The notes under the pieces are model-generated. The model had not been told where the DNA came from. It saw only the letters and a program-made list of their open reading frames with translations, and did no database searches. A stretch of 64,000 nt of DNA from Patescibacteria group bacterium (lineage in GTDB: Bacteria; Patescibacteriota; Patescibacteriia; UBA10025; JAHIVO01). The position numbers and the translations under genes were made by a program. Every line of letters begins with the position of its first letter. Positions within the stretch are counted from its first letter, which is position 1. Location: the NCBI GenBank assembly GCA_041660605.1, contig JBAZWB010000001.1, positions 9,295-73,294 of the forward strand, read 5' to 3'. Shown piece by piece: positions 1 to 64,000 of the stretch.

Positions 1-657
1 GAAGTGGAGATTCACGTATTAGGCTATGCGAATAATTTTGATTTGAAGATAATTAGAAACAAACTGCAGTTCGTAGTTGAGAGTTATAATCAGCGCATTA
101 GGAAAGTGATAAAATTGCTTCAAGGTACAAGTGAAACCAAGTTGGATTTTGATCAAATTCGCCAGACAAAATCAAAGTTTGATTCTATCACTAAATATGA
201 TATTGCTAAGGCCTTATGCGGGGAGCGAGGCTGGCCACCGACCAAGCAGTTACAATTACTGAATTTGATGAATCGGGGAGGGCACGCTTTTGTGCCTTAT
301 AGTAACGACCTTTATTCTCCACACGATGCTTGTAAAATTATCAAGCAGGCTGGTGGGGTGTGTGTTTTGGCCCATCCAGCTGCCTATATTAAGAAGACAA
401 AGCCTGGTCTGGATAAAAATCAAATTGAGGAGCTAATAAAAGAATTGATCGAAATTGGATTAATTGGCCTGGAAGCTCATTATCCTGCCTATACGCCAGA
501 ACAAGAACAATATATATGCGGATTGGCGAAACGATTTAATCTAATAACAGTTGGTGGGTCGGATTGGCACGGTCCGTATCATCACCCGGAAAGAATATTC
601 GGTATGGTGGGGACTACTCAGGAAGAATTTGAAGCTATTAAGGAACTAATAAAGTAA
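1..657 (+). CDS. PHP-domain phosphoesterase, C-terminal part; the reading frame is open to the window edge, so it is probably 5'-truncated
   Basis: PHP-family His motifs (LAHPAAY, LEAHYPAY, GGSDWHGPYHH); ORF runs 4..657 in frame from position 1. Confidence 0.55.
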   Translation, partial: EVEIHVLGYANNFDLKIIRNKLQFVVESYNQRIRKVIKLLQGTSETKLDFDQIRQTKSKFDSITKYDIAKALCGERGWPPTKQLQLLNLMNRGGHAFVPYSNDLYSPHDACKIIKQAGGVCVLAHPAAYIKKTKPGLDKNQIEELIKELIEIGLIGLEAHYPAYTPEQEQYICGLAKRFNLITVGGSDWHGPYHHPERIFGMVGTTQEEFEAIKELIK

Positions 658-794
658 TATAAGTTTTTTGATATCAGAGGTTAGATGACCCTTGACTTTT
701 TATGTTAAAAATGTAAAATATAGCATTAAAGTAATCAGCACTTTGACTTGTTAATAAGTAGAAATAACAATACACGCATTGGAGGATTGTAATA

Positions 795-1781
795 ATGAAG
801 ATCGCTGTAGTAATCGGTGGAGGCAGCTGTCCCGGCATAGCGCCCTTAGTGTATTACTTGCACAGTAAAGCAAGGCAAGCAGGGCACAGCATTCATTTCT
901 TCAGAGGGTGGGACGGTCTGAAGCTTGGACAGCCGGCGTCAGTTTCTCCTGACGTAACCTTTCTCGTCAAGCCAGGCTCACCGATAGGCACCTCACGGTA
1001 TAATCTTACTGGCGAGGATATTGCCTCTATGAAGAGCCAGCTCGCGGAGTTTGGGGCAATAATCGCCGTTGGCGGCAATGATACCCTGAGCGTCCTGACG
1101 CGCTTGTTGGAATTCCAGGGCATACGCATTGCGGTGCCAAAAACCCTCGACAATGACCTGATGGGCACGGACTACACTCTCGGGCATTGGTCGGTAGTGG
1201 AATATCTGGTGGGTGCGATTTTACGCGCCCGTTATTCGACTCTGGATCACCACCGATTTTTGGTGGTGGAGACTATCGGTCAAGACGCCGGCTGGGTCGC
1301 GCTAAGAGCTGGCCGGGCAGTAGGCGCGGATTCCATCATCATTCCTGAGATGGGAGTGTCTTTGCCGGACGTTGTTAAAGCTATCGCAGAGCGGCCAACA
1401 GGATTGGTGGTCTTGACCTCGTCAGCGCGGATTTTGGGCCTGGAAACTCCAGAGGCTGAAGTGACAGCAGGTGATGGTTTTGGCAATCCTCACTATGAGG
1501 ACCGCCGGATCGGCCATTTATTGGCTGCCCGTATCCATGCTGAATTCGGCTTTGATGCCCGCTGCGAAGTTTTGACCGATTCGGTCAGAGGCGGCAGCAC
1601 ATCGTCATTTGATCTGTTGCTGGCACAGCGCTTTGCCAACTCCGCCATCAATGTCCTGAGCAGGCTCGGTCCGAACAAATGCGTGATGCTTGGTCTCAAG
1701 GGTTATCGCATTGAGATGTCTGTTTTGGACCAGGCTCCGGGCCGCAAATTTGTCGCAGCGGAAGATATACTGGCTCTTTAG
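795..1781 (+). CDS. pfkA: 6-phosphofructokinase (ATP/PPi-PFK family)
   Basis: N-terminal GGGSCPG, GGNDTLSV and PKTLDNDL motifs typical of the PFK family; RBS GGAGG 8 nt upstream; about 56% GC, unlike its neighbours. Confidence 0.8.
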   Translation: MKIAVVIGGGSCPGIAPLVYYLHSKARQAGHSIHFFRGWDGLKLGQPASVSPDVTFLVKPGSPIGTSRYNLTGEDIASMKSQLAEFGAIIAVGGNDTLSVLTRLLEFQGIRIAVPKTLDNDLMGTDYTLGHWSVVEYLVGAILRARYSTLDHHRFLVVETIGQDAGWVALRAGRAVGADSIIIPEMGVSLPDVVKAIAERPTGLVVLTSSARILGLETPEAEVTAGDGFGNPHYEDRRIGHLLAARIHAEFGFDARCEVLTDSVRGGSTSSFDLLLAQRFANSAINVLSRLGPNKCVMLGLKGYRIEMSVLDQAPGRKFVAAEDILAL

Positions 1782-1893
1782 CCTTTTTGGCATCGAGCCA
1801 CGGGCTGTGGTTATGGTAAAACATAACTTCAGCCTTTTTTATTTGCTTAAGTGTAAAAAAAGAATTATAATATTAGCAACTTAGGCATTTTAT

Positions 1894-3303
1894 ATGGCAT
1901 TAAAAAAAATTTACGGCCTGAAAAAAATTGGCAATAAAGAAAAGAAAAAGATTTTAGATATTGCCAAAGGTTCAGCGGCGCTAAATGGGGCCGGTGAGAT
2001 TTCTGTTGTGGAGAATCCTAATTATATTTATCCCCGCTACAGCTTTTATCCTTTGGCCGATAAAATTCAGCAACCACTTGCCCAGTTAAAAGGGGTAGTC
2101 ACTGATATGGACGGGACTACCACTACCACGGAAGTTCTCTGTATCAATTCTTTGGAATATATGGTCAGGGTAATGACCGGCCGCGAAGAGGCGATAAAGT
2201 GGACTGGGCTTGATCATCTGAAAGATTATCCTCATATTATAGGCAACAGTACGACCAAGCATGTGGAATATCTGCTGAAAGCGTACGGGAAGTTTATCCG
2301 GCCTTTATTTGTTAAACGGTCTTTTATTAATGCCGGCGTTTGGACATTAGTTGCCGGCCAGGACGAAAACCGGCGCAGGGAAGTGAGTAATAATATTCAG
2401 GTGTTTGGCGCCGCTGGGTTATTAAAAGAGCCATTGGTTTTAGCTCTGCAAAAACACCGTCAGGTTACAGCAGAGGCGGCAAGAAGAGTAGCAAAAAAAT
2501 TGGAGAAGAGATACCTCCTCAAACTGAAAATAACCACCCAGAATGATTTAGTCAGGGCGGGCGTGGATATTTATTATCAGCGCTATCATTATATATTGGG
2601 AAAAATTGATCAGGGAAAAGGCAAAACGATTCGGAAATCATTGGGCCTCACCCGCCATTTAATTGAGCCGATGCCGGGTATTGGGATTTATTTATCTTTA
2701 TTAAGGGGGTGGCTAGGGAAAGATTTGGTTAAGTTTTATCCATATTTAGAGGCGCATCTATTAAGTAACCGCTATTTGCGATATTCAAAAAAATATTTAA
2801 GCACCTGTAAAAAAAATCTTGGGCAGATCGGCGCTTATTATGCAAAAAATCCCGTGCCTATCGCTATTGTTACTTCTTCCATCGAGTATGAAGCCAGAAT
2901 TGTATTAAATGAAGTGTTTAAAGAAATCAGGCGGCAAATAGCTGAATGGCCGTTATCGGCAGGCAAAAAAGAGAAGTTAAAAAAATATTTTTCTGATTAT
3001 AAAAATATTTACAATGGTTTTATTACTGCCTCTGATTCCAGCGAAATAAGGTTAAAGCCGCACCGGGACCTTTTTTCGTTAGCCTTGCACCAGTTAGGGA
3101 TAGGGCCACGGGACTTTAAATATGTTATCGGTTTTGAGGACAGTGAATCCGGCCTATTAGCTATCCGGGCGGCAGGCATCGGCAAAAGCATCGCCGTACC
3201 GTTCACAGATACCCTGGGTCATGATTTGAGTTCGGCCAATATCATCCTTTATGGTGGAATACCAGAAGCCATTTTGATACACCGGACATTTGTGAAAATA
3301 TAA
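1894..3303 (+). CDS. HAD-superfamily hydrolase-like protein
   Basis: DxDGT motif (VVTDMDGTTTT) and a C-terminal GFEDSESG motif; very low GC (about 33%). Confidence 0.55.
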   Translation: MALKKIYGLKKIGNKEKKKILDIAKGSAALNGAGEISVVENPNYIYPRYSFYPLADKIQQPLAQLKGVVTDMDGTTTTTEVLCINSLEYMVRVMTGREEAIKWTGLDHLKDYPHIIGNSTTKHVEYLLKAYGKFIRPLFVKRSFINAGVWTLVAGQDENRRREVSNNIQVFGAAGLLKEPLVLALQKHRQVTAEAARRVAKKLEKRYLLKLKITTQNDLVRAGVDIYYQRYHYILGKIDQGKGKTIRKSLGLTRHLIEPMPGIGIYLSLLRGWLGKDLVKFYPYLEAHLLSNRYLRYSKKYLSTCKKNLGQIGAYYAKNPVPIAIVTSSIEYEARIVLNEVFKEIRRQIAEWPLSAGKKEKLKKYFSDYKNIYNGFITASDSSEIRLKPHRDLFSLALHQLGIGPRDFKYVIGFEDSESGLLAIRAAGIGKSIAVPFTDTLGHDLSSANIILYGGIPEAILIHRTFVKI

Positions 3304-3366
3304 TAAAAAAGCGCTGACCGTGGTCGGTCGGCGCTTCAGCTTCGATTGATTACGAAAGATCATTGG

Positions 3367-4395
3367 TTACACAAGAACTGATTGTGCTTTTGATAGCGAC
3401 TCGATTACCCGAGTCAGCTCATGCATAGTAACGGTCGCAGTGCCAATCTTGCCCACTACGACAGCCGCTGTGTAGGCGGACAGTTTTACCGCGTCAATCA
3501 GCTCGATGTTGCTGGCTAAGGCCAGTGAAATGGTGCCGACAACGGTATCGCCTGCGCCAGAAACGCAAATAGCGTTTTGTTCCAAGGCAGGGATGTGATT
3601 AACGGCACCATCGGTGGTGACCAGGGTCATGCCTTCATTATCGCGCGTCAGCAGGACGTTTGTGCCGATTTGCTCAGCCATATGTCTGGCGATTAATTCA
3701 GCAGACTGATGGTCATCAGGGATAGCCTTCCCGAGAAGCGTGGCCGCCTCTTTTCGGTTTGGCGTAATCAGATAGGCACCCTGCAAGCAGGTAATGTCGA
3801 AATTATCCTTGATATGGACATCGACGATTACTTTTTTGCCCTGTTGGGAGCATATTTCAATCGTCCGCCTGATAAGCTCCGGACTGACCATGCCGCGATT
3901 GTAGTCGGTGATGACGACGATTGAGTACCCATTGCCCATCAGGGTATTGATGACCTTTTCGATAACCCAGGGGGCTACCACTTCTCTAGACTCTCGGGCA
4001 ACGCAGAGGAGTTGAGTATCGCCGTCAAGAAAACGTTCTTTTTTGGTAGTCGGCCTCTGAGGGTCAATTACCATTGAATCCGTGTCGATTTCGTGCTTTC
4101 TCAGCAACTCTCGCAGCTCTATGCCAGTGGTGTCCATCCCGATAACACCGATGAGTTTCGATTTGCCGCCAAGAGCAGCTATATTGGCAGCGACGTTACC
4201 CGCGCCGCCTGGCATTGTTTCCTTTCTTGTGGTCTGGATGACTGGTACCGGCGCCTCGCTGGAGGTTCTTTCATTAGAACCGAAAGTAAAAGCGTCAAAA
4301 ATCACGTCCCCGATTGTCGTTACCTCACCTCGAGAAGTTTCTATTTGTTTGGCAAGGTTCAGCAGATGCACTGTGTTGTTCACATTCCCCTCCAA
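3367..4395 (-). CDS. PfkB/ribokinase-family sugar kinase (resembles HldE/RfaE domain I)
   Basis: GGAGNVAANIA and VSGAGDTVVG motifs of the ribokinase fold; downstream of a nucleotidyltransferase in the same orientation. Confidence 0.7.
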   Translation of the reverse strand: MEGNVNNTVHLLNLAKQIETSRGEVTTIGDVIFDAFTFGSNERTSSEAPVPVIQTTRKETMPGGAGNVAANIAALGGKSKLIGVIGMDTTGIELRELLRKHEIDTDSMVIDPQRPTTKKERFLDGDTQLLCVARESREVVAPWVIEKVINTLMGNGYSIVVITDYNRGMVSPELIRRTIEICSQQGKKVIVDVHIKDNFDITCLQGAYLITPNRKEAATLLGKAIPDDHQSAELIARHMAEQIGTNVLLTRDNEGMTLVTTDGAVNHIPALEQNAICVSGAGDTVVGTISLALASNIELIDAVKLSAYTAAVVVGKIGTATVTMHELTRVIESLSKAQSVLV

Positions 4396-4482
4396 AGTTC
4401 GAATATGAGTTTGAAGCGTTTGCAGTTTTAGGCAATATACCGTTTATTTTTTAACCGTATACTCCTTAAAACATCAAACAAT

Positions 4483-5319
4483 TTATTTTTTCCAATCTTT
4501 CAGCACTTCCTCGTATATTTCCGGAGTGCCGACGTCGTACCATTGGCCTTCGAACAGGTAGCCATAGAGCAGGCCTTCGTCTGCCAGCTGGGGGAAGACG
4601 TCTTTTTCCAGCATGGAGTAGCCTTTTTTAATGATGTATTTGAGGATGTCGGGGTTAAAAACAAAAAGTCCAGCATTAATCAGATGCGAGGTGATGTTTT
4701 TGTTTTCCGGTTTTTCATTGAATGAAACAATTTTGTTTCCGCGCAATTTGACCACGCCGAAATCAAAAGGCTTGTTGCTGGAGGAGATCGCCAGGGTAGC
4801 CACACCGCCGTGCGACTGATGATATTTGACTACGTCCTTAATATTGATATCAATCAGTACATCGCCGTACATCATGACAAATGGCGCCCGTTCAAAATAT
4901 TTTCTGGCTAAGCGCAGGGGAGTGGCCGTGCCTTGCTCCTGTTTTTCTTTTATATAAGTGATCTTAACGCCAAACCGGGAGCCGTCTCCGAAATGCGCGA
5001 CGATTTTTTCGCCAAGATGTCCGATAAGAATATAAATGTCTTTGAAGCCGCTTTCCCTAAGCGTTTCAATTGAGTACTCGAGTATCGGCTTGCCATGGAC
5101 GGGGATTAAAGTCTTCGGAATTTCGTAAGTGAACGGCCTCATATTTATTCCCCGGCCGGCTGCCAAAATAAAAGCGCGGTTAATTTTTGGTTCCAGTGAT
5201 TGACTTAGTAAGTATTCAATGGCGTGAGAACGGTTCCTGATGCGCGCACCGTCAATCACCCCATCTATCAGGGGGAGTAGGTCTTTTTTTAGGGTTATCG
5301 TCAGTCTTTTCCTGTCCAT
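4483..5319 (-). CDS. Sugar-phosphate nucleotidyltransferase with an N-terminal ribbon-helix-helix-like domain
   Basis: ILAAGRGINMRP...KTLIPV NTP-transferase signature, preceded by about 45 aa that look RHH/CopG-like (RLTITLKKDLLPLIDGV...RNRSHAIEYLL). Confidence 0.6.
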   Translation of the reverse strand: MDRKRLTITLKKDLLPLIDGVIDGARIRNRSHAIEYLLSQSLEPKINRAFILAAGRGINMRPFTYEIPKTLIPVHGKPILEYSIETLRESGFKDIYILIGHLGEKIVAHFGDGSRFGVKITYIKEKQEQGTATPLRLARKYFERAPFVMMYGDVLIDINIKDVVKYHQSHGGVATLAISSSNKPFDFGVVKLRGNKIVSFNEKPENKNITSHLINAGLFVFNPDILKYIIKKGYSMLEKDVFPQLADEGLLYGYLFEGQWYDVGTPEIYEEVLKDWKK

Positions 5320-5473
5320 AATTTTATTTGATCAATATTCATCATACATCATCATACGTTATATGCAATATAGTTATCCACATATCATAGCATATTAGGC
5401 TAAAATTAGCTTAAATAACAATAAAAACACCATACTCTTTACCTGGTGGTACGTGTTATTAATCTATAGATTG

Positions 5474-6145
5474 TCAGTCTTCTATATTACTATTCTCTGG
5501 GCTAGCTTGTTGTATTGCGCTAATTTTTTGGGGATAAATTATATTATTGAATAATACCCCCTCAATTTTATACTCGATTTCTGGATTTGTAGATTTTATT
5601 GCAGAGCCAAAAAGATTGATTTTATTAATTTCACCTGTTGGCTGCGAATCATTGGGATAAAAATAGTATCCGGAGTAAGAATCATTTACCTCAGCACCAG
5701 CCGACGTCTCTGATTTTATATGTCCCTGCGACTGAATATGCTTTTCCAGATACATTTTGACGGCTTCGGGGAACTGCAAATACTGCTCCTGCGTCAGCAG
5801 ATATTCAAAGAAGACGGGATCATCATTATTTATATAATCTTCAAGCCATTGGTTCCTTTCTACGGCCGTATCAACCATATTATTCTTGATGTTTTTTTTC
5901 TGCCAGCTGGCGCCATATCGGTACTGGCGGTTATAGTTCAATAGTTTTTCTGTAAGCGTTTGATTTTTTACCGACTCGGAGGCCTTATTCACATGCATGA
6001 CCAGGTTAATCAAAATTAAAGTGGCACCGACAAATAATGCCAATAATAATAAAAAAATAATCAGGAGTTTATGGATTTTTTTACCTTTTTTAATAGTAGG
6101 ATCAATAGGTCCTGGGGTAATTTTCTTTTTACTTTTAGCCGCCAT
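5474..6145 (-). CDS. Membrane-anchored hypothetical protein
   Basis: N-terminal Lys-rich segment followed by one TM helix (LLIIFLLLLALFVGATLILINLV); no recognised domain. Confidence 0.4.
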   Translation of the reverse strand: MAAKSKKKITPGPIDPTIKKGKKIHKLLIIFLLLLALFVGATLILINLVMHVNKASESVKNQTLTEKLLNYNRQYRYGASWQKKNIKNNMVDTAVERNQWLEDYINNDDPVFFEYLLTQEQYLQFPEAVKMYLEKHIQSQGHIKSETSAGAEVNDSYSGYYFYPNDSQPTGEINKINLFGSAIKSTNPEIEYKIEGVLFNNIIYPQKISAIQQASPENSNIED

Positions 6146-6349
6146 TTAGATTTGTATGAATTAATATACTCATTTTAGCATTTATCTCAGATAAAATGTA
6201 CCTTGATATTTTAATGTAGAAAACATTAATACAAATCAGAAAGATCTTACTATAGACTAACACTTAACCTTGACATAATAGTCTTCTTTTGTTACAGTAA
6301 CCCGATTAGTTTGTGTTCTTTTTTACATTTTTAACAACGGAGTAATGCT

Positions 6350-7861
6350 TTGGAGAAAATTATATTGGCGACCAGAGATGACTTACTCCGTACTGTATCA
6401 GAGTTCGGAGGAGAAATCATAGGCGATCCACCACCGCCATCTGGCTACGGCTACCATCCGAGGGCCATGGCCGAGACCGCCGCTAATCGCCTTCGGTTGC
6501 GTGAGTTAAGTAAGCAAGCGAGGAGCGGATTATTGATTAATGGGGAAGTTATACATATTTCTCCTGAACTCTATGAACGATTGTACATCGGTAAACGGGT
6601 ACCACTGACGATGTACCATGATGAACGTCACCCGGCAGTAACGCTTTTACCGGCCTGGAAGCAAGAAAATATTGTTGATCATTTTTCTGATCCAATCGGC
6701 TTCGAGCGAATGCGTCTGTGGTTTGGCTCCTTCGATTTCTTTATTCAAGAAGACAGTTGGTTGGAGCAGGTACTCTGTACTCCACCATTCTGGCGAATGG
6801 GGAGCATTGTCCAGCTCGGTAACTTGGTCGCTCCGCTGCCGATTGGTCTGCGGTCAGATCAGGAAATTGTCTTCCTGGGAGAGCCATTCAGACATACGCG
6901 GTGGATTCACTCGCGGCTTGCGGCAGCCATGGCTGAAGTGCTGCTTGCTCGACTCGGCTTTTCTTCCGTCGAACGCGCGTCTATCGTACTGGCAATCGCT
7001 TACCACGACATCGCCATACCGGCGGGTGGAGATGCGATAAAACGCATTGATCCGTGGTTTCTCAATGAGGAGCGGAATTTCGCCTGGGTATTGCAGCAGT
7101 ATGGCCTGGATAAGAAGTGGGAGAGGCAGTATGGCTTTGACCTCCAGCAGGCAGCGGCCTGGGTGCGCAATGAAGGCATGCCTGGCTTCCTCTTGGATTT
7201 TTTAGACAAGCTGTCCTATGTGACGCTCGATTGCCATGCACTTGGTCTCCAGCGTGATGGCCAGACGCGCCGCTTCTGCCTGGAGCACCAGCTCTTCGCT
7301 GATGTCTGGCTCGACCTGCAGTGTTCCGAAGATCGTCATCGTCTGGCTTTCACTGATCCGCGCCGGCTCTGCAATTTTCTGATGGCACGGGCGCATGCCT
7401 CAAGCGAATTGTATTACAATCCGTTTGCCAGGACATATGATTACTTACTGACTGAGGTTGTCGGTGAACTGTACAAGCATGGGCTGGTTACCTGGCAAAA
7501 TCTGGTGACCTGGAGTCAAGATGAGTTGTTGCGGGTTATCGAGAAGAAGAGTCGTCTTTTCCACTCGCTGCGTAAACTACTCGATACCATACCGAATATC
7601 TTGGAACCGCAGCAGCTGGATTTCCGGTGGTTTCCGACCGAGGAGGAGCGCGACGCTTTTGCGGCAACACTTGGAGATCGTTTGCACCACCGGGATAAGA
7701 CCAAGCCCTTCACCACATGTCTTGACTGGCCGGTCTTCACTGACCCGGACAAGCGCCTGACGACAGCTCCGCTCCATTCGTTCCTTTCTGATCAGCAGAT
7801 CTTTGAGCTTGAGTGGCTCGCTCGCTCCAGGGCCGGCTACTATGTCTACTACCGCAAGTAA
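6350..7861 (+). CDS. HD-domain (metal-dependent phosphohydrolase-like) protein
   Basis: H...HD...D arrangement (RHTRWIHSRL ... LAIAYHDIAIP ... RIDP); TTG start with GGAG 9 nt upstream; about 57% GC. Confidence 0.5.
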   Translation: MEKIILATRDDLLRTVSEFGGEIIGDPPPPSGYGYHPRAMAETAANRLRLRELSKQARSGLLINGEVIHISPELYERLYIGKRVPLTMYHDERHPAVTLLPAWKQENIVDHFSDPIGFERMRLWFGSFDFFIQEDSWLEQVLCTPPFWRMGSIVQLGNLVAPLPIGLRSDQEIVFLGEPFRHTRWIHSRLAAAMAEVLLARLGFSSVERASIVLAIAYHDIAIPAGGDAIKRIDPWFLNEERNFAWVLQQYGLDKKWERQYGFDLQQAAAWVRNEGMPGFLLDFLDKLSYVTLDCHALGLQRDGQTRRFCLEHQLFADVWLDLQCSEDRHRLAFTDPRRLCNFLMARAHASSELYYNPFARTYDYLLTEVVGELYKHGLVTWQNLVTWSQDELLRVIEKKSRLFHSLRKLLDTIPNILEPQQLDFRWFPTEEERDAFAATLGDRLHHRDKTKPFTTCLDWPVFTDPDKRLTTAPLHSFLSDQQIFELEWLARSRAGYYVYYRK

Positions 7862-7978
7862 ACTCCAGCAGATGAACATTGCGTTCACTACTGGAGTTTT
7901 TTATTTTGCAATAGTTGCAATTATTATAAATCAAAAAACGCCTCTACATAGTAGAAACGTCTTTTGTTAATTCCGGCA

Positions 7979-8093
7979 ATTGCCTACTTTCCCCACGGAT
8001 TGCCCCGTAGTATCATCGGCGTAACCAGGCTTAACTTCTGAGTTCGGGATGGGATCAGGTGTGACCCTGGCACTTAAATCACCAGAGGCCAGG
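7979..8093 (-). rRNA. rrf: 5S rRNA
   Basis: Reverse complement reads ...CACACCTGATCCCATCCCGAACTCAGAAGTTAAGCC...GCCGATGATACTACGGGG...TGGGGAAAGTAGGCAA, which matches 5S consensus blocks. Confidence 0.85.
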
Positions 8094-8261
8094 AAATAAA
8101 ATGTTTTATTTCCTACGCCTCTTCAGTTTTGGCGATTTACGGTTTTAATGGCGTCAGATAGAATACGGCGCCAAAAAATAAGATAACTAGAATGAATATG
8201 AACACTAACTGACCATTTTTTACGTTATGCATTTTTGATTTTGCTATAAAAATTCAGTCTG

Positions 8262-11412
<3,151 letters not shown>

Positions 11413-11796
11413 AACACTGAACTTTTCGTTTAGTTATTTTAGTTCGAAAGATGCTTACGTTACCTTATATTACTACTAAATTGTTAAGGTTCCTTGCCAA
11501 CAACTGAGATTCCGACCAGCTATACATTATATATAGCGTTCCGATATTTCAGTTTTGGCAAATTAAGTACTGGTGACCCCGCTACTCCACTTCACTGCGT
11601 TCAGTCTCAGACCCTTCGATTCGCCTACGGCTCACTCAGGGTTGTTACCCTCGCTACGCTCGGGTAACAAAAATCCCGCGGGTGCGGGATAAAATCGGCA
11701 CTAAGATAAATTACGATTTTACCCGCTTTTTGTAGTTAATATTAAGTTTATTTGCATATATATTTGCTTGTGGATTAACTGTTAATTTCAGTGTAG

Positions 11797-11832
11797 TTCA
11801 GTATAACCTTATTGCCGGCGGGTGTCAAGTTA
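11797..11832 (-). promoter_or_regulatory. sigma70-like promoter for the 23S-5S operon (TTGACA-N17-TATACT on the minus strand)
   Basis: Minus strand reads GGTAACTTGACACCCGCCGGCAATAAGGTTATACTGAACT about 390 nt upstream of the mature 23S 5' end. Confidence 0.45.
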
Positions 11833-12308
11833 CCATTTTATAGGCATTTTTACGTAATTTTCATTAAATTTATTAACACATATAGAATTACTAATTATTA
11901 TATGAACAAATTGACAAATTATTTTATCGGCGTTACTTTTTAATCAGATTGTAGGCGTTACATATTGTGATGTTCATTTCAGGAGGTATTTATGCCATTG
12001 AATACGCACTTAGGCCAAAGCACAAATGAATTGGTTATTATCGGAGCGCTGATGTGCCATGGAGATCCCCGCGTGGCTATACACGTTTTAGCTGTGACTG
12101 GAGATCCGGAGTTAGCAGTAAATACTGCCATAGACGCTAATCTCGTCTTTGATTCAATGTCCGACATAGCAGGCGATGACGATTGCGACTGAAGGTTCAC
12201 GAAGATTTTTTTGGCAAAATCAAACCTGGCGATTTAATTTGTCAGGTTTTTTATTAAATTAAATAATAAAACACCCCCGACCGGAATCCGGTCAGGGGCA
12301 TAGTTGAA

Positions 12309-13595
12309 TCAAAGGGCGTTGCTGCCAATATCAGGGCGGTAGTAGGCGCCGTCAAAGCTGATGAGCGCAGCAGCTCGGAGGGCCCGCGATAAGGCCTCCT
12401 GTAATGTTCGGCCAATGGCAGTGACGATGAGTACGCGGCCGCCGTTGGTAATGAGCTGTTGTTCATTGTTATATGCAGTGCCGGCCTGCATGACAACCAC
12501 GCTTTCAATCGCTTCGGCTGCTTCGATGCCCGTGATCAGTTTGTCCTTTTCATACGTGCCAGGGTAACCATCGGAGGCGATGACCACGCCGGCGACATAC
12601 TGATCGGAAAATTGAATATCCAATTCGCCGAGCGTTCCATTGACGCAGGCCAGGACAATATCCAGGAACGGCGTGATGAGCAAGCGCGCTATGGCCTGCA
12701 TTTCCGGATCACCGAACCGGGCATTGACTTCGAGTACCATCAGCCCCTCTTCGGTCTGCATGAAGCCAACGTAGAAACAGCCGCCAAACTGACGTCCTTC
12801 CGCTTTCATCGCGAGCAGTAACTGCTGGACAATAGTATTCACATCGTCCATCAAGGGATCAGTCCAGGCAAGAGGTCCGCATACGCCCAGGCCGCCAGTC
12901 ATGGTGCCGGTATCGCCTTCGCCGCTGTATTTGTAGTCCTGGACAATAGGCAAGACGGTGAAGTTGTCATCACTGACGATAACCATGGCGGAGAATTCCT
13001 TTCCTTCTAGGAATTTTTCGATGACCACCTGGTTGCCGGCATTGCCAAAGGAGCGATCGACCATAATGATCTTCAGGGCAGCCTCAGCTTCGGCCAGGGT
13101 TCGACAGACGAGCGCACCCTTTCCCAGCGCCGGACCGCTGACTTTGATAACGCAGGGGTAGTCGACGGTATGAACATAGTCAAGAGCTGTTTGGTAATCA
13201 TCGAAAACGCGGAACGGCGCAGTGGGAATGTCGTGTTTTTCCATCAACCCTTTGGCAAAGGCTTTTGACAGTTCGATCTCAGCTGCGACGGCTGGCGGGC
13301 CGAACGCCTTGATGCCAGCGGCCTGGAATTTGTCGATGATGCCGAGGCCCAGCGGATCTTCCGGGCCGACGATAACGAGGTCGATGTTTTGCCTCTGAGC
13401 CAAGTCGAGCAGGGCATCGACTTCATGCGCCTTAATCTTAATATTGACGCATTTCGGCAGTCTGAGAGTGCCGGCATTGCCCGGGGCAATGAAAATGGTG
13501 TCAATATCTTCCAATGATTGCGTGATCAGAAGCCACACAATGGCAAATTCTCTGCCGCCGCTGCCAACAACCAGGATTCTTTTTCCTGTCCGCAT
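12309..13595 (-). CDS. purD: Phosphoribosylamine--glycine ligase
   Basis: N-terminus MRTGKRILVVGSGGREFAIVW and an ATP-grasp architecture; full-length 428 aa. Confidence 0.88.
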   Translation of the reverse strand: MRTGKRILVVGSGGREFAIVWLLITQSLEDIDTIFIAPGNAGTLRLPKCVNIKIKAHEVDALLDLAQRQNIDLVIVGPEDPLGLGIIDKFQAAGIKAFGPPAVAAEIELSKAFAKGLMEKHDIPTAPFRVFDDYQTALDYVHTVDYPCVIKVSGPALGKGALVCRTLAEAEAALKIIMVDRSFGNAGNQVVIEKFLEGKEFSAMVIVSDDNFTVLPIVQDYKYSGEGDTGTMTGGLGVCGPLAWTDPLMDDVNTIVQQLLLAMKAEGRQFGGCFYVGFMQTEEGLMVLEVNARFGDPEMQAIARLLITPFLDIVLACVNGTLGELDIQFSDQYVAGVVIASDGYPGTYEKDKLITGIEAAEAIESVVVMQAGTAYNNEQQLITNGGRVLIVTAIGRTLQEALSRALRAAALISFDGAYYRPDIGSNAL

Positions 13596-13831
13596 TACAT
13601 CCTCTTTCTTTATATGGGTTTATTAAGGTTCCTTATTAATTTTTATTGTCTTATCTTACTATATTAGGCTAAAAAGGCAAATGTTATCTTTAGTGCCTAT
13701 TTTTTTATATCATTAAATTTCCCCGACATCTTTTGCAGGGGGCAGCTTTAATATTATGTATCAGCAGTAATATGCAGTTTGGCCTGGCCGGATAATTGTA
13801 TTTCTCTTCGGGCGGCAGAGCCTGCCGCGTT

Positions 13832-15895
13832 TTATAATTTTAATTCTCCGTAAAGCCTGTCAAACCGCTTAATCATTTGATAATCATCAAGACCGCCAGC
13901 AACCTCATCATACCTGGCTGGATTTGCGGTTCTTAATGTTTCTCGCGCTTTATCAAACAAGCTTTTTATATTTTCTTCTGACGGATTTCTGGGAATCAAA
14001 ATTTCATAATTTCTTAAATGGCTAGATTCTTTAAATAAATGTCTCATCTCCAGGGCATCTTCAGGTTTTGCCCAGGGTAAGAAGCCTGCAAATAATTGCG
14101 GGATAACTTCTCTCATGCGAACGCGGAATCTCGGACTTTCTTTAAAAAAATTTTCAAAATCCGGGCGCTGTTTTAATTCGTCGTAGACAAGACTTTGCAA
14201 ATTGCCATCTGCAAATATCATGATAGGGGCATGATGCTCTGAAAGAGTTTTGTCTTTAAGGTACTCTCTTAAAATTTGATGAAAGTTTATCTCAGGATGA
14301 TTCCGTGAAATTTTATATAATGTTTCGATCTCTGATATATCAGCGTCGTTGGCAATTTTTGCATATTCTTGCCCTATAGCTTCGGCAAACGGTTGGGGCA
14401 ATTCTCCCGGGACACCCTGCCGTACCATGACCTGGAGCGCCCGTGACGCAAAAAACTGACGCACCTCCCCCGGACTCACCAGATTTCCCGTTTGATTTGG
14501 TTTCTCTATTGCCAACTGGTAAAATGAGAGTATATGCCGAAGCTGTTCTTCCTTATGGGGTGATGTTGCCGACAACTCTTGTGCCATCCGCTGGACAATC
14601 GGCTCCATGCGAGTAAGAGTATAATCCAAATTTTCTATTCCCTTTGTTTCCAAATTTCGTTTAGCCCAAGTAGCATCCACGGTAGTCGCGTTTGCTCCGC
14701 CTTCCCGGGAAACAGTCACAAAAGTGTTCCAGGCGTGGCCCTCGCCGCCCATCTCGAGAGAACCCTGTTTTTTACGTTTGGGCGCGAATTCCTCCCTGCC
14801 AGACTCAAAAGTGCAGTAGGTGTCGCGCAAACGGTTAAATGAGGTTTGGTTCGCCTTGAGCGCCTCAAAAACCGCTTTTACCATGCTGGCGAAATTCCTG
14901 CATACGCCGTTGCCGTTCCATTCTACATCGCCGCGTTTTTTTAACCCTTCACTTAGCAGTTGGACGGTAGTGTTCTGGTCTTCTCTCGTTTTTTCCTGGC
15001 TTTCAGTTGATTTATCCGACCGAGTTTCGTTGTATTTGGTCAGATCAATGACCAATTGTGTGGCGAGCTCAATCGCTTGTTTCGGGGTCAATCCATCGAG
15101 GTGTTCAATATTCAATTGTTTGGATAGTTCTGCGCCCTCCTGGCCTAAGTATTCACTTATAAAAGCATAGAGGTGTTTATCCCAATCTTTTTCCTTTACA
15201 GTCGCTTGGTAGGTAGCCGTTCCAGGCACCTCGCCAGCCAGCTTTTCCTTCTGGGTGATATATTTTTCAACTGCAGGTGGAATCGGATGGGAGGTTTTCG
15301 AAGGGGCGACATGAGGGTTGAAGGCATCAAGATCCGAGAAGGCGATTTTTTCATCATCGCTGGCCTGGATTTCAAGCAGCGGATTGTGGGTTAATTGTTC
15401 ATTGTTTTCCCGGGACTGCAAATAATATTCCTTAGCCTGCTGCCAGGTATCGAAATCCCTGCATGTTGTACCGACAAAATAACCTGTTCGTGAATGGACC
15501 AGTCCGGGAAGAGTAACGCGATATTTACCGTCCGGCGTATCGTCAATTCTATAAAAACTTGCTGTGAATGTTTTTTTCAATGACATCCTTTCAAAAGTTT
15601 CTTTGGTGCGTTCCTTCGCCAGTTCAACGGCTTGTTCAGCCTCCATTCGCGTGGCAAACGCTTTTTTGGTTGTTCCGAAAATTGCTTCGCGTTGTTCATG
15701 AATAAGGCCGGGCAGGTTCACTTCAAAACCGCTTTCCGTTTCGTTGATATCGTATAAGCTCGATCCCGTTTTTATATCATTTGGCTGTAGTTCTCTTTGA
15801 GGCGCTTCAATAGCTACTGCAGCCTCTTCTTCTGGTTGAGGATTCTTTTCTTCCAACGGTTCCGGCCGGCGAATTTGTTGTTCTAGATTTTCCAT
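13832..15895 (-). CDS. Large hypothetical protein (687 aa) with two N-terminal copies of a roughly 50-aa repeat (FxVxLPGLxH...GTT)
   Basis: Long ORF; internal repeat ESGFEVNLPGLIHEQREAIFGTTKK / DGKYRVTLPGLVHSRTGYFVGTTCR; no recognised catalytic motif. Confidence 0.55.
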   Translation of the reverse strand: MENLEQQIRRPEPLEEKNPQPEEEAAVAIEAPQRELQPNDIKTGSSLYDINETESGFEVNLPGLIHEQREAIFGTTKKAFATRMEAEQAVELAKERTKETFERMSLKKTFTASFYRIDDTPDGKYRVTLPGLVHSRTGYFVGTTCRDFDTWQQAKEYYLQSRENNEQLTHNPLLEIQASDDEKIAFSDLDAFNPHVAPSKTSHPIPPAVEKYITQKEKLAGEVPGTATYQATVKEKDWDKHLYAFISEYLGQEGAELSKQLNIEHLDGLTPKQAIELATQLVIDLTKYNETRSDKSTESQEKTREDQNTTVQLLSEGLKKRGDVEWNGNGVCRNFASMVKAVFEALKANQTSFNRLRDTYCTFESGREEFAPKRKKQGSLEMGGEGHAWNTFVTVSREGGANATTVDATWAKRNLETKGIENLDYTLTRMEPIVQRMAQELSATSPHKEEQLRHILSFYQLAIEKPNQTGNLVSPGEVRQFFASRALQVMVRQGVPGELPQPFAEAIGQEYAKIANDADISEIETLYKISRNHPEINFHQILREYLKDKTLSEHHAPIMIFADGNLQSLVYDELKQRPDFENFFKESPRFRVRMREVIPQLFAGFLPWAKPEDALEMRHLFKESSHLRNYEILIPRNPSEENIKSLFDKARETLRTANPARYDEVAGGLDDYQMIKRFDRLYGELKL

Positions 15896-15959
15896 ATTTT
15901 TTATGATGCCCAGGACCCCGAACTATACGCACTTCGTTCGTAAATACAAGGCAAGGAGG

Positions 15960-16003
15960 ATTTAAATGCTGGGAGGATTTTTTGTCAAACTAAAGTTTGA
16001 CAA
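15960..16003 (-). promoter_or_regulatory. Promoter (TTGACA-N17-TTAAAT, minus strand) whose -35 box lies inside a perfect 9-4-9 palindrome, TTGTCAAAC-TAAA-GTTTGACAA
   Basis: Seen directly at 15982-16003, about 90 nt upstream of the 687-aa gene start; operator-like geometry. Confidence 0.4.
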
Positions 16004-16051
16004 TCCGGAATCGGGCTATGGCGGAACAAGTAAGGCTGGTCTTTTTAAAGA

Positions 16052-16135
16052 TGCCCAGGAGAGGATTTGAACCTCCAAGCTCTTGCGAGCACTAGCTCCT
16101 AAGGCTAGCGTGTCTACCAGTTGCACCACCTGGGC
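16052..16135 (-). tRNA. tRNA-Leu (anticodon TAG) with a long variable arm
   Basis: Reverse complement GCCCAGG..GTGCAACTGGTAGACAC..CTAGCCTTAGGAGCTAG..(long variable arm)..GGAGGTTCAAATCCTCTCCTGGGCA: 7-bp acceptor, anticodon loop CTTAGGA, TPsiC-like GGTTCAAAT. Confidence 0.8.
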
Positions 16136-16235
16136 ATGAGCAGTTTCTGATAATATTCTACCTATTATAATTAAAACTAGCAAAAAATCAAGTGCAGATA
16201 GGCAGAATTTGAGTTATTCCATTCAATGATATCTT

Positions 16236-16826
16236 GTGATATCCGCAGTCTGTCGGGTCACACTCGACAGCCTTTTTTTTATCGTATATAATTATCCTAT
16301 GAATGAACCGGAGAAAAAACAAATAATAAAAAAATCCCACGCCCTGCCGGTAATCCTGGTGGTTGTTTGGGTAGCTATCATTGGTTTATTTGCTTATAGC
16401 GTCTGGTCAGGCAAGCAGGATAAGAATGAAAATAATTACGATGAAATCGCATTAACTTCTCCGGAAAATACTAATTCCGAAGAAATTTCCGCCCCTGCAG
16501 TAAATGTTAATATGACTGAAGACGAAAAGACCCAGGCCAGGATCAGGGATTCAAAAAGGCTGTCAGATATGAAGAGACTGCGCTCAATCCTGGATGAATA
16601 TCGCTCGAAGAATGGCTATTATCCCGAGGAGCTAGAAAATATCGTACCGGACTATATAGACGCATTGCCCCAAAACCCCGGCCCTGGCGGCCAGCCGTAT
16701 GTTTACAACGGCATTGGCTCTAAGCCCTATACTTATTACGCTCTAAGCTATGAATTAGAAGTTGGAGACGAGGGGATAGACCCCGGACTTCATATTGCCG
16801 CGCCGGGCAGCATAGCCGAGCCGTAA
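16236..16826 (+). CDS. Membrane-anchored hypothetical protein (alternative start at 16299, MNEPEKK)
   Basis: Single N-terminal TM helix (LPVILVVVWVAIIGLFAYSVW); C-terminal Gly/Pro-rich region (NPGPGGQPYVYNG). Confidence 0.45.
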   Translation: MISAVCRVTLDSLFFIVYNYPMNEPEKKQIIKKSHALPVILVVVWVAIIGLFAYSVWSGKQDKNENNYDEIALTSPENTNSEEISAPAVNVNMTEDEKTQARIRDSKRLSDMKRLRSILDEYRSKNGYYPEELENIVPDYIDALPQNPGPGGQPYVYNGIGSKPYTYYALSYELEVGDEGIDPGLHIAAPGSIAEP

Positions 16827-17058
16827 ATTTTAATTACAAAACGACCGCGGTTGGCCGGTTGGAAGACCGGTTTTTTTAGTTACCAACGCGGGTTTTGTAT
16901 AAACATCCAAGTGAAGCCAGTATCCAAATTGGCTTATTGTTTGGCATTGGGGACACGCCATTACGCTTGACAAAATTCAAATATTTTGATAGGGTAGTAC
17001 ATTGAAGAATTCCGAACTTTGACATTTCATTAAACGTTAGTCGTATAAGGAGGTGCTC

Positions 17059-17610
17059 ATGAGTAGTGAGCAAAACGCCAAAAACCTTAAATTTGGCTTT
17101 ATGATTTTAAGCTGCGCTCTTTGTATAATCAGCGCGGCTGTGATTTTCTGGTCGGTTGGATTTTGGCCGATCGGTGGGGAAACACCTAAGGATCCGTTCC
17201 CGCAAAGGATACGGGAGGTTCATGTTACTGAACTAAACTTACAGGCGGCCGATCAAGTCATGCAGGGACGCCTTCGTTTCCTTGAAGAAAGGGGACTGAC
17301 CCAGGGCCCTGTTTCCTCGATCTTTCCGTTCCTATATGGAAATTTGGAATCACACTATGGCGCTTTGCGATCAATGGCGTCGACTGTACGTTCCTTGGCC
17401 AGGATTTTGCCTGACACGGCAGCCATGAGCCAACAGCCTGAAGCGGTAAAGAGCGGAATCAGTGGCTTGTTGTCTCAGGCCAGAACTTTCAACGGCAACT
17501 ACGTGTTTAAGCACAAAGTGCTGGTGGAACATCGCGGCTGGTTCATCCTATTTGTCCTCTCGCTGTTCGGCGGGATTTACACCATCATTAACCGCGCAAA
17601 GGAGGCCTAG
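17059..17610 (+). CDS. Membrane hypothetical protein
   Basis: AAGGAGG 5 nt upstream of the ATG at 17059 (track ORF begins at a GTG at 17053); N- and C-terminal TM helices. Confidence 0.5.
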   Translation: MSSEQNAKNLKFGFMILSCALCIISAAVIFWSVGFWPIGGETPKDPFPQRIREVHVTELNLQAADQVMQGRLRFLEERGLTQGPVSSIFPFLYGNLESHYGALRSMASTVRSLARILPDTAAMSQQPEAVKSGISGLLSQARTFNGNYVFKHKVLVEHRGWFILFVLSLFGGIYTIINRAKEA

Positions 17611-18594
17611 ATGTTTATCGAGAAACCTAAGGTTCACCGGAGCGGTTTGCCCTACCTTTTGTGGAAGCTGACATACCGGAATTGGATATGGAAAAAAGGC
17701 GTTCCAACGCGCAAATCCATCTGCCCGTTTACCTGGCGAACGGTGATAATTGGCATCATAACGCTGGCATGTCATCTCGTGTATGCGCCGTTAAGGATTG
17801 TCTTCTATGAGATCCTTTACCGGTTCGCCAGAGTGCTGTTCAAGAATGACTTCTTGGCTACAGCGGCGGTGTGGCTTGTAACGTTGCTATTGATTTACTT
17901 GGTAGGACTGGAAATGTTCTTTCCATGGATCATTGGTTTTGCGGTGACGATGTTTGCTGCTGGGGGAGTCTGTTTCGGCATTGGCAGTCTGATAGGCTGG
18001 TTCTTCATGAAAACTGCTCCCGGGAAATCATTCACGCGTTTCATAATCCAGCCTACGGTGGGTGGCATCATCAGGGGTTCCGTGGTCGTGTTTTACCGAA
18101 TCCCGCGATTTGTCGTTATTGTCTACCAGCGCTACTACGCCCCGAAGTATAAGCTTCCGTCGGATCGGTATGAATTCAATAGCGGCAGGAGCCAGGCAGT
18201 CATTCTGCTTCTCTTCTGGCTAGCACTGCTCGGGTTGCCATTTCTTGGCTTATTAGGCGGCGCCATCGGCCTAGTACCACAGCTCATCCCATTTCTGCCG
18301 GTTTTGCCAAGTGGATTGGCCGGGTTGCTGACGATTTTGGCAGTTGAATTGATCTTGGTGGCCATCACAACTGTCTACTCCTACTTCGAACTGAAGAAAA
18401 TGGACCGGGAAATATTCTATACAAGATTCCCACAATATCGTCCGGCACCCAAGCCGTCTTTCGTGAAAGAGCATATCACCCAGCCGCTTAAGGCAAAAGC
18501 TAAAAGTGTCTGGGAAACGCATTTTCAGATTTTCGTTGATTGGGGAAAAGCAAAATGGTCCAAAATGTGCCCCGAAATAGAGTTTGTAGACTAA
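17611..18594 (+). CDS. Polytopic membrane hypothetical protein
   Basis: At least 6 hydrophobic helices; start overlaps the previous stop (TAGATG), which suggests translational coupling. Confidence 0.5.
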   Translation: MFIEKPKVHRSGLPYLLWKLTYRNWIWKKGVPTRKSICPFTWRTVIIGIITLACHLVYAPLRIVFYEILYRFARVLFKNDFLATAAVWLVTLLLIYLVGLEMFFPWIIGFAVTMFAAGGVCFGIGSLIGWFFMKTAPGKSFTRFIIQPTVGGIIRGSVVVFYRIPRFVVIVYQRYYAPKYKLPSDRYEFNSGRSQAVILLLFWLALLGLPFLGLLGGAIGLVPQLIPFLPVLPSGLAGLLTILAVELILVAITTVYSYFELKKMDREIFYTRFPQYRPAPKPSFVKEHITQPLKAKAKSVWETHFQIFVDWGKAKWSKMCPEIEFVD

Positions 18595-18794
18595 CGTCTT
18601 AAGTTAGCACATCCCCCCTGCCTTGTGGAAACGCAAGTGCAGGGTTTTTTTATAAAAAATTCTTGGGTCATTGGTTTTTGGAGAGGAAAATCAGCTGGTT
18701 TAATGACCGGTTTTTTTGTTTGACAACGGTTTTGTAATACAATAAGATAAAATAATTTGTACATTGTCATAACCTTAAACTCTAGAGGAGTAGT

Positions 18795-20018
18795 ATGAGC
18801 AAAAGTAATCCTGGGACAGACGAAATCCCGGTAGGGGGGGTCATTGTCAAATCGTCAACTACCGCTGCGGGTTCTGCAGAAGAATTGGCCCGAAGATTCC
18901 GGGTGCTATTAGGGCAAGAAGTGGGCCCTGATTGTAATATCTATGGCCGTTTTGGTTCAGTGAATTCCAAATCCGTGGAGCGAGCTTTGTTAAGGCATGA
19001 GCTTGGTGCTGCCGCGGCCTTAACATTTGCCTCGGGTATGGCGGCCATAACCACTACTATGCTTGCCCTGCTGCAGCCGGGCCAGGTACTTATCTGCAGC
19101 AAACCAGTCTATGGATGCACTGATGACTTGGTGCGCAATATCCTTGCCAAGTGGGGGATCAAAACGGTTTTCGTGGACACTTCGAACATGGATATGGTCT
19201 CCGATGCTGTTCACCAGAACCGTGACCAGATAGGGGTGGTGTTCATTGAATCGCCGTCTAACCCAATCATCCGCTTGTCGGACATCAAGGCGATCAGCGA
19301 TCTGGTCAAACATGTCTGCAAGAACGCCTGGGTGGTGGTGGACAACACTTTCCTGGGCCCGCTATTCCAACATCCTTTTGAACTCGGAGCTGATATAGTA
19401 ATATATTCAGCCACTAAGTTTTTGGGCGGGCACAGCGATATTGTCGGCGGCGTTGTTTTAACTGCCAGAGCCGAAGATATGAACATGATTCTTGCTTGTC
19501 GGCATACTACCGGACCGATTATGGCGCCGGAGGTATGCTGGCTGCTGGAAAGGTCTCTGGGAACACTGGGAATGCGCATGTTGTTCCAGAGTAATTCGGC
19601 ACAAAGCATCGCTAAGATGATGAGTGAGCATCCGACAGTGGAAAGAGTGCTGTATCCCGGGCTTCTTTCTTCTAGTAATGATCCGGAACAGTTCGCGATT
19701 TTTCGGACTCAATGCACCGGACCGGGTTCGATGATTTCCGTGTATTTACGAGGAGGGCGGCAGACAGTTTTCAGTTTCCAAGATGCACTGGAAGAATACT
19801 TGAAGCGTGAGGGATTTGGCGATTCGATCGCGGTCAGTTTGGGCGGGATCCATACCCTCCAAGAGCACCCTGCCTCAACTTCACATGCAGGCGTGCCGGA
19901 AGAAGAAAGACTTCAAGCTGGTATTACCGAGAACTTGGTCAGGATTTCAGTCGGTGCCGAGGTTCCAGAGGTACTGCACAAAGCCATCGGGTTTGCACTT
20001 GATAAGATAGCGGCGTAG
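18795..20018 (+). CDS. PLP-dependent Cys/Met-metabolism enzyme (cystathionine gamma-synthase / gamma-lyase / O-acylhomoserine sulfhydrylase family)
   Basis: Family signature including YSATKFLGGHSD (PLP-lysine); RBS GGAGTAG upstream; TTGACA-N17-TAAGAT promoter at about 18722. Confidence 0.8.
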   Translation: MSKSNPGTDEIPVGGVIVKSSTTAAGSAEELARRFRVLLGQEVGPDCNIYGRFGSVNSKSVERALLRHELGAAAALTFASGMAAITTTMLALLQPGQVLICSKPVYGCTDDLVRNILAKWGIKTVFVDTSNMDMVSDAVHQNRDQIGVVFIESPSNPIIRLSDIKAISDLVKHVCKNAWVVVDNTFLGPLFQHPFELGADIVIYSATKFLGGHSDIVGGVVLTARAEDMNMILACRHTTGPIMAPEVCWLLERSLGTLGMRMLFQSNSAQSIAKMMSEHPTVERVLYPGLLSSSNDPEQFAIFRTQCTGPGSMISVYLRGGRQTVFSFQDALEEYLKREGFGDSIAVSLGGIHTLQEHPASTSHAGVPEEERLQAGITENLVRISVGAEVPEVLHKAIGFALDKIAA

Positions 20019-20046
20019 TGAGATTTCTGGAGTTTGGTCTTTTAAG

Positions 20047-20079
20047 CGGAAGTTCGTTTTTGAACTTCCGTTTTTATTT
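20047..20079 (+). terminator. Rho-independent terminator after the PLP enzyme gene
   Basis: CGGAAGTTC-GTTTTT-GAACTTCCG followed by TTTTTATTTT. Confidence 0.55.
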
Positions 20080-20502
20080 TAGTAATTTTTTACCATAACC
20101 GAAAATTTTTTTTGGAGTCCTTTTGAATATTAGCAAAGCTCGTTTTTTATGCTAAAATAAAGGTAGAAAAGGACATTGACAGGAGAAAAAACAGACGGCG
20201 CTCGCGGAAATTTTTCAGGAAAAATTTCCGCAAGTTTAATCTGGAAGATTAAACAAAATGATAAATCATTTTTGCGCCGTCGCATTCATTCGCCGTCGTC
20301 AAAACATGTGCATAAGCGCCTTTTCAAACATAAATAATCGCTCATTGATAGCTTAAACCATGCCAACCACTTGCCACAACGCAGGTAGAAAGAGAGGTAA
20401 CTGCTAATTGATTTTTAGTAGGAAGAAAACGTGGGTCTCTTCTTACGATTGTTATTTGCCAATCAAGCACTCACAGAAATTCTGTATTTGAAGGACTTCA
20501 AT

Positions 20503-21069
20503 ATGCTGAAGCAAAATCTACTTTACCGATTATTGGCGTTACCTTTGGCCATCATGTTTCTGCTGCCAGGCTGCACGGGAGTGAAAGCCCCGACTGTCAG
20601 CGAGCCGGAACAGCCGTTTGCCAAAGAGGAAGCCAAGGCCGCGCTTTATGAATCCTGGATCGCCCAGATGGATCCGTATGTCTCCCAAGCCAAAGACGGG
20701 CAGTACGTCTTTGACGAGGTAGGATTCAACGCCACGCATACCTTAATTGCCGGCACCGATTTAGCCGCAGTTCAGGAACTGACGCAAGGCATTCCGATTG
20801 TCAACGCGCAGATGCTGCAGGAGGCAAAGAATCCCGGTTCGACTGCGCTTGGTCAAGCGTGTTGGTATTTCTGGTGGGGCCATAAGTGCTGCTATTGGGG
20901 GGCAAACGCACAACGGGCGATCGGGTGGCTTCGTTATTTTGGAACACTTCCAGCCATTGGATTCGTAGGGAAATTTTGGGAGCAAGTAGCAAATAATATC
21001 TACCTTGCCCATGGTGGTTTTTGTACCAATATGAATTGGTTGGGAACATGCTGGATGTCGACTCCGTAG
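20503..21069 (+). CDS. Putative lipoprotein, Cys/Trp-rich (track ORF starts at 20431)
   Basis: Signal peptide with lipobox MLKQNLLYRLLALPLAIMFLLPGC; C-terminal CWYFWWGHKCCYWG cluster. Confidence 0.45.
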   Translation: MLKQNLLYRLLALPLAIMFLLPGCTGVKAPTVSEPEQPFAKEEAKAALYESWIAQMDPYVSQAKDGQYVFDEVGFNATHTLIAGTDLAAVQELTQGIPIVNAQMLQEAKNPGSTALGQACWYFWWGHKCCYWGANAQRAIGWLRYFGTLPAIGFVGKFWEQVANNIYLAHGGFCTNMNWLGTCWMSTP

Positions 21070-21150
21070 TTCATGAGGTGGGAGATTTCAATGTCTCCCA
21101 CCTACCTTTAACCACAATCACATTTAAATAATCAGTAATTAATAATTCTT

Positions 21151-21444
21151 ATGCATTCATCAATATTGTACGCGGTAGTAATAGTTTCCGTAATTTTTAT
21201 TACCGGTGATTTTATCAGGTTGAGTAAACTGCCTATTAATAAGAGGACCGTTTGGTTAATGTACTTCAGGACTTTAATCCTTTTTCTGTACACTTCATTG
21301 GTAATCATTAACTGGGATTTAAAAATTGTAAGCGAAAGGACTGTTAGTTGGACCAATATTGCCGTTACCGCAGTATGGTTAGTCTCGTGGTTGTTTGAAA
21401 GAAAACATTTATTAAAAAATATTGGAGTCAACGATAAATTATAA
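21151..21444 (+). CDS. Small membrane protein (low-GC islet)
   Basis: 97-aa ORF with 3 predicted TM helices; local GC about 27%. Confidence 0.35.
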   Translation: MHSSILYAVVIVSVIFITGDFIRLSKLPINKRTVWLMYFRTLILFLYTSLVIINWDLKIVSERTVSWTNIAVTAVWLVSWLFERKHLLKNIGVNDKL

Positions 21445-21465
21445 ATAGTAAATTAATCAAAAAAT

Positions 21466-21741
21466 ATGTACAAAGAAATTTTTATTGTAGCGGGAGCATT
21501 ATTAGTACTTTTGGTAGGTTATAATAATTATAGTTCAAAAGCCAAATTTCAGAATATAGTGGCTGCGCGTTTAATATTTTTTCGTTCGCTTGTTGGAATG
21601 ATTTATATTACCGTTATCTATTATGTTGTATTAGTCTGGCAAACATTTTCTGTTCTCTATTATTTAATACTAATCGCTTCGGTGATAATACTTGCCATCA
21701 TCGACCGCCAAATTAAAAAAACAGCAACGAAAGCCAACTAA
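21466..21741 (+). CDS. Small membrane protein (low-GC islet)
   Basis: 91-aa ORF with 3 predicted TM helices; local GC about 25%. Confidence 0.35.
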   Translation: MYKEIFIVAGALLVLLVGYNNYSSKAKFQNIVAARLIFFRSLVGMIYITVIYYVVLVWQTFSVLYYLILIASVIILAIIDRQIKKTATKAN

Positions 21742-21777
21742 AAATAACTAATTTTAAAATAAGAAGTAAATAAAAAT

Positions 21778-21879
21778 ATGCAATCAGAACCCCAAGACAT
21801 GAAAAGATCCACCGCGGTAATTATCCTGGTGATCATAGCGATCGTCCTGATCGCCGGAGCGGTGTACTTGCTCTTTTGA
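21778..21879 (+). CDS. 33-aa single-TM micro-protein (MQSEPQDMKRSTAVIILVIIAIVLIAGAVYLLF), not in the ORF track
   Basis: ATG at 21778, TGA at 21877; followed by the hairpin GACGACC..GGTCGGTCGTC and a T-run (terminator). Confidence 0.3.
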   Translation: MQSEPQDMKRSTAVIILVIIAIVLIAGAVYLLF

Positions 21880-22229
21880 AACAAGTTCACAACCAAAAAG
21901 ACGACCTTAGTTTTGCAGGTCGGTCGTCGCTTTTGGAGCTTTTTCCACGAAATAGTTGCGATGCTTGCTTATTCATCCTCAGCAACCTATAAATAGGTGT
22001 GTTCGGATGGAAAAGCTATATTTGGGCAACGCGATTATTCCAGAGCTTATTTAAATTGTAGGACATTGGGCAATACTGTCAAGTTATTATTGATGCTATG
22101 TTTATTTGCTAATATTAGTTAAAAAAATAAGCGATAAATTTTCCCCTAAGCCGGAGGCCTATTCATTAATACGGCTGGGTGTGGAAAAAATTTCGTTTAT
22201 TGATATTTTAATAATTAATTTTCAAGGTT

Positions 22230-22649
22230 ATGAACCTGAACAAAGCGGAATTGATCGGCAATCTGGTCGCTGATCCGATCGTAAAATCTTTACCGTCGGG
22301 CCAGTCCATCGCCAATTTTCGCATGGCCACCAGCCATATCTGGAGGGACGTGAAAACAAAAGAAAAAAAAGAGAGCACGGAGTATCATCCGATTATCGCC
22401 TGGGGCAAACTGGGCGGAGTGGTAGAAAAATATCTGAAAAAGGGGGATAAGGTTTATATTGACGGCCGCCTGCACAGCCGGACATGGGCTGGCAAAGACG
22501 GCGCCAAGCATACGGTGACTGAAATTGTCGCTCAGAATCTGATCATGCTCGGCGGGGCTAAAAGAAAATCAGAGCAGGACAACAAGAAGGTGAATGATGA
22601 AGTGGTAGTCGAGGAAATCGACATGAGTAAAGAATCTGCTGAAAAATAA
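22230..22649 (+). CDS. ssb: Single-stranded DNA-binding protein
   Basis: MNLNKAELIGNLVADP...ANFRMATS OB-fold N-terminus typical of SSB; 139 aa. Confidence 0.85.
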   Translation: MNLNKAELIGNLVADPIVKSLPSGQSIANFRMATSHIWRDVKTKEKKESTEYHPIIAWGKLGGVVEKYLKKGDKVYIDGRLHSRTWAGKDGAKHTVTEIVAQNLIMLGGAKRKSEQDNKKVNDEVVVEEIDMSKESAEK

Positions 22650-22982
22650 AAAGTTATTTATCCTCCCGGCAGTTGGTTTAATAACTGGCCACCGCGGAGG
22701 AGTATGGAGCTTCATCCGCCTTCGCCTTAAATATTACCGCAGTGATTCATTATTAAGATGTTAGCTTTGGTGGATTGCGCCATTAAAAATAAATGGAACT
22801 TCATACTCCCAATCTTACCGTTTTCGGGGAAGGTCTTCGGTAGGGTTGGGGAATGAGGGTCTTAAGAAGAAGAGAATATAATTGCGTTGCTTTTTACCGC
22901 CACCTCCCCAACCGACTAATATTTGTAAATTTAACGCTATTCACCCCTCCTTATCCAAGGAGGGGAAAGCCCATAGCGATTA

Positions 22983-25349
22983 ATGAACCAATTTATAAAT
23001 AAAGGGGAGGTGGCGGTAAAAAGTACTAAACAAAAGCATATGAAAAAAATAATTGTTTTAGCAGTCTTAATGATTATATTAATTCCGTTTATCACCGCAG
23101 AAGCCGAACCCGCCGTGCACCTAGTAATCAGTGAAATCAAAACAACCGGCGGCAGCGGCAAAAGCACTGACGAATTCGTTGAGCTTTATAATCCTACTGA
23201 AACTGATGTATCTATGTCCGGCTGGCGGCTGATAAAAAAAACCGCCTCCGGGAGCGAATATCCGCTGGTTGATGATTTTGGAGACAAAGCAGTAAAAGCC
23301 CATTCTTTTTTTCTGGTTGCACACCCCGTCGGCTACCTTGGAGAGGCGGCTCCGGATTTTTACTATACATCTACAAATTCCCTGGCAGACAATAACACGG
23401 TGGTTTTAATTGATAATAATAACCAGGCTGCAGATAAGGTTGGTTTTGGTTCGGCTGTGGATTTTGAGGGAGTAGCCGTGGGTAATCCTGGCGCCAATAA
23501 AAGCGTTGAACGGAAGGCCCGGGCTGATTCAACCGAAGAAACCATGTCTGAAGGCGGTCCGCATTATTTTCTAGGCAATAGCGAGGAGACGGATAACAAC
23601 GCACAGGATTTTATTAGTCGTTCGGTGGCCGAGCCGCAAAATTCTTCGTCAGAGCTGGAGTATCTGGATATAGAAATCCCGGAAATTCCCGAGGAACCCG
23701 CTGATAATAATTCAAATACTAATAGTCAAAATTCCAATGCGAATAAGGCAGTTGTTTATTCTGATAAAATTATTATTACTGAAATATTCCCGAATCCGGA
23801 AGGCGCTGACGACGGTGAATTCATCGAATTATTTAATAATGGCAATCAGGCGGTTGATTTATCAGGCTGGCAGGTGAGTGATGAGACCAGCCGGCATTTT
23901 ATAATTAAATCGGAGGATTTTGAAAATACCGTTATCGGCAGCGGCGGCTATTTTTTAATTAAAAAAGAAATTTCCGGCATTAGTCTGAATAACACCGGCG
24001 ACGCGGCAAAAATATACCAGCCAAATGGAAATTTATTAAACAGCGTAGAGTACACCGGTTGCCAGGAAAACAAATCTTTTAGTTTAATAAACAGCCAGTG
24101 GGTCTGGACTGATGAGCTTACTCCCGGCCGGGAAAATAAACTGGCAATTGAAAATACCTTACCCGAGGCGCAGTTTGAACTGGAAAAGGGAGACTATAAG
24201 GTTGGCCAAAAGATTGCCTTTGACGCTTCAGAATCAAGCGACGCTGATGGCGATGAACTGGAATATTTTTGGGAATTCGGCGATGAAGGCAGCGCGGAAG
24301 GAGTTAAAGCAGAACATAGCTATATCAAGGCTGGCGAATATACAGCCAGATTGCTGGTTCGCGACAGTAAAGACGGCGAGAGCGAGTTGGAACAAAAAAT
24401 ATCCATTACTGATTATGAATATTCGGGTAGAATAATATTAAATGAGCTGTTGCCCGCCTGTTCGCCGACTGACGCGGAATGTGAATTCGTAGAATTATTC
24501 AATGAAGATTCGCGCGATATAAACCTAGCGGGCTGGCAGGTGACTGATCTGAAAAAATATTTTACTTTTTCTGATAAAGACATTATCAAAGCAGGCGGTT
24601 TTTTAATCATTAAACGCCAGGACAGCAAAATTACGCTTAACAATGACAAAGATACGGTTTATTTAATTGATCCACGCGGGAAAATTATCAATGGCGTGGA
24701 ATTTACCAAAGCCAAGAAGGACTTCTCTTTCTCTTTTGATTTTGACTCTGGCCGGTGGCAATGGACAGAAAAATCGACGCCGGGCGAGGAAAACGAGATT
24801 ATATCAAATGAGGAAGTTGAGGCACAGTCGTTATTGGAGGAGGATAAAAATATCAATGGGGAAACAGTGGTATTAAATAGTTCGCCGATAGAAATGCCAA
24901 TTGGTGAAATAAAAGAAGATTCATTGGGCAAGATTCTAAAAATAACCGGCGAGGTGGAGAGCGCCAACAGCCGGGGCATTTACCTGATGGATGAGCTGGG
25001 CAACATTCTGCGTGTTTATATTCAGGCAAAGACAGGTATCCCGCAGCCCGAGGTCAGCCCCGGTGACACTATGACAGTCGTTGGATTGCTGGACAAAACC
25101 ACCGCTGGGTTGCGGCTCCTGCCGCGTACTGCGGGAGACATTACGGTAGAGAAGAAGAAAACCGAGGGGGAAGTGCTGGGCGCGTCCACTGAAAGCGAAA
25201 AGATTGATATTCCTGTTGATGATAAGAGCAGGCAAATCCGCTTGTACCTGATAATCGCCGGGGCAGCAGTTGTGGTATTAATCGCCGGTTTGGCGGTAAA
25301 AAGGTTTATTAATAAAAAGGATTCTGACAAGGAAGCGGCCTTAGATTGA
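22983..25349 (+). CDS. Secreted/anchored surface protein with 3 lamin-tail-like (LTD) repeats, a PKD-like domain and a C-terminal TM anchor (alternative start 23040, MKKIIVL)
   Basis: Three copies of ...SEI..(N)P.G.D..EF(I/V)EL(Y/F)N......L.GW.. ; PKD-like FDASESSDADGDELEYFWEFGDEGS; C-terminal hydrophobic helix followed by KRFINKK. Confidence 0.65.
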   Translation: MNQFINKGEVAVKSTKQKHMKKIIVLAVLMIILIPFITAEAEPAVHLVISEIKTTGGSGKSTDEFVELYNPTETDVSMSGWRLIKKTASGSEYPLVDDFGDKAVKAHSFFLVAHPVGYLGEAAPDFYYTSTNSLADNNTVVLIDNNNQAADKVGFGSAVDFEGVAVGNPGANKSVERKARADSTEETMSEGGPHYFLGNSEETDNNAQDFISRSVAEPQNSSSELEYLDIEIPEIPEEPADNNSNTNSQNSNANKAVVYSDKIIITEIFPNPEGADDGEFIELFNNGNQAVDLSGWQVSDETSRHFIIKSEDFENTVIGSGGYFLIKKEISGISLNNTGDAAKIYQPNGNLLNSVEYTGCQENKSFSLINSQWVWTDELTPGRENKLAIENTLPEAQFELEKGDYKVGQKIAFDASESSDADGDELEYFWEFGDEGSAEGVKAEHSYIKAGEYTARLLVRDSKDGESELEQKISITDYEYSGRIILNELLPACSPTDAECEFVELFNEDSRDINLAGWQVTDLKKYFTFSDKDIIKAGGFLIIKRQDSKITLNNDKDTVYLIDPRGKIINGVEFTKAKKDFSFSFDFDSGRWQWTEKSTPGEENEIISNEEVEAQSLLEEDKNINGETVVLNSSPIEMPIGEIKEDSLGKILKITGEVESANSRGIYLMDELGNILRVYIQAKTGIPQPEVSPGDTMTVVGLLDKTTAGLRLLPRTAGDITVEKKKTEGEVLGASTESEKIDIPVDDKSRQIRLYLIIAGAAVVVLIAGLAVKRFINKKDSDKEAALD

Positions 25350-25360
25350 AGATGGCTGAT

Positions 25361-25420
25361 CCCGTTTAGAAATATTAATTTCTAAACGGGGTTGACAAAT
25401 TGAACGATCTGGGGTAAGGT
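25361..25420 (+). promoter_or_regulatory. Perfect palindrome CCCGTTTAGAAA-TATTAA-TTTCTAAACGGG abutting a TTGACA -35 box (short member of the CCCCGTTAGAAAAT element family)
   Basis: Seen at 25361-25397; downstream candidate -10 TAAGGT / TGCTATGTT; precedes the 25483 gene. Confidence 0.4.
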
Positions 25421-25482
25421 GCTATGTTAAAAAGAAAAGGAAGTAAAATAGCACCTAAAATTTCCAAGGACGAGGAGAAGAA

Positions 25483-25947
25483 ATGGACAAGCAAAAAACT
25501 GGTCTCAATTGTGGGTGTGCCAATACTTTGGCATTATTGCTGAAACAGGGCAGAGGTGATGATGAAGCCGAGCGGCACGAGATTCTTAATGAGTTAGTAA
25601 CGGAGTTACTGGCTTCTGATTTTAACGAAGATAAGGTTGCCCATCTGGCTGACCAGTTGTGCGCGGCGGGCATGGATGGCGCCGAAGTTGGCGGGTATAT
25701 GCTGTCCTGCATGGCTTTTCAAGAAGCCTCCAGCGGTGACAAAGGCCATGAAACCTGGGAACGCTGTAAGGTAAAGTGGATTATAGCCTGCCGGCGTTTC
25801 GAAATTAACGAATTCTCAATCAGAGAAGCGCTAAGAGTCGGCGCAGAATTCAGGGCACCTCTGGCGAAACTTTCGCCTGAAGATCGGGCCTTTGCCATTT
25901 ACAAGCGTTTCTTCGAATCAGTAAGTGCGGAGGAAGAGGAAGAATAA
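25483..25947 (+). CDS. Hypothetical protein, acidic C-terminus
   Basis: 154-aa ORF, RBS AGGAGAAG upstream; no recognised domain. Confidence 0.45.
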   Translation: MDKQKTGLNCGCANTLALLLKQGRGDDEAERHEILNELVTELLASDFNEDKVAHLADQLCAAGMDGAEVGGYMLSCMAFQEASSGDKGHETWERCKVKWIIACRRFEINEFSIREALRVGAEFRAPLAKLSPEDRAFAIYKRFFESVSAEEEEE

Positions 25948-26134
25948 GGCGGGCAAGTAAAATCTGTTACGCCAAAAATTATTTGTCTAAAATACCCAAG
26001 GGTCGCTGTGAAAGCACGGCGCCCTTTTTTTTGCATTGACAGCGAAGTAAAGAAGTGATTAACTCTTATAAAAGAGGGAACGTTCATTGAAACAGGAAAA
26101 ATGGATTTTTCAATATAGAAGAGGGAGAAGTGTC

Positions 26135-27421
26135 ATGAGTCGTATCAGGAACTTTCGTTTAGATAATGGGGCACAGGTATTAATCGCTCCGGATGAGCGC
26201 GCTATTGATGTGGGGTTGGCTATCGCTTTGCGAGCGGGCAGTGCTGATGAGCTAACGAAGCTTTACGGCGCCACGCATTTACTGGAGCATTTGATGGGAC
26301 ACAATCTTGGCAAGCACCAAATGCTAACGCAGACCAGCCAGGAAATTGATCGGTTGACTACTGGGTCCAACGCTTCAACCGATCGGCATGTGACGATTTT
26401 TCATTTTGAAACCACCGCCGGCAATTTTTCTGATTTGATTGAGCTGGCATATCAAATGATTGTTCATCCGCATATTTTCCGGCCGATGGTGGACACGGCA
26501 ATCGGCCAAGTGGCTGAAGACATCAATCGCACAGACAGTGAACCAGACCGGTTAGTGGCAGACAGGATCATGTCTGATTTTCACCTCGGCGAGGAAGTAA
26601 GGCATTCTATTTTTGGCACGGTTGAAGGTTTGGGCCGTATTAGCATACCGGCACTGCGCCAGTATCACCGCCAAATTGTTTGCGGGCAAAGGATGGTGAT
26701 CGTAGTTACCGGAAAAATCAGGGTTGGCACAGCAGAAAGAATAATCAGGAAGCAATTTGGTAATTTGCCGGCTGGACAGGCAGTTTTGCCGATTTCTTTC
26801 AGACCTAGCCTGCGGCGACGCCTGACCTGCCTGCCGAATCATGACCTGCCGACAGTCTTTTACGGAGTGTCATTTCCCCTTCCTTTCACGCCATGGGACA
26901 AGCACTCCTTGCCTTACCATTACATAAGCAAGCGATTAGTCGGGCTGGATTCATCGTCGCTTACCTTAAGGGTGGTTAAGGAGCTGGGTACTTCATACAG
27001 TTTTGCAGGAGATGTCTGGGATTTTCCGGACGGCAGCCGTTTTTTAATCACTTCAACGGCAGAACCAAAAAATCTTCTCCAGCATATATTTCTGATTTTT
27101 CTGGAATTGGCAGAGCTGGGGAACGGGAGTCTTAAACCAGGCAACCTTGATATGATTACCCGACATTTGCGCCATGAAATTGACAAGCAAGCTCTCAGCC
27201 CAATGGATCAGGCTAATGAATTTGCAGAACAGCTGGTCACTAACGGCCGGATTACTACTAGCAGTTCATTTGCCAGAAGCGCCAGCATGATAAATGTTGA
27301 AAAGGTCAGAAGACGGGTCCGCACCCGCTTGCAGCCGACCCAGTCGCAGGTATCAATGGTCGGCCCGGTAGATCGTACATTATTACAGCGCGTCAGGCGC
27401 CTTATCAGTTCGCAAAACTGA
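26135..27421 (+). CDS. M16-family (pitrilysin/insulinase-like) zinc peptidase homologue (track ORF starts at a TTG at 26087)
   Basis: Inverted zinc-binding motif HLLEH (..GATHLLEHLMG..); GAGGGAGAAG RBS before ATG 26135. Confidence 0.6.
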   Translation: MSRIRNFRLDNGAQVLIAPDERAIDVGLAIALRAGSADELTKLYGATHLLEHLMGHNLGKHQMLTQTSQEIDRLTTGSNASTDRHVTIFHFETTAGNFSDLIELAYQMIVHPHIFRPMVDTAIGQVAEDINRTDSEPDRLVADRIMSDFHLGEEVRHSIFGTVEGLGRISIPALRQYHRQIVCGQRMVIVVTGKIRVGTAERIIRKQFGNLPAGQAVLPISFRPSLRRRLTCLPNHDLPTVFYGVSFPLPFTPWDKHSLPYHYISKRLVGLDSSSLTLRVVKELGTSYSFAGDVWDFPDGSRFLITSTAEPKNLLQHIFLIFLELAELGNGSLKPGNLDMITRHLRHEIDKQALSPMDQANEFAEQLVTNGRITTSSSFARSASMINVEKVRRRVRTRLQPTQSQVSMVGPVDRTLLQRVRRLISSQN

Positions 27422-27515
27422 CAAGTTGCATTACACCAAAAAGATGAACGCTTGGTTCCGATACCAGGCGTTTTTTTATATTTTTTTATTTAATACGCGG
27501 AGTAATTTCCCGGTA

Positions 27516-27580
27516 GCAGAGCAAGCTCTGCACCTACGCATATTAAACTGGGTAGGTGGCGAGCTTGCTCGCCTACGTAG
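27516..27580 (+). repeat. Double-hairpin repeat unit (GCAGAGCAAGCTCTGC..ACCTAC...GTAGGT..GGCGAGCTTGCTCGCC); an inverted copy lies at 61589-61650
   Basis: About 62-nt near-identical sequence at two loci in opposite orientation; forms a three-helix structure. Confidence 0.6.
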
Positions 27581-27611
27581 ATTTCTTCCTCAACAATTTT
27601 AAAAAGTAATC

Positions 27612-27755
27612 GTGGTTATCCCGCCATCGCCCTCGCCAGCTCGGGCTACGGCGGGATTGTTAACTTCGCTTAATTTTGTTCGTCATTTTATTAATTATTA
27701 AATACGTGGTTATCCCGCTATCACCTTCGCTCCACTCAGGTTCAGCGGGATTGTT
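27612..27755 (+). repeat. Two direct copies (27612-27661, 27706-27755) of a roughly 50-nt hairpin unit GTGGTTATCCCGCC...GGCGGGATTGTT
   Basis: Seen directly; each unit is an interrupted palindrome (ATCCCGCC / GGCGGGAT). Confidence 0.5.
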
Positions 27756-27837
27756 CAAGTAGCCAAATTTCCATCGCTGATTTTTTTATTTATGTATTTT
27801 TATTCAGCTCGTAAATTTTGCTACTTGAACAAAAAAA

Positions 27838-27906
27838 CCAGGGATAATCACTTGCGCCAGTCCTTTAACATTATATTAAAGAATAAGTGTAAGCGATTAT
27901 CCCTGG
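27838..27906 (+). repeat. Nested hairpin element CAGGGATAATC...(CTTTAACATTATATTAAAG)...GATTATCCCTG
   Basis: 11-bp perfect inverted repeat arms enclosing an inner palindrome. Confidence 0.4.
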
Positions 27907-27977
27907 AACATGTAATGAACTCTTTTCTCTTTTTATTTTTGTTTTTCTAGCCTCATTATAGCGCAAAAAATGGGTTT

Positions 27978-28069
27978 TGTCAACCCCGTTTAGAAAATTT
28001 TTATTAAACACTATTTAATCAAATAAACTGGCTATTCCGAAACAACTAGCGCATAAATAAATCAATTTT
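27978..28069. repeat. Palindromic element, CCCCGTT(T)AGAAAAT family, copy 2; its TTGACA faces left (minus strand)
   Basis: Left end TGTCAACCCCGTTTAGAAAAT, right end ATTTTTCTAACGGGG; about 92 nt. Confidence 0.5.
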
Positions 28070-28237
28070 TCTAACGGGGCCAAGCGAAAGCATCTTATTT
28101 ATTTGAACAAAAAAATTGGATAAAATAATGTTGACAATTAGCCGGGAATTCATTAAGGTAATATGATTGCATTGATCTTTGACATTAATGTGAAATAAAG
28201 TAAATGAAGATAAAATCTTTTTTGGAGGTATGTAATT

Positions 28238-30604
28238 ATGTCTAACCCACTTGCGAATCCTAAGCCGGGCACTTACACAGATGTGCGCGAATTGGATTAT
28301 TTTAGCGTAGTTCCGCTTACTACGGTCGGTTTTCTTGTTAAGCTATTTGAATATTACCGGGCACAATGCACGGTACTCTACAACTTCGCCTTAAGCGGTG
28401 AGGGCAGCGGGCATCCAGGCGGCAGTATTTCTGCCGGCCGTATCATGCTGGCGCTTCTCCTGGAGTCCACGTCTTTTGACATCACCCAGCCGCGCCGGCC
28501 AGACGCCGATAGGTTCATCCAAGCTGAAGGCCATACTGCTCTTGGTGGATATGCTGTGCGCGCCTTGTTCGATGAATTCGCGCGTGTTGATCAGTGTAGT
28601 CTTCTGCAAGGGTTGGATGATGCTTTGCGTTTAAGACTGGTTGATCTGTTGCGCTTCCGGCACAATTCAGAACATAATCTGCCGCTTTCTGTTTTGCATA
28701 ACAGTAAATCGTTAGGCGGCCACCCCGATCCTTCCATTCCTTTTGTGGATCTGGCTACTGGCGCTTCGGGCGTTGGTGAGTGCGCCGCTGTTGGCAGAGC
28801 ACTAACTCTTCTGGACCATTTCGGCAGAAATGCTCCCTGGGTGCACTTCCTGACAGGCGAAGGGAGTATGACGCCTGGCCGTGTTGCCGAGGCGGCAGCT
28901 ATAGCGGCCAGCGGGCATATCTGGAACCTGGTAGGGCACGTGAACTTCAATAATTGCTCTATCAATTCGGACAGAGTGTGCCCGGCAGACGGCCAGCCTG
29001 GAGACTATATGCAATGCACTCCCGCTGGATTTTACCTGATGCATGGCTGGAATGTATATGAAGTTGACGGCACCAGTTTTCCGCAGATCATTATGGCTCA
29101 GCGCCTGGCGCGCCAGCAAAACAACGGTTTGCCGACGGCTATTGTGTATCACACCATCAAGGGCGAAGGTTACGGCATTGAAGGCAGGAAGTCGCACGGT
29201 GCCGGCCACCCCTTCTGCAGCGAAGCGTATTACCACTCACTGGCAGGGTTTGAAGCAGCCTTTGGCGTGCAGGTACCAAGGCGTGTCAATGAGGAGTCGC
29301 CCGTGGAGATTGAAAAACTGTATTTCAATACTCTCATGACCTTCCGCCAAGCAGCAGAAATGTTTACTGATTTGCCGCATTACGTTGGTGAGCGAATAGT
29401 GAAAAGCCATGATAATCTCGGGAGCCTGAACCGGACGCCTCGGAAGGGATGCCCGCAGTTAGGCCGTCTTTATGATGGCAGCGGAGGTATTTCTCCAGAG
29501 GAGATCCCCGCGGATCTGGTACTTCAGCCTGGCACCAAAACCACTTTACGCCTTCAGCAGGCCAGGGTACTTCGGCTTATCAATAAGATAACTGGCGGGG
29601 CGTTAATTTGCTGCTCTGCTGATCTGGACGAATCAACTTCTATTATTGAGGCAGCCAGGGATTTCGCTATGGGTTTTTGGGATGCGGCGGAAAATCCTTA
29701 TTCACGTTTGCTGGCTATCGGTATTCGTGAGGATGGCGGTGTTGGGGCAATGACCGGCGCGTGTGAATTCAATATGGGTGTTGTCGCGTCCTACGGCGGA
29801 TTTTTGTCGGCGATGGGACATACGGCAGCGCGCTTGCATTGCGATGGTGAGCAGGGATATTCGCTGGCTACCGGCAGTCACTACCGGACTGTAGTATTGG
29901 TTAACGCGCATACTGGTTATGGGACTGGTCCGGATGGTGCGTCACATGCTGATGGCCAGTGCACGCAGCTTTTTGAAGGTAATTTTCCCCTAGGATTTGC
30001 GATTACCCTGACACCCTGGAGTCCGGATGAATTGTATTCGCTGACAGTAGCTGGCTTGCTGAAACGACCGGCTGTACTGGCATCTTTCGTTACCAGGCCG
30101 GCAGAGGTTGTGCTGGATCGCGTGCAATATGGCCTGCCACCGGCGACTGCCGCGGCTAAGGGCGTTTACGCATTTCGTACGGCTGATCCTACCGACCCGC
30201 AGTACCGTGGCACTATCTTCCTCCAGGGGAGCGCGGTAACCTACGAGTTCATCCAGCATGTCCTGCTGAAGATTGACGAGGCTGGCTGGAAGATGAATGT
30301 CTTCTATATAGCCAGCCGCGAGCTCTATGAGCTTCTGTCCGCAGAAGAGCAACGCGCTATCGTGCCGGATTACTGCCTGGCTGAGGGCATGGGCATCACC
30401 GATTTCACCATGCCTACTATGGAATGGATGGTCGGCAGCCGCTTTGGCCGCGAATATTCGCTGCATGCTTTTTCCGCCGGATACTTTCCTGGCAGCGACG
30501 CCGCTTCGGCCGTACTGAAGGAAATGGGCATGGACGGTCTGTCGCAGTTGCTGAAGGTGCAGGAGTATGCCGAAGCATTTCACCAGAAGTTTCACATTAA
30601 ATAG
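28238..30604 (+). CDS. tkt: Transketolase, divergent and long (788 aa) with insertions
   Basis: SGHPGGS thiamine-diphosphate motif, DRFIQAEGHTALGGYA, TGASGVGECAAVGRA, GEGSMTPGRVAEA...NFNNCSINSD (GDG-X-N TPP motif), all co-linear with TktA; about 58% GC. Confidence 0.75.
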   Translation: MSNPLANPKPGTYTDVRELDYFSVVPLTTVGFLVKLFEYYRAQCTVLYNFALSGEGSGHPGGSISAGRIMLALLLESTSFDITQPRRPDADRFIQAEGHTALGGYAVRALFDEFARVDQCSLLQGLDDALRLRLVDLLRFRHNSEHNLPLSVLHNSKSLGGHPDPSIPFVDLATGASGVGECAAVGRALTLLDHFGRNAPWVHFLTGEGSMTPGRVAEAAAIAASGHIWNLVGHVNFNNCSINSDRVCPADGQPGDYMQCTPAGFYLMHGWNVYEVDGTSFPQIIMAQRLARQQNNGLPTAIVYHTIKGEGYGIEGRKSHGAGHPFCSEAYYHSLAGFEAAFGVQVPRRVNEESPVEIEKLYFNTLMTFRQAAEMFTDLPHYVGERIVKSHDNLGSLNRTPRKGCPQLGRLYDGSGGISPEEIPADLVLQPGTKTTLRLQQARVLRLINKITGGALICCSADLDESTSIIEAARDFAMGFWDAAENPYSRLLAIGIREDGGVGAMTGACEFNMGVVASYGGFLSAMGHTAARLHCDGEQGYSLATGSHYRTVVLVNAHTGYGTGPDGASHADGQCTQLFEGNFPLGFAITLTPWSPDELYSLTVAGLLKRPAVLASFVTRPAEVVLDRVQYGLPPATAAAKGVYAFRTADPTDPQYRGTIFLQGSAVTYEFIQHVLLKIDEAGWKMNVFYIASRELYELLSAEEQRAIVPDYCLAEGMGITDFTMPTMEWMVGSRFGREYSLHAFSAGYFPGSDAASAVLKEMGMDGLSQLLKVQEYAEAFHQKFHIK

Positions 30605-30693
30605 TTTGGAGGGATTAGTTCTATACGCCGCCGGCTCGTGCAAACACGGGTTGGCGGTTTTTTTATTAATAATTAGTTGTATAGGCAGCTTAA

Positions 30694-30825
30694 CCCCGTT
30701 AGAAAATTATAAAACATCTATTTGGTTATTAAAGAAGGATAAAACCAAATTACCGTTTAAAATCACCATGGCCATTAGCTAATTTTCTAACGGGGTTGAC
30801 AGCACCTGTAATTGAACGCTAAAAT
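30694..30825 (+). repeat. Palindromic element copy 3 (15-bp terminal inverted repeats CCCCGTTAGAAAATT / AATTTTCTAACGGGG, about 102 nt) fused to the promoter TTGACA-N18-TAAAAT
   Basis: Terminal repeats at 30694-30708 and 30781-30795; TTGACA 30796-30801; TAAAAT 30820-30825; the interior is the reverse complement of the copy-4 interior. Confidence 0.55.
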
Positions 30826-30885
30826 GAATAATCTAGAAAAGCAAAATAAGTATTGATCTTTACCATATTACAAGAGAGGTTTGTG

Positions 30886-32106
30886 ATGAATAAAGCAGAC
30901 GCGGTTTTAATGCAAGCAATTGAAGCCAACGGATTGGCAGACCGCCTGACTCAGCTCGACCGAGAAACAGCTTTTTTGGTTCTCAAACAAGCCAGAGAGC
31001 TTGAAGCGAGAGGTAGAACTATAGTTCACTTAGAGATCGGCGAGCCTGATTTTTCTTCGCCGGCCGAAGTGGACCAGGCCACTATTCAGGCGATTAAGGA
31101 CGGACAGACGCACTATGTCGGTTCGCAAGGCATCCCCGAACTGCTGGAAGCGATCGCGGCGGACGTTTCTGAAACGCGCGGGATTTCGGTCGATCCGAGC
31201 AATGTAATCATGACCGTGGGCGCGAAAGAGGTGATTAGCTTCACGATCTTATCGCTGGTCAATCCTGGCGAAGAGGTAATCTACGCTACGCCTTCTTATC
31301 CCATCTATCCGTCGCTGATCAATCTTTTTGGCGGCGTCCCCAGACCGCTTCGCCTGCGTCCGGAAATTGGCTTCAACCTTGAACTGGATGAATTCGAATC
31401 ATTGCTCGGCGAAAACACGAAACTGATCATCCTGAACTACCCGCACAATCCTACCGGCTGTATATTCAGGCCCAAAGCACTGAAAAGAGTTGTCGAGCTG
31501 GCAGCAGAGCGGGGCATCTGGATACTGGCGGATGAAGTTTATAAGGACATTATCTATGATGATGCCTTTACCAGCGTAGCGACTCTTAAGGGCGGGCTTG
31601 ACCATATTATCCTAATGGATGGGTTTTCGAAATCATTTGCCATGACGGGTTACCGGATCGGTTATGCCGTAGTACCGGATTGCCTGCGCAAGCCATTTGT
31701 TGACTTGTGCAACAATATGCATTCGTGCGTAACCTCGTTTGTGCAGGTGGGCGCGATAGCCGCTCTGGCTGATCCGACAGGAGAGGTTCGCCGGCTCATA
31801 CAGCAGCGGAGGCTGGAGTTCCGGGCCCGCCGCGATCTTATTTGCGAGGGTTTGCGCCACATCCCCAGTTTCCGCCTGACAGCCACTCCGCCAGGCGCCT
31901 TCTATGTTTTTCCGGATATCCGGGAGACCGGGCTCACTTCTGATGTTCTGGAGCAGAGATTGCTGATAGAAGGCGGCGTGGCAGGGCTTTCTGGCACAGC
32001 CTTCGGACCGGAGGGAGAGGGCTTCCTGCGACTTTCGTACGCGAATTCACAAGACAACATCAAGTTGGCTCTTGAATGGATCGCAACATTTGTCGGCAAG
32101 CTCTAG
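30886..32106 (+). CDS. Class I/II PLP aminotransferase (aspartate/aromatic type)
   Basis: LILNYPHNPTG, SKSFAMTGYRIGY (PLP-lysine) motifs; AGAGAGG RBS before ATG 30886 (track ORF 30853). Confidence 0.8.
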   Translation: MNKADAVLMQAIEANGLADRLTQLDRETAFLVLKQARELEARGRTIVHLEIGEPDFSSPAEVDQATIQAIKDGQTHYVGSQGIPELLEAIAADVSETRGISVDPSNVIMTVGAKEVISFTILSLVNPGEEVIYATPSYPIYPSLINLFGGVPRPLRLRPEIGFNLELDEFESLLGENTKLIILNYPHNPTGCIFRPKALKRVVELAAERGIWILADEVYKDIIYDDAFTSVATLKGGLDHIILMDGFSKSFAMTGYRIGYAVVPDCLRKPFVDLCNNMHSCVTSFVQVGAIAALADPTGEVRRLIQQRRLEFRARRDLICEGLRHIPSFRLTATPPGAFYVFPDIRETGLTSDVLEQRLLIEGGVAGLSGTAFGPEGEGFLRLSYANSQDNIKLALEWIATFVGKL

Positions 32107-32292
32107 TCTTGATAGCACATCAGATGATGTTCTATAACCGGACGTCCCGTGACGTTCGGTTTTTATTATATAAAACAAATAACCTAGATGGGCATTTGTT
32201 AGTTAATATTAGTATTCAATAAATAATCTTATATTCTTAAATATTTAATGCACATAGAAACAACCGTTAAAAGCTGGTACAATGTAATAGCT

Positions 32293-35070
32293 ATGCCAAG
32301 CAAAGAAAAAAAATTTATTATTATAGATGCCAACGCCTTACTCCATAGGAGTTTTCACGCGTTGCCGCCGCTGACCACCAAAAAAGGCCAGCTGATAAAC
32401 GCCGTTTACGGCTTCACCTCCGTCCTGCTGAAAGTATTCAAGGAGTTCAAGCCGTCATACATGGCGGTGGCTTTTGACATGAAGGAAAAAACTTTCCGGC
32501 ACAAGGAATTCAAAGCATACAAAGCCACGCGGGTAGCGGCGCCGGATGAATTCTACGCGCAGATACCGCTGGCCAAGAAAGTGTTGGACGTTTTTAATAT
32601 TCCGGTGATCGAAAAAGAGGGGTTTGAAGCTGATGACGTGATCGGCACGATTGCCGAGAGCAACCAGCAGGCGAAGATTCCCACTATTATCGTAACTGGC
32701 GACAAGGACACTTTTCAGCTGATCAATGATTATGTAAAGGTTTTTACCCTGCGCAAAGGAGTTTCCGATACTATAACCTATGACAGCGAAATGGTCAGGC
32801 AAAGATACGGCCTGGAGCCGTCGCAGATGATTGACCTGAAAGCGCTGGCCGGAGACCAATCCGATAATATCCCGGGAGTGAAGGGCATTGGGGAAAAGGG
32901 AGCGATTGACCTGCTGAAAAAATTCGGTTCACTGGAAAAAATTTACCAGGAAATTGAAAAAAATGCCGACACAGAAAAGATAAAACCGCGCCAGTTAAAG
33001 CTTTTAAAAGAGCAGAGAAAAGAGGCGGAAATGAGCAAAAAATTGGCCACCATAGTATTGGATGTGCCGATAAATTTCAATCTTGAGGCTTGCGAACTTG
33101 GCGCTTATGACAAACAGAAAGTTTTTACCCTGTTCAAAGAGTTAGAATTCAGAAGTATGCTGTCTCGTCTGCCGGATTTCAAAGAAAAAAAGATCGCTCC
33201 AGAGAGCCAACCGGCGGTGGTTGAGGAAAAAACAGATATAACTCCCGTGATGGATGAGCCTCAGAAATCCGCTTCCAGCAAAGAAAAATATAAACTGATC
33301 AATACAGACAGCGATTTCGCGGAATTTTTTAGTGAATTAAAAAAACAGACGGCTTTTGCCCTGGATACGGAGTCAACCAACCTTGACCCTTTCCGCGCCA
33401 AGCTTCTGGGCATCAGCGTCTGCTGGACTGAAGGGGAAGCTTATTATTTGAACGTTAAGGATAATCCGCATTGGTTAAAAAGCCTGAAGCCGGTTTTTGA
33501 AAATAAAAAAATAGAAAAATTCGGTCACAATATAAAATACGACCTGGCGATGCTGCGGCAGTCTGGTTTAGATGTGGACCCGGTTAGCTTTGACAGCATG
33601 GTCGCTTCCTATTTGCTAAACCCCGGTTCGCGCGGACACGGGCTGGACAATCTGGCTTTTGAAGTTTTCGGCTATCAGATGCAGCCGATAGAGGATTTGA
33701 TCGGCAAAGGGAAAAAGCAGATTTCCATGGAAATAGTGCCGCTGGATAAAGTCTCCTGGTATTCAGCCGAGGACGCTGATTATACCTATCGTTTGTGCCG
33801 GTATTTCAAGCCAGAGCTGGAAGAAAAAAACATTCTCAGCCTGATGGAAAAGATAGAAATGCCTTTAGTGCCTGTCCTTACCACTCTGGAGCAGAACGGC
33901 GTGAAGATTGACTCAGAATTTTTATCCAAAATGTCCGGGGAAGTTAAGCGCAAGCTGGAAGTGCTGGAAAAGAAGATTTATCAGCAGGCCGGCATCACTT
34001 TCAATATCAATTCTCCTCTGCAGATGAAGGAGGTTCTTTTTGAACGTCTGGAAATCAGCACGGAAGGCCTGGGCAAGACGAAGACCGGAATTTCCACGGC
34101 CGCGGCCGAGCTGGAAAAAATGAAAGGCAAGCATCCGATCATTCCTTTAATAACTGATTATCGTGAGCTGTCAAAACTGCAGTCCACGTATTTAGAGGCT
34201 TTGCCGCGCCTAGTTAATCCGAAAACGGGGAGAGTGCACACCAGTTTCAATCAAACAGTGACTGCCACCGGACGTTTGTCTTCTTCAGATCCAAATTTAC
34301 AAAATATACCCATCCGCACCGAGGAAGGCCGGAAGATCAGGCAGGCTTTTATCGCGGCCAAAGGCTTCAAAATAATTTCAGCGGATTATTCGCAGATAGA
34401 ATTGCGCATCATTGCCTCGCTGGCTAATGATGAAAAAATGATCGAGTCTTTCCATAAAGGCGAGGATATCCACCGGCGCACGGCCGCGGACATTTACAAT
34501 ATTCCGCTGGATGAGGTGACCAAGGACCAGCGTTATGAAGCCAAGGAAGTCAATTTTGGCATTATCTACGGCATGGGCGCCTGGGGTCTGGCCAGTCGGA
34601 AGAATATGTCGCGGGAAAGAGCGAGGGCTTTCATTGAAAAATATTTTTATACTCACCCGGAAATACAGGAATATATCGCCACGACCATTAATCTGGCACA
34701 CGAACAGGGTTATGTGGAAACTTTATTCGGCCGCCGGCGGTATCTGCAGGAGATAAATTCTTCCATGGCGCAGGTTCGCGCGTCCGCCGAAAGGATGGCC
34801 GTCAATATGCCGGTGCAGGGCACGGCGGCGGATCTGATCAAGATCGCCATGATCAACATTGATAAAAAATTATCAAATTTCAGCCCGAAGTCAAAAATGT
34901 TGTTGCAGGTGCATGACGAGCTGGTCTTCGAGGTGCCGGCCGGCGAGGTGGAGAAAATGGCGGATTTTATCGCCGAAGAAATGAATTCAGTTTATAAACT
35001 CAAAGTACCCATAAAAACCGAGGTATCTTATGGCGATAACTGGGGCGAACTTACGGATATTATTAAATAA
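32293..35070 (+). CDS. polA: DNA polymerase I
   Basis: 5'-3' exonuclease N-terminus (KKFIIIDANALLHRSFHAL), 3'-5' exonuclease-like middle, and polymerase motifs (DYSQIELRI, QVHDELVFE); track ORF begins at 32248. Confidence 0.9.
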   Translation: MPSKEKKFIIIDANALLHRSFHALPPLTTKKGQLINAVYGFTSVLLKVFKEFKPSYMAVAFDMKEKTFRHKEFKAYKATRVAAPDEFYAQIPLAKKVLDVFNIPVIEKEGFEADDVIGTIAESNQQAKIPTIIVTGDKDTFQLINDYVKVFTLRKGVSDTITYDSEMVRQRYGLEPSQMIDLKALAGDQSDNIPGVKGIGEKGAIDLLKKFGSLEKIYQEIEKNADTEKIKPRQLKLLKEQRKEAEMSKKLATIVLDVPINFNLEACELGAYDKQKVFTLFKELEFRSMLSRLPDFKEKKIAPESQPAVVEEKTDITPVMDEPQKSASSKEKYKLINTDSDFAEFFSELKKQTAFALDTESTNLDPFRAKLLGISVCWTEGEAYYLNVKDNPHWLKSLKPVFENKKIEKFGHNIKYDLAMLRQSGLDVDPVSFDSMVASYLLNPGSRGHGLDNLAFEVFGYQMQPIEDLIGKGKKQISMEIVPLDKVSWYSAEDADYTYRLCRYFKPELEEKNILSLMEKIEMPLVPVLTTLEQNGVKIDSEFLSKMSGEVKRKLEVLEKKIYQQAGITFNINSPLQMKEVLFERLEISTEGLGKTKTGISTAAAELEKMKGKHPIIPLITDYRELSKLQSTYLEALPRLVNPKTGRVHTSFNQTVTATGRLSSSDPNLQNIPIRTEEGRKIRQAFIAAKGFKIISADYSQIELRIIASLANDEKMIESFHKGEDIHRRTAADIYNIPLDEVTKDQRYEAKEVNFGIIYGMGAWGLASRKNMSRERARAFIEKYFYTHPEIQEYIATTINLAHEQGYVETLFGRRRYLQEINSSMAQVRASAERMAVNMPVQGTAADLIKIAMINIDKKLSNFSPKSKMLLQVHDELVFEVPAGEVEKMADFIAEEMNSVYKLKVPIKTEVSYGDNWGELTDIIK

Positions 35071-35124
35071 AAAAAGCCAAGGAGGTGAATCCCGGGCTTT
35101 ATAATCTAGAGTCGTAAGGATCGA

Positions 35125-35445
35125 CTACAATGTAAGTGACAAGTGGCCGGATTTTTCGACCTTGATAATACCGTTGCCAATCATGCGTAGAAGTTTCCGA
35201 TCTACGGTTGATGAGCTATAGGTTTGGTCGAGGTAGGTATGCAGCGTATCAATACTGACCTTTTCCTGGCATTTGGCGGTAAGGTATTCGATGGTAAGGG
35301 CAACTCCGCAGGCTGGTTTATGAGTCAAGGCGGAGTCGTTAATGCACTTTCTAATGAATTCGATTCTCTCGTTTTCACTAGTAAAGAGTGTTAGGGTTAC
35401 CTTGCCGCGGACATAAGTTAAGAAAGGTCCGACCATATTTGCCAT
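35125..35445 (-). CDS. Hypothetical protein (106 aa)
   Basis: ORF between polA and holA; no motif recognised. Confidence 0.35.
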   Translation of the reverse strand: MANMVGPFLTYVRGKVTLTLFTSENERIEFIRKCINDSALTHKPACGVALTIEYLTAKCQEKVSIDTLHTYLDQTYSSSTVDRKLLRMIGNGIIKVEKSGHLSLTL

Positions 35446-35531
35446 TTTTCCTCCATCATTGGTGTTGTTTGTTTTAGTGTCAATTTTTATTACGTCATGT
35501 TAATATATACGGAGAACTAGTATTTGTCAAT

Positions 35532-36518
35532 ATGATTATCTTACTTTACGGGCCGGATACCTACCGGTCCAGACAACGACTGCATTTTTACCGCGAAGGG
35601 TTCAAGAAAAAATACGACCCTTCGGGTTTGAATATGGAGTATTTTGACGGTGAAAAACTGACCATAGAAGATTTCGGCAAAAGCGCGGGTCAGATGGGTT
35701 TTCTGGCGAAAAAACGGTTTATGGTGGTGGAGAACGTCATCAGCAAGAGCAAAAGCAAAAAAATACAGGAAGAATTAGTGGGTTACCTGAAAAATAAATG
35801 GTCGGATGACAACGTCCTGATTTTTCTGGAAGACAGCGAGGCGGAACCACGTAAAAAAGGGAAGAAGAAAACTACGGCCGTAAAATCACTCATGAATTAT
35901 TTACTGGAGGGCAAGGCGGAAGAATTTTCGTTATTGCAGGGCGAGCAGCTGAATAAATGGATCAGGGATGAGGTGAAAAAGCGGGGAGGCAGGATCAGCG
36001 ATCCGGCGGTTTTGGAGATGGCCAGCCTGGTTGGTTCTGATTTATGGAGTATGGTTTCGGAAATTGAGAAATTAATCAACTATAAAAAAGGCGGATTAAT
36101 ATCGGCGGAGGAGGTCAAACAGATGGTCAGGGCCAGATTTGATGAAAATATTTTTCACCTGACGGACGCCCTGGCCGCAAAAAACGCCGGTTTGGCCCTG
36201 AAATTGCTCAATGACCAGATCGCCCTGGGCAGCCATGAACTGTATATTTTAACCATGCTCATCAGGCAGTTCAGAATTCTGCTGCAGACGCGGGAACTGA
36301 TTGACCAGGAGCCAAATTATTATACAGTCGCTTCGCGGCTGCGGATACACCCTTTTGTCGCGCAGAAAGCCATTCGCGACGCACGGCGGTTCAAGCTGGA
36401 GGAATTGCAGGAGATCTACCGCCAGCTCCTGGAAATTGATATAAAAATAAAATCAACCAGCGAAGATCCTCTCCTGCTGTTTGATTTATTGGTAACCAGA
36501 GTCTGCCGTAAAGCTTAG
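35532..36518 (+). CDS. holA: DNA polymerase III delta subunit
   Basis: N-terminus MIILLYGPDTYRSRQRL and overall HolA-like layout (328 aa). Confidence 0.7.
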   Translation: MIILLYGPDTYRSRQRLHFYREGFKKKYDPSGLNMEYFDGEKLTIEDFGKSAGQMGFLAKKRFMVVENVISKSKSKKIQEELVGYLKNKWSDDNVLIFLEDSEAEPRKKGKKKTTAVKSLMNYLLEGKAEEFSLLQGEQLNKWIRDEVKKRGGRISDPAVLEMASLVGSDLWSMVSEIEKLINYKKGGLISAEEVKQMVRARFDENIFHLTDALAAKNAGLALKLLNDQIALGSHELYILTMLIRQFRILLQTRELIDQEPNYYTVASRLRIHPFVAQKAIRDARRFKLEELQEIYRQLLEIDIKIKSTSEDPLLLFDLLVTRVCRKA

Positions 36519-36523
36519 ACAGA

Positions 36524-36787
36524 TTATTTCAGTTTGCCGAGCGCCTTCATCATCCGCGATTTCAGTCGTGAGGCGGTGTTTCTTTTGATGATTTTGCTCT
36601 GAGCTGACTTGTCCAGAATCTTAACCGCTTTTTTTACTGCTTCGCTGGCTTTTGCTTTATCTTTTGTTACTAGTACTTTCCGGGCAGTTTTCATGGCCTG
36701 CTTGATTCTGTTTTTGACGGCCACATTTTTGGCAGTATGTCTTTTTGTCTGCTTCAAATGTTTGATAGCTGCTTTTTTGATTGGCAT
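36524..36787 (-). CDS. rpsT: 30S ribosomal protein S20
   Basis: MPIKKAAIKHLKQTKRHTAKNVAVKNRIK... Lys/Ala-rich 87 aa, typical of S20. Confidence 0.85.
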   Translation of the reverse strand: MPIKKAAIKHLKQTKRHTAKNVAVKNRIKQAMKTARKVLVTKDKAKASEAVKKAVKILDKSAQSKIIKRNTASRLKSRMMKALGKLK

Positions 36788-37241
36788 AGGTTTGTTGGTA
36801 GTAAGTAGTTAGTTGTTTGTAGGAATCAGTGTAGCAGGGTTTATTTATTTTATCAAGGGTTTTAATTTACTTTTCTGTCCGCACCCCGCTATCCAGCGGG
36901 GCAGGCGCCAAAGTAACAAAAGAAGTGCCGCCGGTACAAAGAAATTAACAAAAACAGGCTCGTCGTCATTCCGCGTTGTAAACTCGCTCCTCGCTGTCGC
37001 TGCGTTCGCTCAAACAGTACAACGCGGTTGCCCATGGGCAACCATTCCTCCTCGCTCTGTTTTCGCCGCGCCCGCCGAAGCTTCGCTTCAGCGTTGCGGG
37101 CGGGTAACATTTCTTTGTAATCGGCGGATTAAATAATTTTACTACGATTACTCCGCAATGGGCGGGCTTGGGCATTATTAAAGAATTGGGAAATTGATGA
37201 TTGTAAATTGTTTGGAATTTGGGAATTGGATATTGGTACTT

Positions 37242-38174
37242 TTAAATAGGGATATCCAGCGCCGGATACTTTTTCCAGTCAGGGTCGGAGAAGTGCCACC
37301 ATTCAGTAGCAAAAGGCACGAATCCGGATTTGACCATGGCTTTTTCTAAAATCAGCATATTCTCCTGAGCTTTTTTAGAATGGCTGGGGTGGCCGCGGTG
37401 CGCGCGCGGCGAGAATTCATCGAACAGAGTCGGCATCTGCAGCTCGTGGCCGTTCATATCTACCAGCGTGCAATCAACCGCTGCCGCGCGCGTGTGGAAC
37501 GGTTTTTTTTTGGGATTGCCGATATAGCGTTCGTCCGGCATAAATTTCCACATTTGTTTCTGCACTGACAGGGGCCGATAGCTGTCCCAGATTTTCAATC
37601 CAAAACCCTGGCGGCGGAGCAGGCGCTGGGCTTGCTTCAGTTTCTCGGCGATAGTTTGCCGGGTTAAGATTATTTTATTCAGGTAAAGAGGTTTTTTCAG
37701 GAAGTTTTTATCAGTGGCATATATCGGCTCTGTAATAATAGTGGGGTCAATATTTTTTATTGCCACCAGGTTATTTTTATGCAGGAGGGAAGTTTTGTAT
37801 TTTCCCGGGCCCAGCGGTTTCAATTTAGCAATCTTTGCCTGCAACCCGCGCCGGTGTAATTTTTCCCGGAGTTTTTCGGTAAAAACGCCCTGGTCGTATC
37901 CCAGGCAGATGATATCCGGCCGCAGCGCCTCAATGATTTTTAGCTTATCGCCGCGATTGCCGAGCACTACGCGGTTGGCCAGGCCCAGCGCTTTCAGATT
38001 CTCCACTCTTTCAATTTCATTGAAATACGGCGAGTATCCCTTAACTTTTTTAACCGTTTCATCCAGGCCTACAACCACCATTAAAAAATCACCTCTGGTT
38101 TTCGCTTGTTTTAGCAGATAGAGGTGGCCGGGGTGGATTATATCGAATGTTCCGGTGATGAGGACCTTGGTCAT
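37242..38174 (-). CDS. Fusion protein: N-terminal cytidylyltransferase-like nucleotidyltransferase (HldE domain II-like) plus C-terminal VanX/DdpX-type D-Ala-D-Ala dipeptidase (M15D)
   Basis: N-terminus MTKVLITGTFDIIHPGHLYLL (HxGH); C-terminus HTRAAAVDCTLVD...EWWHF (VanX zinc-site motifs). Track ORF extends to 38246. Confidence 0.6.
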   Translation of the reverse strand: MTKVLITGTFDIIHPGHLYLLKQAKTRGDFLMVVVGLDETVKKVKGYSPYFNEIERVENLKALGLANRVVLGNRGDKLKIIEALRPDIICLGYDQGVFTEKLREKLHRRGLQAKIAKLKPLGPGKYKTSLLHKNNLVAIKNIDPTIITEPIYATDKNFLKKPLYLNKIILTRQTIAEKLKQAQRLLRRQGFGLKIWDSYRPLSVQKQMWKFMPDERYIGNPKKKPFHTRAAAVDCTLVDMNGHELQMPTLFDEFSPRAHRGHPSHSKKAQENMLILEKAMVKSGFVPFATEWWHFSDPDWKKYPALDIPI

Positions 38175-38403
38175 GGGGGTAGTTAATAGTAGGTAGTGAG
38201 TAGTAGGGAGAAGGTAATTAGCAGCTAATAATATATTAGCAGGCAATATTTAAGATAGGATTAAGCAATATACTACATAATTATAGCAGATTTGGCGGTG
38301 GATATATCGCTTTGACAAAACAGGCGTTCCGGTAGTAAGATTAACTCTTCTCAAAAAACAAACACAGAAAATGATATCTTTGAAAAATAGATTGGAGGAA
38401 GCA

Positions 38404-39873
38404 ATGTGCAGATTTCTTTATATCCACGATCCCAACAAAAGGATTGCTGGGATTGATATTACTGAAAGAATGTTTTGCGGACTTTCTGTACAACAACATG
38501 GCGGTCAAGATGGCGGTGGCATTGCCTATGTCGACGACGATGATGATGGCGGAAGTTTTGTTAAGGTTAGCAAGTTTTTTGGTCTGGTGGGAAGTCAGTA
38601 CGATCCCAATGGGGATAAGGGCAATCCATACAGGGATACATTTGCAAAATTGGCTAGAAGCAGGGCATTTAAGGCTTTGGGATTTCTGCGCTACTCGACG
38701 GCTGGTGCAGCCAACAATCTCATCCATTATCCGCCGCAGTATATTGATGAACTCAGCGTTGGTCGTGTGGTGCTGGCAATGAATGGGGATGTGCCAAATT
38801 TAGACAAACATCGTTCTGAGTTGACGAGCCAGGGAGTGGAGTTCTACTCGCAGAATGATAGCGAGTTTATGTTGCGATCACATTGCCACACCATGAGGTG
38901 CCAGGGCTGTACACGGGTAGCGGCTCTTCAGAAATACATGCAAGCAATACCAGGAGCTTATTCCGGGGTGGTCATGACAAAGGATAAAACGTATTTTGTC
39001 AGGGATCCCTGGGGTTTTCGGCCTTTTGTGGTCGGCTTGATTGATGGCAGTATCATCGTTGCCGCTTCCGAATCGTGTGCGCTTGATATGTTAGGAGCCA
39101 AGTTTCTATTTGAAGTGAAACGCGGCGAGATTATTGAGGTGGACGATGACGGCACGATGACTCATTACGATTTTCCCGGGCCGCTACCATTGCATTCCGC
39201 GCATTGCATTTTTTGCCTTGATTACTTCGCCAGCCCGGTCAGCAAGGTATTTATTGATGGCCGTGACATTGCCGATGTCCGTCAAAAAGGCTCATACTCT
39301 TTTGCGCTCGGCAGACAGCTCGCGGGCGAACACCCAGTTAGCGCGGATTTCGTAGCTTCATTGCCTTATTCCGGTGATCTAGCCGCAATTGGTTATTCTG
39401 AACAGTCCGGATTATCTTTTAAGGCGATATTCATCAGAAATATCTACGTGCCGCGTACGTTTATCATGTCACAGCAGCAAATCAGGGAGATGTTCGTTCG
39501 CCTTAAGTTTGCCTTAATGTCAGATGTTTTCCGTAAGCCAAGTCATCGGCGAGTCTGCCTGGTTGACGATTCAATCGTTCGGGCAACCACCATGCAGGGA
39601 ATCGTCGAAATACTTCGTGAGGCAGGTGCCGAAGAGATTCATCTGCGGATAAGTTTTCCGCCAATCACTGATCCATGTTTCATGGGCATAGCCATGCCGA
39701 CGAAACAGGAACTCATTGCCTCGTCAATGAGTGTGCCAGAGATACAGAGGCATCTCAAAGTAGATTCACTTGGTTATCTGTCTCCGGAGGGGGTAGCTAC
39801 CGTGTTGAAGCGTCGTGGTGACAATATTGAGGATTATTGCACTGCCTGCTACTCAGGGAAATATCCTATCTAA
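38404..39873 (+). CDS. purF: Amidophosphoribosyltransferase
   Basis: Met-Cys start (MCRF, Ntn-hydrolase nucleophile), QQHGGQDGGGIAYVD, PRTase motif VCLVDDSIVRATTM; start set at ATG 38404, not the track's 38371. Confidence 0.85.
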   Translation: MCRFLYIHDPNKRIAGIDITERMFCGLSVQQHGGQDGGGIAYVDDDDDGGSFVKVSKFFGLVGSQYDPNGDKGNPYRDTFAKLARSRAFKALGFLRYSTAGAANNLIHYPPQYIDELSVGRVVLAMNGDVPNLDKHRSELTSQGVEFYSQNDSEFMLRSHCHTMRCQGCTRVAALQKYMQAIPGAYSGVVMTKDKTYFVRDPWGFRPFVVGLIDGSIIVAASESCALDMLGAKFLFEVKRGEIIEVDDDGTMTHYDFPGPLPLHSAHCIFCLDYFASPVSKVFIDGRDIADVRQKGSYSFALGRQLAGEHPVSADFVASLPYSGDLAAIGYSEQSGLSFKAIFIRNIYVPRTFIMSQQQIREMFVRLKFALMSDVFRKPSHRRVCLVDDSIVRATTMQGIVEILREAGAEEIHLRISFPPITDPCFMGIAMPTKQELIASSMSVPEIQRHLKVDSLGYLSPEGVATVLKRRGDNIEDYCTACYSGKYPI

Positions 39874-39898
39874 GTTCAGTCAGATTTTTGATTTTACA

Positions 39899-39936
39899 AA
39901 GCCGTTCTCATTTGGAGGAGAAGAACGGCTTTTTTA
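39899..39936 (+). terminator. Rho-independent terminator of purF
   Basis: AAGCCGTTCTC...GAGAAGAACGGCTTTTTT. Confidence 0.55.
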
Positions 39937-39939
39937 AAT

Positions 39940-40030
39940 ATGAAGAAACGCCTACGGTTTTTCTTCATCGCATCTTTTCCCTAAGTTGTATCGCTCACCT
40001 TGGGACCTTATAACCCAAGGTTCGCGATGA
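39940..40030 (+). repeat. Roughly 90-nt repeat element, copy 1 (begins with the hairpin ATGAAGAAA-N11-TTTCTTCAT and ends ...CCTTGGG..CCCAAGGTTCGCGATGATTTATT)
   Basis: Near-identical to 45827-45960, same orientation, except for a 35-nt hairpin insertion in copy 2. Confidence 0.6.
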
Positions 40031-40352
40031 TTTATTATTTTTAATAGTTACGCCTTCCATCGGTTTTACCTCTAGCGAAAGTGGATGCGGCACGAAACCC
40101 GCGTGCTCGCGATTTTTTATAATTAATCTATAAAGGGGCTTGGTAGGATGAGTAGTCGATGCTTGGCATGATTATTAAATAGACATCTATTGATAATTGT
40201 GGGTGGTTTTATTAAGTGTGGTTTATAACTCAATAACGTCTGTCACTTTTTTAATTTGACATATTTGCTTTATTTTTGTTAAGATACGCTAATTAATGTA
40301 ATTGAAAGATCATTGTTATAACCTATAAAACTCTAGTTAGGAGGAGTTACAA

Positions 40353-41813
40353 ATGTCAGGAAAAAACGTACTGACAGCGCTAAGCAATCTGCCGGAACTC
40401 ATTCTGGCGATTATCCAAAAGCCGGATCTCATCATGGAGATTATCGGCAGGTGGAGGGAGCTGTTCAAGGTTCCCAGCAAGCAGAAACGCCAGCTGGGAG
40501 ACTTACTGCTGGATGAGCATCCCGCGATCACGCGTTTAGTGCTCAGGCAGGTCATGGCGGGTTCTCTGGATCTGAGCAAGTTTGTGACTGATTTGCCGGA
40601 AACGTATCAGGAAGATGCCAACCTCCGGATCACGGCTGTTTTGCTTTTCCTGTACGCGACCAACGATTCGCTTCTGAATAGGACGGACAAAGGATTTCCG
40701 ACTGTTGAATGGCTGGATCTCAAGGCACCTGAACCGACTCCCGTGGTGCGCGGAAAAAAGAAAACCGGCAAGAAAGGAAAGAAGACGCCTAAGGGTGCCG
40801 ACAATGCCAAGCCAGGCAAACCCGTGCCGGCCTCGAAACTGAAAGGCGTGAAGAAATTCGCGGACTTGCTGGCCAAATGCGGCAGCTTAGCAAATTTGCT
40901 GGCAACTTTCGAAGCGCACTCCGGCAAGGATGGGAAACTGACGCCATTTCTGCACGTCTGCGAAATATCAAACAGCACCTGGTATCAGTGGGCAAAAAAG
41001 GCGCACGCGATGGAAGCGGAAGCTGAAAAGGGTGGCGGAAAACCTGACAAGGGGTCGCCTGAAGGAGAAAAAGCCGTCCGTGGAAGGCTGGGAGAATTTA
41101 TCACCCAGCACAAAACGGCTGCCGAAGCCCTGAAAGTCCTGCAGTCTAAGCCGGAAGACAAAACGGTCCATGAATACGCAGAGTCGCTGGGCATTTCCGA
41201 CGCCAGTTACTACGCTTGGCCGGCCAAGCTGGTGGAATTAGCGGAAAAGGAGTCGAAAAAACCAGATGGAGGTCCTGGCAACGCCGACGACGGAACCGAT
41301 GTTACCTCTAAGGTGGTGGCCAAGCTTGGCAATAAAGCCAACGCCAAAGAGATGATTAAGGAAGCTGGGTCTATGTTGCAGCTGGCCATTAATCTTGGTG
41401 TCGCTGGCCTGACTACGTCCAATCTTGGTTATATTCTGCTCCACAAGTACGGTTTGCGCCTTAGTAAGGTGCTGGCGGAACCTGACGGAGCCGATGCGCC
41501 AGACGGTGGTAATCCTCCGGACACTGGCAAGAAGGGTAGCGCTGACACTACCTCACCGATCATGGCTGGGTTGTCTATATTGACTTCCGCAGATATGTCT
41601 GATGATCAGAGGCAGAAATTCTGCGAATTTGCCAGCGCTTTAGGCGCTAGTACAGCCAGTGAAGTTTTCGAAATCGTGGAGAAGGGAGTGAAGGATGATT
41701 TTCCCAAGGCGGCTGCGAAGTTTGTGGAAGCAGGGATTTTAACAGCTTCGTCAGCAGGGGAGCCTCCGGTGGAACAGAAATACTTTAAGTGGAAGTTCAA
41801 ACTGGTCCACTAG
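40353..41813 (+). CDS. Hypothetical protein (486 aa) with a Lys-rich low-complexity segment; first gene of a 3-gene operon
   Basis: TAGGAGGAG RBS; TTGACA-N17-TTAAGAT promoter at about 40253; KKKTGKKGKKTPKG tract. Confidence 0.5.
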   Translation: MSGKNVLTALSNLPELILAIIQKPDLIMEIIGRWRELFKVPSKQKRQLGDLLLDEHPAITRLVLRQVMAGSLDLSKFVTDLPETYQEDANLRITAVLLFLYATNDSLLNRTDKGFPTVEWLDLKAPEPTPVVRGKKKTGKKGKKTPKGADNAKPGKPVPASKLKGVKKFADLLAKCGSLANLLATFEAHSGKDGKLTPFLHVCEISNSTWYQWAKKAHAMEAEAEKGGGKPDKGSPEGEKAVRGRLGEFITQHKTAAEALKVLQSKPEDKTVHEYAESLGISDASYYAWPAKLVELAEKESKKPDGGPGNADDGTDVTSKVVAKLGNKANAKEMIKEAGSMLQLAINLGVAGLTTSNLGYILLHKYGLRLSKVLAEPDGADAPDGGNPPDTGKKGSADTTSPIMAGLSILTSADMSDDQRQKFCEFASALGASTASEVFEIVEKGVKDDFPKAAAKFVEAGILTASSAGEPPVEQKYFKWKFKLVH

Positions 41814-41968
41814 GATTCAACGTTATTTGATAGTAGTCTAAGTTCACGCTCTCTCGGGGGTGTGAACTTTTTTATTCCTCCCGCTTAAATATTTCATATT
41901 GACTTAAATTGTTTTATATAATAAGATTGGCTAATTATGTTCTTTTTCACAATCAATTGGAGGGGAAA

Positions 41969-42889
41969 ATGAGAATAAATTCCATTTTCAGTGTGGAAAC
42001 ATATCTCAAGAAACTTCTGGAAATTCTCCCCAAGTTTGACCAGGAATTATTCTGGAATGTTTTGGGGAAGCAGAGGTGGTTTCTGGAAATTATTGGCAGC
42101 CTGAAATTGCCGGCCTTATGCCTTCTGGACGATGAAAAATACTGGCGGTTTATCGGCAGCAATAACTGGCTGTCAGGTTTCAGCGGTGAGGTGACTTTTG
42201 ACGAGCTGGCAGCTGCTTTTCCAACCTGGTACCGCGATCCAGGCGCGTCTATGTCTGCTGAATCTTTTCAGGTCGCCCTGGGATTGTTTATCTGGCTGAA
42301 AACCGCCGAGCAAATGGGACTGGTAAGGCTGGTAAAATCCAAGCCTAAGCCGGTTAAAGACGGAAAAACATTGGCAGAAGAAGCGCAGTGCCGGGAAATT
42401 GCCGCTCGTTTCAACAAAGTGGGCTTGTGGAGGAAGGTTTTGGATGGCAAATTGCCTTTTGCCTCGTTGGACAGTTTACGCCAGTGGGTGAGTGAGCATC
42501 AGAACACATTTGGCTTGCCAGTCGACGTGGTGACAGCCTTCATTACCCAGAAGTCGGTTTGTTTCTCGCAGTCCGGCCGGATATTTTGGCGCCATCCCTG
42601 CGGATTTATTTTTACCGACGAGTGCTACCGCTCTTTCAGAAGTTTATTTATCCAGGATGATCCTGCGGCTGAAGCTGGATCGGTGGCGGACCAGTATCAC
42701 AGGCACGGGGGCAATGATACCAGGTGGAGCGATAGATTCTCCGAAGAATACGGTTTTGGCTGGTTTATCGTTACTACTCTGGCGGAATACTATTTTGGCA
42801 GCCTGGGCAAGGTACCGAAGACGCCACCGTTTTCAGAGGCAAGTGCGGTTATTGAGACGACCCTGCAGATCAGTCCGAACAAAATCTAA
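41969..42889 (+). CDS. Hypothetical protein, paralogous to the N-terminal extension of the downstream sigma factor
   Basis: GGAGGGG RBS before ATG 41969; shared blocks with the next gene (FWNVLGKQRWF/FWGFLSKQGWF; LFIWLKTAEQMGL/LFYWFRTAEKMEL; WRHPCGFIFTDECYR/WQHPSGLRLTEDAYCR). Confidence 0.5.
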   Translation: MRINSIFSVETYLKKLLEILPKFDQELFWNVLGKQRWFLEIIGSLKLPALCLLDDEKYWRFIGSNNWLSGFSGEVTFDELAAAFPTWYRDPGASMSAESFQVALGLFIWLKTAEQMGLVRLVKSKPKPVKDGKTLAEEAQCREIAARFNKVGLWRKVLDGKLPFASLDSLRQWVSEHQNTFGLPVDVVTAFITQKSVCFSQSGRIFWRHPCGFIFTDECYRSFRSLFIQDDPAAEAGSVADQYHRHGGNDTRWSDRFSEEYGFGWFIVTTLAEYYFGSLGKVPKTPPFSEASAVIETTLQISPNKI

Positions 42890-42989
42890 GCCTGTATCCA
42901 GCAATGGTACAGGCTTTTTTATTTGACGATTGCACGCTTATATATTAGAGTATCTTAATAAAGTTCTTTGATAAAAGAGGAGTAGAAAA

Positions 42990-45248
42990 GTGAAAATAAC
43001 TGATACGACAAGCGTTTTCTATTTTTTCCAGCAGTTGATGCAATCACTGCCAACATTGGAGGCGGGTGATTTTTGGGGATTCTTATCCAAACAGGGATGG
43101 TTTTCATCGATGGTGAGCAGCGTAATTGTCCCACCACCGGAGAGTTTTGGAACACAGGAATTCTGGCGACTGACCAACAATCAATTTTGGCTGATGGATG
43201 TTTTGGATGCAGCGAGCAATAACGGGAAATGCCTGGTTTCCGGTGAATTGCGCCGTTTGTTTCCGAAATCTCTGAGGTCATGCCGAACTCAAAAACCGGG
43301 GAAATCTTTTATCCTGGCATGCGAGCTTTTTTATTGGTTTCGCACTGCCGAGAAGATGGAGTTATTTAGCGTAATTCAGGCTGCCCAGACGCAAACGGCA
43401 TTGTACGTTTCGCTGGAATCCGGCAAGTCAGTTGAGATTAGCCGGGCGATTCAGGATATTTGGACGCAGTGCGGTTTATGGACTGAAGTGGCTAAGCGTC
43501 TCAATGCCACGATTGATGAGCTGCGTGAGTGGCTTAAGTGTTACGCGAATTTGCTGCAAGACGGCATTACCAGCGAGATCCTACGGCCTTTTCTGACCGG
43601 ACAGGCGGAAAAAACCGGGGACGGCTGCTGGCAGCATCCTTCCGGGTTACGTTTGACTGAAGATGCATATTGTCGACTGGTGTTCTTATCAGTAGAGCAG
43701 AACATCAGCGAAAGGGAGCTGATTGTCGCGACTTACGAGAATTATAAAGCCGGCGAGATGAAGCAGATATGCGAACATTTGTGCCTGTCTGCCACGCATT
43801 TTCTGGTTTTGGTGCAGTACTACCGCGGTTCGCTGACTAGGAACAATCTAGAAAGCATTAACAGTTTTTTTGATCCACCGCAGCCGGTTGACGGCTGCAG
43901 CGGCCTGGATCTGCTGTTGGCTTTATTAGAAAAAGCCGATGACTATCTTTTTCCCACGTTTTCCCGGATTATGAATCATGATGCCCGGGCACTTGCATTG
44001 TCTGAAGAAATTGAGCCAGTGCTCCGTTCAGTTCTGCGGCCGCTTAGTGATGACGATTTTTTTGAATATCTGCTGGAGCACGAATCTATTCTGCCTCTTC
44101 TGCCGAGAACCGAAAACGGTAGGACGGTGCCCTGGAGTGTTTTTTCGCAGTATGCCCCGGGAATATTAAGGCAGGTAGTCAGCCAGGAAGTTTTGCTCGA
44201 GGTAGCGCTTTGTTTTGTCTGGCTGTTTCACGCCCGCCTTACGCTTGATTTCAGCGTTTCGGTACCCGTGAAAAAGAGGAGAGCAAGGTCTGCGGCTGTT
44301 GTGGTTGATGTTGATATTGACGGGGATCTGGACGCGCACAGCGAAACGCAATATTCCCCGCGCCGCAGGCGAAAACATTCCAAATATGATATTCTCGAAA
44401 ATCCATCGCTGGATTTGTATTTAGTGGAGATTGGCCGGACTCCTTTGATTAACAGGGACGAGGAGGTGGCTTTGGCAAAGCGTATTCAGGATGGCGATAT
44501 TGAAGCTTTGCATAAGCTGGTGAAAGCCAACTTGCGTTTTGTCGTTTCTGTAGCCAAGTGTTTTCAAAATCAAGGTTTGCCATTAGCGGATCTGATTAAT
44601 GAGGGAAACATCGGGTTGATTAAAGCCGCCAAACGTTTTGACTGGACGCGCGGCTTCAAATTCATCAGCTACGCGGTTTGGTGGATTCGCCAGACTATTT
44701 GCCAGGCCTTGGCAGAGGGTGCCCGGACAATCAGATTGCCGTTGAACCGCATAGGTACCCTGCACAAGATCAACAAAACCAGGGAGAAATTGCTTCAAGA
44801 CCTTGGTCACCCTCCCAGTGATAAGCAAGTGGCCGATGAACTTGGGATGAAAGAGGAAGATGTGGCCTTTACTTTGATGGCGGGTAGTGGGTCGCTTTCG
44901 CTGGATAACACGCTCTCGACTTCCGGCGATAGTGAAACTACTTTGCTGGAAGTCATACCTGATACCGGTCCGGCTCCGACGCAGACAGTCATGGATGATA
45001 GTCTGCATGGCGAGATTATGGCAGCGCTTGATCAGCTGAGTGTGAGAGAAACAAGGATAATCAAGCTTTATTTCGGTATTGACCAGGAAAAAGCCCTGAC
45101 TCTGGAGGAAATTGGGGCTATTGAAAACGTGACTCGGGAAAGGGTCCGACAGATAAAAGAGGATGCGATTCGCAGGTTGCGCAGAGGGAAAGCGTCAAAA
45201 TTTTTACGGGCTTATTTCGATGATCAGGATAGGGAGGGAGCAAGATAG
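42990..45248 (+). CDS. rpoD: RpoD-like sigma-70 factor carrying a roughly 440-aa N-terminal extension
   Basis: C-terminal 290 aa show regions 1.2-4.2 (EEVALAKRIQDGD, ANLRFVVSVAKCFQNQGLPLADLINEGNIGLIKAAKRFD, YAVWWIRQTI, TLEEIGAIENVTRERVRQIKEDAIRRLRR); GTG start with AAGAGGAG RBS. Confidence 0.8.
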   Translation: MKITDTTSVFYFFQQLMQSLPTLEAGDFWGFLSKQGWFSSMVSSVIVPPPESFGTQEFWRLTNNQFWLMDVLDAASNNGKCLVSGELRRLFPKSLRSCRTQKPGKSFILACELFYWFRTAEKMELFSVIQAAQTQTALYVSLESGKSVEISRAIQDIWTQCGLWTEVAKRLNATIDELREWLKCYANLLQDGITSEILRPFLTGQAEKTGDGCWQHPSGLRLTEDAYCRLVFLSVEQNISERELIVATYENYKAGEMKQICEHLCLSATHFLVLVQYYRGSLTRNNLESINSFFDPPQPVDGCSGLDLLLALLEKADDYLFPTFSRIMNHDARALALSEEIEPVLRSVLRPLSDDDFFEYLLEHESILPLLPRTENGRTVPWSVFSQYAPGILRQVVSQEVLLEVALCFVWLFHARLTLDFSVSVPVKKRRARSAAVVVDVDIDGDLDAHSETQYSPRRRRKHSKYDILENPSLDLYLVEIGRTPLINRDEEVALAKRIQDGDIEALHKLVKANLRFVVSVAKCFQNQGLPLADLINEGNIGLIKAAKRFDWTRGFKFISYAVWWIRQTICQALAEGARTIRLPLNRIGTLHKINKTREKLLQDLGHPPSDKQVADELGMKEEDVAFTLMAGSGSLSLDNTLSTSGDSETTLLEVIPDTGPAPTQTVMDDSLHGEIMAALDQLSVRETRIIKLYFGIDQEKALTLEEIGAIENVTRERVRQIKEDAIRRLRRGKASKFLRAYFDDQDREGAR

Positions 45249-45250
45249 AC

Positions 45251-45290
45251 AGCCGGCATGATAGTTTATACTGTTATGACCGGCTTTTTT
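45251..45290 (+). terminator. Rho-independent terminator of the sigma-factor operon
   Basis: AGCCGGCATGATAG...CTGTTATGACCGGCTTTTTT. Confidence 0.5.
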
Positions 45291-45826
45291 ATTTCGGGAA
45301 ACCCCATTTAAGAAACGGTGTTTCCCGACGCCTTTCCCCAAAGTTAAGGCATTTATTTCGTCGCGCAGCCTGGCGGCTTTTTTTCGAGAAGCGTTTGATT
45401 GATCGTTCACTTTTTATGAAATAACCCTAATTGTGTGATTGAGAGCGGTGTCTTTATTCAAAAAAAATACCCTCATCAATAATCCCCTTACAGTTCGGGC
45501 ATGTCATCTCCTTGTGCCTCCGGAGACACTCCTACGCTGTTGGGCTATGGAGGATGATTGATGAGGGACGGGGTTAGCCTAAGAAAGCGGTGGTCGTGAA
45601 CGGGGCATCCATCGCGACCAAGCTTAGGCTCATGGCTCTCGAGAAGAGCTATTAATATTCTAGCATATTTTGACTGTCCCGCAAGATTGCACCCAACGGT
45701 CACCGGAGTTTTTTTGTGAGTGTGGATCCATTCAGTGTATTTAGTGACTTCGTGATGTTTTTTCTGACTTTTTAAGCGCAGTAATTTCGTCTCGTAACTG
45801 AGCCGCTTTTTCAAATTCCAAAATCT

Positions 45827-45960
45827 ATGAAGAAACACCTACGGTTTTTCTTCATCGCTACTTTTCCCTAAGTTGTATCGCTCACCTTGGGACCTCCCGC
45901 CCGACTGCTTCACATTCGAAGCGGGCGCGGTATAACCCAAGGTTCGCGATGATTTATTTT
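45827..45960 (+). repeat. Repeat element copy 2 (with a 35-nt GC-rich hairpin insertion); overlaps and extends the 3' end of uvrB
   Basis: Aligned base by base with 39940-40030; the uvrB reading frame continues through it. Confidence 0.6.
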
Positions 45961-47959
45961 GATTTCTAATTGCTGCAAGCTGGTCTCTCAATAAAGCTGC
46001 TTTCTCGAAATCTAGATTCTTTGCTGCTATTTCCATTCTAGACTCAAGGTCTTCAATGAGATGCGGGATTTCTTCTTTGGGAATATTTTTGAAAAATGAC
46101 TGGGAGGAATCTTCCTCCTTAAGTCTTCCGCCGGCTAAGCGCGATTCTTTGATAGCTTTTATAATGGATTGCGGAGTAATGTGATGTTTTTTATTATAAT
46201 CTTCCTGCATTTTTCTGCGCCGCACGGTTTCTTTTATTGCCCTGTCCATTGAGCCGGTCACCTTGTCCGCATACATGATGATGTGCCCTTCGAGATGCCG
46301 TGCGGCGCGGCCCATGGTCTGCATCAGCGCGGTTTCCGAGCGCAGATAACCTTCTTTATCGGCATCCAGGATGGCAATCAGGGAAACTTCCGGCAGATCC
46401 AGCCCTTCACGCAAAAGGTTGATCCCCACCACTACGTCAAACTTCCCTAAGCGCAGATCACGCAGTATTTCCAGCCTTTCCATAGTGTCCACTTCAGAGT
46501 GCAAATACTGGACTTTTACGTCCAAATCAGCCAGATATTCCGTCAGATCTTCAGACATGCGCTTGGTCAGGGTGGTAACCAGCACCCGCTGTTTTTTCGC
46601 CACGGTTTTTTTAATTTCTCCTAAGAGGTCATCAATTTGATTTTTTGTCGTCCGGATTTCAATAGTCGGATCCAGCAAGCCGGTTGGCCGGATTAACTGT
46701 TCGACGATCTGGTCTGAAATTTCCTTCTCATATTCACTGGGCGTAGCGGAAGCATAGATAGTTTGCCTGGCGCGCTTTTTAAATTCTTCAAAAGTCAGCG
46801 GCCGATTGTCCATGGCAGCCGGCACGCGGAAGCCGAAATTAACCAGCGTTTCCTTGCGTGAACGGTCGCCGAAGTACATGCCTTTGATCTGCGGCAGGGT
46901 CATGTGCGATTCGTCTATGAACAGCAGGAAGTCTTTAGGGAAGAATTCAAACAGTGTATTTGGTGGAAGTCCCGGCCGGCGCCCGTCGAAATAGCGCGAG
47001 TAATTTTCAATGCCATTGCAAAAACCGATTTCCCGGATGGTTTCAATGTCATAGCGGGTCCGCTGTTCCAGCCGCTGGGCTTCCACTAGTTTGTTTTCGC
47101 TCTGGAATTTTTTGACCTGCTCTTCCATGTCGTGCTGGATTTGCTCCAGCGCGTTTTTCATCATCTCGTCCGGCGCCAGATAGTGCCGCGCCGGGTAAAT
47201 ATCCACTTCCGGCAGCTGAGCAACTATTTTGTTCGTTAGAGAATCAACTTCAGAGATTTTTTCTATCTGGTTGCCGAAGAATTCAATCCGATAAAAATTG
47301 TTTTCTGAGAAAGGCGGGAAGACTTCCAGGATTTCGCCCAGCACGCGGAAACGGCTGCGCCACAAATCAGTCTGGTTCCTCTGATACCGGTTGTTGACCA
47401 GCGCGTGCAGGATAATGTTGCGGTCGTAGTTTTGCCCGGATTTGAGATTTATCACATCGCGCTTGTATTCCGTGGGCGAGCCGAGGCCGTAAATGCAGGA
47501 AACCGAGGCCACGATGATCACGTCGTTTCTGGAGAGCAGGGCCTGCGTTGAGGCATGCCGCAGGCGGTCGATTTCTTCGTTGAGCTGAGTCTCCTTTTCT
47601 ATGTAGGTGTCGGTTCTGGGTATATAGGCTTCAGGCTGGTAGTAGTCGTAATAGGAAACAAAATAATTGACGGAATTATCAGGGAAAAAATCCTGGAATT
47701 CGCTGGCCAGCTGGGCAGCCAGCGTTTTATTATGCGAAATAATCAGCGTCGGTTTCTGCAATTGCTGGATGACGTTGGCCATGGTGAAGGTTTTCCCTGA
47801 GCCGGTTACGCCTAATAATGTCTGGTTGCGATGGCCTTTTTTTAGGCCAGCCACGAGCTTTTTAATGGCTTGAGGCTGATCTCCGGTTGGTTTGAATGGT
47901 GACTTTAATTTAAACTTCATAAGTAAATATACTATAACTTTGGCGGTCGGATTCGTCAA
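45839..47959 (-). CDS. uvrB: Excinuclease ABC subunit B
   Basis: Walker [10 protein letters not shown], helicase motifs, and C-terminal UVR motif [12 protein letters not shown]; the last roughly 45 codons are supplied by the repeat element. Confidence 0.9.
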
Positions 47960-47966
47960 AGGTTGG

Positions 47967-48102
47967 CCCCGTTAGAAAATTAGCCAATGGCCGTTTGATA
48001 ATAAACAATAATTTTATTTGAACCTTCTTTAATAACCAAAAAGATGTTTTATAATTTTCTAACGGGGTTGACAAAAAGAGGAAACCGTAGTAGGTTGTAG
48101 TG
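47967..48102 (+). repeat. Palindromic element copy 4 (terminal repeats CCCCGTTAGAAAATT / AATTTTCTAACGGGG, about 107 nt) with outward TTGACA-N17-TAGGTT
   Basis: Terminal repeats at 47967-47981 and 48053-48067; TTGACA 48068-48073; interior is the reverse complement of the copy-3 interior (for example ...CCTTCTTTAATAACCAAA.AGATGTTTTATAATT). Confidence 0.55.
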
Positions 48103-48129
48103 TTTAAAAGTGGTAAAATATATTTAACT

Positions 48130-51024
48130 ATGTCAAGGGAAACTTTTCATCCTAATTATGCCGATGCAGTTAAAGATGAATCAAATGATTCTAATTCTTT
48201 TGATAAAAAAAAGAATGTACATGGCAGTAAGTTGCAGGAAATTTTAAAATATTTTGACAGAACATTGGTACCGGGTCTGGATTTGAACGCAGTGTATCCA
48301 GAGTACGTAGGAAAAGAAGCTGATGTACAGGGTATAGATCAAGAGAAAGAGAAGGCGCTACTGGATCATTTAAATACTCAATATAAAGCCCTGACGGGGG
48401 GTCATGAAGTCCTCACAGAGATGAGCGAAGTTGAGCAACAGAAAGTTGGAGGATTAATAGAGGAGGTTGTTGAACAATATTGGAAGCCCACCATATCAAT
48501 GCACACGAAAGAGGCATTAGCAGATTTTATAGATAATCTCATTGTTCAACTCAATCAGGAAGGGGTTGAGCAGGTTTTGGAAAAAAGCTTAGATTTAAAC
48601 GAGAAAGGGAATATTAATAAAGTGGGTCATTGGATTAAACTTTTAGAAGAGCTTTATTGGCGTTCTGAGCGAATTGATCCGGAATCGAGAGAAGAGTACT
48701 TTCGGGATTTTGAATCTGAAGATGCCGTCGTGAAAAAGATAGTTGGAGAATTGATGGAAAAAATTAAGAACGAATCCGAGGGAAACTATTTTTTGAATGA
48801 ACGCATTAAATATCTCGTCGAGTGTATTAAAAAGGGAGAAGTCCCTGAAGTCGACACCTTACCGTTTGATTTTGATTTTGGGCACTATGCTAAATGGCAA
48901 GAAAATGGGAGACTCGCGGTGACACCAATGGGTGACGATGGTGATATTGAGGATGATATTGAAATGTATACAAAACTTGAGAATACTTTTTTAGAGGAAA
49001 TGGGTGCAACTCACAGCGATAAAGAAAAGAGCGCACTTCAAAAAGAAATGCAGGAAACACTCAGTGCGGTTGCCAATAAAATCCGTACTTCATATTACTT
49101 TGAGGAGTTGAAGCCATATCAACTCCGTTCTTTTACTGATCAGGTTGGGGACGATAAAGATAAATCATCTGATCAATCGCTATATGATTTTGAATACCTG
49201 CATTCACGTCAGATGAGGAAACAAATTGAAAAAGATTTTGGGATAGTGGTTGAGTATATTAATTTGCCAGTCCGGAATAAATTTTTTCAATTTATTAAAG
49301 AGAAAAATATTAAAGATATCGAACCAGCAAAGAATTTTTCCAAAAAATATGGGGAAGCAGGGCTGGTAACATTTTTATCTTTGGCACAGGATCCGACAAT
49401 AGGCAACAAACTGGTAGAACTTGGTAATCGCCTGCCTGAAGATGATGCTTATCGATTATTTGATCAGTATCATAGACTCATCACAAGCGCTAGCAGCAAA
49501 GCAGAAAAAATCCAAACGCTTCTTGCGCAGCAATACCCAGAAATAAATTTATCCAGGGAAGAACTTTCTGATTGTTTCATGGTACGCGCAAAGGATTTAT
49601 TAAATGAAAGCTTCAATAAAATGGAGGATGGAAAGCTAGATATTGATCAGGTTCTTGCAGAACTTAATCAGGAAACGGCAATACAAGAAGTTTTACGTGT
49701 TCAGTTCATGAAGATTGCCGAGCTTCTATCGAAAGATGATGTTGACTTGGAGACATATAACCATACGCAAGAAATGGTTATAAAAAGTATCGGAGAGTCA
49801 GGTCTAGTGAGCGAGGCGGCATATTTGCGTGCTTTAAACGCCATGGGCAAACTAAAACCCATGCCGGAATTATACTGGAAAGTTGACCGGGAGCCGGAAG
49901 AGTACAATAAACGTTTGGGTGTTAATGTACCGGAGGTACTGAAAAGAGTAGGCCAAGGTGGCAACGAAAAGACCTTATTGGAATTCGGTCCGGGTAGCGG
50001 TCTGGCCAAGCACAAACTGCGGTTATCCGGTGCGGCTGATAATTTTACGGAATTTGCCATGAGCGACGCGCTTTATTACGATTTAGCTGAACCAATAAAA
50101 CATTTAATTGATTTTGATAAAATCCAGGCCAAACTGGGCAAAGAATTAAATGCACAGGACAAGCAATCATTAATTGAGTATATAAAACGGACTATCGTCA
50201 TAAAAGTCGGCCAGACAGCTGTTGATAAGATTGAGTATGATCAGGAGTTTCAAAGTGATATTGCTCATAGTCCCAATGCCCTGAAAGAGTATATAAAAAA
50301 ATCCGGACATAAAGTTTCTCTTGCCGACACGGTGCCGACTGATCAAGCCGTAGAAACTCCGGATGGCCCAATATATGCTGAAAAATTTGAAGTAGCAAAA
50401 CAATCTCCAGCTTGGCAGGAAGCACGACGGCTTTTCATGGGTGAAGTGGAAAAATATTTGCGGGACGATTTTGATGAGCAGGATGTTTATGAAATATTGA
50501 ATGCCCATCCAGCCGGAATCATGATCGGGGACTTTAATGACGTTACAAAACTGAAAAATGACCAATTGGATTTTGCCCTGGGCGTCAGGTCGACGGTCTA
50601 TGTGGAGCGCGAGCAATATCCTGAATTTATTAAAAACGTGATAGCAAAATTAAAAGATGGAGGAATCTACATTGACGATAATGTGAGGGAAAATTTCGGC
50701 CGGTACTATCGCTTAGCAGAACTGAAGCAGGTGCAGGAGGACTTAGTTGAGCTGAAACGAAAAGGTGGGATAGATTTTGATGTCACTATTTCTCTGGTTA
50801 TCGGGCGTGGCGTGGCAGAAGAAGATTATAAAAAGGACGATGCGCCTATCGCCGTCGTTATTGCTAAGGGTAAAGCTGATCTATCAGTCGTTTCTGAAAA
50901 TTTATTGAAGTCCAGCAAGTTAGTCGGTTTGGACGAAGTGGTTGCTAATGGCGATTATCTGAAAAGCCTGGATCAGTCTGGTCGGGTTAAAAAATCAATT
51001 AATACATTACCACGAGCCGCTTAG
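48130..51024 (+). CDS. Large hypothetical protein (964-974 aa; track start is the GTG at 48100)
   Basis: Long low-GC ORF; possible SAM-binding motif I-like stretch KTLLEFGPGSGLAKHKL; otherwise no motif recognised. Confidence 0.55.
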   Translation: MSRETFHPNYADAVKDESNDSNSFDKKKNVHGSKLQEILKYFDRTLVPGLDLNAVYPEYVGKEADVQGIDQEKEKALLDHLNTQYKALTGGHEVLTEMSEVEQQKVGGLIEEVVEQYWKPTISMHTKEALADFIDNLIVQLNQEGVEQVLEKSLDLNEKGNINKVGHWIKLLEELYWRSERIDPESREEYFRDFESEDAVVKKIVGELMEKIKNESEGNYFLNERIKYLVECIKKGEVPEVDTLPFDFDFGHYAKWQENGRLAVTPMGDDGDIEDDIEMYTKLENTFLEEMGATHSDKEKSALQKEMQETLSAVANKIRTSYYFEELKPYQLRSFTDQVGDDKDKSSDQSLYDFEYLHSRQMRKQIEKDFGIVVEYINLPVRNKFFQFIKEKNIKDIEPAKNFSKKYGEAGLVTFLSLAQDPTIGNKLVELGNRLPEDDAYRLFDQYHRLITSASSKAEKIQTLLAQQYPEINLSREELSDCFMVRAKDLLNESFNKMEDGKLDIDQVLAELNQETAIQEVLRVQFMKIAELLSKDDVDLETYNHTQEMVIKSIGESGLVSEAAYLRALNAMGKLKPMPELYWKVDREPEEYNKRLGVNVPEVLKRVGQGGNEKTLLEFGPGSGLAKHKLRLSGAADNFTEFAMSDALYYDLAEPIKHLIDFDKIQAKLGKELNAQDKQSLIEYIKRTIVIKVGQTAVDKIEYDQEFQSDIAHSPNALKEYIKKSGHKVSLADTVPTDQAVETPDGPIYAEKFEVAKQSPAWQEARRLFMGEVEKYLRDDFDEQDVYEILNAHPAGIMIGDFNDVTKLKNDQLDFALGVRSTVYVEREQYPEFIKNVIAKLKDGGIYIDDNVRENFGRYYRLAELKQVQEDLVELKRKGGIDFDVTISLVIGRGVAEEDYKKDDAPIAVVIAKGKADLSVVSENLLKSSKLVGLDEVVANGDYLKSLDQSGRVKKSINTLPRAA

Positions 51025-51788
51025 GAGCCAGATGGTAAGGTTGACCAGAGGAAGTTAAATAGAATTTTAAAGTTGTTGGCAATCTCTTCATTGTCGATCA
51101 GTACGCCAACGGCGTTTTTCTTTTGGAAAGTTATCAGTGAAATTTTGTGCCCGCTGATTTTAATATCCATCCGGAAAGGGAACTTATTGACGGGGATTAA
51201 TCTTGCCTCAATAAATTTATCAGAGTTAGTTTTATTTAATGCATTGGTATCCGGCGAGATAACACGATTGAACAATTTTTTTTGCACGCGAGTTTTTATG
51301 TATATTGGCGCGTAATCTGGAATATATTCTAGAAGGTCGCCCTTTTCCTCTATGCTGTCAATTGGTTGGTTATTTGACAGAAGTTCCTCGTAGATTTTTA
51401 TTATACCCTCTTGGCCCTCGAAGAAACGAACTCCGGGCTTGTTCATCGTTAATCGGTAGGTTGAGGCAAGTTGCTCAAAATTACTTTGCAGCACTTTTTT
51501 TTGCTGGTTAAGTTGGTGCTCATTTTTTTCTACTAAAGCTTTCAGCTGTTCCGGCGGCTCTACGGTAAATACTTTCTTCCCACGCTCTTCAGTTTCCAAA
51601 ACTAGGCCTTTCTTAATGAGGTCGCCAAGGATGTCGTAGGTATTGCCCCGTTTATAGGGGACTTTGGGCAGGAGCTTGCCCATATTAGCTTTGCCCAATA
51701 ACAATAAGGCCTCATAAACGGTGGCCTCTTTTTCTGAAAGGCCAATTTGGTTGAGAGTTTTAGCAATGGGGGAGGTAGGAGGGGGCAT
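51021..51788 (-). CDS. TrmB-family HTH transcriptional regulator (paralogue 1)
   Basis: N-terminus IGLSEKEATVYEALLLLGKANMGKL...GLV winged helix of the TrmB type; its C-terminus resembles that of the 56377-57135 protein. Confidence 0.55.
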   Translation of the reverse strand: MPPPTSPIAKTLNQIGLSEKEATVYEALLLLGKANMGKLLPKVPYKRGNTYDILGDLIKKGLVLETEERGKKVFTVEPPEQLKALVEKNEHQLNQQKKVLQSNFEQLASTYRLTMNKPGVRFFEGQEGIIKIYEELLSNNQPIDSIEEKGDLLEYIPDYAPIYIKTRVQKKLFNRVISPDTNALNKTNSDKFIEARLIPVNKFPFRMDIKISGHKISLITFQKKNAVGVLIDNEEIANNFKILFNFLWSTLPSGS

Positions 51789-51988
51789 ATTATTTGAGGT
51801 TAATCCCTGTGGATAAGTCTGTCCACAAGAGTTTTTTAGTTAACTTAGAAAGTCTGCTTACGGGTTAATTCTAGCAAACTAATTAATTAATGTCAATATT
51901 CAATGACATTTTAGGTTAATAATATTTAATAAATTAATCCCTTTATCACAAGCGAGTATCACTTTTTAAATTCTATTGGCATTTACCG

Positions 51989-52017
51989 TTGACAAAAATA
52001 CTAAGTGGGTATATACT
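51989..52017 (+). promoter_or_regulatory. Near-consensus sigma70 promoter TTGACA-N17-TATACT with no ORF downstream
   Basis: TTGACA 51989-51994, TATACT 52012-52017. Confidence 0.5.
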
Positions 52018-52024
52018 GATTCGT

Positions 52025-52520
52025 TACGCTAAAAATTCGTTCTTTCGGAAGAAGCTCTTTTTCAAAAGCACTGAAGCCAAATGACTATGAAGCGTCATCA
52101 AACATTGGTGGCAATTCAAGCCGGCTTATCAGTCGAAAGTAGATCAGCTGTTTAATCAAGGGTTGATGCAAGTAATAGGAGAGAGACAGCCCTTGGCAAA
52201 GCAACCATTTATTTTCTGGCGATACTCGTCAGTGGCGCTCCCGGCGCTCGCAAACACCGCGAGACCAGGAGAACAGTGTTGAGTATCAAATGAGTGATGA
52301 GGAGGGAACTTTGACAATTGAATAAATGATATGCGCCGCCTTTCATAAGCATCGGGGCGGGCACCGGAGAGAGCACCTTCGCTTCATATTTATATGCGGC
52401 ATGGTGAAAGCGGCAGTGAAAACTGCTGAAGAGCTTAGAAAACTTTTAGAATTCATTAACATGAATATATACCAATAAAAGGGACTCTCTCATTAAATGA
52501 GCATGAGTCCCTTTTAGTTT
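52025..52520 (+). ncRNA. Candidate noncoding RNA of about 490 nt, family unidentified
   Basis: Strong promoter, no ORF above 50 codons, many local hairpins, ends at a bidirectional terminator (GGGACTCTCTCATTAAATGAGCATGAGTCCC then TTTT). Confidence 0.3.
52481..52520. terminator. Bidirectional rho-independent terminator
   Basis: Hairpin flanked by A-run and T-run on both strands. Confidence 0.5.
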
Positions 52521-52893
52521 GGTTTGGGCAAAGAGAGGAGAGAGAAGCAGTGAAGGCCTAATAGCAATATACAATATTCGAGGCCACATATCTGTCTCTT
52601 CTCTTTGCTCTTTTAGAAAGTAATTGTTCTTTTCCTCCTACGCGTAAACGCTATGGAGGACACAGTCAGTGTTTGAAGTTTTCCATTTGGAATTATTGGA
52701 TCGGCATAAACGACTTGCGCTTGTTGCAAGCGTCATGCGGGTCAACGAAGGAGAGAGGATAATGGAAAATTTTTAGCCAGACGGTTAGCCCGTTGTCGGG
52801 AATCCAAGATTTCCGGTTCGCGCAACAAGTTCGCGGATCGGGAGGACGGCAAACGAGACACAGACGCTAGCCCCAAGTGCGCCCCCACACCTT

Positions 52894-53166
52894 TTAGTCT
52901 TCGTGAATTGAGTGTTGGATACGTCGTTTCAATTGGCCCCACGCCTTCGCATGTTTCTTGAGCTGGCGTTCACGTTCGTACGCATCTTTTCTGGAAGCGT
53001 ACGCTTCATAGTAGATAATTTTCCACGGCCGAAACGAACGGGTATAGGTACTTTCGCCATTATTGTGCTGTATTAATCTTTGTTGCGGCTGTTTGGTGAA
53101 GCCAATGTACTTTTTACCCGGATATTTAACACTCTTTAATATGTACATAAAGTAATACATATACAT
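52894..53166 (-). CDS. Small GIY-YIG nuclease-domain protein (UPF0213/COG2827-like); alternative start at 53148
   Basis: YILKSVKYPGKKYIGFTKQPQQRLIQHNNGES...WKIIYYEAY...ERERQLKKH matches the GIY..YIG..R..H.N..E pattern. Confidence 0.7.
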   Translation of the reverse strand: MYMYYFMYILKSVKYPGKKYIGFTKQPQQRLIQHNNGESTYTRSFRPWKIIYYEAYASRKDAYERERQLKKHAKAWGQLKRRIQHSIHED

Positions 53167-53244
53167 ATTATATCATGGTAACTAAAAGGTGTGGGGTGCA
53201 GTTGGGAATAAACTCAACTGAAAAATCAAAAACAAAGTCCCGTC

Positions 53245-54660
53245 GTGGAAACACAGATGGGCGAGGAGAGGAAAATGTTTGTACGAGTTAGAATGTCCAG
53301 CGTCGCAGAGCCAGGAAAGCTCTGGACCGGCGATACGCCAGAGGATGGTGCTGTCGCTGAAGTTGAACTTGTCGAGTTGCACTGCGAATGCGGTGCGTCA
53401 ACCCGAAAGTTCAGAATTTCCAACGAGCTACCCGTGCAGCTTGTTGGCGAGGCAATTGATGTGAGTCAGTTGCCGATTGCCTACATCTCTTGCGGAGGTG
53501 TGGGATCGACCCGTGACTCCGTAGAGGCATTGGAGGCATGGAATTGGTCGGGTCGCGTCGGTGGCTCGGTCATAATTGATCCACTCGTTGTTCTCGAGGG
53601 ATATGTTTCTTGTCCTCCGCCTACGAAGAATGGATTCAAGTGGATATGCTTGTATAGTGGATCCACTTTGAACGGATTCGTCCTTGTCCGTTTGGATAAG
53701 AGTGGAAATCTCCACCCGGATCACTGTCCCCTCGTCCGTACGGTAGATCAGGCACGGGAATGCCCGCCTTGTAGGGAGAAACGCATTTCCGCGGCCTTGA
53801 ATGGTGTCGAGGAGATGTTCATCATTGAAACCGACGTCGAGTATCTTAAGGTCGGCGAAGGTGAAGAGCTCCCTGCTCACGCCGTTCGGGCATGGGCAGC
53901 TGCACCCACGTTGGAGGGGGCAAAGAAGGGAAAGATTTCTTTCCTCTATGAAGGTGGGGCAGGTGGCCGTCGTGGGCCGCAAGCCACCGGTCATCTTCAG
54001 GACTTATGTTGCCTGAGGGTGAAGATCAAAAATGGAAGAGTTTCACATCTTCTCTGGGTTATGAAATCCGGGGAGATGATAGAGGACACTCATTATGAGT
54101 TCATTGGTGAGTGCCAGATCGCTGGTATCAACCTTAAGGTTGGCCAGTGGTTTCCGGACTACCTAATACCAAAGGAGGCCGAAACTCCTTTGGTAGAATC
54201 GGACCCAGTACCCCTTTTCTTAAATGAGGAGCTAATTTCGCTCGCCAATAGAGCGAAAGACGTTTCTGGTGAGAGTGACTACGCTCTTGCTAACTCAATT
54301 TTTGCCTACCTTTTGGAAAAGTTTTTCCAGGAAGGCGAGAATTCAGGTCTCGAATTAGAGCTCGAAACACAGGACCTAGAAGGTCGTGGTCCGAGTGAGG
54401 TCTTCTATGACCTTCTGGTCGCCAGAGCGGGTGAGAGCACGCTCTGTATTCCGGTACCTTTGCTGGAAAGCAAGAGCGCCTTGACTGCAGCAAAAGCTGC
54501 AGCGAAGGTGTTTCGTCGGGAGCACGAGCGTGATTCTAGATCGGATCCGACCGAGATGAAAATTCTCTGGCAGGAAGTACTTGAAAAGGTGGGAAGAGAG
54601 GCTCTTGAGGCTTCCTTCTACCACCTGGTAGATAAGGTAGAAATACCTTTTCTCGAGTAG
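53245..54660 (+). CDS. Hypothetical protein A (471 aa), GC-rich, with Cys clusters (CECG...CPLV...CPPC)
   Basis: Coordinates taken from the track; GTG start; conserved leader AAACAAAGTCCCG.CG...GGGCGAGGAGAG; followed by the hairpin GGAGGTGACGTTTGCACAAACGCCACCTCC. Confidence 0.5.
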   Translation: METQMGEERKMFVRVRMSSVAEPGKLWTGDTPEDGAVAEVELVELHCECGASTRKFRISNELPVQLVGEAIDVSQLPIAYISCGGVGSTRDSVEALEAWNWSGRVGGSVIIDPLVVLEGYVSCPPPTKNGFKWICLYSGSTLNGFVLVRLDKSGNLHPDHCPLVRTVDQARECPPCREKRISAALNGVEEMFIIETDVEYLKVGEGEELPAHAVRAWAAAPTLEGAKKGKISFLYEGGAGGRRGPQATGHLQDLCCLRVKIKNGRVSHLLWVMKSGEMIEDTHYEFIGECQIAGINLKVGQWFPDYLIPKEAETPLVESDPVPLFLNEELISLANRAKDVSGESDYALANSIFAYLLEKFFQEGENSGLELELETQDLEGRGPSEVFYDLLVARAGESTLCIPVPLLESKSALTAAKAAAKVFRREHERDSRSDPTEMKILWQEVLEKVGREALEASFYHLVDKVEIPFLE

Positions 54661-54842
54661 TTCTTTTTGAAATCAACGCATTGCACATGTGCTTGGTTTC
54701 AGCAATCGGAGGTGACGTTTGCACAAACGCCACCTCCCTCTTTTCCAGTTCGTGAGTACACATTCTCGGACTGAAAAAGAAACCAAAACAGAAACAAAAA
54801 ACAAAGTCCCGACGGTTTTCACCGTACGGGCGAGGAGAGAGT

Positions 54843-55829
54843 ATGAGAACGAGTAGTAGAGGAAATGAGTCACAGCTAATCGAGGGCGCGAGAGTCATGG
54901 CGCCCTTTGATGAATCTATCTTCTCAGACATCATTTCAGCCGTTAAGGGTTGCCGGAGCTGGGAGTTACTGGCAACCGAAGGAATGTGGGGACGCAAAGG
55001 GTTTCTAGTCCTCGCCGGGCCTAGCAACGGCGTACAACTGTACGTAGAATGCGATCATATCCGACGGCCTGGGAGAACGACGGAGATGGTGTGGATTTGG
55101 GGTTGGGCACCAAACCCATTTTCACGGTTGGTAATGGTTGAACCCAATTGCCAGTCTGAAGCGGATTTGCTATCCATCCTTCGATGGGTCGCTAACCGTG
55201 CCGGGATCAGCACGGGGAAACTAATTGGAATTCGGGAAATTCCTGGGTTCCAGTCTGAGGAGAGTTTTCCTTTCCCCTGGCCCAGCGTCGGTGAGAAAGT
55301 GAACCACCAAGACGGCTGGTTCACTCGTTCCAAGATTGTATATCGGGTTGAAAAACCCGAATGGTTTGAAGGGGATGCTTTCCGTATCGCGGAAGGTATT
55401 TACATCACCTTCCCAGACGGTTCCTACCGCTTGGTCCAATCGGCTAAGGAGTTTTTCTCCTGGCCGGGGTGGTCGCTTGGTCCATCGATCCCGACGGATA
55501 TACCCGGCGTTATCTCGGGATATGGGGGGCCAACTCACCGGCAGGGCGACCTGATGGTGTGGCCGGCTCCCGGTGATCTAGGTGAGTGGGAAGGAGAATT
55601 GAGTTTCCGGGGCTTAACCCTGGATACTAGTCACTTTCTTTTGGTAGACGAAAGTCTGCCGGAGGGGAAGGGGTCGCTCGACCGTCATACGGTCGAAAGA
55701 AACGATGATGGTTCGGTGGTGATTACTCACCCCGAACACGCTACCGTGGAACTTCCGGCAGGGAAGTATATTATTGGGCTCTTGCCCGGTACTTCCCGGC
55801 CATTTAGCCGAGACAGGGATCTCGACTAA
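54843..55829 (+). CDS. Hypothetical protein B (328 aa), GC-rich, Trp/Gly/Pro-rich
   Basis: Same conserved 5' leader and the same 3' hairpin as gene A. Confidence 0.5.
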   Translation: MRTSSRGNESQLIEGARVMAPFDESIFSDIISAVKGCRSWELLATEGMWGRKGFLVLAGPSNGVQLYVECDHIRRPGRTTEMVWIWGWAPNPFSRLVMVEPNCQSEADLLSILRWVANRAGISTGKLIGIREIPGFQSEESFPFPWPSVGEKVNHQDGWFTRSKIVYRVEKPEWFEGDAFRIAEGIYITFPDGSYRLVQSAKEFFSWPGWSLGPSIPTDIPGVISGYGGPTHRQGDLMVWPAPGDLGEWEGELSFRGLTLDTSHFLLVDESLPEGKGSLDRHTVERNDDGSVVITHPEHATVELPAGKYIIGLLPGTSRPFSRDRDLD

Positions 55830-56167
55830 TATTGCACTAATGGAGGTGACGTTTGCACAAACGCCACCTCCTTCATTTCCAGCCTATCACCCTACGCTAA
55901 AGCTTCGGGTGGTTGTCTGAAAAAGAAATTTTGTCTCCCCGCACCGGATCAGGCGCTGCGTTTGTTCATTACATTACGAATAAGCGCGGCCTCCTCTCTC
56001 CAGCCTGGTCCGATGCGGGGAGGGAATTATTAAATAATAGCGGTTAGATGTCACAAACCGCGCCGTCGGAGATAGATTTTTTCCGCTGGTTTTTTATGTT
56101 ATAATGATTTTAGCGAATCTCTGTCTATGTACGGAGTTTCGTTAATTCATCTTTCATAGGAGGATAT

Positions 56168-56269
56168 ATGGAAGATTTACACGTACGTCCGCACCTTTAC
56201 GTTCGCCCACGTCCGCCATCTGTAGATATGATGAACGGTAATGTGAAGCTGAACGACGACGAGAACTGA
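56168..56269 (+). CDS. 33-aa Pro/Arg-rich peptide MEDLHVRPHLYVRPRPPSVDMMNGNVKLNDDEN (not in track)
   Basis: AGGAGGATAT RBS directly upstream, extended -10 TGTTATAAT at about 56128, own terminator GGAGTGCCAACCGGCACTCCTTTTTT. Confidence 0.4.
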   Translation: MEDLHVRPHLYVRPRPPSVDMMNGNVKLNDDEN

Positions 56270-56295
56270 GAACCACCCTGTTCTAACTTTCTCGT

Positions 56296-56322
56296 CAGAA
56301 TTTCTGGAGTGCCAACCGGCAC
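56296..56322 (+). terminator. Rho-independent terminator of the peptide gene
   Basis: GGAGTGCC-AACC-GGCACTCC followed by TTTTTT. Confidence 0.6.
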
Positions 56323-56376
56323 TCCTTTTTTAATATAAAAACAGCCATTTATTCATTTAATAATGAGTGTGACTTT

Positions 56377-57135
56377 CTATTCTTCAGGCAGGCTATTCCA
56401 AAGCGTCATAAAAATAAAACACAGTATCTGCGCCATTGCGGGATCCTCAATGAGTACTACCTTCAAGCTTTCCCCTTCTATGGACGCGATAGCAATGTTG
56501 TCCCCAAAAAGCTGGATACCCGCTGGAATGTTAATATTTTCTTTAAGGAAACGAAATTTTCGGTAGTTGCCTAATGTTTCGCTAAATCGCTTATGCGCAA
56601 GAATTCTACGATCGGTAATAGCGTACGCTGTTGTTGATTGTTTTATGCGTTTCAAAGTTAAACGGCGGTATACCTCTTCCGCTTTCATAATTGGGAAGAA
56701 TGTATCAAGCGACCCGAACCAGTAATTGTCTTTATTTTCTTTGATTAGCTTATCAATGATTGCACGAGCGCCCGCTTTTCCCTCATAGTACGTAACTTGT
56801 GTAGAGGGGGTTTTGTGCTTGATCGCCTGGGTGAGTGCAGGAATGAGCTTTTCAATTACATTTTTGTCCTGCACAATCTTTTCTTCTTCTTGGTTGAGAA
56901 ATTCTCGGAATGCTTCAGTCGGCGGTGTGGCGGTGATTAACTGTCGTTTACCTTTGATAATACGGGAAATCAATCCTCTTTTTTGCAACTTTTCAAGATA
57001 AAAATAAACCGTACTGCGCCTGATGCCCGTAAGGCGAGCCAAATTCGCCGGATTATTGGGCTCGTGCTGCAAACAGGCGAGGTAAATAGCTATTTCCTTC
57101 TCCTCTAAACCTAGCTTTTTTAGAAGTTTTTCCAT
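56377..57135 (-). CDS. TrmB-family HTH transcriptional regulator (paralogue 2)
   Basis: LGLEEKEIAIYLACLQHEPNNPANLARLTGIRRSTVYFYLEKLQKRGLI; C-terminus ILCFIFMTLWNSLPE parallels ILFNFLWSTLP of paralogue 1. Confidence 0.55.
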   Translation of the reverse strand: MEKLLKKLGLEEKEIAIYLACLQHEPNNPANLARLTGIRRSTVYFYLEKLQKRGLISRIIKGKRQLITATPPTEAFREFLNQEEEKIVQDKNVIEKLIPALTQAIKHKTPSTQVTYYEGKAGARAIIDKLIKENKDNYWFGSLDTFFPIMKAEEVYRRLTLKRIKQSTTAYAITDRRILAHKRFSETLGNYRKFRFLKENINIPAGIQLFGDNIAIASIEGESLKVVLIEDPAMAQILCFIFMTLWNSLPEE

Positions 57136-57366
57136 TTGAAGGGTTATTATCTTTTAAAGTGACGACATTTATTGACACTATTATTGTATCATTATTGGTT
57201 AAAAAATGCAATATTTCTGCTAAATTTTGATAAATTCAAAAAATTTGTATAATCTTAGTTGACATATATTTCGGATAACTTACACTGATATATTAAAACA
57301 AATAAAGAAATAGTTATTTGAAAACCAGCTTTTAATTGAGCTGCGACTTAAAACAAAGGAGTATCT

Positions 57367-57927
57367 GTGAGACATGCATCTGTTACCAGATCAAAAAGCA
57401 TGACCGTCAACGGTAGCGACCCCCGGTGGAGAACCATCAACGGAGATAGTTACCACTTCGTAAATGAAAGGCTTGATATTAAGGACTTTCCAATTTCTAA
57501 TCCCGTGAAGCGTGAAGTTGAGTATGAAGAAATCACATTCGACCGCTCAGTAACTACACAAGAAATCTTAGATACGATTAGGTCTCAAGATTTGTGGCAT
57601 CCCGAAAGGGATGAGGCCGAGACGTACTTCGATGCTCTTTCAAACTCCAAAAGGCAATTAGACGAGTCTCCCATCGTTGCTTTGTGTGGTACCTTTATTG
57701 GTGGGAATCATAGGTATGATCGTGGCGTCTCTTGCATTATTGCCAACAAGGATGGACGTAGCCTGAGCCTCTTTTATACTGGTAAGGCATGGGTCCAGAA
57801 GTGCCGTTTCCTTGTTGTTCATAAACGTACAGGCGTTAATAATGATATATATGACTCTCCCGAGGACGTCATACTCCAATGCTATATGCTGCCAGCGATC
57901 AAAGCGACCCTAGATTTAATTCGATAA
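57367..57927 (+). CDS. Hypothetical protein (186 aa)
   Basis: GTG start with AAGGAG 5 nt upstream; no motif recognised. Confidence 0.4.
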   Translation: MRHASVTRSKSMTVNGSDPRWRTINGDSYHFVNERLDIKDFPISNPVKREVEYEEITFDRSVTTQEILDTIRSQDLWHPERDEAETYFDALSNSKRQLDESPIVALCGTFIGGNHRYDRGVSCIIANKDGRSLSLFYTGKAWVQKCRFLVVHKRTGVNNDIYDSPEDVILQCYMLPAIKATLDLIR

Positions 57928-58064
57928 ACTTGATCTTTCAAACTCGCTATACTGAAAAAGGATTAGCGAGTTTTTTTATATAAAAAGCACAATTTTTTTT
58001 ATTTACAGCAGTGCAGTATCGTCACTTTTTAGTCCGCCGTTAATCTGATATAATAACGGTAATT

Positions 58065-58646
58065 ATGATCAGTCATTTAACGGGAAAAATCATTGCCAAG
58101 ACAGCCCGTTCTGTCGTACTTGATGTGAATTCAGTGGGCTACGAGGTAGCTGTCCTACCGATTTTATTGGAAAAAGCGAATAAGGGCGAAGAACTGTCTT
58201 TGTTCACTTATCTTTGCGTACGCGAAGATGCCATGGATTTATACGGCTTCAAAACCACGGAAGAAAAAAATTTCTTCCACGATTTGATCGGCGTTACCGG
58301 TATCGGGCCAAAATCCGCCATGACCGTTATGTCGCTGACTTCTTTGCGCGACCTGAAAAAAGCCATTGCCCACGGCGACGCCTCGTTGCTAACCAAGGTT
58401 TCCGGCATTGGCAAGAAAACTGCTGAACGCATTATATTGGAATTAAAAAACAAAGTAGAGATAAGTTTGGGCCAAGGCGAAGAGCTGGGAATGAGCAGCG
58501 CTGACAGCCAGGCCATAGACGGGCTGATCAGCCTGGGCTATACCGCCCGGGAAGCCCGGGAAGCGCTTCAGCAAGTGGATAAGAAAATCACGGAAGCCAA
58601 AGACCGGATAAAGGCTGCCCTGAAATTGCTTGGGAAGAATAAATAG
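58065..58646 (+). CDS. ruvA: Holliday junction branch-migration complex subunit RuvA
   Basis: MISHLTGKII...VLDVNSVGYEV N-terminus, HhH motifs (GIGPKSAM, VSGIGKKTAERI), C-terminal domain III. Confidence 0.85.
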   Translation: MISHLTGKIIAKTARSVVLDVNSVGYEVAVLPILLEKANKGEELSLFTYLCVREDAMDLYGFKTTEEKNFFHDLIGVTGIGPKSAMTVMSLTSLRDLKKAIAHGDASLLTKVSGIGKKTAERIILELKNKVEISLGQGEELGMSSADSQAIDGLISLGYTAREAREALQQVDKKITEAKDRIKAALKLLGKNK

Positions 58647-58746
58647 TATTTGGCTTTTGGCCTATAGCATATGGTTTGATATTGTACTGGCCATAAACTA
58701 TTTGCCAAAGGCTATATGCTATGGGCATTAAGCAGTCATATAAACC

Positions 58747-59772
58747 ATGGAATTTAAAGAGATAAAAAGTCAGAAAGAATTAAATACCTTTATCGGCTCG
58801 CAAACACGAGCCCAATTTTTACAATCCTGGGGATGGGGAGAATTCCAAGTGGGGTTAGGCAGGCAAATCTGGCGTTTGGGAGTTTTAGAGAACGAAAAAA
58901 TAATAGGTAGCGCCTTAATAGTCAGGCAGCCTTTGCCGTTCGGTAAGTGCTATTTGTATTGTCCGCGCGGCCCGGTAGTTGACGGGCAGCTGCCCGTGGA
59001 TAAGCATCTGGCGGTTTTGAAAACTTTGGCGTCGGACATCGTCGGCCGCGCGGCCCGGTCAGGCGCCATGTTCGTTAAGCTTGAACCACCCTTGGTAAAA
59101 ATTCACCGGCGGGCATTTGATGATTTATTAAGGGAATTTAATTATCGTGAAGCCGGTTTTGTGCAGCCGCGTGACAGCTGGTATCTGGATTTGTCGAAAA
59201 GCGAAGAGGAATTGATCCAAGCCATGCACCAGAAGACCAGGTACAATATCCGTTTAGCTGAAAAAAAAGATGTGCACGTGAGGGTTTCAAATAATCCAAA
59301 AGACTTTGAAATATTTTGGCAGCTGAATAAAATGACCAGTGAGCGTGACCAGTTCCAGACGCACAGCCAGGATTATTATCAAAAAATGCTGGAAACCTTG
59401 CTGCCGGCTGGTTTTCAGAAAATTTTTATCGCGGAATATGAGGGAAAATCTATTGCCGCTAATATTGTAGTTTTTTACGGCGACACGGCCACCTATTTGC
59501 ATGGCGCTTCGGCTGACGAATACCGCAATGTCATGGCGCCGCATTTATTGCAATGGCGGCAAATCCAGGAGGCGAAAAAGCTGGGCTTGCGGTACTACGA
59601 TTTTTGGGGCGTGGCGCCCGAGGGTTCAATCAAGGAAAAAGCCTGGGCCGGCATCACGCGTTTCAAGAAAGGGTTCGGCGGAACGGGCGTTTCTTATCTT
59701 GGCGCTTTTGATTTGATATTAAACAAATTCTGGTATAAGCTTTATAAAATTGGACAGAAAATTAAAAGCTAG
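58747..59772 (+). CDS. FemAB-family peptidoglycan branch aminoacyltransferase-like protein
   Basis: FLQSWGWGEF N-terminal motif and overall FemX-like layout (341 aa). Confidence 0.65.
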   Translation: MEFKEIKSQKELNTFIGSQTRAQFLQSWGWGEFQVGLGRQIWRLGVLENEKIIGSALIVRQPLPFGKCYLYCPRGPVVDGQLPVDKHLAVLKTLASDIVGRAARSGAMFVKLEPPLVKIHRRAFDDLLREFNYREAGFVQPRDSWYLDLSKSEEELIQAMHQKTRYNIRLAEKKDVHVRVSNNPKDFEIFWQLNKMTSERDQFQTHSQDYYQKMLETLLPAGFQKIFIAEYEGKSIAANIVVFYGDTATYLHGASADEYRNVMAPHLLQWRQIQEAKKLGLRYYDFWGVAPEGSIKEKAWAGITRFKKGFGGTGVSYLGAFDLILNKFWYKLYKIGQKIKS

Positions 59773-59775
59773 ATC

Positions 59776-60549
59776 ATGTCTATTATCGAAAATACAAGCA
59801 TAATTATTTTAGCAGCCGGCAAGGGGACGCGCCTGAACGGCGGCCAGCCGTCTGCCATGCCCAAGGTGATGTATGAAATTTGCGGCCGGCCGATGCTGGC
59901 CTATATTTTGGAGACGCTTGATTCCATGGGCTTTTCGGATATCACCATTGTGGTCGGTTATCAGTCAGAAAAAATAAAAGAATATTTCGGAGATAAATAT
60001 AAGTACGCCCAGCAAACTGAGCAAAGAGGCACCGGGCATGCGGTGATGTGCGCCTTGCCGATGGCAGATCCGGCCAAAGAGAATATATTGGTCATACAGG
60101 GCGATGATTCGGCATTTTATCAGCCGCAAACCCTGCAGGATTTGATAAAGTTACGCACGGAAAGCGGTTCGGTTATAAGTTTGCTGACATTAAAACATCC
60201 ACAGCCAGGAGAGCTTGGGCGCATTATCCGTGATCAGTCGGGAAATGTCATGGCCATTAAAGAAAAAGAAGTTTTAAGTGACGAAGAAAAGAAGATTGAC
60301 GAAATCAATGCCGCGGCTTATTGTTTTAGCGCGAAATGGCTGAGGGAGAATATACAGAATCTTAAGCCCTCAGCGACCGGCAAAGGGGAGTTGATCTTGC
60401 CTGACCTCATTCATCTGGCCGTTGAGCAGAAACTGGCGGTCAGGCCGCACATGATTTCCAATCTTGACGAGTGGGTGGGCGTCAATACCGCGCATCAGTT
60501 AGATATTGCCAATGAAATAATGGGCCGGCGTTTGAAAGAGGTAAAATAG
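59776..60549 (+). CDS. Sugar-phosphate nucleotidyltransferase (GlmU N-terminal domain-like)
   Basis: IIILAAGKGTRL..PKVM...GRPML signature, GTGHAV. Confidence 0.7.
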   Translation: MSIIENTSIIILAAGKGTRLNGGQPSAMPKVMYEICGRPMLAYILETLDSMGFSDITIVVGYQSEKIKEYFGDKYKYAQQTEQRGTGHAVMCALPMADPAKENILVIQGDDSAFYQPQTLQDLIKLRTESGSVISLLTLKHPQPGELGRIIRDQSGNVMAIKEKEVLSDEEKKIDEINAAAYCFSAKWLRENIQNLKPSATGKGELILPDLIHLAVEQKLAVRPHMISNLDEWVGVNTAHQLDIANEIMGRRLKEVK

Positions 60550-60693
60550 GAAATATCCTCCACAGTCGGATTTGTCACTGCAGTACCCCGCACAAACTCG
60601 CGCCCTCATCGTTTTTTCACTTGCCTGCGCCCATAGTTTCCGCCAAAGTCGGATCAGCCTCTGGCTGACAATGGATACCCAGTCCCATCTTAC

Positions 60694-60765
60694 GCCCTTA
60701 TCGTTCAATGGATAGGACGCAAGATTCCGGATCTTGTAATGCAGGTTCGAATCCTGCTGAGGGCA
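60694..60765 (+). tRNA. tRNA-Arg (anticodon CCG)
   Basis: GCCCTTA/TGAGGGC acceptor (one G-U pair), D-arm GTTC-AATGGATA-GGAC, anticodon stem CAAGA/TCTTG with loop TTCCGGA, T-arm CAGGTTCGAATCCTG. The antisense ORF 60499-60810 is spurious. Confidence 0.75.
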
Positions 60766-61119
60766 GGATGGGACTGGGTAGAGCCGAAGATGGATGTTCC
60801 CCCGCCACATGGAAATTAATAAATCAAAGTAGGGCGGGGCCCGCCTCTGGCGGGGACTCTCGGCAGGGGCATGGCTGACTGGCGCAGGATAGCGCTTTTG
60901 ATTATATTTAAAAGTTGCCCAGAGAAAACACCAAAAGAATACAGAAAAACGTATTGCCTCCCCGCACTACCGCTAGTAATTTTTTTTATTCAATAGCATA
61001 TCATTATATATTACTGTAGTTTTAAGCTACGGAATATTGGAATTGACACGGTATTCACGATGTGTTAAATTATTATGAAATAAAAATATCGTACAATTTT
61101 TTCAAGAGAGGCGGGAGTA

Positions 61120-61317
61120 ATGAGGATAACTCGCGTAGCAAAATTGTTTAAACGCATATGCATCAAAGAAGTGCCCGGAAAACCTGGATTCGTAGTTGGC
61201 GGGGAATACTCCGTCCATCAGCACCAAGTTGTTCCCAGTCCAGCGAAATACTGGGTTGACTTACCTAGAGGGAGAGTTGATCTGACTAAAGACGAAGCAG
61301 AGAGTTGCTTTAAGTGA
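61120..61317 (+). CDS. Small hypothetical protein (65 aa)
   Basis: GAGAGGCGGGAG RBS; TTGACA-N17-TAAATT promoter at about 61044. Confidence 0.35.
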   Translation: MRITRVAKLFKRICIKEVPGKPGFVVGGEYSVHQHQVVPSPAKYWVDLPRGRVDLTKDEAESCFK

Positions 61318-61588
61318 GACGTGCGTTTCTCATAGTTCTATCAAGGCTGCTAGCTTGGGCGGCCTTTTTTAATTCAGCCAAGTTGATTTTTTGCCGAAAT
61401 TGTGATAAAATAGAGATGGTGATCCGAACAAGCTTATGTTTGTGAGGATCCCGGTCCTCTTTTCTTAAGAAGGGGACTTAGGCCCGCACCACCAGATTGT
61501 CAGTTATTATATGAATAGCTGCCAGCCTGGTGCGGGTCTTCTTTAATATTTAACGACTAGCTCCCGCGGGGCGGATTGATTAAACCCA

Positions 61589-61650
61589 GGCGAGCAAGCT
61601 CGCCACCTACCCTTTCAAATATGCGTAGTAGGTGCAGAGCTTGCTCTGCT
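61589..61650 (-). repeat. Inverted copy of the 27516-27580 double-hairpin repeat
   Basis: The reverse complement matches GCAGAGCAAGCTCTGCACCTAC...GTAGGTGGCGAGCTTGCTCGCC. Confidence 0.6.
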
Positions 61651-61755
61651 AGTGTATAAAACCCCCGCGATGGCTGGGCCTTCTCCCGAATAATTACCCT
61701 GAAGATTTCCCATCTTTGCGGGTAATAAACAAAAGGTGTGGGCCTTCTTTAATAT

Positions 61756-61783
61756 TTGACTATTTATTGTTGACTGCTATAAT
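61756..61783 (+). promoter_or_regulatory. Promoter TTGACT-N16-TATAAT driving the riboswitch-met operon
   Basis: Seen directly. Confidence 0.5.
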
Positions 61784-61804
61784 TATTTACACACTTTAAC
61801 AATC

Positions 61805-62040
61805 AAACCTTATCAAGAGAGAGCTGAGGGTTCTGGCCCAACGACGCTCCGACAACCATCCTACGCTTTTCATTGCATTCAAAGCTTTGGATGGCGTAGC
61901 CCTAGTAATGAGGCTACGCCACGAGTTAATTAAGTGAAAGAGCAGCAGGAACGGTGCCAAGTCCAGCCTAGCCATTTACGGATGGCCGGGATAGATAAGA
62001 GATAAAACAATCTCTTAGATAATAAGAGATTTTTTGTTAC
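61805..62040 (+). ncRNA. SAM-I (S-box) riboswitch with an enlarged P3/P4 region and a terminator expression platform
   Basis: CTTATCAAGAGAGAGCTGAGGGTTCTGGCCCAACGACGCTCCGACAACC matches CUUAUCAAGAG.GG.GGAGGGA.UGGCCC..GAA.CC.GCAACC; GGTGCCAAGTCCAGC matches GGUGCUAAAUCCAGC; P1 3' strand GATAAGAG; terminator ATCTCTTA-GATAA-TAAGAGAT + TTTTTT at 62011-62036. Confidence 0.75.
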
Positions 62041-62065
62041 TTAAAGATAACCAAGTGTAACTAAA

Positions 62066-63028
62066 ATGGGCCAATCATTTTCTGAAAAAGTTAAGGATCC
62101 TTCGTATTATCCGGTATTATACGAAATGTTGCCTCCACCGGGAAACGGCAACCATTCGGCCTCGCAGGCTTTTCTGAAAGTCCTGGACAAGATTTTTCAT
62201 AATGTGCGGATTGATGCCATTAATATTCCGGAGATTCATGAGGAAAAAGGCCAGTCTGGCCAAAAAGAAGTTCAGACTTTTGACAAAGCCGTTCCGCGCC
62301 AGTTTGCCCGAGAGATATTAAAACACCGGAAAGATTTTGAAGTCATCATCAACCACGTAGTTGTGCACCAGCCGCCGGAGATATTTCATCAATGGGCAGC
62401 GGAAACATATGATGAATTTGGCCTGAAAAATTTAATTTTGGTAGGCGGCGAATCGCCGAAAATCAAATACCCCGGTCCGACTGTTACTGAGGCTGCAGAA
62501 TATCTGCGCGACAAATACGTTTCCGGGGTGAAAGATAATAAATGCGCGTTGCTTGGCGGCATTACCATCCCGACCAGGCGGCACGCGCAGGTTGAACAGG
62601 ATGAGCCGGCCCGTTTGGTGAAGAAAAGCCAGAGCGGCATAGAATTTTTTACCAGCCAGGTAATCTACGAGGCAGAAACGACGAAAAGCCTCTTGAGCGC
62701 CTATAACACCTATTGCCATAAAGCCGGCGTAAAACCAAAAAGGATTTTTATCAGCTTCGCGCCGGTTTCTACGCCAAAAGACATTAAATTTCTCCGCTGG
62801 CTGGGAGTCAGCATTCCCGAAGAGGTTGAGCAGCATCTGCTGGAAGGCTGGGTCGGCATGGGTTGGCGTTCGGTGGAATTATGCCAGGAAATATTGTCGG
62901 ATATTTTAAATCATATCAGAAAATTCAAGCTGAAAGTGCCGATCGGCATAAATGTCGAGCATATCATGAAGTATAATGTGGAATTGTCCAAGGAGCTGCT
63001 GGTAAATTTATCCGAGACTTTGAAATAA
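62066..63028 (+). CDS. Methylenetetrahydrofolate reductase-like protein (MetF family)
   Basis: Co-linear similarity to MetF (VLYEMLPP, VGGESP, QVIYEAET...FISFAPVSTPKDIKFLRWLGVSIPEEV); downstream of a SAM riboswitch. Confidence 0.6.
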   Translation: MGQSFSEKVKDPSYYPVLYEMLPPPGNGNHSASQAFLKVLDKIFHNVRIDAINIPEIHEEKGQSGQKEVQTFDKAVPRQFAREILKHRKDFEVIINHVVVHQPPEIFHQWAAETYDEFGLKNLILVGGESPKIKYPGPTVTEAAEYLRDKYVSGVKDNKCALLGGITIPTRRHAQVEQDEPARLVKKSQSGIEFFTSQVIYEAETTKSLLSAYNTYCHKAGVKPKRIFISFAPVSTPKDIKFLRWLGVSIPEEVEQHLLEGWVGMGWRSVELCQEILSDILNHIRKFKLKVPIGINVEHIMKYNVELSKELLVNLSETLK

Positions 63029-63061
63029 CTAGTGGTTAAAATAATTTATTAAGGTTAAACT

Positions 63062-64000
63062 ATGATACCTTTGTCTATTGAACTTAATGGAACTTTTCCC
63101 CGTTCGGAAGCGCTGGTCAGCGCCACCCGTGATTTCGACAGAAAAAGGATCGGTGAGGATGAATTGCGCCGGATTCTCTTAAAACAGCAGGACAGCCTGG
63201 TGCAATTTCAGGAAAAGCTGGGAGTCATTAATTTCTCAGATGGTTTGCTGAATTGGCAGGATTTATTCCGTCCATTTTCGGTTTTTTGCCAGGGCATAAA
63301 GCCGGTTACCCTGACCCGTTTTGCCGATACCAACACTTTTTTCCGGCAGCCAAGCGTTTCCGCAAAACTGCAATATACCGGCCAGGGAATCAGTGACTTT
63401 TTCAGAAGTTCAGCGGATAAGAAATGGAAAGCTACTTTGCCCGCGCCATTTTATTTCGCCCGCGTTGCAGAAGATAAGCATTATGGTTCGATAAAAAAAT
63501 TAGCCTTAGCCTTCACCGATGTTTTAGCAGATCTAATTATTGACCTGACAAAAAAATCATATAAGTCATTTCAGCTGATTGACCCTTACCTGGGTTATTG
63601 GGGCGCCAATCGCTCTGAAATTTTATTAGTCAAGGAAACAATTGGTCGTCTGATTGAAAAAACCAAAGCTTCTATTATATATCAAACATCATTCAATTGC
63701 TCAGTCGATGCACTAAAAATGCTGGCAGAAACGGACCTGGACGGGATTGGCATAGATTTTTTCAATACCGATATTAACGCCGTGCCTTCGCTTGGCGGCA
63801 GGAAAGCTTTATCAGCCGGGTGCCTGGACAGCCGAACCTCATTAGTTGAAGATCCAAAAACGCTGGCCCAGTTTATTGAGCAGGCTATTAAAAAAATAAA
63901 ACCGCGCGAATTAAAAGCCACCGCCAATCTTGATCTGCAGTACGTGCCGGTGCCGATTGCCCAGTCTAAACTGCTGAAATTGCAGGCAGCCATAAAATTA
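63062..64000 (+). CDS. Cobalamin-independent methionine synthase (MetE) catalytic-domain-like protein, 3'-partial at the window edge
   Basis: ORF open to the window end (not in track); URO-D/MetE-like blocks (LTRFADTNTFFRQP, IDPYLGYW, GIGIDFF, SAGCLDSR). The antisense track ORF 63682-63993 is spurious. Confidence 0.55.
   Translation, partial: MIPLSIELNGTFPRSEALVSATRDFDRKRIGEDELRRILLKQQDSLVQFQEKLGVINFSDGLLNWQDLFRPFSVFCQGIKPVTLTRFADTNTFFRQPSVSAKLQYTGQGISDFFRSSADKKWKATLPAPFYFARVAEDKHYGSIKKLALAFTDVLADLIIDLTKKSYKSFQLIDPYLGYWGANRSEILLVKETIGRLIEKTKASIIYQTSFNCSVDALKMLAETDLDGIGIDFFNTDINAVPSLGGRKALSAGCLDSRTSLVEDPKTLAQFIEQAIKKIKPRELKATANLDLQYVPVPIAQSKLLKLQAAIKL

Follow-up and report, generated by a model that had tools for sequence, protein, structure and literature searches.

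A Family of Very Large, Modular, Structured RNAs in Patescibacteria, Located Upstream of Variable Cargo Genes

Introduction

What is transcribed from a near-consensus promoter that is followed by no protein gene? The question is raised by positions 52025–52893 of a 64-kb stretch of Patescibacteria DNA (hereafter the window, to which all positions refer). For this region the initial annotation, made from the sequence without database searches, proposed one or more large structured noncoding RNAs, arranged as two halves on either side of a terminator. In bacteria, very large structured RNAs that are conserved are a rarity, and RNase P, tmRNA, OLE, GOLLD, ROOL, and raiA have each opened a line of research. 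The candidate phyla radiation (CPR) represents a huge, poorly understood share of bacterial diversity with tiny genomes, and to our knowledge no RNA of such a kind has been described for it; a literature search found no description of a large CPR RNA, with subscription journals outside its coverage and absence therefore unproven. A kilobase of noncoding DNA that is kept in a genome of ∼0.9 Mb is a notable investment.

Results

The Promoter and the Control Region

The sigma-70-type promoter of the RNA (TTGACA-17-TATACT, 51989–52017, + strand) matches 11 of 12 consensus positions, which confirms its near-consensus quality. Counting both strands, the 64-kb window has only nine sites with at least 11/12 matches, compared with an expectation of 1.6 ± 1.2 in shuffled sequences, and the hexamers are identical to those that precede the 23S rRNA gene. 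TTGACA and GGTATATACT are kept in 10/10 members of the RNA family described below, and the site in one of them (L002) is a 12/12 match. The predicted transcript start lies at ∼52023 and coincides with a conserved GUUACGC (52023–52029).

Divergent from the RNA lies a gene for a winged helix-turn-helix (wHTH) protein of 255 amino acids (51021–51788, − strand) that adjoins the leader in all loci and is the conserved partner of the RNA. The protein matches the Pfam TrmB HTH domain (E = 4.5e-11), and its AlphaFold model (pLDDT 92.6) gives a full-length Foldseek match to TrmBL2 (5bqt, E = 1.3e-14); the C-terminal half also matches NucT, a PLD-family protein (Foldseek, E = 7.6e-6). TrmB proteins were defined by an N-terminal wHTH, a coiled coil, and a C-terminal domain, and the TrmBL2 subtype by a PLD-like C-terminal domain without the sugar-binding domain. 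On its modeled structure, the neighbor is a member of the TrmB family and of the TrmBL2 subtype. An inverted repeat (TGTCAA-N7-TGACA, 51891–51908) that forms invariant columns in the 10-member alignment A9 is a candidate operator; it overlaps the −35 element of the promoter of the TrmB-like gene (51896–51868, − strand, 11/12 with a TG), and further TATCAC half-sites are located in the control region at 51944 and 51957. A second copy of the RNA near a TrmB paralogue was looked for and none was found.

A Family of Noncoding RNAs

The absence of a protein gene was confirmed in several ways. The longest ORF on the + strand of 52025–52893 encodes 50 amino acids (52326–52478), the − strand contains GTG/TTG ORFs of 47–66 amino acids, none of the ORFs on either strand is conserved among homologues, and a gene caller applied to an identical metagenome contig called no gene in this region. 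Among the indels that distinguish homologues, most have lengths that are not divisible by three (78/91, 39/48, and 94/115, ∼83%). Both halves of the ORF-free stretch fold ∼4 sd better than shuffled sequences, and G-U exceeds A-C (31 vs. 8) on the + strand, a ratio that is reversed on the opposite strand. Compensatory base-pair changes together with the + strand excess of G-U over A-C were identified in all of domains A, B, C, D, and the 3′ tail. The proposal of a large structured noncoding RNA thus stands, with the RNA assigned to the + strand and significant covariation in every domain.

These data also bear on the possibility that the stretch acts as DNA, for example as a regulatory region with sites for a chromatin-like TrmBL2 homologue, or that it is a decayed pseudogene, the outcome that the initial annotation had named as its refutation. 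The repeated short motifs and the inverted repeat could be DNA-binding sites, and the title of the PDB entry of TrmBL2 calls it an archaeal chromatin protein with a novel DNA-binding mode. Against these two explanations stand the strand-specificity of the motifs, the compensatory changes with their strand-specific G-U excess in every domain, the lack of a conserved reading frame, and the out-of-frame indels. The region is moreover conserved over long evolutionary distances, and both explanations are considered very improbable.

Homologues of the transcript were identified at nine other Patescibacteria loci (ten members including the window). An nhmmer search found the whole of 51976–52898 to be homologous in L004 (E = 1.6e-73) and L010 (E = 8.7e-61), and partial homology in L002, L003, L005, L053, L054, L055, and L060. 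The DNA identity of the RNA is 71–78% compared with a protein identity of 45–71% for the neighboring genes. Samples with this contig or its relatives are from groundwater, sediment, and bioreactors (e.g., ERZ27249449, SRR13727534, and JGI 3300028920). A covariance model (R1) recovers 10/10 members (E = 4e-19 to 4e-12) and gave no convincing match on distant loci; the leaders of L006, L007, L008, L009, L011, L057, L058, L061, and L062 are linked by position and by promoter and hairpin features only, apart from BLAST matches that connect the leaders of L006, L007, L057, and L058 among themselves. These comparisons show the ORF-free stretch to be the principal part of an RNA that belongs to a new family of very large, modular, highly structured RNAs of the Patescibacteria (CPR) and that spans ∼965 nt in the window, or ∼1250 nt including an inserted gene.

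The family has no counterpart among the known RNAs searched. Scans of the window, the tail, ten related loci, and the full L053 element against Rfam 15 returned chance hairpin matches only, the best of which were to miRNA and plastid 3′ UTR hairpin models (16–22 bits compared with thresholds of 53–135). Families without a match include OLE, GOLLD, ROOL, HEARO, raiA, EAR, T-box, PyrR, and riboswitches, and the mundane Rfam family that the initial annotation had allowed for did not appear even at E values up to 10. ARAGORN found no tRNA or tmRNA in L001–L011. A highly divergent RNase P or SRP RNA had been suggested by short strings that resemble the P4/CR-V strand (AAGCCGGCUUAUCAGUC, 52118–52134) and SRP helix 8 (52044–52055 and 52073–52085). 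No RNase P was found in 51780–53260 at E values up to 10 with permissive filters or in the window at the gathering score, SRP likewise gave no match at E values up to 10, and neither RNA was found in the ten related loci at the gathering score. All of these strings are located in domain A, which is missing from L002, L005, and L060, and they are neither significant nor conserved in the members that have this domain (AAGCCGGCUUAUC is not conserved in L003, L004, L010, L053, L054, and L055; the same holds for the strings within 52044–52085). Furthermore, the CR-V-like string lies ∼95 nt from the 5′ end and not near the 3′ end. The comparative data refute both resemblances, and the chance that either RNA is hidden here is close to nil.

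Domains and Internal Terminator

The RNA starts with an optional 5′ domain A (52023–52300, alignment A4). One helix (52157–52165/52187–52196) closes a loop with the first of four copies of the GA motif GGAGAGAG in the window RNA (52178–52185), and a second helix is formed by 52221–52234/52274–52287. Ten of the 34 pairs are compensatory, 89.4% of cells are paired compared with 32–43% when the alignment is slid, and the covariation score was reached by 0/500 shuffles. In L002, L005, and L060, which are without domain A, the promoter abuts domain B.

The core domain B (52301–52470), as defined by alignment A2, RNAalifold, and pair counts, contains the invariant box UUUGACAAUUGAAUA (52310–52324), a hairpin H1 (52331–52362) that folds in 8/10 members from differing sequences, the invariant second GA motif followed by CACCUUC (52366–52380), a CACC/GGUG helix around a variable hairpin (52375–52406), and a GAAA-capped hairpin (52411–52428) that precedes an AU-rich linker. 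Pairing amounts to 91.7% (34–47% when slid) with 22 compensatory pairs, and 0/500 shuffles reached the covariation score. Two candidate roles of the invariant box were rejected: it is not a boxA, the critical C4 of the consensus not being conserved (in the form UUUGACAA, C4 is missed in half of the members), and it is not an internal promoter, since a −10 element at a suitable distance is missing and the sequence in L002 and L005 is TTTGAAAA.

Domain B is followed by a hairpin with the form of an intrinsic terminator (52471–52522, + strand; ACCAA-U-AAAAGGGACUCUCUC...GAGUCCCUUUU-AG-UUUGG), whose core (52477–52515) is extended by its outer pairs. The bidirectional terminator reported at 52481–52520 is present and conserved, and its stems covary: the 17-pair stem is 92.9% paired and compensatory changes occur (GGGAC/GUCCC to CGGGC/GCCCG). 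An A-tract upstream and a U-tract downstream make it bidirectional in form. CUCUCUC (52485–52491) and the U-tract (52512–52515) are invariant, the UUUU being kept in 10/10 members even where the opposing A-tract changes (L003 and L055), so that a conserved GC-rich hairpin is directly followed by a U-tract as in intrinsic terminators. A simple terminator scanner did not list 52471–52522, presumably because the upper stem and loop fall outside its hairpin criteria.

The 5′ arm of the terminator has a potential alternative partner. In 8/10 members the best upstream competitor is the same invariant segment, the second GA motif, with a predicted pairing energy of −16 to −20 kcal/mol compared with −18 to −24 kcal/mol for the terminator hairpin. 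Compared with shuffles, this energy falls near the limit of the best 5% or beyond it, and both strands are invariant, so covariation is uninformative. In L003 and L055 the best partner sits elsewhere. A distance of ∼105 nt separates the candidate switching segment from the terminator downstream of it, which is unusual among riboswitch-like attenuators.

Downstream of the terminator, the long imperfect hairpin noted earlier at ∼52525–52605 was recovered as domain C (52526–52610), based on folding and on the comparison of members. The third GA motif (52537–52544) forms part of its 5′ strand and is paired to CUGUCUCUUCUCU. The hairpin is present in 9/9 members that reach that far, with differing sequences and insertions, and 8 of its 18 pairs are compensatory. 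It is followed by boxA-like G[CU]UCUUU repeats (52607–52636, + strand; GCUCUUUUAGA at 52607 and GUUCUUUUCCU at 52626), and two further copies lie in domain A (GUUCUUU at 52039 and GCUCUUU at 52054). Overall, the 12 leaders contain 30 copies of G[CU]UCUUU (0.9 expected) and only two on the opposite strand; the copies lie between +17 and +32 and also downstream of hairpin C, where every group-1 member has one to five. The sister group (L006, L007, and L058) is mostly without the motif. Compared with the boxA consensus GYTCTTTAANA as given in PMC5725501, the repeats match the first 7–8 positions including C4, and positions 8–11 are matched in some copies only (e.g., GTTCTTTAATT, GTTCTTTACAA, and GTTCTTTGAAA). 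The 23S leader of the window genome (11406–11800, − strand) contains no G[CT]TCTTT and only the loosely similar AUCUUUCGAAC and CCUUAACAAUUU; the 16S leader is located outside the window.

Domain D (52634–52882, alignment A7) consists of a hairpin (52634–52659) and a long-range helix (52671–52686/52762–52776) that encloses a second hairpin (52712–52734) and the fourth GA motif (52750–52757), followed by GGGAAUCC (52798–52805) and the conserved AAGUGCGC (52875–52882). Among its 24 pairs 17 are compensatory, pairing is 87.9% compared with 26–64% when slid, and the covariation score was reached by 0/500 shuffles. The tail helix (52871–53206, alignment A6 with an insertion excised) combines outer strands CCCCAAGUGCG (52871–52881) and UGCAGUUGGG (53197–53206) with inner arms CCCCACACCUUUUAG (52883–52897) and CUAAAAGGUGUGGGG (53182–53196) that form 15 perfect base pairs. 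With the insertion excised, 97.8% of the tail is paired (37–50% when slid), eight pairs are compensatory, and 0/500 shuffles scored as high.

The loop of the tail helix measures 4–7 nt in other members and holds an inserted gene in the window. This cassette (52898–53181, − strand) matches Pfam GIY-YIG (E = 6.4e-15); its ORF (52894–53166) encodes 90 amino acids and has its own extended −10 element (TGATATAAT, 53175–53167). It is single copy, has a GC content of 40%, and is absent at the tail position from every other member. The GIY-YIG cassette is specific to the genome of the window and is not part of the ancestral RNA.

The 3′ End and the Cargo Genes

Conserved RNA sequence resumes at 53182 and reaches the ribosome-binding site (RBS) of the gene that starts at 53275. 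The 3′ end of the leader (53197–53274) contains an alternative hairpin CAGUUG...CAACUG (53199–53220, GAAA-capped in relatives), an A-rich linker, and a hairpin GUCCC...GGGC (53237–53262) that abuts the RBS GAGGAGAGG (53263–53271). No terminator is present between the tail and the first gene. This part is kept up to the RBS in L005, L010, L053, and L060 despite different first genes, so that in five loci, including the window, conserved sequence reaches the RBS ahead of five different first genes. Of the earlier description of 52025–52893 as two halves, the structured RNA was upheld; the separateness of the halves and the end at 52893 were not, as the RNA forms one unit that continues to 53275. 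Based on this continuation, the element behaves as a giant 5′ leader rather than, or besides, a free-standing RNA gene.

The cargo operon of the window (53275–56335, + strand) contains genes for proteins of 461 (53275–54660) and 328 amino acids (54843–55829) and closes with a strong terminator (GGAGTGCCAACCGGCACTCC-TTTTTT, stem 56306–56325). Neither protein has a match in Pfam, NCBIfam, or PADLOC, and no + strand promoter of at least 9/12 exists between 53172 and 57258. In the window and in L002 alike, the promoter is followed in turn by the leader and its internal terminator, the cargo, and a closing terminator, and no further promoter lies within. In every locus examined the cargo is co-directional with the RNA, and it differs between loci as a mosaic (Csx3-AAA, MoxR, Prok-E2, and SAVED). 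The upstream side displays conserved chromosomal synteny (UvrB, a ∼1000-aa protein, and the TrmB-like gene).

The variable cargo is a reason to consider an RNA that belongs to a mobile element or island, either as an integration anchor similar to tRNA and tmRNA genes or as a replication or packaging RNA of an integrated element. The boundary between conserved and variable DNA coincides with the 3′ end of the RNA, the GC content of the cargo is foreign (51% compared with ∼40–42% in the flanking genes on the conserved side), the cargo is mosaic, and the GIY-YIG cassette was inserted in a hairpin loop. Still, the cargo is not bordered by an integrase, a transposase, or direct repeats at any of the loci, the upstream synteny is chromosomal and conserved, and a BLASTN search of plasmid and phage collections gave no match. 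A two-anchor DNA pattern (GGAGAGAGCRCCTTC...AYGGYGA) matched viral contigs a single time, by chance and inside a coding gene. This origin is regarded as unlikely.

The end of the conserved part also differs between members: in L002 and L004 it stops before the RBS, and in group 2 it stops 100–250 nt before the first gene. This would fit a free-standing, trans-acting structured RNA (a ribonucleoprotein (RNP) scaffold, protein sponge, or ribozyme; cf. OLE, 6S, and CsrB) that happens to lie beside a recombination hotspot, with the four GA motifs and the G[CU]UCUUU repeats as multi-copy sites that bind a protein or one another, and with unrelated passengers as downstream genes. In its size and modularity, its invariant unpaired motifs, and its three hairpins with GNRA-type caps, the RNA has typical features of RNAs that adopt a tertiary structure or have protein partners, it is more strongly conserved than the adjacent proteins, the cargo is unrelated between loci, and the strong internal terminator would release a product of ∼500 nt (∼230 nt without domain A). 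Against such an RNA stand a conserved region whose 3′ end has no terminator, the position of domains C, D, and the tail beyond the only terminator without a promoter of their own, cargo that is co-directional in every locus and likewise lacks its own promoter, and the same RBS hairpin before different genes in five loci. A candidate partner protein was not found either, the 974-aa neighbor having no domain matches in any library searched. A free-standing RNA has an appreciable probability, lower than that of the cis-acting leader proposed below.

Discussion

The reading favored here is that of a cis-acting leader that functions as a cargo-independent expression gate, in which the internal terminator controls read-through; judged from sequence comparison, we give it about an even chance of being correct. 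A leader is suggested because the conservation reaches the RBS, the cargo is co-directional, and no other promoter precedes it, and a gate because the U-tract is invariant and a competitor for the 5′ arm of the terminator recurs. Counting against it are the antisense GIY-YIG cassette that interrupts the tail in the window and the conservation in L002, L004, and group 2 that ends before the RBS or first gene. In addition, the RNA is, at 1 kb, far more elaborate than known cis-regulators have to be and better conserved than its protein neighbors, which speaks for a further or another function.

In the proposed mechanism, the TrmBL2-like protein would control initiation at the shared control region. 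Most transcripts would stop at the terminator that ends domain B (52471–52522) and yield a stable structured RNA of ∼500 nt. Read-through would occur when the invariant GGAGAGAGCACCUUC segment leaves its own helix to pair with the 5′ arm of the terminator, a choice that might be swayed by a protein or ligand bound to the core. Polymerases that read through would continue via domains C, D, and the tail, where the G[CU]UCUUU repeats may recruit Nus factors that guard the long untranslated RNA from premature termination, and the RBS-adjacent hairpin could tune the translation of whichever cargo gene follows. A more far-reaching version, which we put forward as a speculation with a rather small probability of being right, is that the giant, ornate, CPR-specific RNA is a cargo-independent sensor and gate of a defense-gene hotspot: an infection or stress signal, or a protein, would switch the terminator and license foreign defense modules (Csx3-AAA, SAVED, E2, MoxR, and others), and the terminated 5′ product may act in trans.

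Several known systems resemble parts of this arrangement. A promoter-proximal RNA, terminators, and one long co-directional operon, the layout of processive antitermination, were found in the window and in L002. The conAn system of Gram-positive conjugative plasmids, EAR of the Bacillus eps operon, and putL/putR of phage HK022 share a strong promoter, a structured RNA, an intrinsic terminator, and a long co-directional array. In size, put (∼70 nt) and EAR (∼120 nt) are several times smaller than the CPR RNA, which is chromosomal and precedes cargo that is exchanged from one genome to the next; none of these systems matches it in sequence or structure, those of their families that are present in Rfam giving no hit, and antitermination by the CPR RNA is putative. 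T-box and PyrR-type attenuators also combine a multi-helix domain with a terminator whose 5′ arm may pair with a conserved upstream segment, but in the CPR RNA the controlled genes are variable and form no defined regulon, a long distance separates the switching segment from the terminator, conserved structure continues for another ∼450 nt beyond the terminator, and no Rfam riboswitch matches.

Nus complexes, besides preventing termination, help RNA to fold. The boxA/Nus systems of rRNA leaders, suhB, and CRISPR arrays share with the CPR RNA a promoter-proximal G[CU]UCUUU(A) in a long, untranslated, structured transcript, and on such transcripts Nus complexes prevent Rho termination according to PMC5725501. 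Unlike known boxA elements, the repeats match the 3′ half of the consensus poorly and occur in up to five copies instead of one; binding by NusB/NusE is putative.

In overall appearance the RNA is similar to OLE, GOLLD, ROOL, and raiA, which are likewise very large and multi-domain with invariant junction nucleotides, GNRA-capped hairpins, and a narrow range. It differs from them by its internal terminator, its optional 5′ domain, its continuation into mRNA, and its occurrence in a different phylum, and it matches none of them in Rfam. The architecture is unusual in that five covariation-backed units come with a domain that can be missing, a terminator inside the RNA, repeats similar to boxA, and a direct transition into the mRNA of shuffled defense-like genes. 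Should the RNA gate the expression of genes gained by horizontal transfer, it would stand for a new principle in the regulation of accessory or defense islands and could be used as it is as a portable expression leader; a free-standing RNP would offer structural and functional studies a new candidate.

The RNA family can also serve as a marker for the annotation of such loci in CPR genomes. The two-anchor pattern used for the viral contigs was also applied to metagenome contigs: 39/40 of its matches were chance occurrences in high-GC coding genes (e.g., ECF sigma factors), and the only real match was the locus L025.

A Gene-Free Region Conserved Among Related Loci

The region 51789–52893 contains no called genes and is flanked by a TrmB-like gene (51021–51788, minus strand) and a small GIY-YIG gene (52894–53166, minus strand). 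The initial annotation had described a near-consensus promoter without a protein gene behind it, and this description was borne out: the sequence TTGACA-17-TATACT at 51989–52017 matches 11 out of 12 consensus positions, and the longest plus-strand open reading frame (ORF) of the stretch has 50 codons (GTG/TTG ORFs of at most 66 codons on the minus strand). Nine promoter sites of this quality are present on the two strands of the 64-kb window compared with 1.6 expected, one of them upstream of the 23S rRNA gene with hexamers identical to those described here. When folded, each half of the stretch is more stable than dinucleotide shuffles by approximately 4 sd, whichever strand is taken.

According to a flanking protein, the window comes from a Patescibacteria (CPR) genome. 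Genomes were searched with this protein and contigs encoding its homologues were retrieved. In the resulting loci, a ~1000-aa protein is again accompanied by the TrmB-like gene, which has a gene-free gap of 1–2.8 kb on its upstream side. Based on nhmmer, window positions 51976–52898 are homologous throughout in two loci (L004, E 1.6e-73; L010, E 8.7e-61) and large parts are homologous in a further seven (L002, L003, L005, L053, L054, L055, and L060), giving ten members with the window. The leader DNA of L010 and L005 is 71–76% identical to the window, whereas the TrmB-like proteins are only 45–48% identical. A DNA pattern scan of a metagenome collection returned matches that were almost all due to chance and lay inside high-GC coding genes, and no similar DNA was found in plasmid and phage collections.

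Structure and Strand of the RNA

Five structural units emerge from the alignments. Each was tested on an alignment of its own, and compensatory pairs were found in all five on the plus strand. Domain A (52023–52300) has 89.4% of cells paired (32–43% when slid) and 10 out of 34 pairs compensatory; domain B, which includes an internal hairpin (52301–52522), has 91.7% paired (slid 34–47%) and 22/39 compensatory (slid 4–10); domain D (52634–52882) has 87.9% paired (slid 26–64%) and 17/24 compensatory; and the tail helix (52871–53206) has 97.8% paired (slid 37–50%) and 8/20 compensatory. In each of these four units, 0 out of 500 shuffles reached the covariation score. Hairpin C (52526–52610) corresponds to the long hairpin noticed initially and has 8 compensatory pairs out of 18, and the suspected bidirectional terminator hairpin was also found (core 52477–52515). 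Within domain B, hairpin H1 (52331–52362) is formed by different sequences with the same fold in eight members and is missing in two. In L053 (2845–3167, minus strand), hairpin C is ~200 nt longer and the extra part folds into several more hairpins, which indicates that the RNA can accommodate, or makes use of, large expansions specific to one lineage.

The readings of the region as a decayed pseudogene and as an element acting only as DNA were rejected because of the compensatory pairs, the strand asymmetry (G-U versus A-C in the predicted helices of domain B is 31:8 on the plus strand and 9:20 on the reverse, and alifold energies are better for the plus strand in every alignment), the indels between homologues, of which ~83% are not multiples of three, and a sub-core covariance model that recovered 10 out of 10 members (E 4e-19 to 4e-12).

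No known RNA was recognized in the element. Rfam 15 at gathering scores gave nothing in the ORF-free region and no match in ten related loci; at E values up to 10, only miRNA-like or plastid-UTR-like hairpin matches far under threshold appeared, as was also the case (hairpin matches only) for the 3′ tail and the full L053 element. ARAGORN found nothing. The likenesses to RNase P and SRP RNA that had been pointed out earlier are attributed to chance, because both strings lie in domain A, which is optional, and are unconserved in the members that carry it. Domain A is missing from L002, L005, and L060, where domain B comes directly after the same promoter and initial transcribed sequence (GUUACGCUA). 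The comparisons establish a new, large, and modular family of structured RNAs, together with its strand, extent and continuity with the downstream mRNA.

The 3′ Part and the GIY-YIG Cassette

The originally proposed extent (52025–52893) falls within the element, but the element is larger and reaches the ribosome binding site (RBS) GAGGAGAGG before an ATG at 53275, with no terminator between the tail and the gene starting there. In six members (L002, L004, L005, L010, L053, and L060), a conserved AAGUGCGC is followed by a covarying hairpin and a conserved GUUGCAGUUGG-GAAA-CCAAC; the window, L005, L010, L053, and L060 continue with an A-rich linker and then a hairpin that abuts the RBS of the first downstream gene. 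The tail of the window is complete but split: its arms CCCCACACCUUUUAG (52883–52897) and CUAAAAGGUGUGGGG (53182–53196) are perfectly complementary over 15 bp and are separated by a compact 284-nt cassette, inserted into the loop of this conserved hairpin, that carries, antisense, a 90-aa GIY-YIG ORF with its own extended −10 (TGATATAAT, 53175–53167). Once the cassette is removed, the window matches the tail helix of the family. Transcripts from the cassette would run antisense across domains D and C up to the bidirectional hairpin. The gene caller left the GIY-YIG ORF uncalled on an identical contig.

Recurrent Motifs and a Candidate Attenuator

The 5′ arm of the internal hairpin contains an invariant CUCUCUC. 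The UUUU tract of the hairpin does not change in any member, not even where the A-tract facing it does, which is the signature of a real terminator. In 8 out of 10 members, one and the same invariant segment, GGAGAGAGC(A/G)CCUUC, is the best upstream partner of the terminator 5′ arm; its CACC otherwise lies in a covarying helix. The predicted duplex (−16 to −20 kcal/mol, close to the best 5% of shuffles or better) has an energy comparable to that of the terminator hairpin itself, making GGAGAGAGC(A/G)CCUUC a candidate antiterminator; both strands are invariant, so this pairing carries no covariation information.

Copies of the motif G[CU]UCUUU number 30 in 12 leaders (0.9 expected) and lie almost exclusively on the RNA strand; every member that has domain A carries the motif at +17 to +32, and it recurs just 3′ of hairpin C. 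It equals positions 1–7 of the boxA consensus GYTCTTTAANA (PMC5725501). A boxA identity is a partly supported lead, because the 3′ half is matched in some copies only, the motif is mostly absent from group 2 (the sister leaders L006, L007, and L058) and the 23S leader of the window genome has no exact copy. An invariant box, UUUGACAAUUGAAUA, was ruled out as boxA since the critical C4 is not conserved.

Four invariant or nearly invariant copies of GGAGAGAG were identified (52178, 52366, 52537, and 52750), three in loops or junctions and one paired inside hairpin C. The invariant box ruled out above as boxA, UUUGA(C/A)AAnUnAAUA (52310–52324 in the window), is the same in all ten members; it was also rejected as a promoter and can be read as a mini-ORF of 3–4 codons (UUG ACA AUU GAA UAA) after a purine-rich stretch.

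Downstream Cargo and the TrmB-like Gene

The genes 3′ of the RNA (the cargo) are co-directional with it in every locus yet differ between loci, forming a mosaic in which the same families appear at different ranks. Recognizable cargo includes a split Csx3-AAA (PADLOC E 6e-60 and 1.8e-15), a bpMoxR AAA ATPase, a Prok-E2 protein and a SAVED protein; the window cargo proteins of 461 aa and 328 aa had no match. Cargo GC content is 51% compared with ~40–42% for the flanking genes on the conserved side. No plus-strand promoter-like site matching at least 9/12 positions was found in window 53172–57258, and a strong terminator (56306–56325) ends the array. In L002, the RNA is driven by a 12/12 promoter, that strand has no other promoter, and there is a 17-bp terminator behind the fourth cargo gene. 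Because the RNA promoter alone precedes the cargo and a terminator closes the array in both loci, everything from the promoter through RNA and cargo to the terminator resembles a single transcription unit.

The TrmB-like protein has a confident predicted model (pLDDT 92.6), a full-length match to the archaeal chromatin protein TrmBL2 (E 1e-14) and a PLD-like C-terminal domain. Between the divergent promoters, an invariant inverted repeat TGTCAA-N7-TGACA overlaps the −35 of the TrmB-like gene, and two TATCAC repeats form further half-sites before the RNA promoter (control region 51891–51962). These repeats are candidate operators and resemble half-sites recognized by archaeal TrmB-family proteins. 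From this arrangement we infer that the TrmB-like protein regulates the RNA promoter.

The leader RNA would be a cis-acting expression gate for swapped-in accessory genes, combining an internal attenuator and the TrmBL2-like regulator at the promoter with Nus-type protection for the long untranslated RNA. Functionally, it would come closest to large antitermination leader RNAs such as conAn (PMC8191782) and to boxA-dependent antitermination. The chief rival reading, a free-standing RNP-type RNA beside a recombination hotspot, is kept alive because the size and conservation of the RNA far exceed the needs of a simple cis-regulator.

A second TrmB-like paralogue (252 aa, 56377–57135, minus strand) lies at the far end of the variable cargo island with only ~230 nt upstream and no RNA copy there. 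The 974-aa protein (48100–51024) adjoins the TrmB-like gene in all loci (709–1197 aa there); searches of Pfam, NCBIfam, PADLOC and PDB sequences gave no match for it, and a SAM-methyltransferase-like motif, LLEFGPGSG, is present in its C-terminal part.

A Sister Family of Leaders

The group 2 leaders (L006 4085–5330, L007 4334–5235, and L058 269–1100, all minus strand) occupy the same genomic position and share 80–90% identity over 700–800 nt. Their plan is that of the window family (promoter, GA-rich motif, CU-bearing terminator hairpin, long GA-strand hairpin and AAGAGUGCCC-like 3′ part), and they were not alignable to it with the covariance model. L057 bridges both groups through promoter-proximal and terminator-hairpin segments. 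More distant loci keep the promoter and long gap, with no alignment obtained. In L006 and L007, the TrmB-like gene and the leader promoter are separated by a conserved 131-aa gene, which is flanked by 7-mer repeat runs GTAACTC/GTAATTA (L006 ~5490–5975; L007 ~4440–4500 and 5390–5460).

Other Features of the Window

The 23S rRNA match (7971–11860) spans 3141 nt compared with a 2925-nt model, which suggests a gene with insertions. An 11/12 promoter of its own (TTGACA-17-TATACT) lies ~390 nt upstream, and since no 16S gene intervenes, the rRNA genes appear unlinked. A SAM riboswitch match (61756–62001) is 195 nt long where the model has 108 nt, which implies a large insertion in the aptamer; an 11/12 promoter at 61756 precedes it and a 320-aa ORF at 62066 follows.

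Follow-up and report, generated by a model that had tools for sequence, protein, structure and literature searches.

Two unrelated genes that stand in succession between near-identical flanking sequences raise the question of whether those flanks bound exchangeable DNA cassettes or encode a common RNA structure. The case arises in a 64,000-nt stretch (the window) of an uncultured, ultra-small bacterium of the Patescibacteria group (GCA_041660605.1, contig JBAZWB010000001.1, positions 9,295 to 73,294 of the forward strand; GTDB lineage Bacteria; Patescibacteriota; Patescibacteriia; UBA10025; JAHIVO01). A sequence-only reading had noted that these genes, here A and B, share a 5' leader and a 3' hairpin, and had offered both explanations. 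All of the repeats that it described are present, at slightly different coordinates (Table 1).

A two-gene array in a variable locus

Genes A and B are best explained as a two-gene array within a Patescibacteria-specific variable locus. The locus runs from a large methyltransferase-like protein through a TrmB regulator, a divergent promoter and a long non-coding leader to GC-rich ORFs, and the neighbors of the array are the genes for TrmB, a GIY-YIG nuclease, UvrB, and RuvA. The divergent promoter is likely the start of the long leader transcript. It has parallels in two related loci: in L006, a TTGACA..TATATACT..GTTACG arrangement is also found upstream of the gene A homologue, and in L023, there is a GTTACGCT start. 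The long leader has no convincing ORF and no Rfam match, and comparable non-coding leaders with GA-rich motifs, 0.6 to 2.5 kb in length, occur in L001, L005, L006, L010, and L023. Weak promoter-like sites are seen at 53126-53171. An antisense GIY-YIG gene separates the upstream promoter from gene A, which makes it uncertain which promoter truly drives gene A.

This GIY-YIG gene, together with its arms, is an insertion in the tip of long hairpin U. The flanks of the hairpin, GCCCCAAGTGCGCC and GTGCAGTTGGGAA, are conserved in contig L004 (237-285), where the hairpin is uninterrupted and folds as predicted. GIY-YIG is the sole Pfam match of the encoded protein (E = 6e-15), and the arms around its gene are 100% complementary. 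Homologous gene-plus-arms inserts are found in the leaders of L010 and L023, the L023 copy being a pseudogene. Arms in L001, L010, and L023 form one sequence family (CCAGCACTWAC…) with hairpins scattered among the L001 genes.

The N-terminal domain of the gene A protein (PGKLWTG, GASTRK, WNWSGRVGG) is conserved in Patescibacteria, while the C-terminal part is encoded by a gene of its own in L001, L010, and L016. When gene A homologues are aligned, ATG 53275 emerges as the true start, and the protein has no match in Pfam, PHROGs, or PADLOC. Gene B has 63 distant relatives, 10 of which were scanned and contain no Pfam domain, and homologues are present in syntenic or analogous loci of L022 and L023. 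The proteins of genes A and B bear no relation to each other (best BLASTP E = 0.5), in agreement with the earlier remark that they are not obviously similar.

Table 1. Features of the array and its surroundings (window positions; hairpins are predicted folds)
Feature	Positions	Strand	Description
TrmB gene	51021-51788	-	
Sigma-70-type promoter	51989-52017	+	TTGACA-17-TATACT; divergent from TrmB gene; promoter scan score 11/12
Long non-coding leader	52018-52871	+	GA-rich motifs (e.g., GCAAAGAGAGGAGAGAGAAGCAG at 52528), several hairpins
Long hairpin U	52872-53206	+	CCCAA-GU-GCGC-C-CCCACACC… / …GGUGUGGG-GUGC-AG-UUGGG; precedes first module; GIY-YIG insert at tip
GIY-YIG insert	52883-53196	-	Gene 52894-53166 (90 aa) inside perfect 16-bp inverted arms, 52883-52898 / 53181-53196
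Leader of gene A	53215-53274	+	CTGAAAAA (53215-53222), A/C-rich tract, hp3, ribosome-binding site GAGGAGAGG
hp3 of gene A	53237-53262	+	CCCGUCGUG-GAAA-CACAGAUGGG
Gene A	53275-54660	+	461 aa; homologues found
hp0	54668-54701	+	First 3' hairpin after gene A; AUUGCACAUG at tip
hp1 copy 1	54708-54748	+	30-nt palindrome 54708-54737, tip UUGCACAA, one A·C mismatch; tail CUCUUUUCCAG
hp2 copy 1	54739-54782	+	Conserved base CUUUUCCAG / CUGAAAAAG around variable inner hairpin
Leader of gene B	54783-54842	+	A/C-rich linker, hp3, ribosome-binding site GAGGAGAGAG; aligns with leader of L004 gene B homologue
hp3 of gene B	54806-54831	+	CCCGACGGU-UUUC-ACCGUACGGG
Gene B	54843-55829	+	328 aa; homologue P0006 in L004, 57% identical
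UUGCAC word and hp1 copy 2	55832-55882	+	UUGCAC at 55832; hp1 (30-nt palindrome) 55842-55871; tail UUCAUUUCCAG
hp2 copy 2	55872-55928	+	Same conserved base; inner hairpin unrelated, longer
Long hairpin D	55933-56024	+	Closes array; arms 55935-55954 / 56003-56022, 20 nt, 90% complementary

Repeated hairpins around both genes

Each of the two stop codons is followed by an exact copy of the 30-nt palindrome GGAGGTGACGTTTGCACAAACGCCACCTCC, which had been placed at about 54700-54730 and 55846-55875 and is located more precisely in Table 1. There are no further copies in the 64-kb window at ≤3 mismatches, and none arose in 100 shuffles. The extended 3' repeat, which includes C(T)TC(A)TTTCCAG, is 41 nt long and 95% identical. 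CTGAAAAAGAAA is present at 54771-54782 and 55917-55928, and the word that opens the leader of gene A is a shortened form of it. Of the window's 18 TTGCAC words, 4 fall within the 283 nt after the two stop codons. The copy at 54681, in hp0, lies 38 nt before that of hp1; the same 38-nt spacing is seen in L004, where all three TTGCAC copies are in 3' intergenic segments.

The hairpin formed by the palindrome, hp1, is GC-rich, with 13 base pairs and one A·C mismatch, an internal mismatch that causes a simple terminator scan to omit it. The next 8 bases hold 5 T and are C-interrupted. As the U-tracts of hp1 are short and interrupted, terminator activity may be weak or absent. The base of hp2 pairs the U-tract of hp1 with a downstream A-tract, and hp1 and hp2 fold together with z scores of -5.9 after gene A and -3.9 after gene B. 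The sense strand is more stable than the antisense strand in six of seven module segments, the exception being 55830-55930, which folds better on the antisense strand.

The shared leader is confirmed. Its first half, AAACAAAGTCCCG(T/A)CG, is found at 53230-53245 and 54799-54814, and after exactly 13 nt in both cases, the second half, GGGCGAGGAGAG, follows at 53259-53270 and 54828-54839, with a further 4 nt to the ATG at 53275 and 3 nt to the ATG at 54843. Neither half has another site in the window. Each leader is predicted to form a hairpin of one common shape, hp3 (CCC…GGG), which stops two bases short of a long ribosome-binding site, GAGGAGAG. The order of a module is one or two 3' hairpins with the tip UUGCAC(AA) (hp0/hp1) and a short interrupted U-tract, then hp2, an unstructured A/C-rich linker, and hp3 beside a strong ribosome-binding site.

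A third boundary had been read as a degenerate copy of the other two. It is instead a distinct long hairpin, D, with no sequence in common with them. Its arms of about 20 bp are real, with a gap of 48 nt rather than about 75 nt, and pairing extends inward to give one long hairpin. The predicted fold is -58.7 kcal/mol on the sense strand (z = -9.1) and -47.1 on the antisense strand, and it bears a 12-nt unpaired CU-rich bulge, CCUCCUCUCUCC.

Conservation of structure in a related genome

L004 is the only close relative, and the shared module is known from two genomes. In L004, the same three hairpins follow the gene B homologue and the next gene, and the same leader hairpin and ribosome-binding site precede both. 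Covariation was assessed on five hp1 copies (four distinct) and four hp3 copies from the two genomes, and the statistics accordingly rest on very few sequences. Among the four distinct hp1 sequences, 89% of cells are paired, against ≤46% with the partners slid; both sides have changed in 5/7 pairs, one pair displays all four Watson-Crick types, and the observed score was reached in 0/500 shuffles. Reading hp3 directly from the sequences, interior positions 4 to 9 differ in nearly all copies with pairing kept, and there are G·U pairs on the sense strand. The base of hp2 changes from UUUUCCAG/CUGAAAAA in the window to UUUUUCACC / GGUGAAAG in L004. As the stems differ yet stay paired, selection on structure is indicated. 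The tip motif UUGCAC, in contrast to the stems, is invariant across the hp1 copies of the window and L004, which implies a putative sequence-specific binding factor. At the end of the L004 array there is a canonical terminator and then a promoter, placing the L004 hp1 copies inside one transcription unit.

In more distant Patescibacteria loci, a TrmB gene, divergent promoter, long non-coding leader, and GC-rich ORFs recur, the same design in other sequences. L010 has two copies of a module of ~110 nt, L017 has one leader type before two genes, and L023 has a leader of ~170 nt before two unrelated genes. Most gene A homologues are preceded by an A/C-rich tract, a small hairpin, and a ribosome-binding site. 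Furthermore, in L012, L013, and L021 the gene A homologue is closely followed on its 3' side by a type III hammerhead ribozyme, placed between the 3' hairpin and the next element, and these are the only three matches to the hammerhead descriptor in 410 kb. From these sequences, 3'-end processing appears to be under selection in the gene A family. In the window there is no match to the descriptor (CUGANGA…GAAA core, three helices, UH cleavage site), and the modules have no match in Rfam, to a hammerhead or to any other family.

A proposed intercistronic RNA element

These data make a well-supported structural observation: the repeats, their folds, their conservation through compensating changes, their restriction to this locus, and a design that recurs in related loci. 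The mechanism that we infer from it is an intercistronic RNA element acting in attenuation, processing, stability, and translation, a reading to which we assign a probability of about 0.5. Genes A and B would be transcribed as one unit. hp1 and its tail would serve as a leaky terminator and a barrier to 3' exonucleases, and the transcript would be cut within the single-stranded linker. hp3 and a bound ribosome would protect the new 5' end and keep the ribosome-binding site exposed, such that the gene A and gene B messages would be separately stabilized and separately translated. [quoted passage not shown] Of the two explanations offered at the outset, a common regulatory RNA structure is the better supported, given the recurrence of the three hairpins in L004 with compensating stems and an invariant UUGCAC.

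Alternative explanations

The two explanations are not exclusive. DNA-level cassette boundaries, with units of an ORF and its 3' hairpins gained, lost, or swapped, are a possibility that we consider doubtful. The repeated flanks would then be cause or scar of gene shuffling in a hypervariable interval, and the route could be recombination at repeats or a hairpin-recognizing nuclease, for example the GIY-YIG protein of the leader. What keeps module-bounded gene exchange alive as a rival is that L004 lacks exactly the gene A unit, from window position 53275 to about 54786 (the gene A ORF with hp0, hp1, and hp2), and retains the upstream long hairpin and an ORF-less relic of the gene A leader, followed directly by the gene B leader and gene B. 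Simple leader-to-leader recombination, however, would yield one hybrid leader, and L004 has two. This indel of unit size with retained boundaries comes from a single comparison, window versus L004. Gene content also varies among related genomes: the syntenic UvrB-RuvA interval of L022 has only a gene B homologue and two small genes, and in L023, a gene B homologue comes first behind TrmB and the leader, in the slot that gene A homologues occupy in L005 and L006. The GC content of the array is 52%, compared to 40 to 45% in its surroundings.

The inserts in the leaders of the window, L010, and L023, each a single-domain GIY-YIG gene between perfect inverted arms, point the same way, as does the sequence family that arms in L001, L010, and L023 share with the scattered intergenic hairpins of L001. 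Ssn-type GIY-YIG nucleases cut single-stranded DNA at hairpin repeats flanking their own genes (PMC11893778). In the window, however, the GIY-YIG arms and hp1 have no sequence relationship, and the published Ssn-related motif shows no enrichment. Both hp1 copies of the window agree at 30/30 positions, more than selection on structure alone would call for; this points to a recent duplication, to gene conversion, or to a constraint on the sequence itself, possibly at the level of DNA. Against cassettes, no attC core sites (RYYYAAC / GTTRRRY) are present on either strand of any module, and no integrase, transposase, or other recombinase is encoded by 37 of the window's largest ORFs. The module sequence is found nowhere else in the window or in 16 related loci, diverged copies being those of L004. 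Compensating changes that include G·U pairs, together with a tip that stays invariant at set positions relative to stop and start codons, argue for long-term function in a transcript rather than recent mobility. Cassette shuffling in the integron sense, with core sites, a recombinase, and extra copies, is not supported, while the absence of one unit from L004 leaves a weaker form of it standing.

It is unlikely that genes A and B are independent transcription units, each with its own terminator (hp1 and the U-tract) and a promoter hidden in the module, the repeats being a duplicated promoter-terminator pair. hp1 and its tail are formally terminator-like, and identical regulatory flanks would co-regulate the two genes. 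Yet no sigma-70-like promoter was found on the plus strand from 53200 to 56000, including between genes A and B, although clear TTGACA-17-TATAAT promoters are present elsewhere in the same loci. The space from hp1 to the leader hairpin is filled by hp2 and the A/C tract, with no -35 or -10 element conserved between the window and L004, and the L004 hp1 copies lie upstream of a separate canonical terminator.

A union of RNA processing and gene exchange is similarly improbable. It would amount to an undescribed Patescibacteria genetic system, in which a TrmB-linked promoter and a long structured leader RNA precede GC-rich ORFs, each delimited by sequence-specific hairpins (with the tip word UUGCAC in the window, and with a hammerhead ribozyme in other members). 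Whole ORF units would be exchanged without an integron integrase, possibly aided by the GIY-YIG nuclease as it homes into hairpin tips, the hairpins being both RNA processing signals and recombination boundaries.

Selfish palindromes (REP, BIME, or MITE-like) that landed by chance and have no function for the flanking genes are very unlikely. The two 30-nt palindromes are perfectly identical, and palindromic repeat families populate related loci, as with the CCAGCAC… hairpins of L001, but there are just two copies in 64 kb, in one orientation and at the same place relative to the stop codon, and they have no match in viral, metagenome, and reference-genome collections. The L004 copies keep tip and pairing despite diverged stems, suggesting old, selected elements, and there is no GTAG head, nor a RAYT or IS200-like gene among 37 of the window's largest ORFs.

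Highly improbable, finally, is that hp1, hp2, and the linker form a new self-cleaving ribozyme, a protein-free counterpart of the hammerhead in L012, L013, and L021: hammerheads occupy the equivalent place in those three loci, and the modules, which match no Rfam family, have conserved single-stranded nucleotides beside conserved helices, but no conserved core or pseudoknot was found in the two genomes compared, simple hairpins explain the conserved parts, and the CUGAAAAAGAAA word resembles the hammerhead core only superficially, with stems II and III absent.

Implications

To our knowledge, post-transcriptional organization in Patescibacteria (CPR) is essentially unstudied, and a full-text search for literature joining the hammerhead with Patescibacteria or the Candidate Phyla Radiation found nothing relevant. 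The module is a candidate new RNA motif with a sequence-specific UUGCAC tip, three helices that covary, and a leader hairpin joined to the ribosome-binding site, and no Rfam family matches it. The locus is of a recognizable type, with a TrmB gene, a long leader, punctuated GC-rich ORFs, hammerheads, and GIY-YIG genes in hairpin tips, in at least three Patescibacteria lineages. If the RNA reading is true, the module would be a compact, portable element that sets the relative expression of operon genes, and it would point to a factor that binds UUGCAC loops. If cassettes are also real, the locus would represent integrase-independent gene exchange in reduced genomes.

Comparison with known systems

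Like an integron array, the locus has unrelated ORFs that all point one way and have an imperfect palindrome behind them, and an indel of exactly one ORF-plus-palindrome unit separates two related genomes. In contrast to integrons, however, there are only two units, each ORF has a long conserved leader that integron cassettes lack, and there is no intI, attI, or Pc. The R'' (RYYYAAC)/R' (GTTRRRY) pair, 40 to 150 nt apart, is absent from both strands of the three intergenic modules. In addition, the palindrome tip is conserved here, whereas attC sites conserve their base. The missing core sites and the lack of a recombinase domain in 37 of the window's largest ORFs speak against an integron cassette array.

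Extragenic palindromes just after genes are also a feature of REP/BIME and NTS/SRM elements. The palindromes described here are not dispersed, with two copies in 64 kb, no GTAG lies beside the hairpins, and 37 of the window's largest ORFs encode no Y1 transposase. The Ssn system consists of a single-domain GIY-YIG protein of ~90 to 100 aa (CDD cd10448) and the SRM pattern HGTCWY…RNCYNB (PMC11893778). The likeness is that the locus also contains a small single-domain GIY-YIG gene with inverted repeats around it. Whereas an Ssn gene is flanked by two complete repeats, however, the nuclease gene of the window is enclosed by the two arms of a single hairpin, and the arms are unlike hp1 in this genome. 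The SRM pattern occurs once in 64 kb, at position 1242 (0.37 expected), and neither near the GIY-YIG gene nor in the modules.

In the early region of phage T7, RNase III sites act as hairpin punctuation between cistrons. The inter-cistron hairpins of the array would likewise leave stable 3' hairpins on upstream messages, and in related loci a hammerhead is found at the same place. The array differs from T7 in lacking a phage context, with no match in PHROGs or by tblastn to phages, and from the hammerhead loci in that the window has no hammerhead core.

SRPS-like cases include the Rhodobacter puf operon, the E. coli malEFG REP stabilizers, and B. subtilis cggR-gapA. SRPS by intergenic stem-loops is described for the cip-cel operon of Ruminiclostridium cellulolyticum (PMC4423207, PMC10311766). 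The module of the array, which belongs to a Patescibacterium and is described from sequence and predicted folds, resembles SRPS in that one stem-loop ends a cistron and another begins the following one, the single-stranded region separating them being the expected cleavage zone, and in that the design is repeated at successive intergenic regions of the putative operon. It differs in that the repeats are near-identical, with an invariant UUGCAC tip and a leader hairpin of fixed form joined to the ribosome-binding site.

Unrelated genes share one set of flanks

The sequence-only reading had proposed that genes A and B, with dissimilar products, carry a common leader, a common 3' palindrome and a common downstream word, and closer analysis bears this out. 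Protein comparison finds the two products unrelated. The palindrome, 30-nt GGAGGTGACGTTTGCACAAACGCCACCTCC, occurs in exactly two copies, slightly shifted from where they had been placed; there are no further copies in the window at up to three mismatches and none in 100 shuffles, and the repeat reaches 41 nt with 95% identity. The word CTGAAAAAGAAA is likewise present at both sites. The leader reads AAACAAAGTCCCG(T/A)CG, 13 nt, GGGCGAGGAGAG, 4 or 3 nt and ATG, with each half confined to these two sites in the window, and alignments with homologues fix the start codons as ATG 53275 (gene A) and ATG 54843 (gene B). A third boundary had also been suggested at 55920-56040, as a degenerate copy with arms about 75 nt apart. 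Paired arms are there, but their spacing is 48 nt, and they form one long hairpin, hairpin D (predicted fold, -58.7 kcal/mol, z = -9), having no sequence in common with the other boundaries. The flank feature is real, non-random and structurally conserved, and it is absent from Rfam.

Predicted folds resolve the flanks of both genes into one repeated module of five elements, including the hairpins hp1, hp2 and hp3 (see the table). The interior hairpin of hp2 is unrelated in sequence and length between the two copies, and hp3 stops two bases short of the ribosome-binding site GAGGAGAG. Upstream of gene A the module is represented by its 3' part alone (CTGAAAAA, an A-rich tract and hp3), preceded by a long hairpin; downstream of gene B, hairpin D stands where the linker and leader would be.

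Two further features adjoin the module. Just 5' of the gene A leader, UUGGG can take either of two mutually exclusive partners, CCCAA, which closes the long hairpin, or a local CAGUUGGG/CUCAACUG pairing. Hairpin D displays a 12-nt unpaired CU-rich bulge, CCUCCUCUCUCC, whose CUCUCUCC stretch complements GGAGAGAG of the gene B leader; a role as anti-ribosome-binding-site element or as 3'-derived small RNA is conceivable.

Positions of the features discussed (window coordinates unless a comparison locus, L001 to L023, is named)
Feature	Position	Strand	Description
Gene A	53275-54660	+	461 aa
Gene B	54843-55829	+	328 aa
Leader copies, including ATG	53230-53277; 54799-54845	+	Repeat search
Palindrome GGAGGTGACGTTTGCACAAACGCCACCTCC	54708-54737; 55842-55871		
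Word CTGAAAAAGAAA	54771; 55917		
Module element 1	54668-54701 (hp0)		UUGCAC word after stop; after gene A, the tip of hairpin hp0
Module element 2, hp1			Palindrome; tip UUGCACAA; one A·C mismatch; tail CUCUUUUCC or UUCAUUUCC
Module element 3, hp2			Base kept; CUUUUCCAG pairs with CUGAAAAAG
Module element 4, linker			Rich in A/C
Module element 5, hp3			Base CCC…GGG; interior variable but paired
Long hairpin	52872-53206		Precedes gene A's partial module
UUGGG	53202-53206		Partner CCCAA at 52872-52876; local pairing spans 53199-53220
Hairpin D arms	55935-55954; 56003-56022		
Hairpin D bulge	55990-56001 (within hairpin 55933-56024)		
GIY-YIG gene with arms	52883-53196; L010 5150-5447; L023 ~6430-6745	-	
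Large protein, TrmB gene and divergent promoter	48100-52017		
DnaA-box word	51808-51827; L001 874; L005 6577; L010 4959		
Non-coding leader	52018-52871		
GA-rich motif GCAAAGAGAGGAGAGAGAAGCAG	52528		Pairs with 52591-52608
Terminator-like hairpin	52476-52516		Bidirectional
33-aa ORF	56169-56270		Region 56095-56325; terminator 56306-56325
Second TrmB paralogue	56377-57135		
Hammerhead candidates	L012 6654-6702; L013 6746-6812; L021 554-622		Type III; strict descriptor
23S rRNA match	8266-11406		
SAM riboswitch	61807-62001		
MTHFR-like gene	62066-63028		

Comparison with the close relative

The sole close relative, the 5.9-kb contig L004, encodes a gene B homologue of 57% identity. It has the upstream long-hairpin flanks GCCCCAAGTGCGCC … GTGCAGTTGGGAA in common with the window, and leader hairpins of the same design stand ahead of its gene B homologue and of the next, unrelated gene (CCCACUCCG…CGGAAGUGGG-CGAGGA and CCCGUUGA…UCAGCGGG-CCAGGAGG). 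Three 3' hairpins there carry the UUGCACAA tip, and its hp2 base is UUUUUCACC/GGUGAAAG.

Covariation in hp1 was assessed over four distinct sequences: 89% of cells are paired versus at most 46% with slid partners, both sides have changed in five of seven pairs, one pair takes every one of the four Watson-Crick forms, and the observed score is reached in none of the shuffles. Direct reading of hp3 shows interior positions 4-9 altered in almost every copy with pairing kept. On the sense strand it includes G·U pairs. Its 3' arm has a bulged A that holds the same position in two copies and sits two pairs nearer the base in another copy. The sense fold is better than the antisense fold in 6 of 7 segments. 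TTGCAC is also strongly concentrated here, as 4 of its 18 window copies fall within 283 nt after the two stops and all three L004 copies lie in 3' spacers, with the same 38-nt spacing in window and L004; the UUGCAC tips may be the target of a specific binding factor. Because a canonical terminator, with a promoter behind it, closes the L004 array, hp1-type hairpins would be internal to the transcription unit.

A recurring locus type

UvrB and RuvA bound the locus; flanking genes are those for sigma-70 and a GATase to one side, and for FemAB and an NTP-transferase to the other. L022 is arranged likewise, its interval containing a gene B homologue, two small genes and nothing else. Left of the array come a 974-aa protein and a minus-strand TrmB gene, then divergent promoters and a non-coding leader of ~1.2 kb. 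L005, L006 and L010 show this set (large methyltransferase-like protein, TrmB, promoter, 0.6-2.5 kb leader and GC-rich ORFs) with gene A homologues, and L023 shows it with one of gene B. L001 has TrmB, leader and ORFs, and its large protein is not visible since the fetched stretch starts within the TrmB gene. Array GC is 52%, whereas the local flanks are at ~40% and the remaining window at 45.5%, and an excess of at least 8 points is found in 7 of 8 related loci measured.

Genomes of Paceibacterota, Nomurabacteria and Moraniibacteriota supply the relatives of gene A, which identifies the window as DNA of a Patescibacterium; for gene B there are one close and 63 distant relatives. The N-terminal domain of gene A forms a small family. 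The C-terminal part stands as a gene of its own in L001, L010 and L016, as well as L014, gene A being a fusion. In these four loci a structured spacer of ~160-230 nt, of the local module type, splits the N- and C-terminal genes. Neither gene A nor gene B has a match in Pfam, PHROGs, PADLOC, or phage or plasmid records, neighbouring ORFs of the related loci match nothing in Pfam, PHROGs or PADLOC, and the AlphaFold model of gene A (mean pLDDT 38) is unusable.

In the window, L005, L006, L010 and L023, the large protein (844-1217 aa; faint or weak Pfam matches to methyltransferase in L023 and acetyltransferase in L006) is found with a regulator of the TrmB family and a strong divergent promoter, and the gene A or B homologue is always 3' of the long non-coding leader. 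In four loci the spacer between TrmB and the leader promoter has kept a DnaA-box word without mismatches, TTATCCACA (read as CTGTGGATAAG), which in the window is accompanied by an inverted 7/9 copy, TGTCCACA. The window leader contains a GA-rich motif and a terminator-like hairpin, and GA-rich motifs of similar kind occur in the L001, L005, L010 and L023 leaders; as it lacks an Rfam match, this leader may be a large undescribed non-coding RNA. Between the array and the second TrmB paralogue lies a 33-aa ORF (MEDLHVRPHLYVRPRPP…) that is served by its own extended -10 promoter (TGTTATAAT) and a strong ribosome-binding site and is followed by a canonical terminator. Elsewhere in the window, a SAM riboswitch precedes an MTHFR-like gene, and the 23S rRNA match spans 3141 nt versus the 2925-nt model, which suggests ~200 nt of insertions.

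A GIY-YIG gene in the leader hairpin

A single-domain GIY-YIG nuclease gene of 90 aa lies within the tip of the leader hairpin, bracketed by perfect 16-17-bp inverted arms and with an extended -10 promoter of its own (TGATATAAT, read from sequence). The same hairpin is uninterrupted in L004, and the L023 gene is frameshifted (a pseudogene). It looks like a nuclease gene homing into hairpin tips. The arms of L001, L010 and L023 resemble hairpins scattered across the L001 locus. Ssn-type GIY-YIG nucleases cut ssDNA hairpin repeats flanking their own genes (PMC11893778); identity with that system was dropped, as the published SRM repeat pattern is unmatched.

Other loci and searches for known elements

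The phenomenon recurs, in other sequences, at more distant loci. A ~110-nt module (hairpin, CTTTATTGGGCTTGCAATTCTCCGTGTGTGCGGAA, leader hairpin, GAAAGGAAGT) is present twice in L010 and is also found in L001 and L016; a single leader type precedes two successive genes in L017, and a ~170-nt leader two unrelated genes in L023. In most gene A homologues the start is preceded by an A/C tract, then a small hairpin and a ribosome-binding site. A strict descriptor yields only three hammerhead candidates in 410 kb, all directly 3' of a gene A homologue, between the 3' hairpin and the terminator; Rfam scores the L012 candidate at 37.8 bits, below threshold, and misses that of L013, which satisfies the descriptor. 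These candidates suggest that defined 3' processing is selected in the gene A family.

The 22-nt palindrome core had no match in viral, metagenome or reference-genome collections, which do not include the source genome, and the upstream-hairpin pattern none in viral contigs. Rfam searches over the region, at gathering thresholds or permissive E-values, gave nothing meaningful, low-scoring matches being to miRNA-precursor and similar families only. Four other identities were dropped: an uptake-signal sequence (TTGCACAA is infrequent in the genome), a CsrA site (loop GGA in one copy only), a small ORF from hp1's ribosome-binding-site-like arm (its length differs between copies) and a degenerate hammerhead in CUGAAAAAGAAA (no stems II or III).

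A proposed intercistronic RNA module

Structure, conservation, location and recurrence of the module are observed. The reading they support best, to which we would give a probability of about one half, is an intercistronic RNA module whose molecular steps are inferred. In this scheme hp1 would serve as leaky terminator and 3' protection, the linker would be the processing region, and hp3 with the ribosome-binding site would act as 5' stabiliser and translation start.

Exchange of genes bounded by the module, a weaker form of the cassette idea and compatible with the RNA reading, is a secondary possibility. L004 lacks exactly the gene A ORF with hp0, hp1 and hp2 and retains an ORF-less relic of the gene A leader, gene content of the interval varies among genomes, and both window hp1 copies are identical. 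Such exchange could be linked to the GIY-YIG gene, against which stand the unmatched SRM pattern and window arms unrelated to hp1. Separate promoters for each gene are not seen in a promoter scan. Nor is REP-like spread as dispersed extragenic palindromes seen in the window or in 16 related loci; the window has no dispersed copies, and an hp1 covariance model recovered its five training hairpins and nothing else. Integron-type cassettes, one form of the shuffling first proposed, fail their defining tests, with no R''/R' cores and no recombinase among 37 window ORFs scanned. A new ribozyme, for which there is no positive support, is very improbable.

The feature is most likely a novel form of intercistronic RNA punctuation, in a kind of Patescibacteria locus that had not been described before. 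Its structure is well established, its mechanism we infer, and genes A and B have no known function. Among mechanisms already studied, the closest is the selective RNA processing and stabilisation known from the cip-cel operon (PMC4423207, PMC10311766).

Follow-up and report, generated by a model that had tools for sequence, protein, structure and literature searches.

A putative transcription unit of about 220 nt, which carries a 33-codon open reading frame (ORF), lies between uvrB and ruvA in the region 47959-58065 of the window, the window being the whole stretch of 64,000 nucleotides of DNA that was analysed. Among the species-representative genomes scanned, the UvrB proteins closest to that of the window (72-77% identity) are all from Patescibacteria MAGs, and in eight of the closest genomes a frame made up of uvrB and ruvA-femAB is conserved. 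The spacer between uvrB and ruvA measures from about 1.85 kb to 9 kb in relatives and 10.1 kb in the window, with unrelated content, while in the closest genome (L012) no ruvA was found within the 10 kb fetched. Because the length of the spacer varies and its content is unrelated, it was deduced from these comparisons to be a hypervariable integration hotspot.

Upstream of the unit are two orphan ORFs of 471 and 328 aa (53245-55830), which have a G+C content of 0.53 compared to about 0.42 in the surrounding DNA and whose coding regions are among the strongest-folding 223-nt windows of the whole 64 kb. Neither protein was matched in Pfam, NCBIfam, PHROG or PADLOC, and their AlphaFold models, sought for peptide-modifying folds, were unusable (pLDDT 36 and 39). 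A 41-nt hairpin element, GGAGGTGACGTTTGCACAAACGCCACCTCC..., follows both ORFs (54708-54748 and 55842-55882), and the same TT-GCAC-AA apex was observed in hairpins after the ORFs of the sole homologous locus (L011, at about 1385-1410, 1428-1450 and 1985-2010). A very stable 98-nt hairpin (55931-56026) is present just upstream of the promoter of the unit; its folding energy is −58.7 kcal/mol (z −8.1) as + strand RNA and −47.1 kcal/mol as minus strand RNA, the + strand being favored because of G-U pairs. On the other side, the next gene (56377-57135) is of the TrmB family and lies on the opposite strand, convergent to the unit.

Other elements of the region were also recorded. An ORF-poor gap of about 1.1 kb beside the first TrmB-family gene (window 51976-52890, +) is conserved at the DNA level in L012 at 5090-5948 (−) and L019 at 5521-6518 (−), with nhmmer E values of 5e-72 and 3e-59. 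This conservation is confined to these two relatives, in which that TrmB gene also has an ortholog (65% and 45% identical at the protein level). A TTGACA-17-TATACT promoter is conserved in the gap, the motif GGAGAGAG recurs, compensatory changes are present in several helices, and one hairpin resembles a terminator. The gap matched no Rfam family and is a candidate large structured non-coding RNA, of which a two-block pattern scan of the JGI metagenomes gave no further copies. A perfect inverted repeat of 16 nt, CCCCACACCTTTTAGT / ACTAAAAGGTGTGGGG (52883-53196), surrounds the 90-aa GIY-YIG gene (52894-53166, minus strand), and a TGATATAAT box abuts the first ATG of this gene. Another TGATATAAT box (58046-58054) ends 10 nt before the ruvA ATG, a spacing which suggests that the ruvA mRNA is leaderless or nearly leaderless. 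Elsewhere in the window, the segments 22801-23100 and 27441-27940 are among the most structured and lie upstream of ORFs of equal length (788 aa; 22983-25349 and 28238-30604), for which they may be leader RNAs. The 23S rRNA match at 8266-11406 spans 3,141 nt compared to a model of 2,925 nt, which suggests an insertion or intron, and an unannotated 66-aa ORF with a perfect AGGAGG-N5-ATG (11992-12192) adjoins the rRNA operon.

Signals of the transcription unit and its reading frame

The first signal of the unit, obtained by direct reading, is an extended −10 box, TGTTATAAT, at 56097-56105 on the + strand, preceded by a T-run with no good −35 element. Against an expectation of 2.6, the motif TGNTATAAT was found at 6 sites in the window. 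Four of the five other copies are situated at most 35 nt upstream of the SAM riboswitch or of a gene start (ruvA, the GIY-YIG gene and a gene whose end is at 38246), and TGNTATAAT was therefore taken to be a real promoter element in this genome. The Shine-Dalgarno sequence AGGAGG (56158-56163, +) is separated from the ATG by a 4-nt spacer (ATAT); the ribosome-binding site of the preliminary description is thus present, with a spacer of 4 nt rather than the 6 nt given there. The arrangement AGGAGG-N3-9-ATG was found seven times in the window compared to 3.2 expected, three of these being starts of long genes, in the form AGGAGG-N5-8-ATG.

The ORF itself (ATG...TGA) occupies 56168-56269 on the + strand, with the stop codon at 56267-56269, and encodes MEDLHVRPHLYVRPRPPSVDMMNGNVKLNDDEN. 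No longer in-frame version exists, and the ORF had already been called as a gene by a gene caller on public contigs. It is followed by an intrinsic terminator (56306-56331, +) with an 8-bp stem, 6 G-C pairs, a tetraloop and TTTTTT. The hairpin of this terminator, at 56306-56325, reads GGAGTGCC-AACC-GGCACTCC and is followed directly by T6. It folds with −15.9 kcal/mol (z −7.0) and ranks among the best in the scanned region. Since no U-tract follows the hairpin on the minus strand, it is the + strand RNA that should end at this position.

In a first-order Markov simulation of the 193-nt transcript body, the chance of obtaining AGGAGG, ATG and a closed ORF of at least 25 codons was 7e-5 with the local composition and 6e-4 with the composition of the window. 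Promoter box, Shine-Dalgarno sequence, start codon, closed frame and terminator were all found in the correct order for a stand-alone gene, and the ORF, the extended −10 box, the AGGAGG and the dedicated terminator were each confirmed at the places where they had first been reported. On the basis of the box, the enrichment of the Shine-Dalgarno sequence with ATG, the simulation and the + strand terminator, the stand-alone unit of about 220 nt was accepted as real at the level of sequence signals and is unlikely to be due to chance.

The coding properties of the frame were also analyzed. Its codon log-likelihood was +2.4, compared to −5 to −26 in the other five frames, and the G+C content at codon positions 1, 2 and 3 was 0.65, 0.29 and 0.53, respectively, the coding-like order GC1>GC3>GC2 that is usual for genes here. 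The codon score corresponds to the 13th percentile of real-gene windows, which is low for a gene, and 33 codons are too few to decide. The peptide contains 4 prolines in 33 residues (12%), two of them consecutive, and carries a net charge of −2 with an acidic C-terminal half. By direct reading, it has no Cys, no Thr and a single Ser, it is hydrophilic with a longest apolar run of 3 residues, and no signal peptide or hydrophobic N-terminal segment is apparent in its beginning, MEDLHVRPH.... A type I toxin was considered and set aside, the peptide being hydrophilic and not a membrane-spanning hydrophobic one.

Predicted RNA structure and relatives of the unit

The predicted transcript is strongly folded, with a minimum free energy (MFE) of −71.6 kcal/mol compared to −50.4 kcal/mol for shuffles (z −5.0). 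In addition to the terminator, three stable stem-loops are predicted on the + strand. The 5'-terminal one (56113-56142; −11.8 kcal/mol, z −4.2 relative to shuffles) begins at the predicted transcription start, 7-8 nt past the −10 box. The second is a 10-bp hairpin, ATCTTTCATA / TATGGAAGAT (56149-56176; −9.6 kcal/mol, z −3.8), which holds GGAGG in its 8-nt loop and the AUG within its stem and which recurs in the fold of the whole transcript. The third (56258-56296; −16.0 kcal/mol, z −3.7) covers the last codons and the stop codon. A stretch of 23 nt, at about 56175-56197, is left unpaired in the predicted fold.

A compact, structured transcript of this kind, with an intrinsic terminator at its end, would also be in keeping with a non-coding RNA, and the structure in this respect weighs against a small-protein gene. 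The unit could be a structured small regulatory or dual-function RNA of about 220 nt that acts by base-pairing, the ORF being incidental or secondary, a reading that we hold to be possible, if on the unlikely side. The pairing could be in trans, with the 23-nt unpaired stretch available for it, or in cis, the partner being the 3' end of the mRNA from the convergent TrmB-family gene. For this mRNA no U-tract terminator was found on the minus strand from 56376 to 56300, ahead of the point at which it would run antisense into the unit. With regard to pairing in trans, positions 56180-56198 are complementary to the GIY-YIG mRNA at 52970-52988 (15/18, extended to 16/19), where 0.02 matches were expected in the window for an 18-nt query with up to 3 mismatches; the local-alignment score of the same match is, however, only about 1.8 sd above shuffles. 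The 16/19 complementarity is thus of borderline significance and is taken as a lead only. An RNA-RNA duplex prediction against all translation-initiation regions was discarded, as it was dominated by implausible long-range pairings.

In size and layout, the unit resembles the dual-function RNAs SR1/SR1P (Bacillus subtilis), SgrS/SgrT (Escherichia coli) and RNAIII/delta-hemolysin (Staphylococcus aureus). These are roughly 200 nt, strongly structured and equipped with an ORF of 26-43 codons led by a Shine-Dalgarno sequence, and their own promoter and intrinsic terminator have counterparts here. SR1, SgrS and RNAIII are, however, conserved within genera and have demonstrated targets and products, whereas this putative unit, from an uncultured Patescibacteria genome, has no homolog in the collections searched. 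Further points against an RNA are that the fold energy, once corrected for G+C content, places the transcript only in the top 5.7% of the 223-nt windows of this genome, that no described Rfam family matched it even at E values up to 10, and that no homologous sequence was found from which covariation could be judged. A perfect AGGAGG before the ATG of a closed 33-codon frame would also be hard to explain if the transcript were purely non-coding.

No homolog of the peptide was found among approximately 15 billion predicted proteins or in the viral, metagenome, phage and plasmid collections. In a word-indexed search of 5.8 billion protein clusters, for which the query was padded to 40 aa, the peptide matched only itself, and a full HMMER search of 1.84 billion representatives returned only the peptide itself and one further entry, P0002. 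The latter was rejected as a homolog: its contigs are short and poor in genes, and the ORF is a spurious one called over a tandem repeat of 42 nt. It corresponds to L009 324-518, where the repeat has 4.6 copies, and illustrates how a database artefact can be mistaken for a homolog in the form of a repeat peptide. Nothing was found when viral contigs and JGI metagenomes were scanned with back-translated patterns, when phages and plasmids were searched by tblastn or when phages were searched by blastn, and a literature search for the motif gave nothing relevant.

The related loci were consistent with these results. The peptide and its DNA are absent from the eight closest genomes that share the uvrB/ruvA frame, and among 80 uvrB-anchored loci tblastn produced only noise and nhmmer no match. 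Orthologs of the adjacent TrmB-family protein (83%, 76% and 55% identity) have different neighbors and no peptide, and a TrmB-family scan of species-representative genomes yielded nothing. For the 328-aa upstream protein, only one homolog was found worldwide (57% identity); the genes after it are unrelated, and no peptide lies downstream. In that locus, the opposite strand carries EDLHVYP, a 6/7 match that was judged to be due to chance. The public assemblies of the population that carries the unit stem from two or more distinct samples, and over 12-16 kb they are 100% identical to the window at this locus. Since all of these assemblies are identical and thus offer no synonymous or nonsynonymous variants, selection on the frame is not measurable. 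Judged by these searches, the peptide is an orphan and is restricted to a single population of Patescibacteria.

This distribution also bears on the proposal that the unit is neutral or near-neutral DNA, in which a promoter-like box, a Shine-Dalgarno-like hexamer and a terminator, perhaps left over from earlier insertions, met in an island of fast turnover and have no selected function. Such an origin would be in keeping with the complete orphan status of the unit, with its codon score at the low end for genes, and with a hotspot whose content differs in every related genome and whose spacer can be as short as about 1.85 kb or exceed 10 kb. It would also account for the absence of the unit beside both the TrmB-family orthologs (83% and 76%) and the 328-aa homolog. 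Against it, all four signals in the right order and spacing are improbable by chance, each hairpin is far more stable than its shuffles, and the terminator, as noted above, is one of the best found in the scan. Neutral DNA was considered an unlikely explanation.

The proline-arginine motif of the peptide

The segment RPHLYVRPRPP of the peptide aligns without gaps to KPPYLPRPRPP of oncocin (6/11) and RPPYLPRPRPP of PR-39 (7/11). These alignment scores were reached by at most 0.5% of composition-preserving shuffles. Class I proline-rich antimicrobial peptides (PrAMPs) bind the exit tunnel of the ribosome in reverse orientation and block the first elongation step. Their precursor is secreted, proteolysis sets the peptide free, and the target cell takes it up (SbmA). 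The PrAMPs assembled here as a panel, with the sequence of oncocin confirmed, contain 25-49% proline and have net charges of +2 to +11. The class I core consists of a Tyr(or Arg)-Leu pair set in Pro-Arg repeats, in the register Y-L-P-R-P-R-P-P; the Tyr-Leu pair stacks in the A-site cleft, and the N-terminal residues are needed for binding (PMC4797290).

When the peptide was compared to this core, it was found to share with oncocin, metalnikowin, pyrrhocoricin, Bac7 and PR-39 the RPRPP, an Arg/Lys-Pro six residues upstream and an aromatic and an aliphatic residue between the two. The Y-L/I-P-R-P-x-P-P core that had been proposed for it was not recovered, as the peptide reads L-Y-V-R-P-R-P-P and only the RPRPP and the RP six residues upstream match. 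The order of Tyr and Leu is inverted, Val stands in place of the following Pro, and the N-terminal part that is required for binding (PMC4797290) has no counterpart. The peptide also differs from the class in its proline content and negative charge, in its acidic C-terminal half, and in that a bacterium would make it internally, with neither a signal peptide nor the processing of a precursor. Furthermore, its score against the PrAMP panel (37) is exceeded by at least 15 of the 1,527 open stretches in the six frames of the same window. From the inverted pair, the missing N-terminal counterpart, the composition and the better-scoring frames, it was concluded that the PrAMP likeness is background, no better than chance in this window, and the description of the peptide as PrAMP-like was abandoned.

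The second proposal, that consecutive prolines with arginine form a stalling context, was examined against published data. According to Starosta et al. 2014 (PMC4176338), strong diprolyl contexts have Asp or Ala before, or Trp, Asp, Asn or Gly after, the Pro-Pro, or contain at least three successive prolines. An Arg before the proline run enhances stalling in the context RPPP, and no stalling is caused by RPP (PMC4176338). The motif present here is R-P-P-S, with two prolines only and with Ser, which is not a strong following residue, and it is accordingly expected to be weak or non-stalling (PMC4176338). A role as a leader or arrest peptide was suggested as well. A short ORF with Arg before Pro-Pro would be a likeness to SecM, MifM, TnaC and ErmCL and to the CadC-type pauses that depend on EF-P. 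Unlike in those systems, the terminator follows directly after the ORF (37 nt past it) and is succeeded by a convergent gene. Such a role does not fit because no co-directional gene is found downstream of the terminator. The conservation among relatives that an arrest peptide would be expected to have was also lacking, with no relative in any collection searched.

The third suggestion was that of a RiPP precursor. The peptide resembles such precursors in being short, in lying within a variable island and in adjoining proteins of unknown function. It differs from them in that no maturase or other modifying enzyme, protease or exporter was recognized nearby, where the 471-aa and 328-aa proteins matched no family, and no leader/core signature is present, and the residue counts given above (0 Cys, 0 Thr, 1 Ser) were likewise counted against this suggestion. 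Taken together, the readings in which the peptide acts on the ribosome, as a PrAMP-like tunnel binder or as an arrest or leader peptide, or is a RiPP precursor, are favored by the oncocin and PR-39 alignments and by the effect of Arg in the RPPP context. In view of the background scores, the composition, the motif and the genomic context, they were considered very improbable. It is hardly to be expected, at a probability that we place very low, that a Patescibacteria episymbiont encodes an oncocin-like tunnel-binding microprotein, or that the peptide arrests its own synthesis in an EF-P-sensitive manner and modulates translation in the cell or its host. If true, this would be the first case of a PrAMP analogue that a bacterium encodes and makes on the ribosome with no posttranslational modification. 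A ribosome-targeting peptide would be important, but nothing measurable here favors it.

A proposed lineage-specific small-protein gene

The explanation that we consider best, and to which we give about an even chance, is that the unit is a lineage-specific, independently transcribed small-protein gene. In support of this assignment, promoter, Shine-Dalgarno sequence, ORF and terminator are correctly ordered, and the promoter motif is also found ahead of the SAM riboswitch, ruvA and other genes. Of the six frames, only that of the ORF has a positive codon log-likelihood, the gene call on public contigs was independent, and AGGAGG with ATG marks true starts in this genome. The evidence on the other side consists of the short Shine-Dalgarno spacer, the burial of the AUG in a stem, the low codon score and the lack of a homolog in the collections searched, with which any sign of purifying selection is also lacking.

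For such a gene, the following course of expression is proposed. The extended −10 promoter would start an mRNA of about 220 nt at about 56112/56113. This message would be bracketed, and probably stabilized, by the 5'-terminal stem-loop and the two 3' stem-loops, the last of which is the terminator. The GGAGG of the Shine-Dalgarno sequence would be displayed in the loop of the 10-bp A/U-rich hairpin, and melting of this hairpin would be needed to free the AUG. The ribosome would then make the 33-residue hydrophilic peptide, which has a net charge of −2 and neither a signal sequence nor a membrane segment and which would probably be disordered and stay in the cytoplasm. If the peptide is functional, its function would most likely be the binding of a larger protein rather than an action on the ribosome. 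Because the unit is located in a hotspot and was found in a single population, the small-protein gene would be either young, possibly of de novo origin, or an accessory gene brought in with the island.

The significance of the unit is limited. The case of its peptide indicates that a "PrAMP-like" reading of a short Pro/Arg motif can fail a background control. In itself, the unit would add one to the many small ORFs or small RNAs, unannotated and restricted to a lineage, that variable bacterial islands contain, and as such it matters little. Its value, should transcript or peptide data become available, could be a modest one, that of a candidate for a young or de novo gene in a CPR bacterium with a reduced genome.
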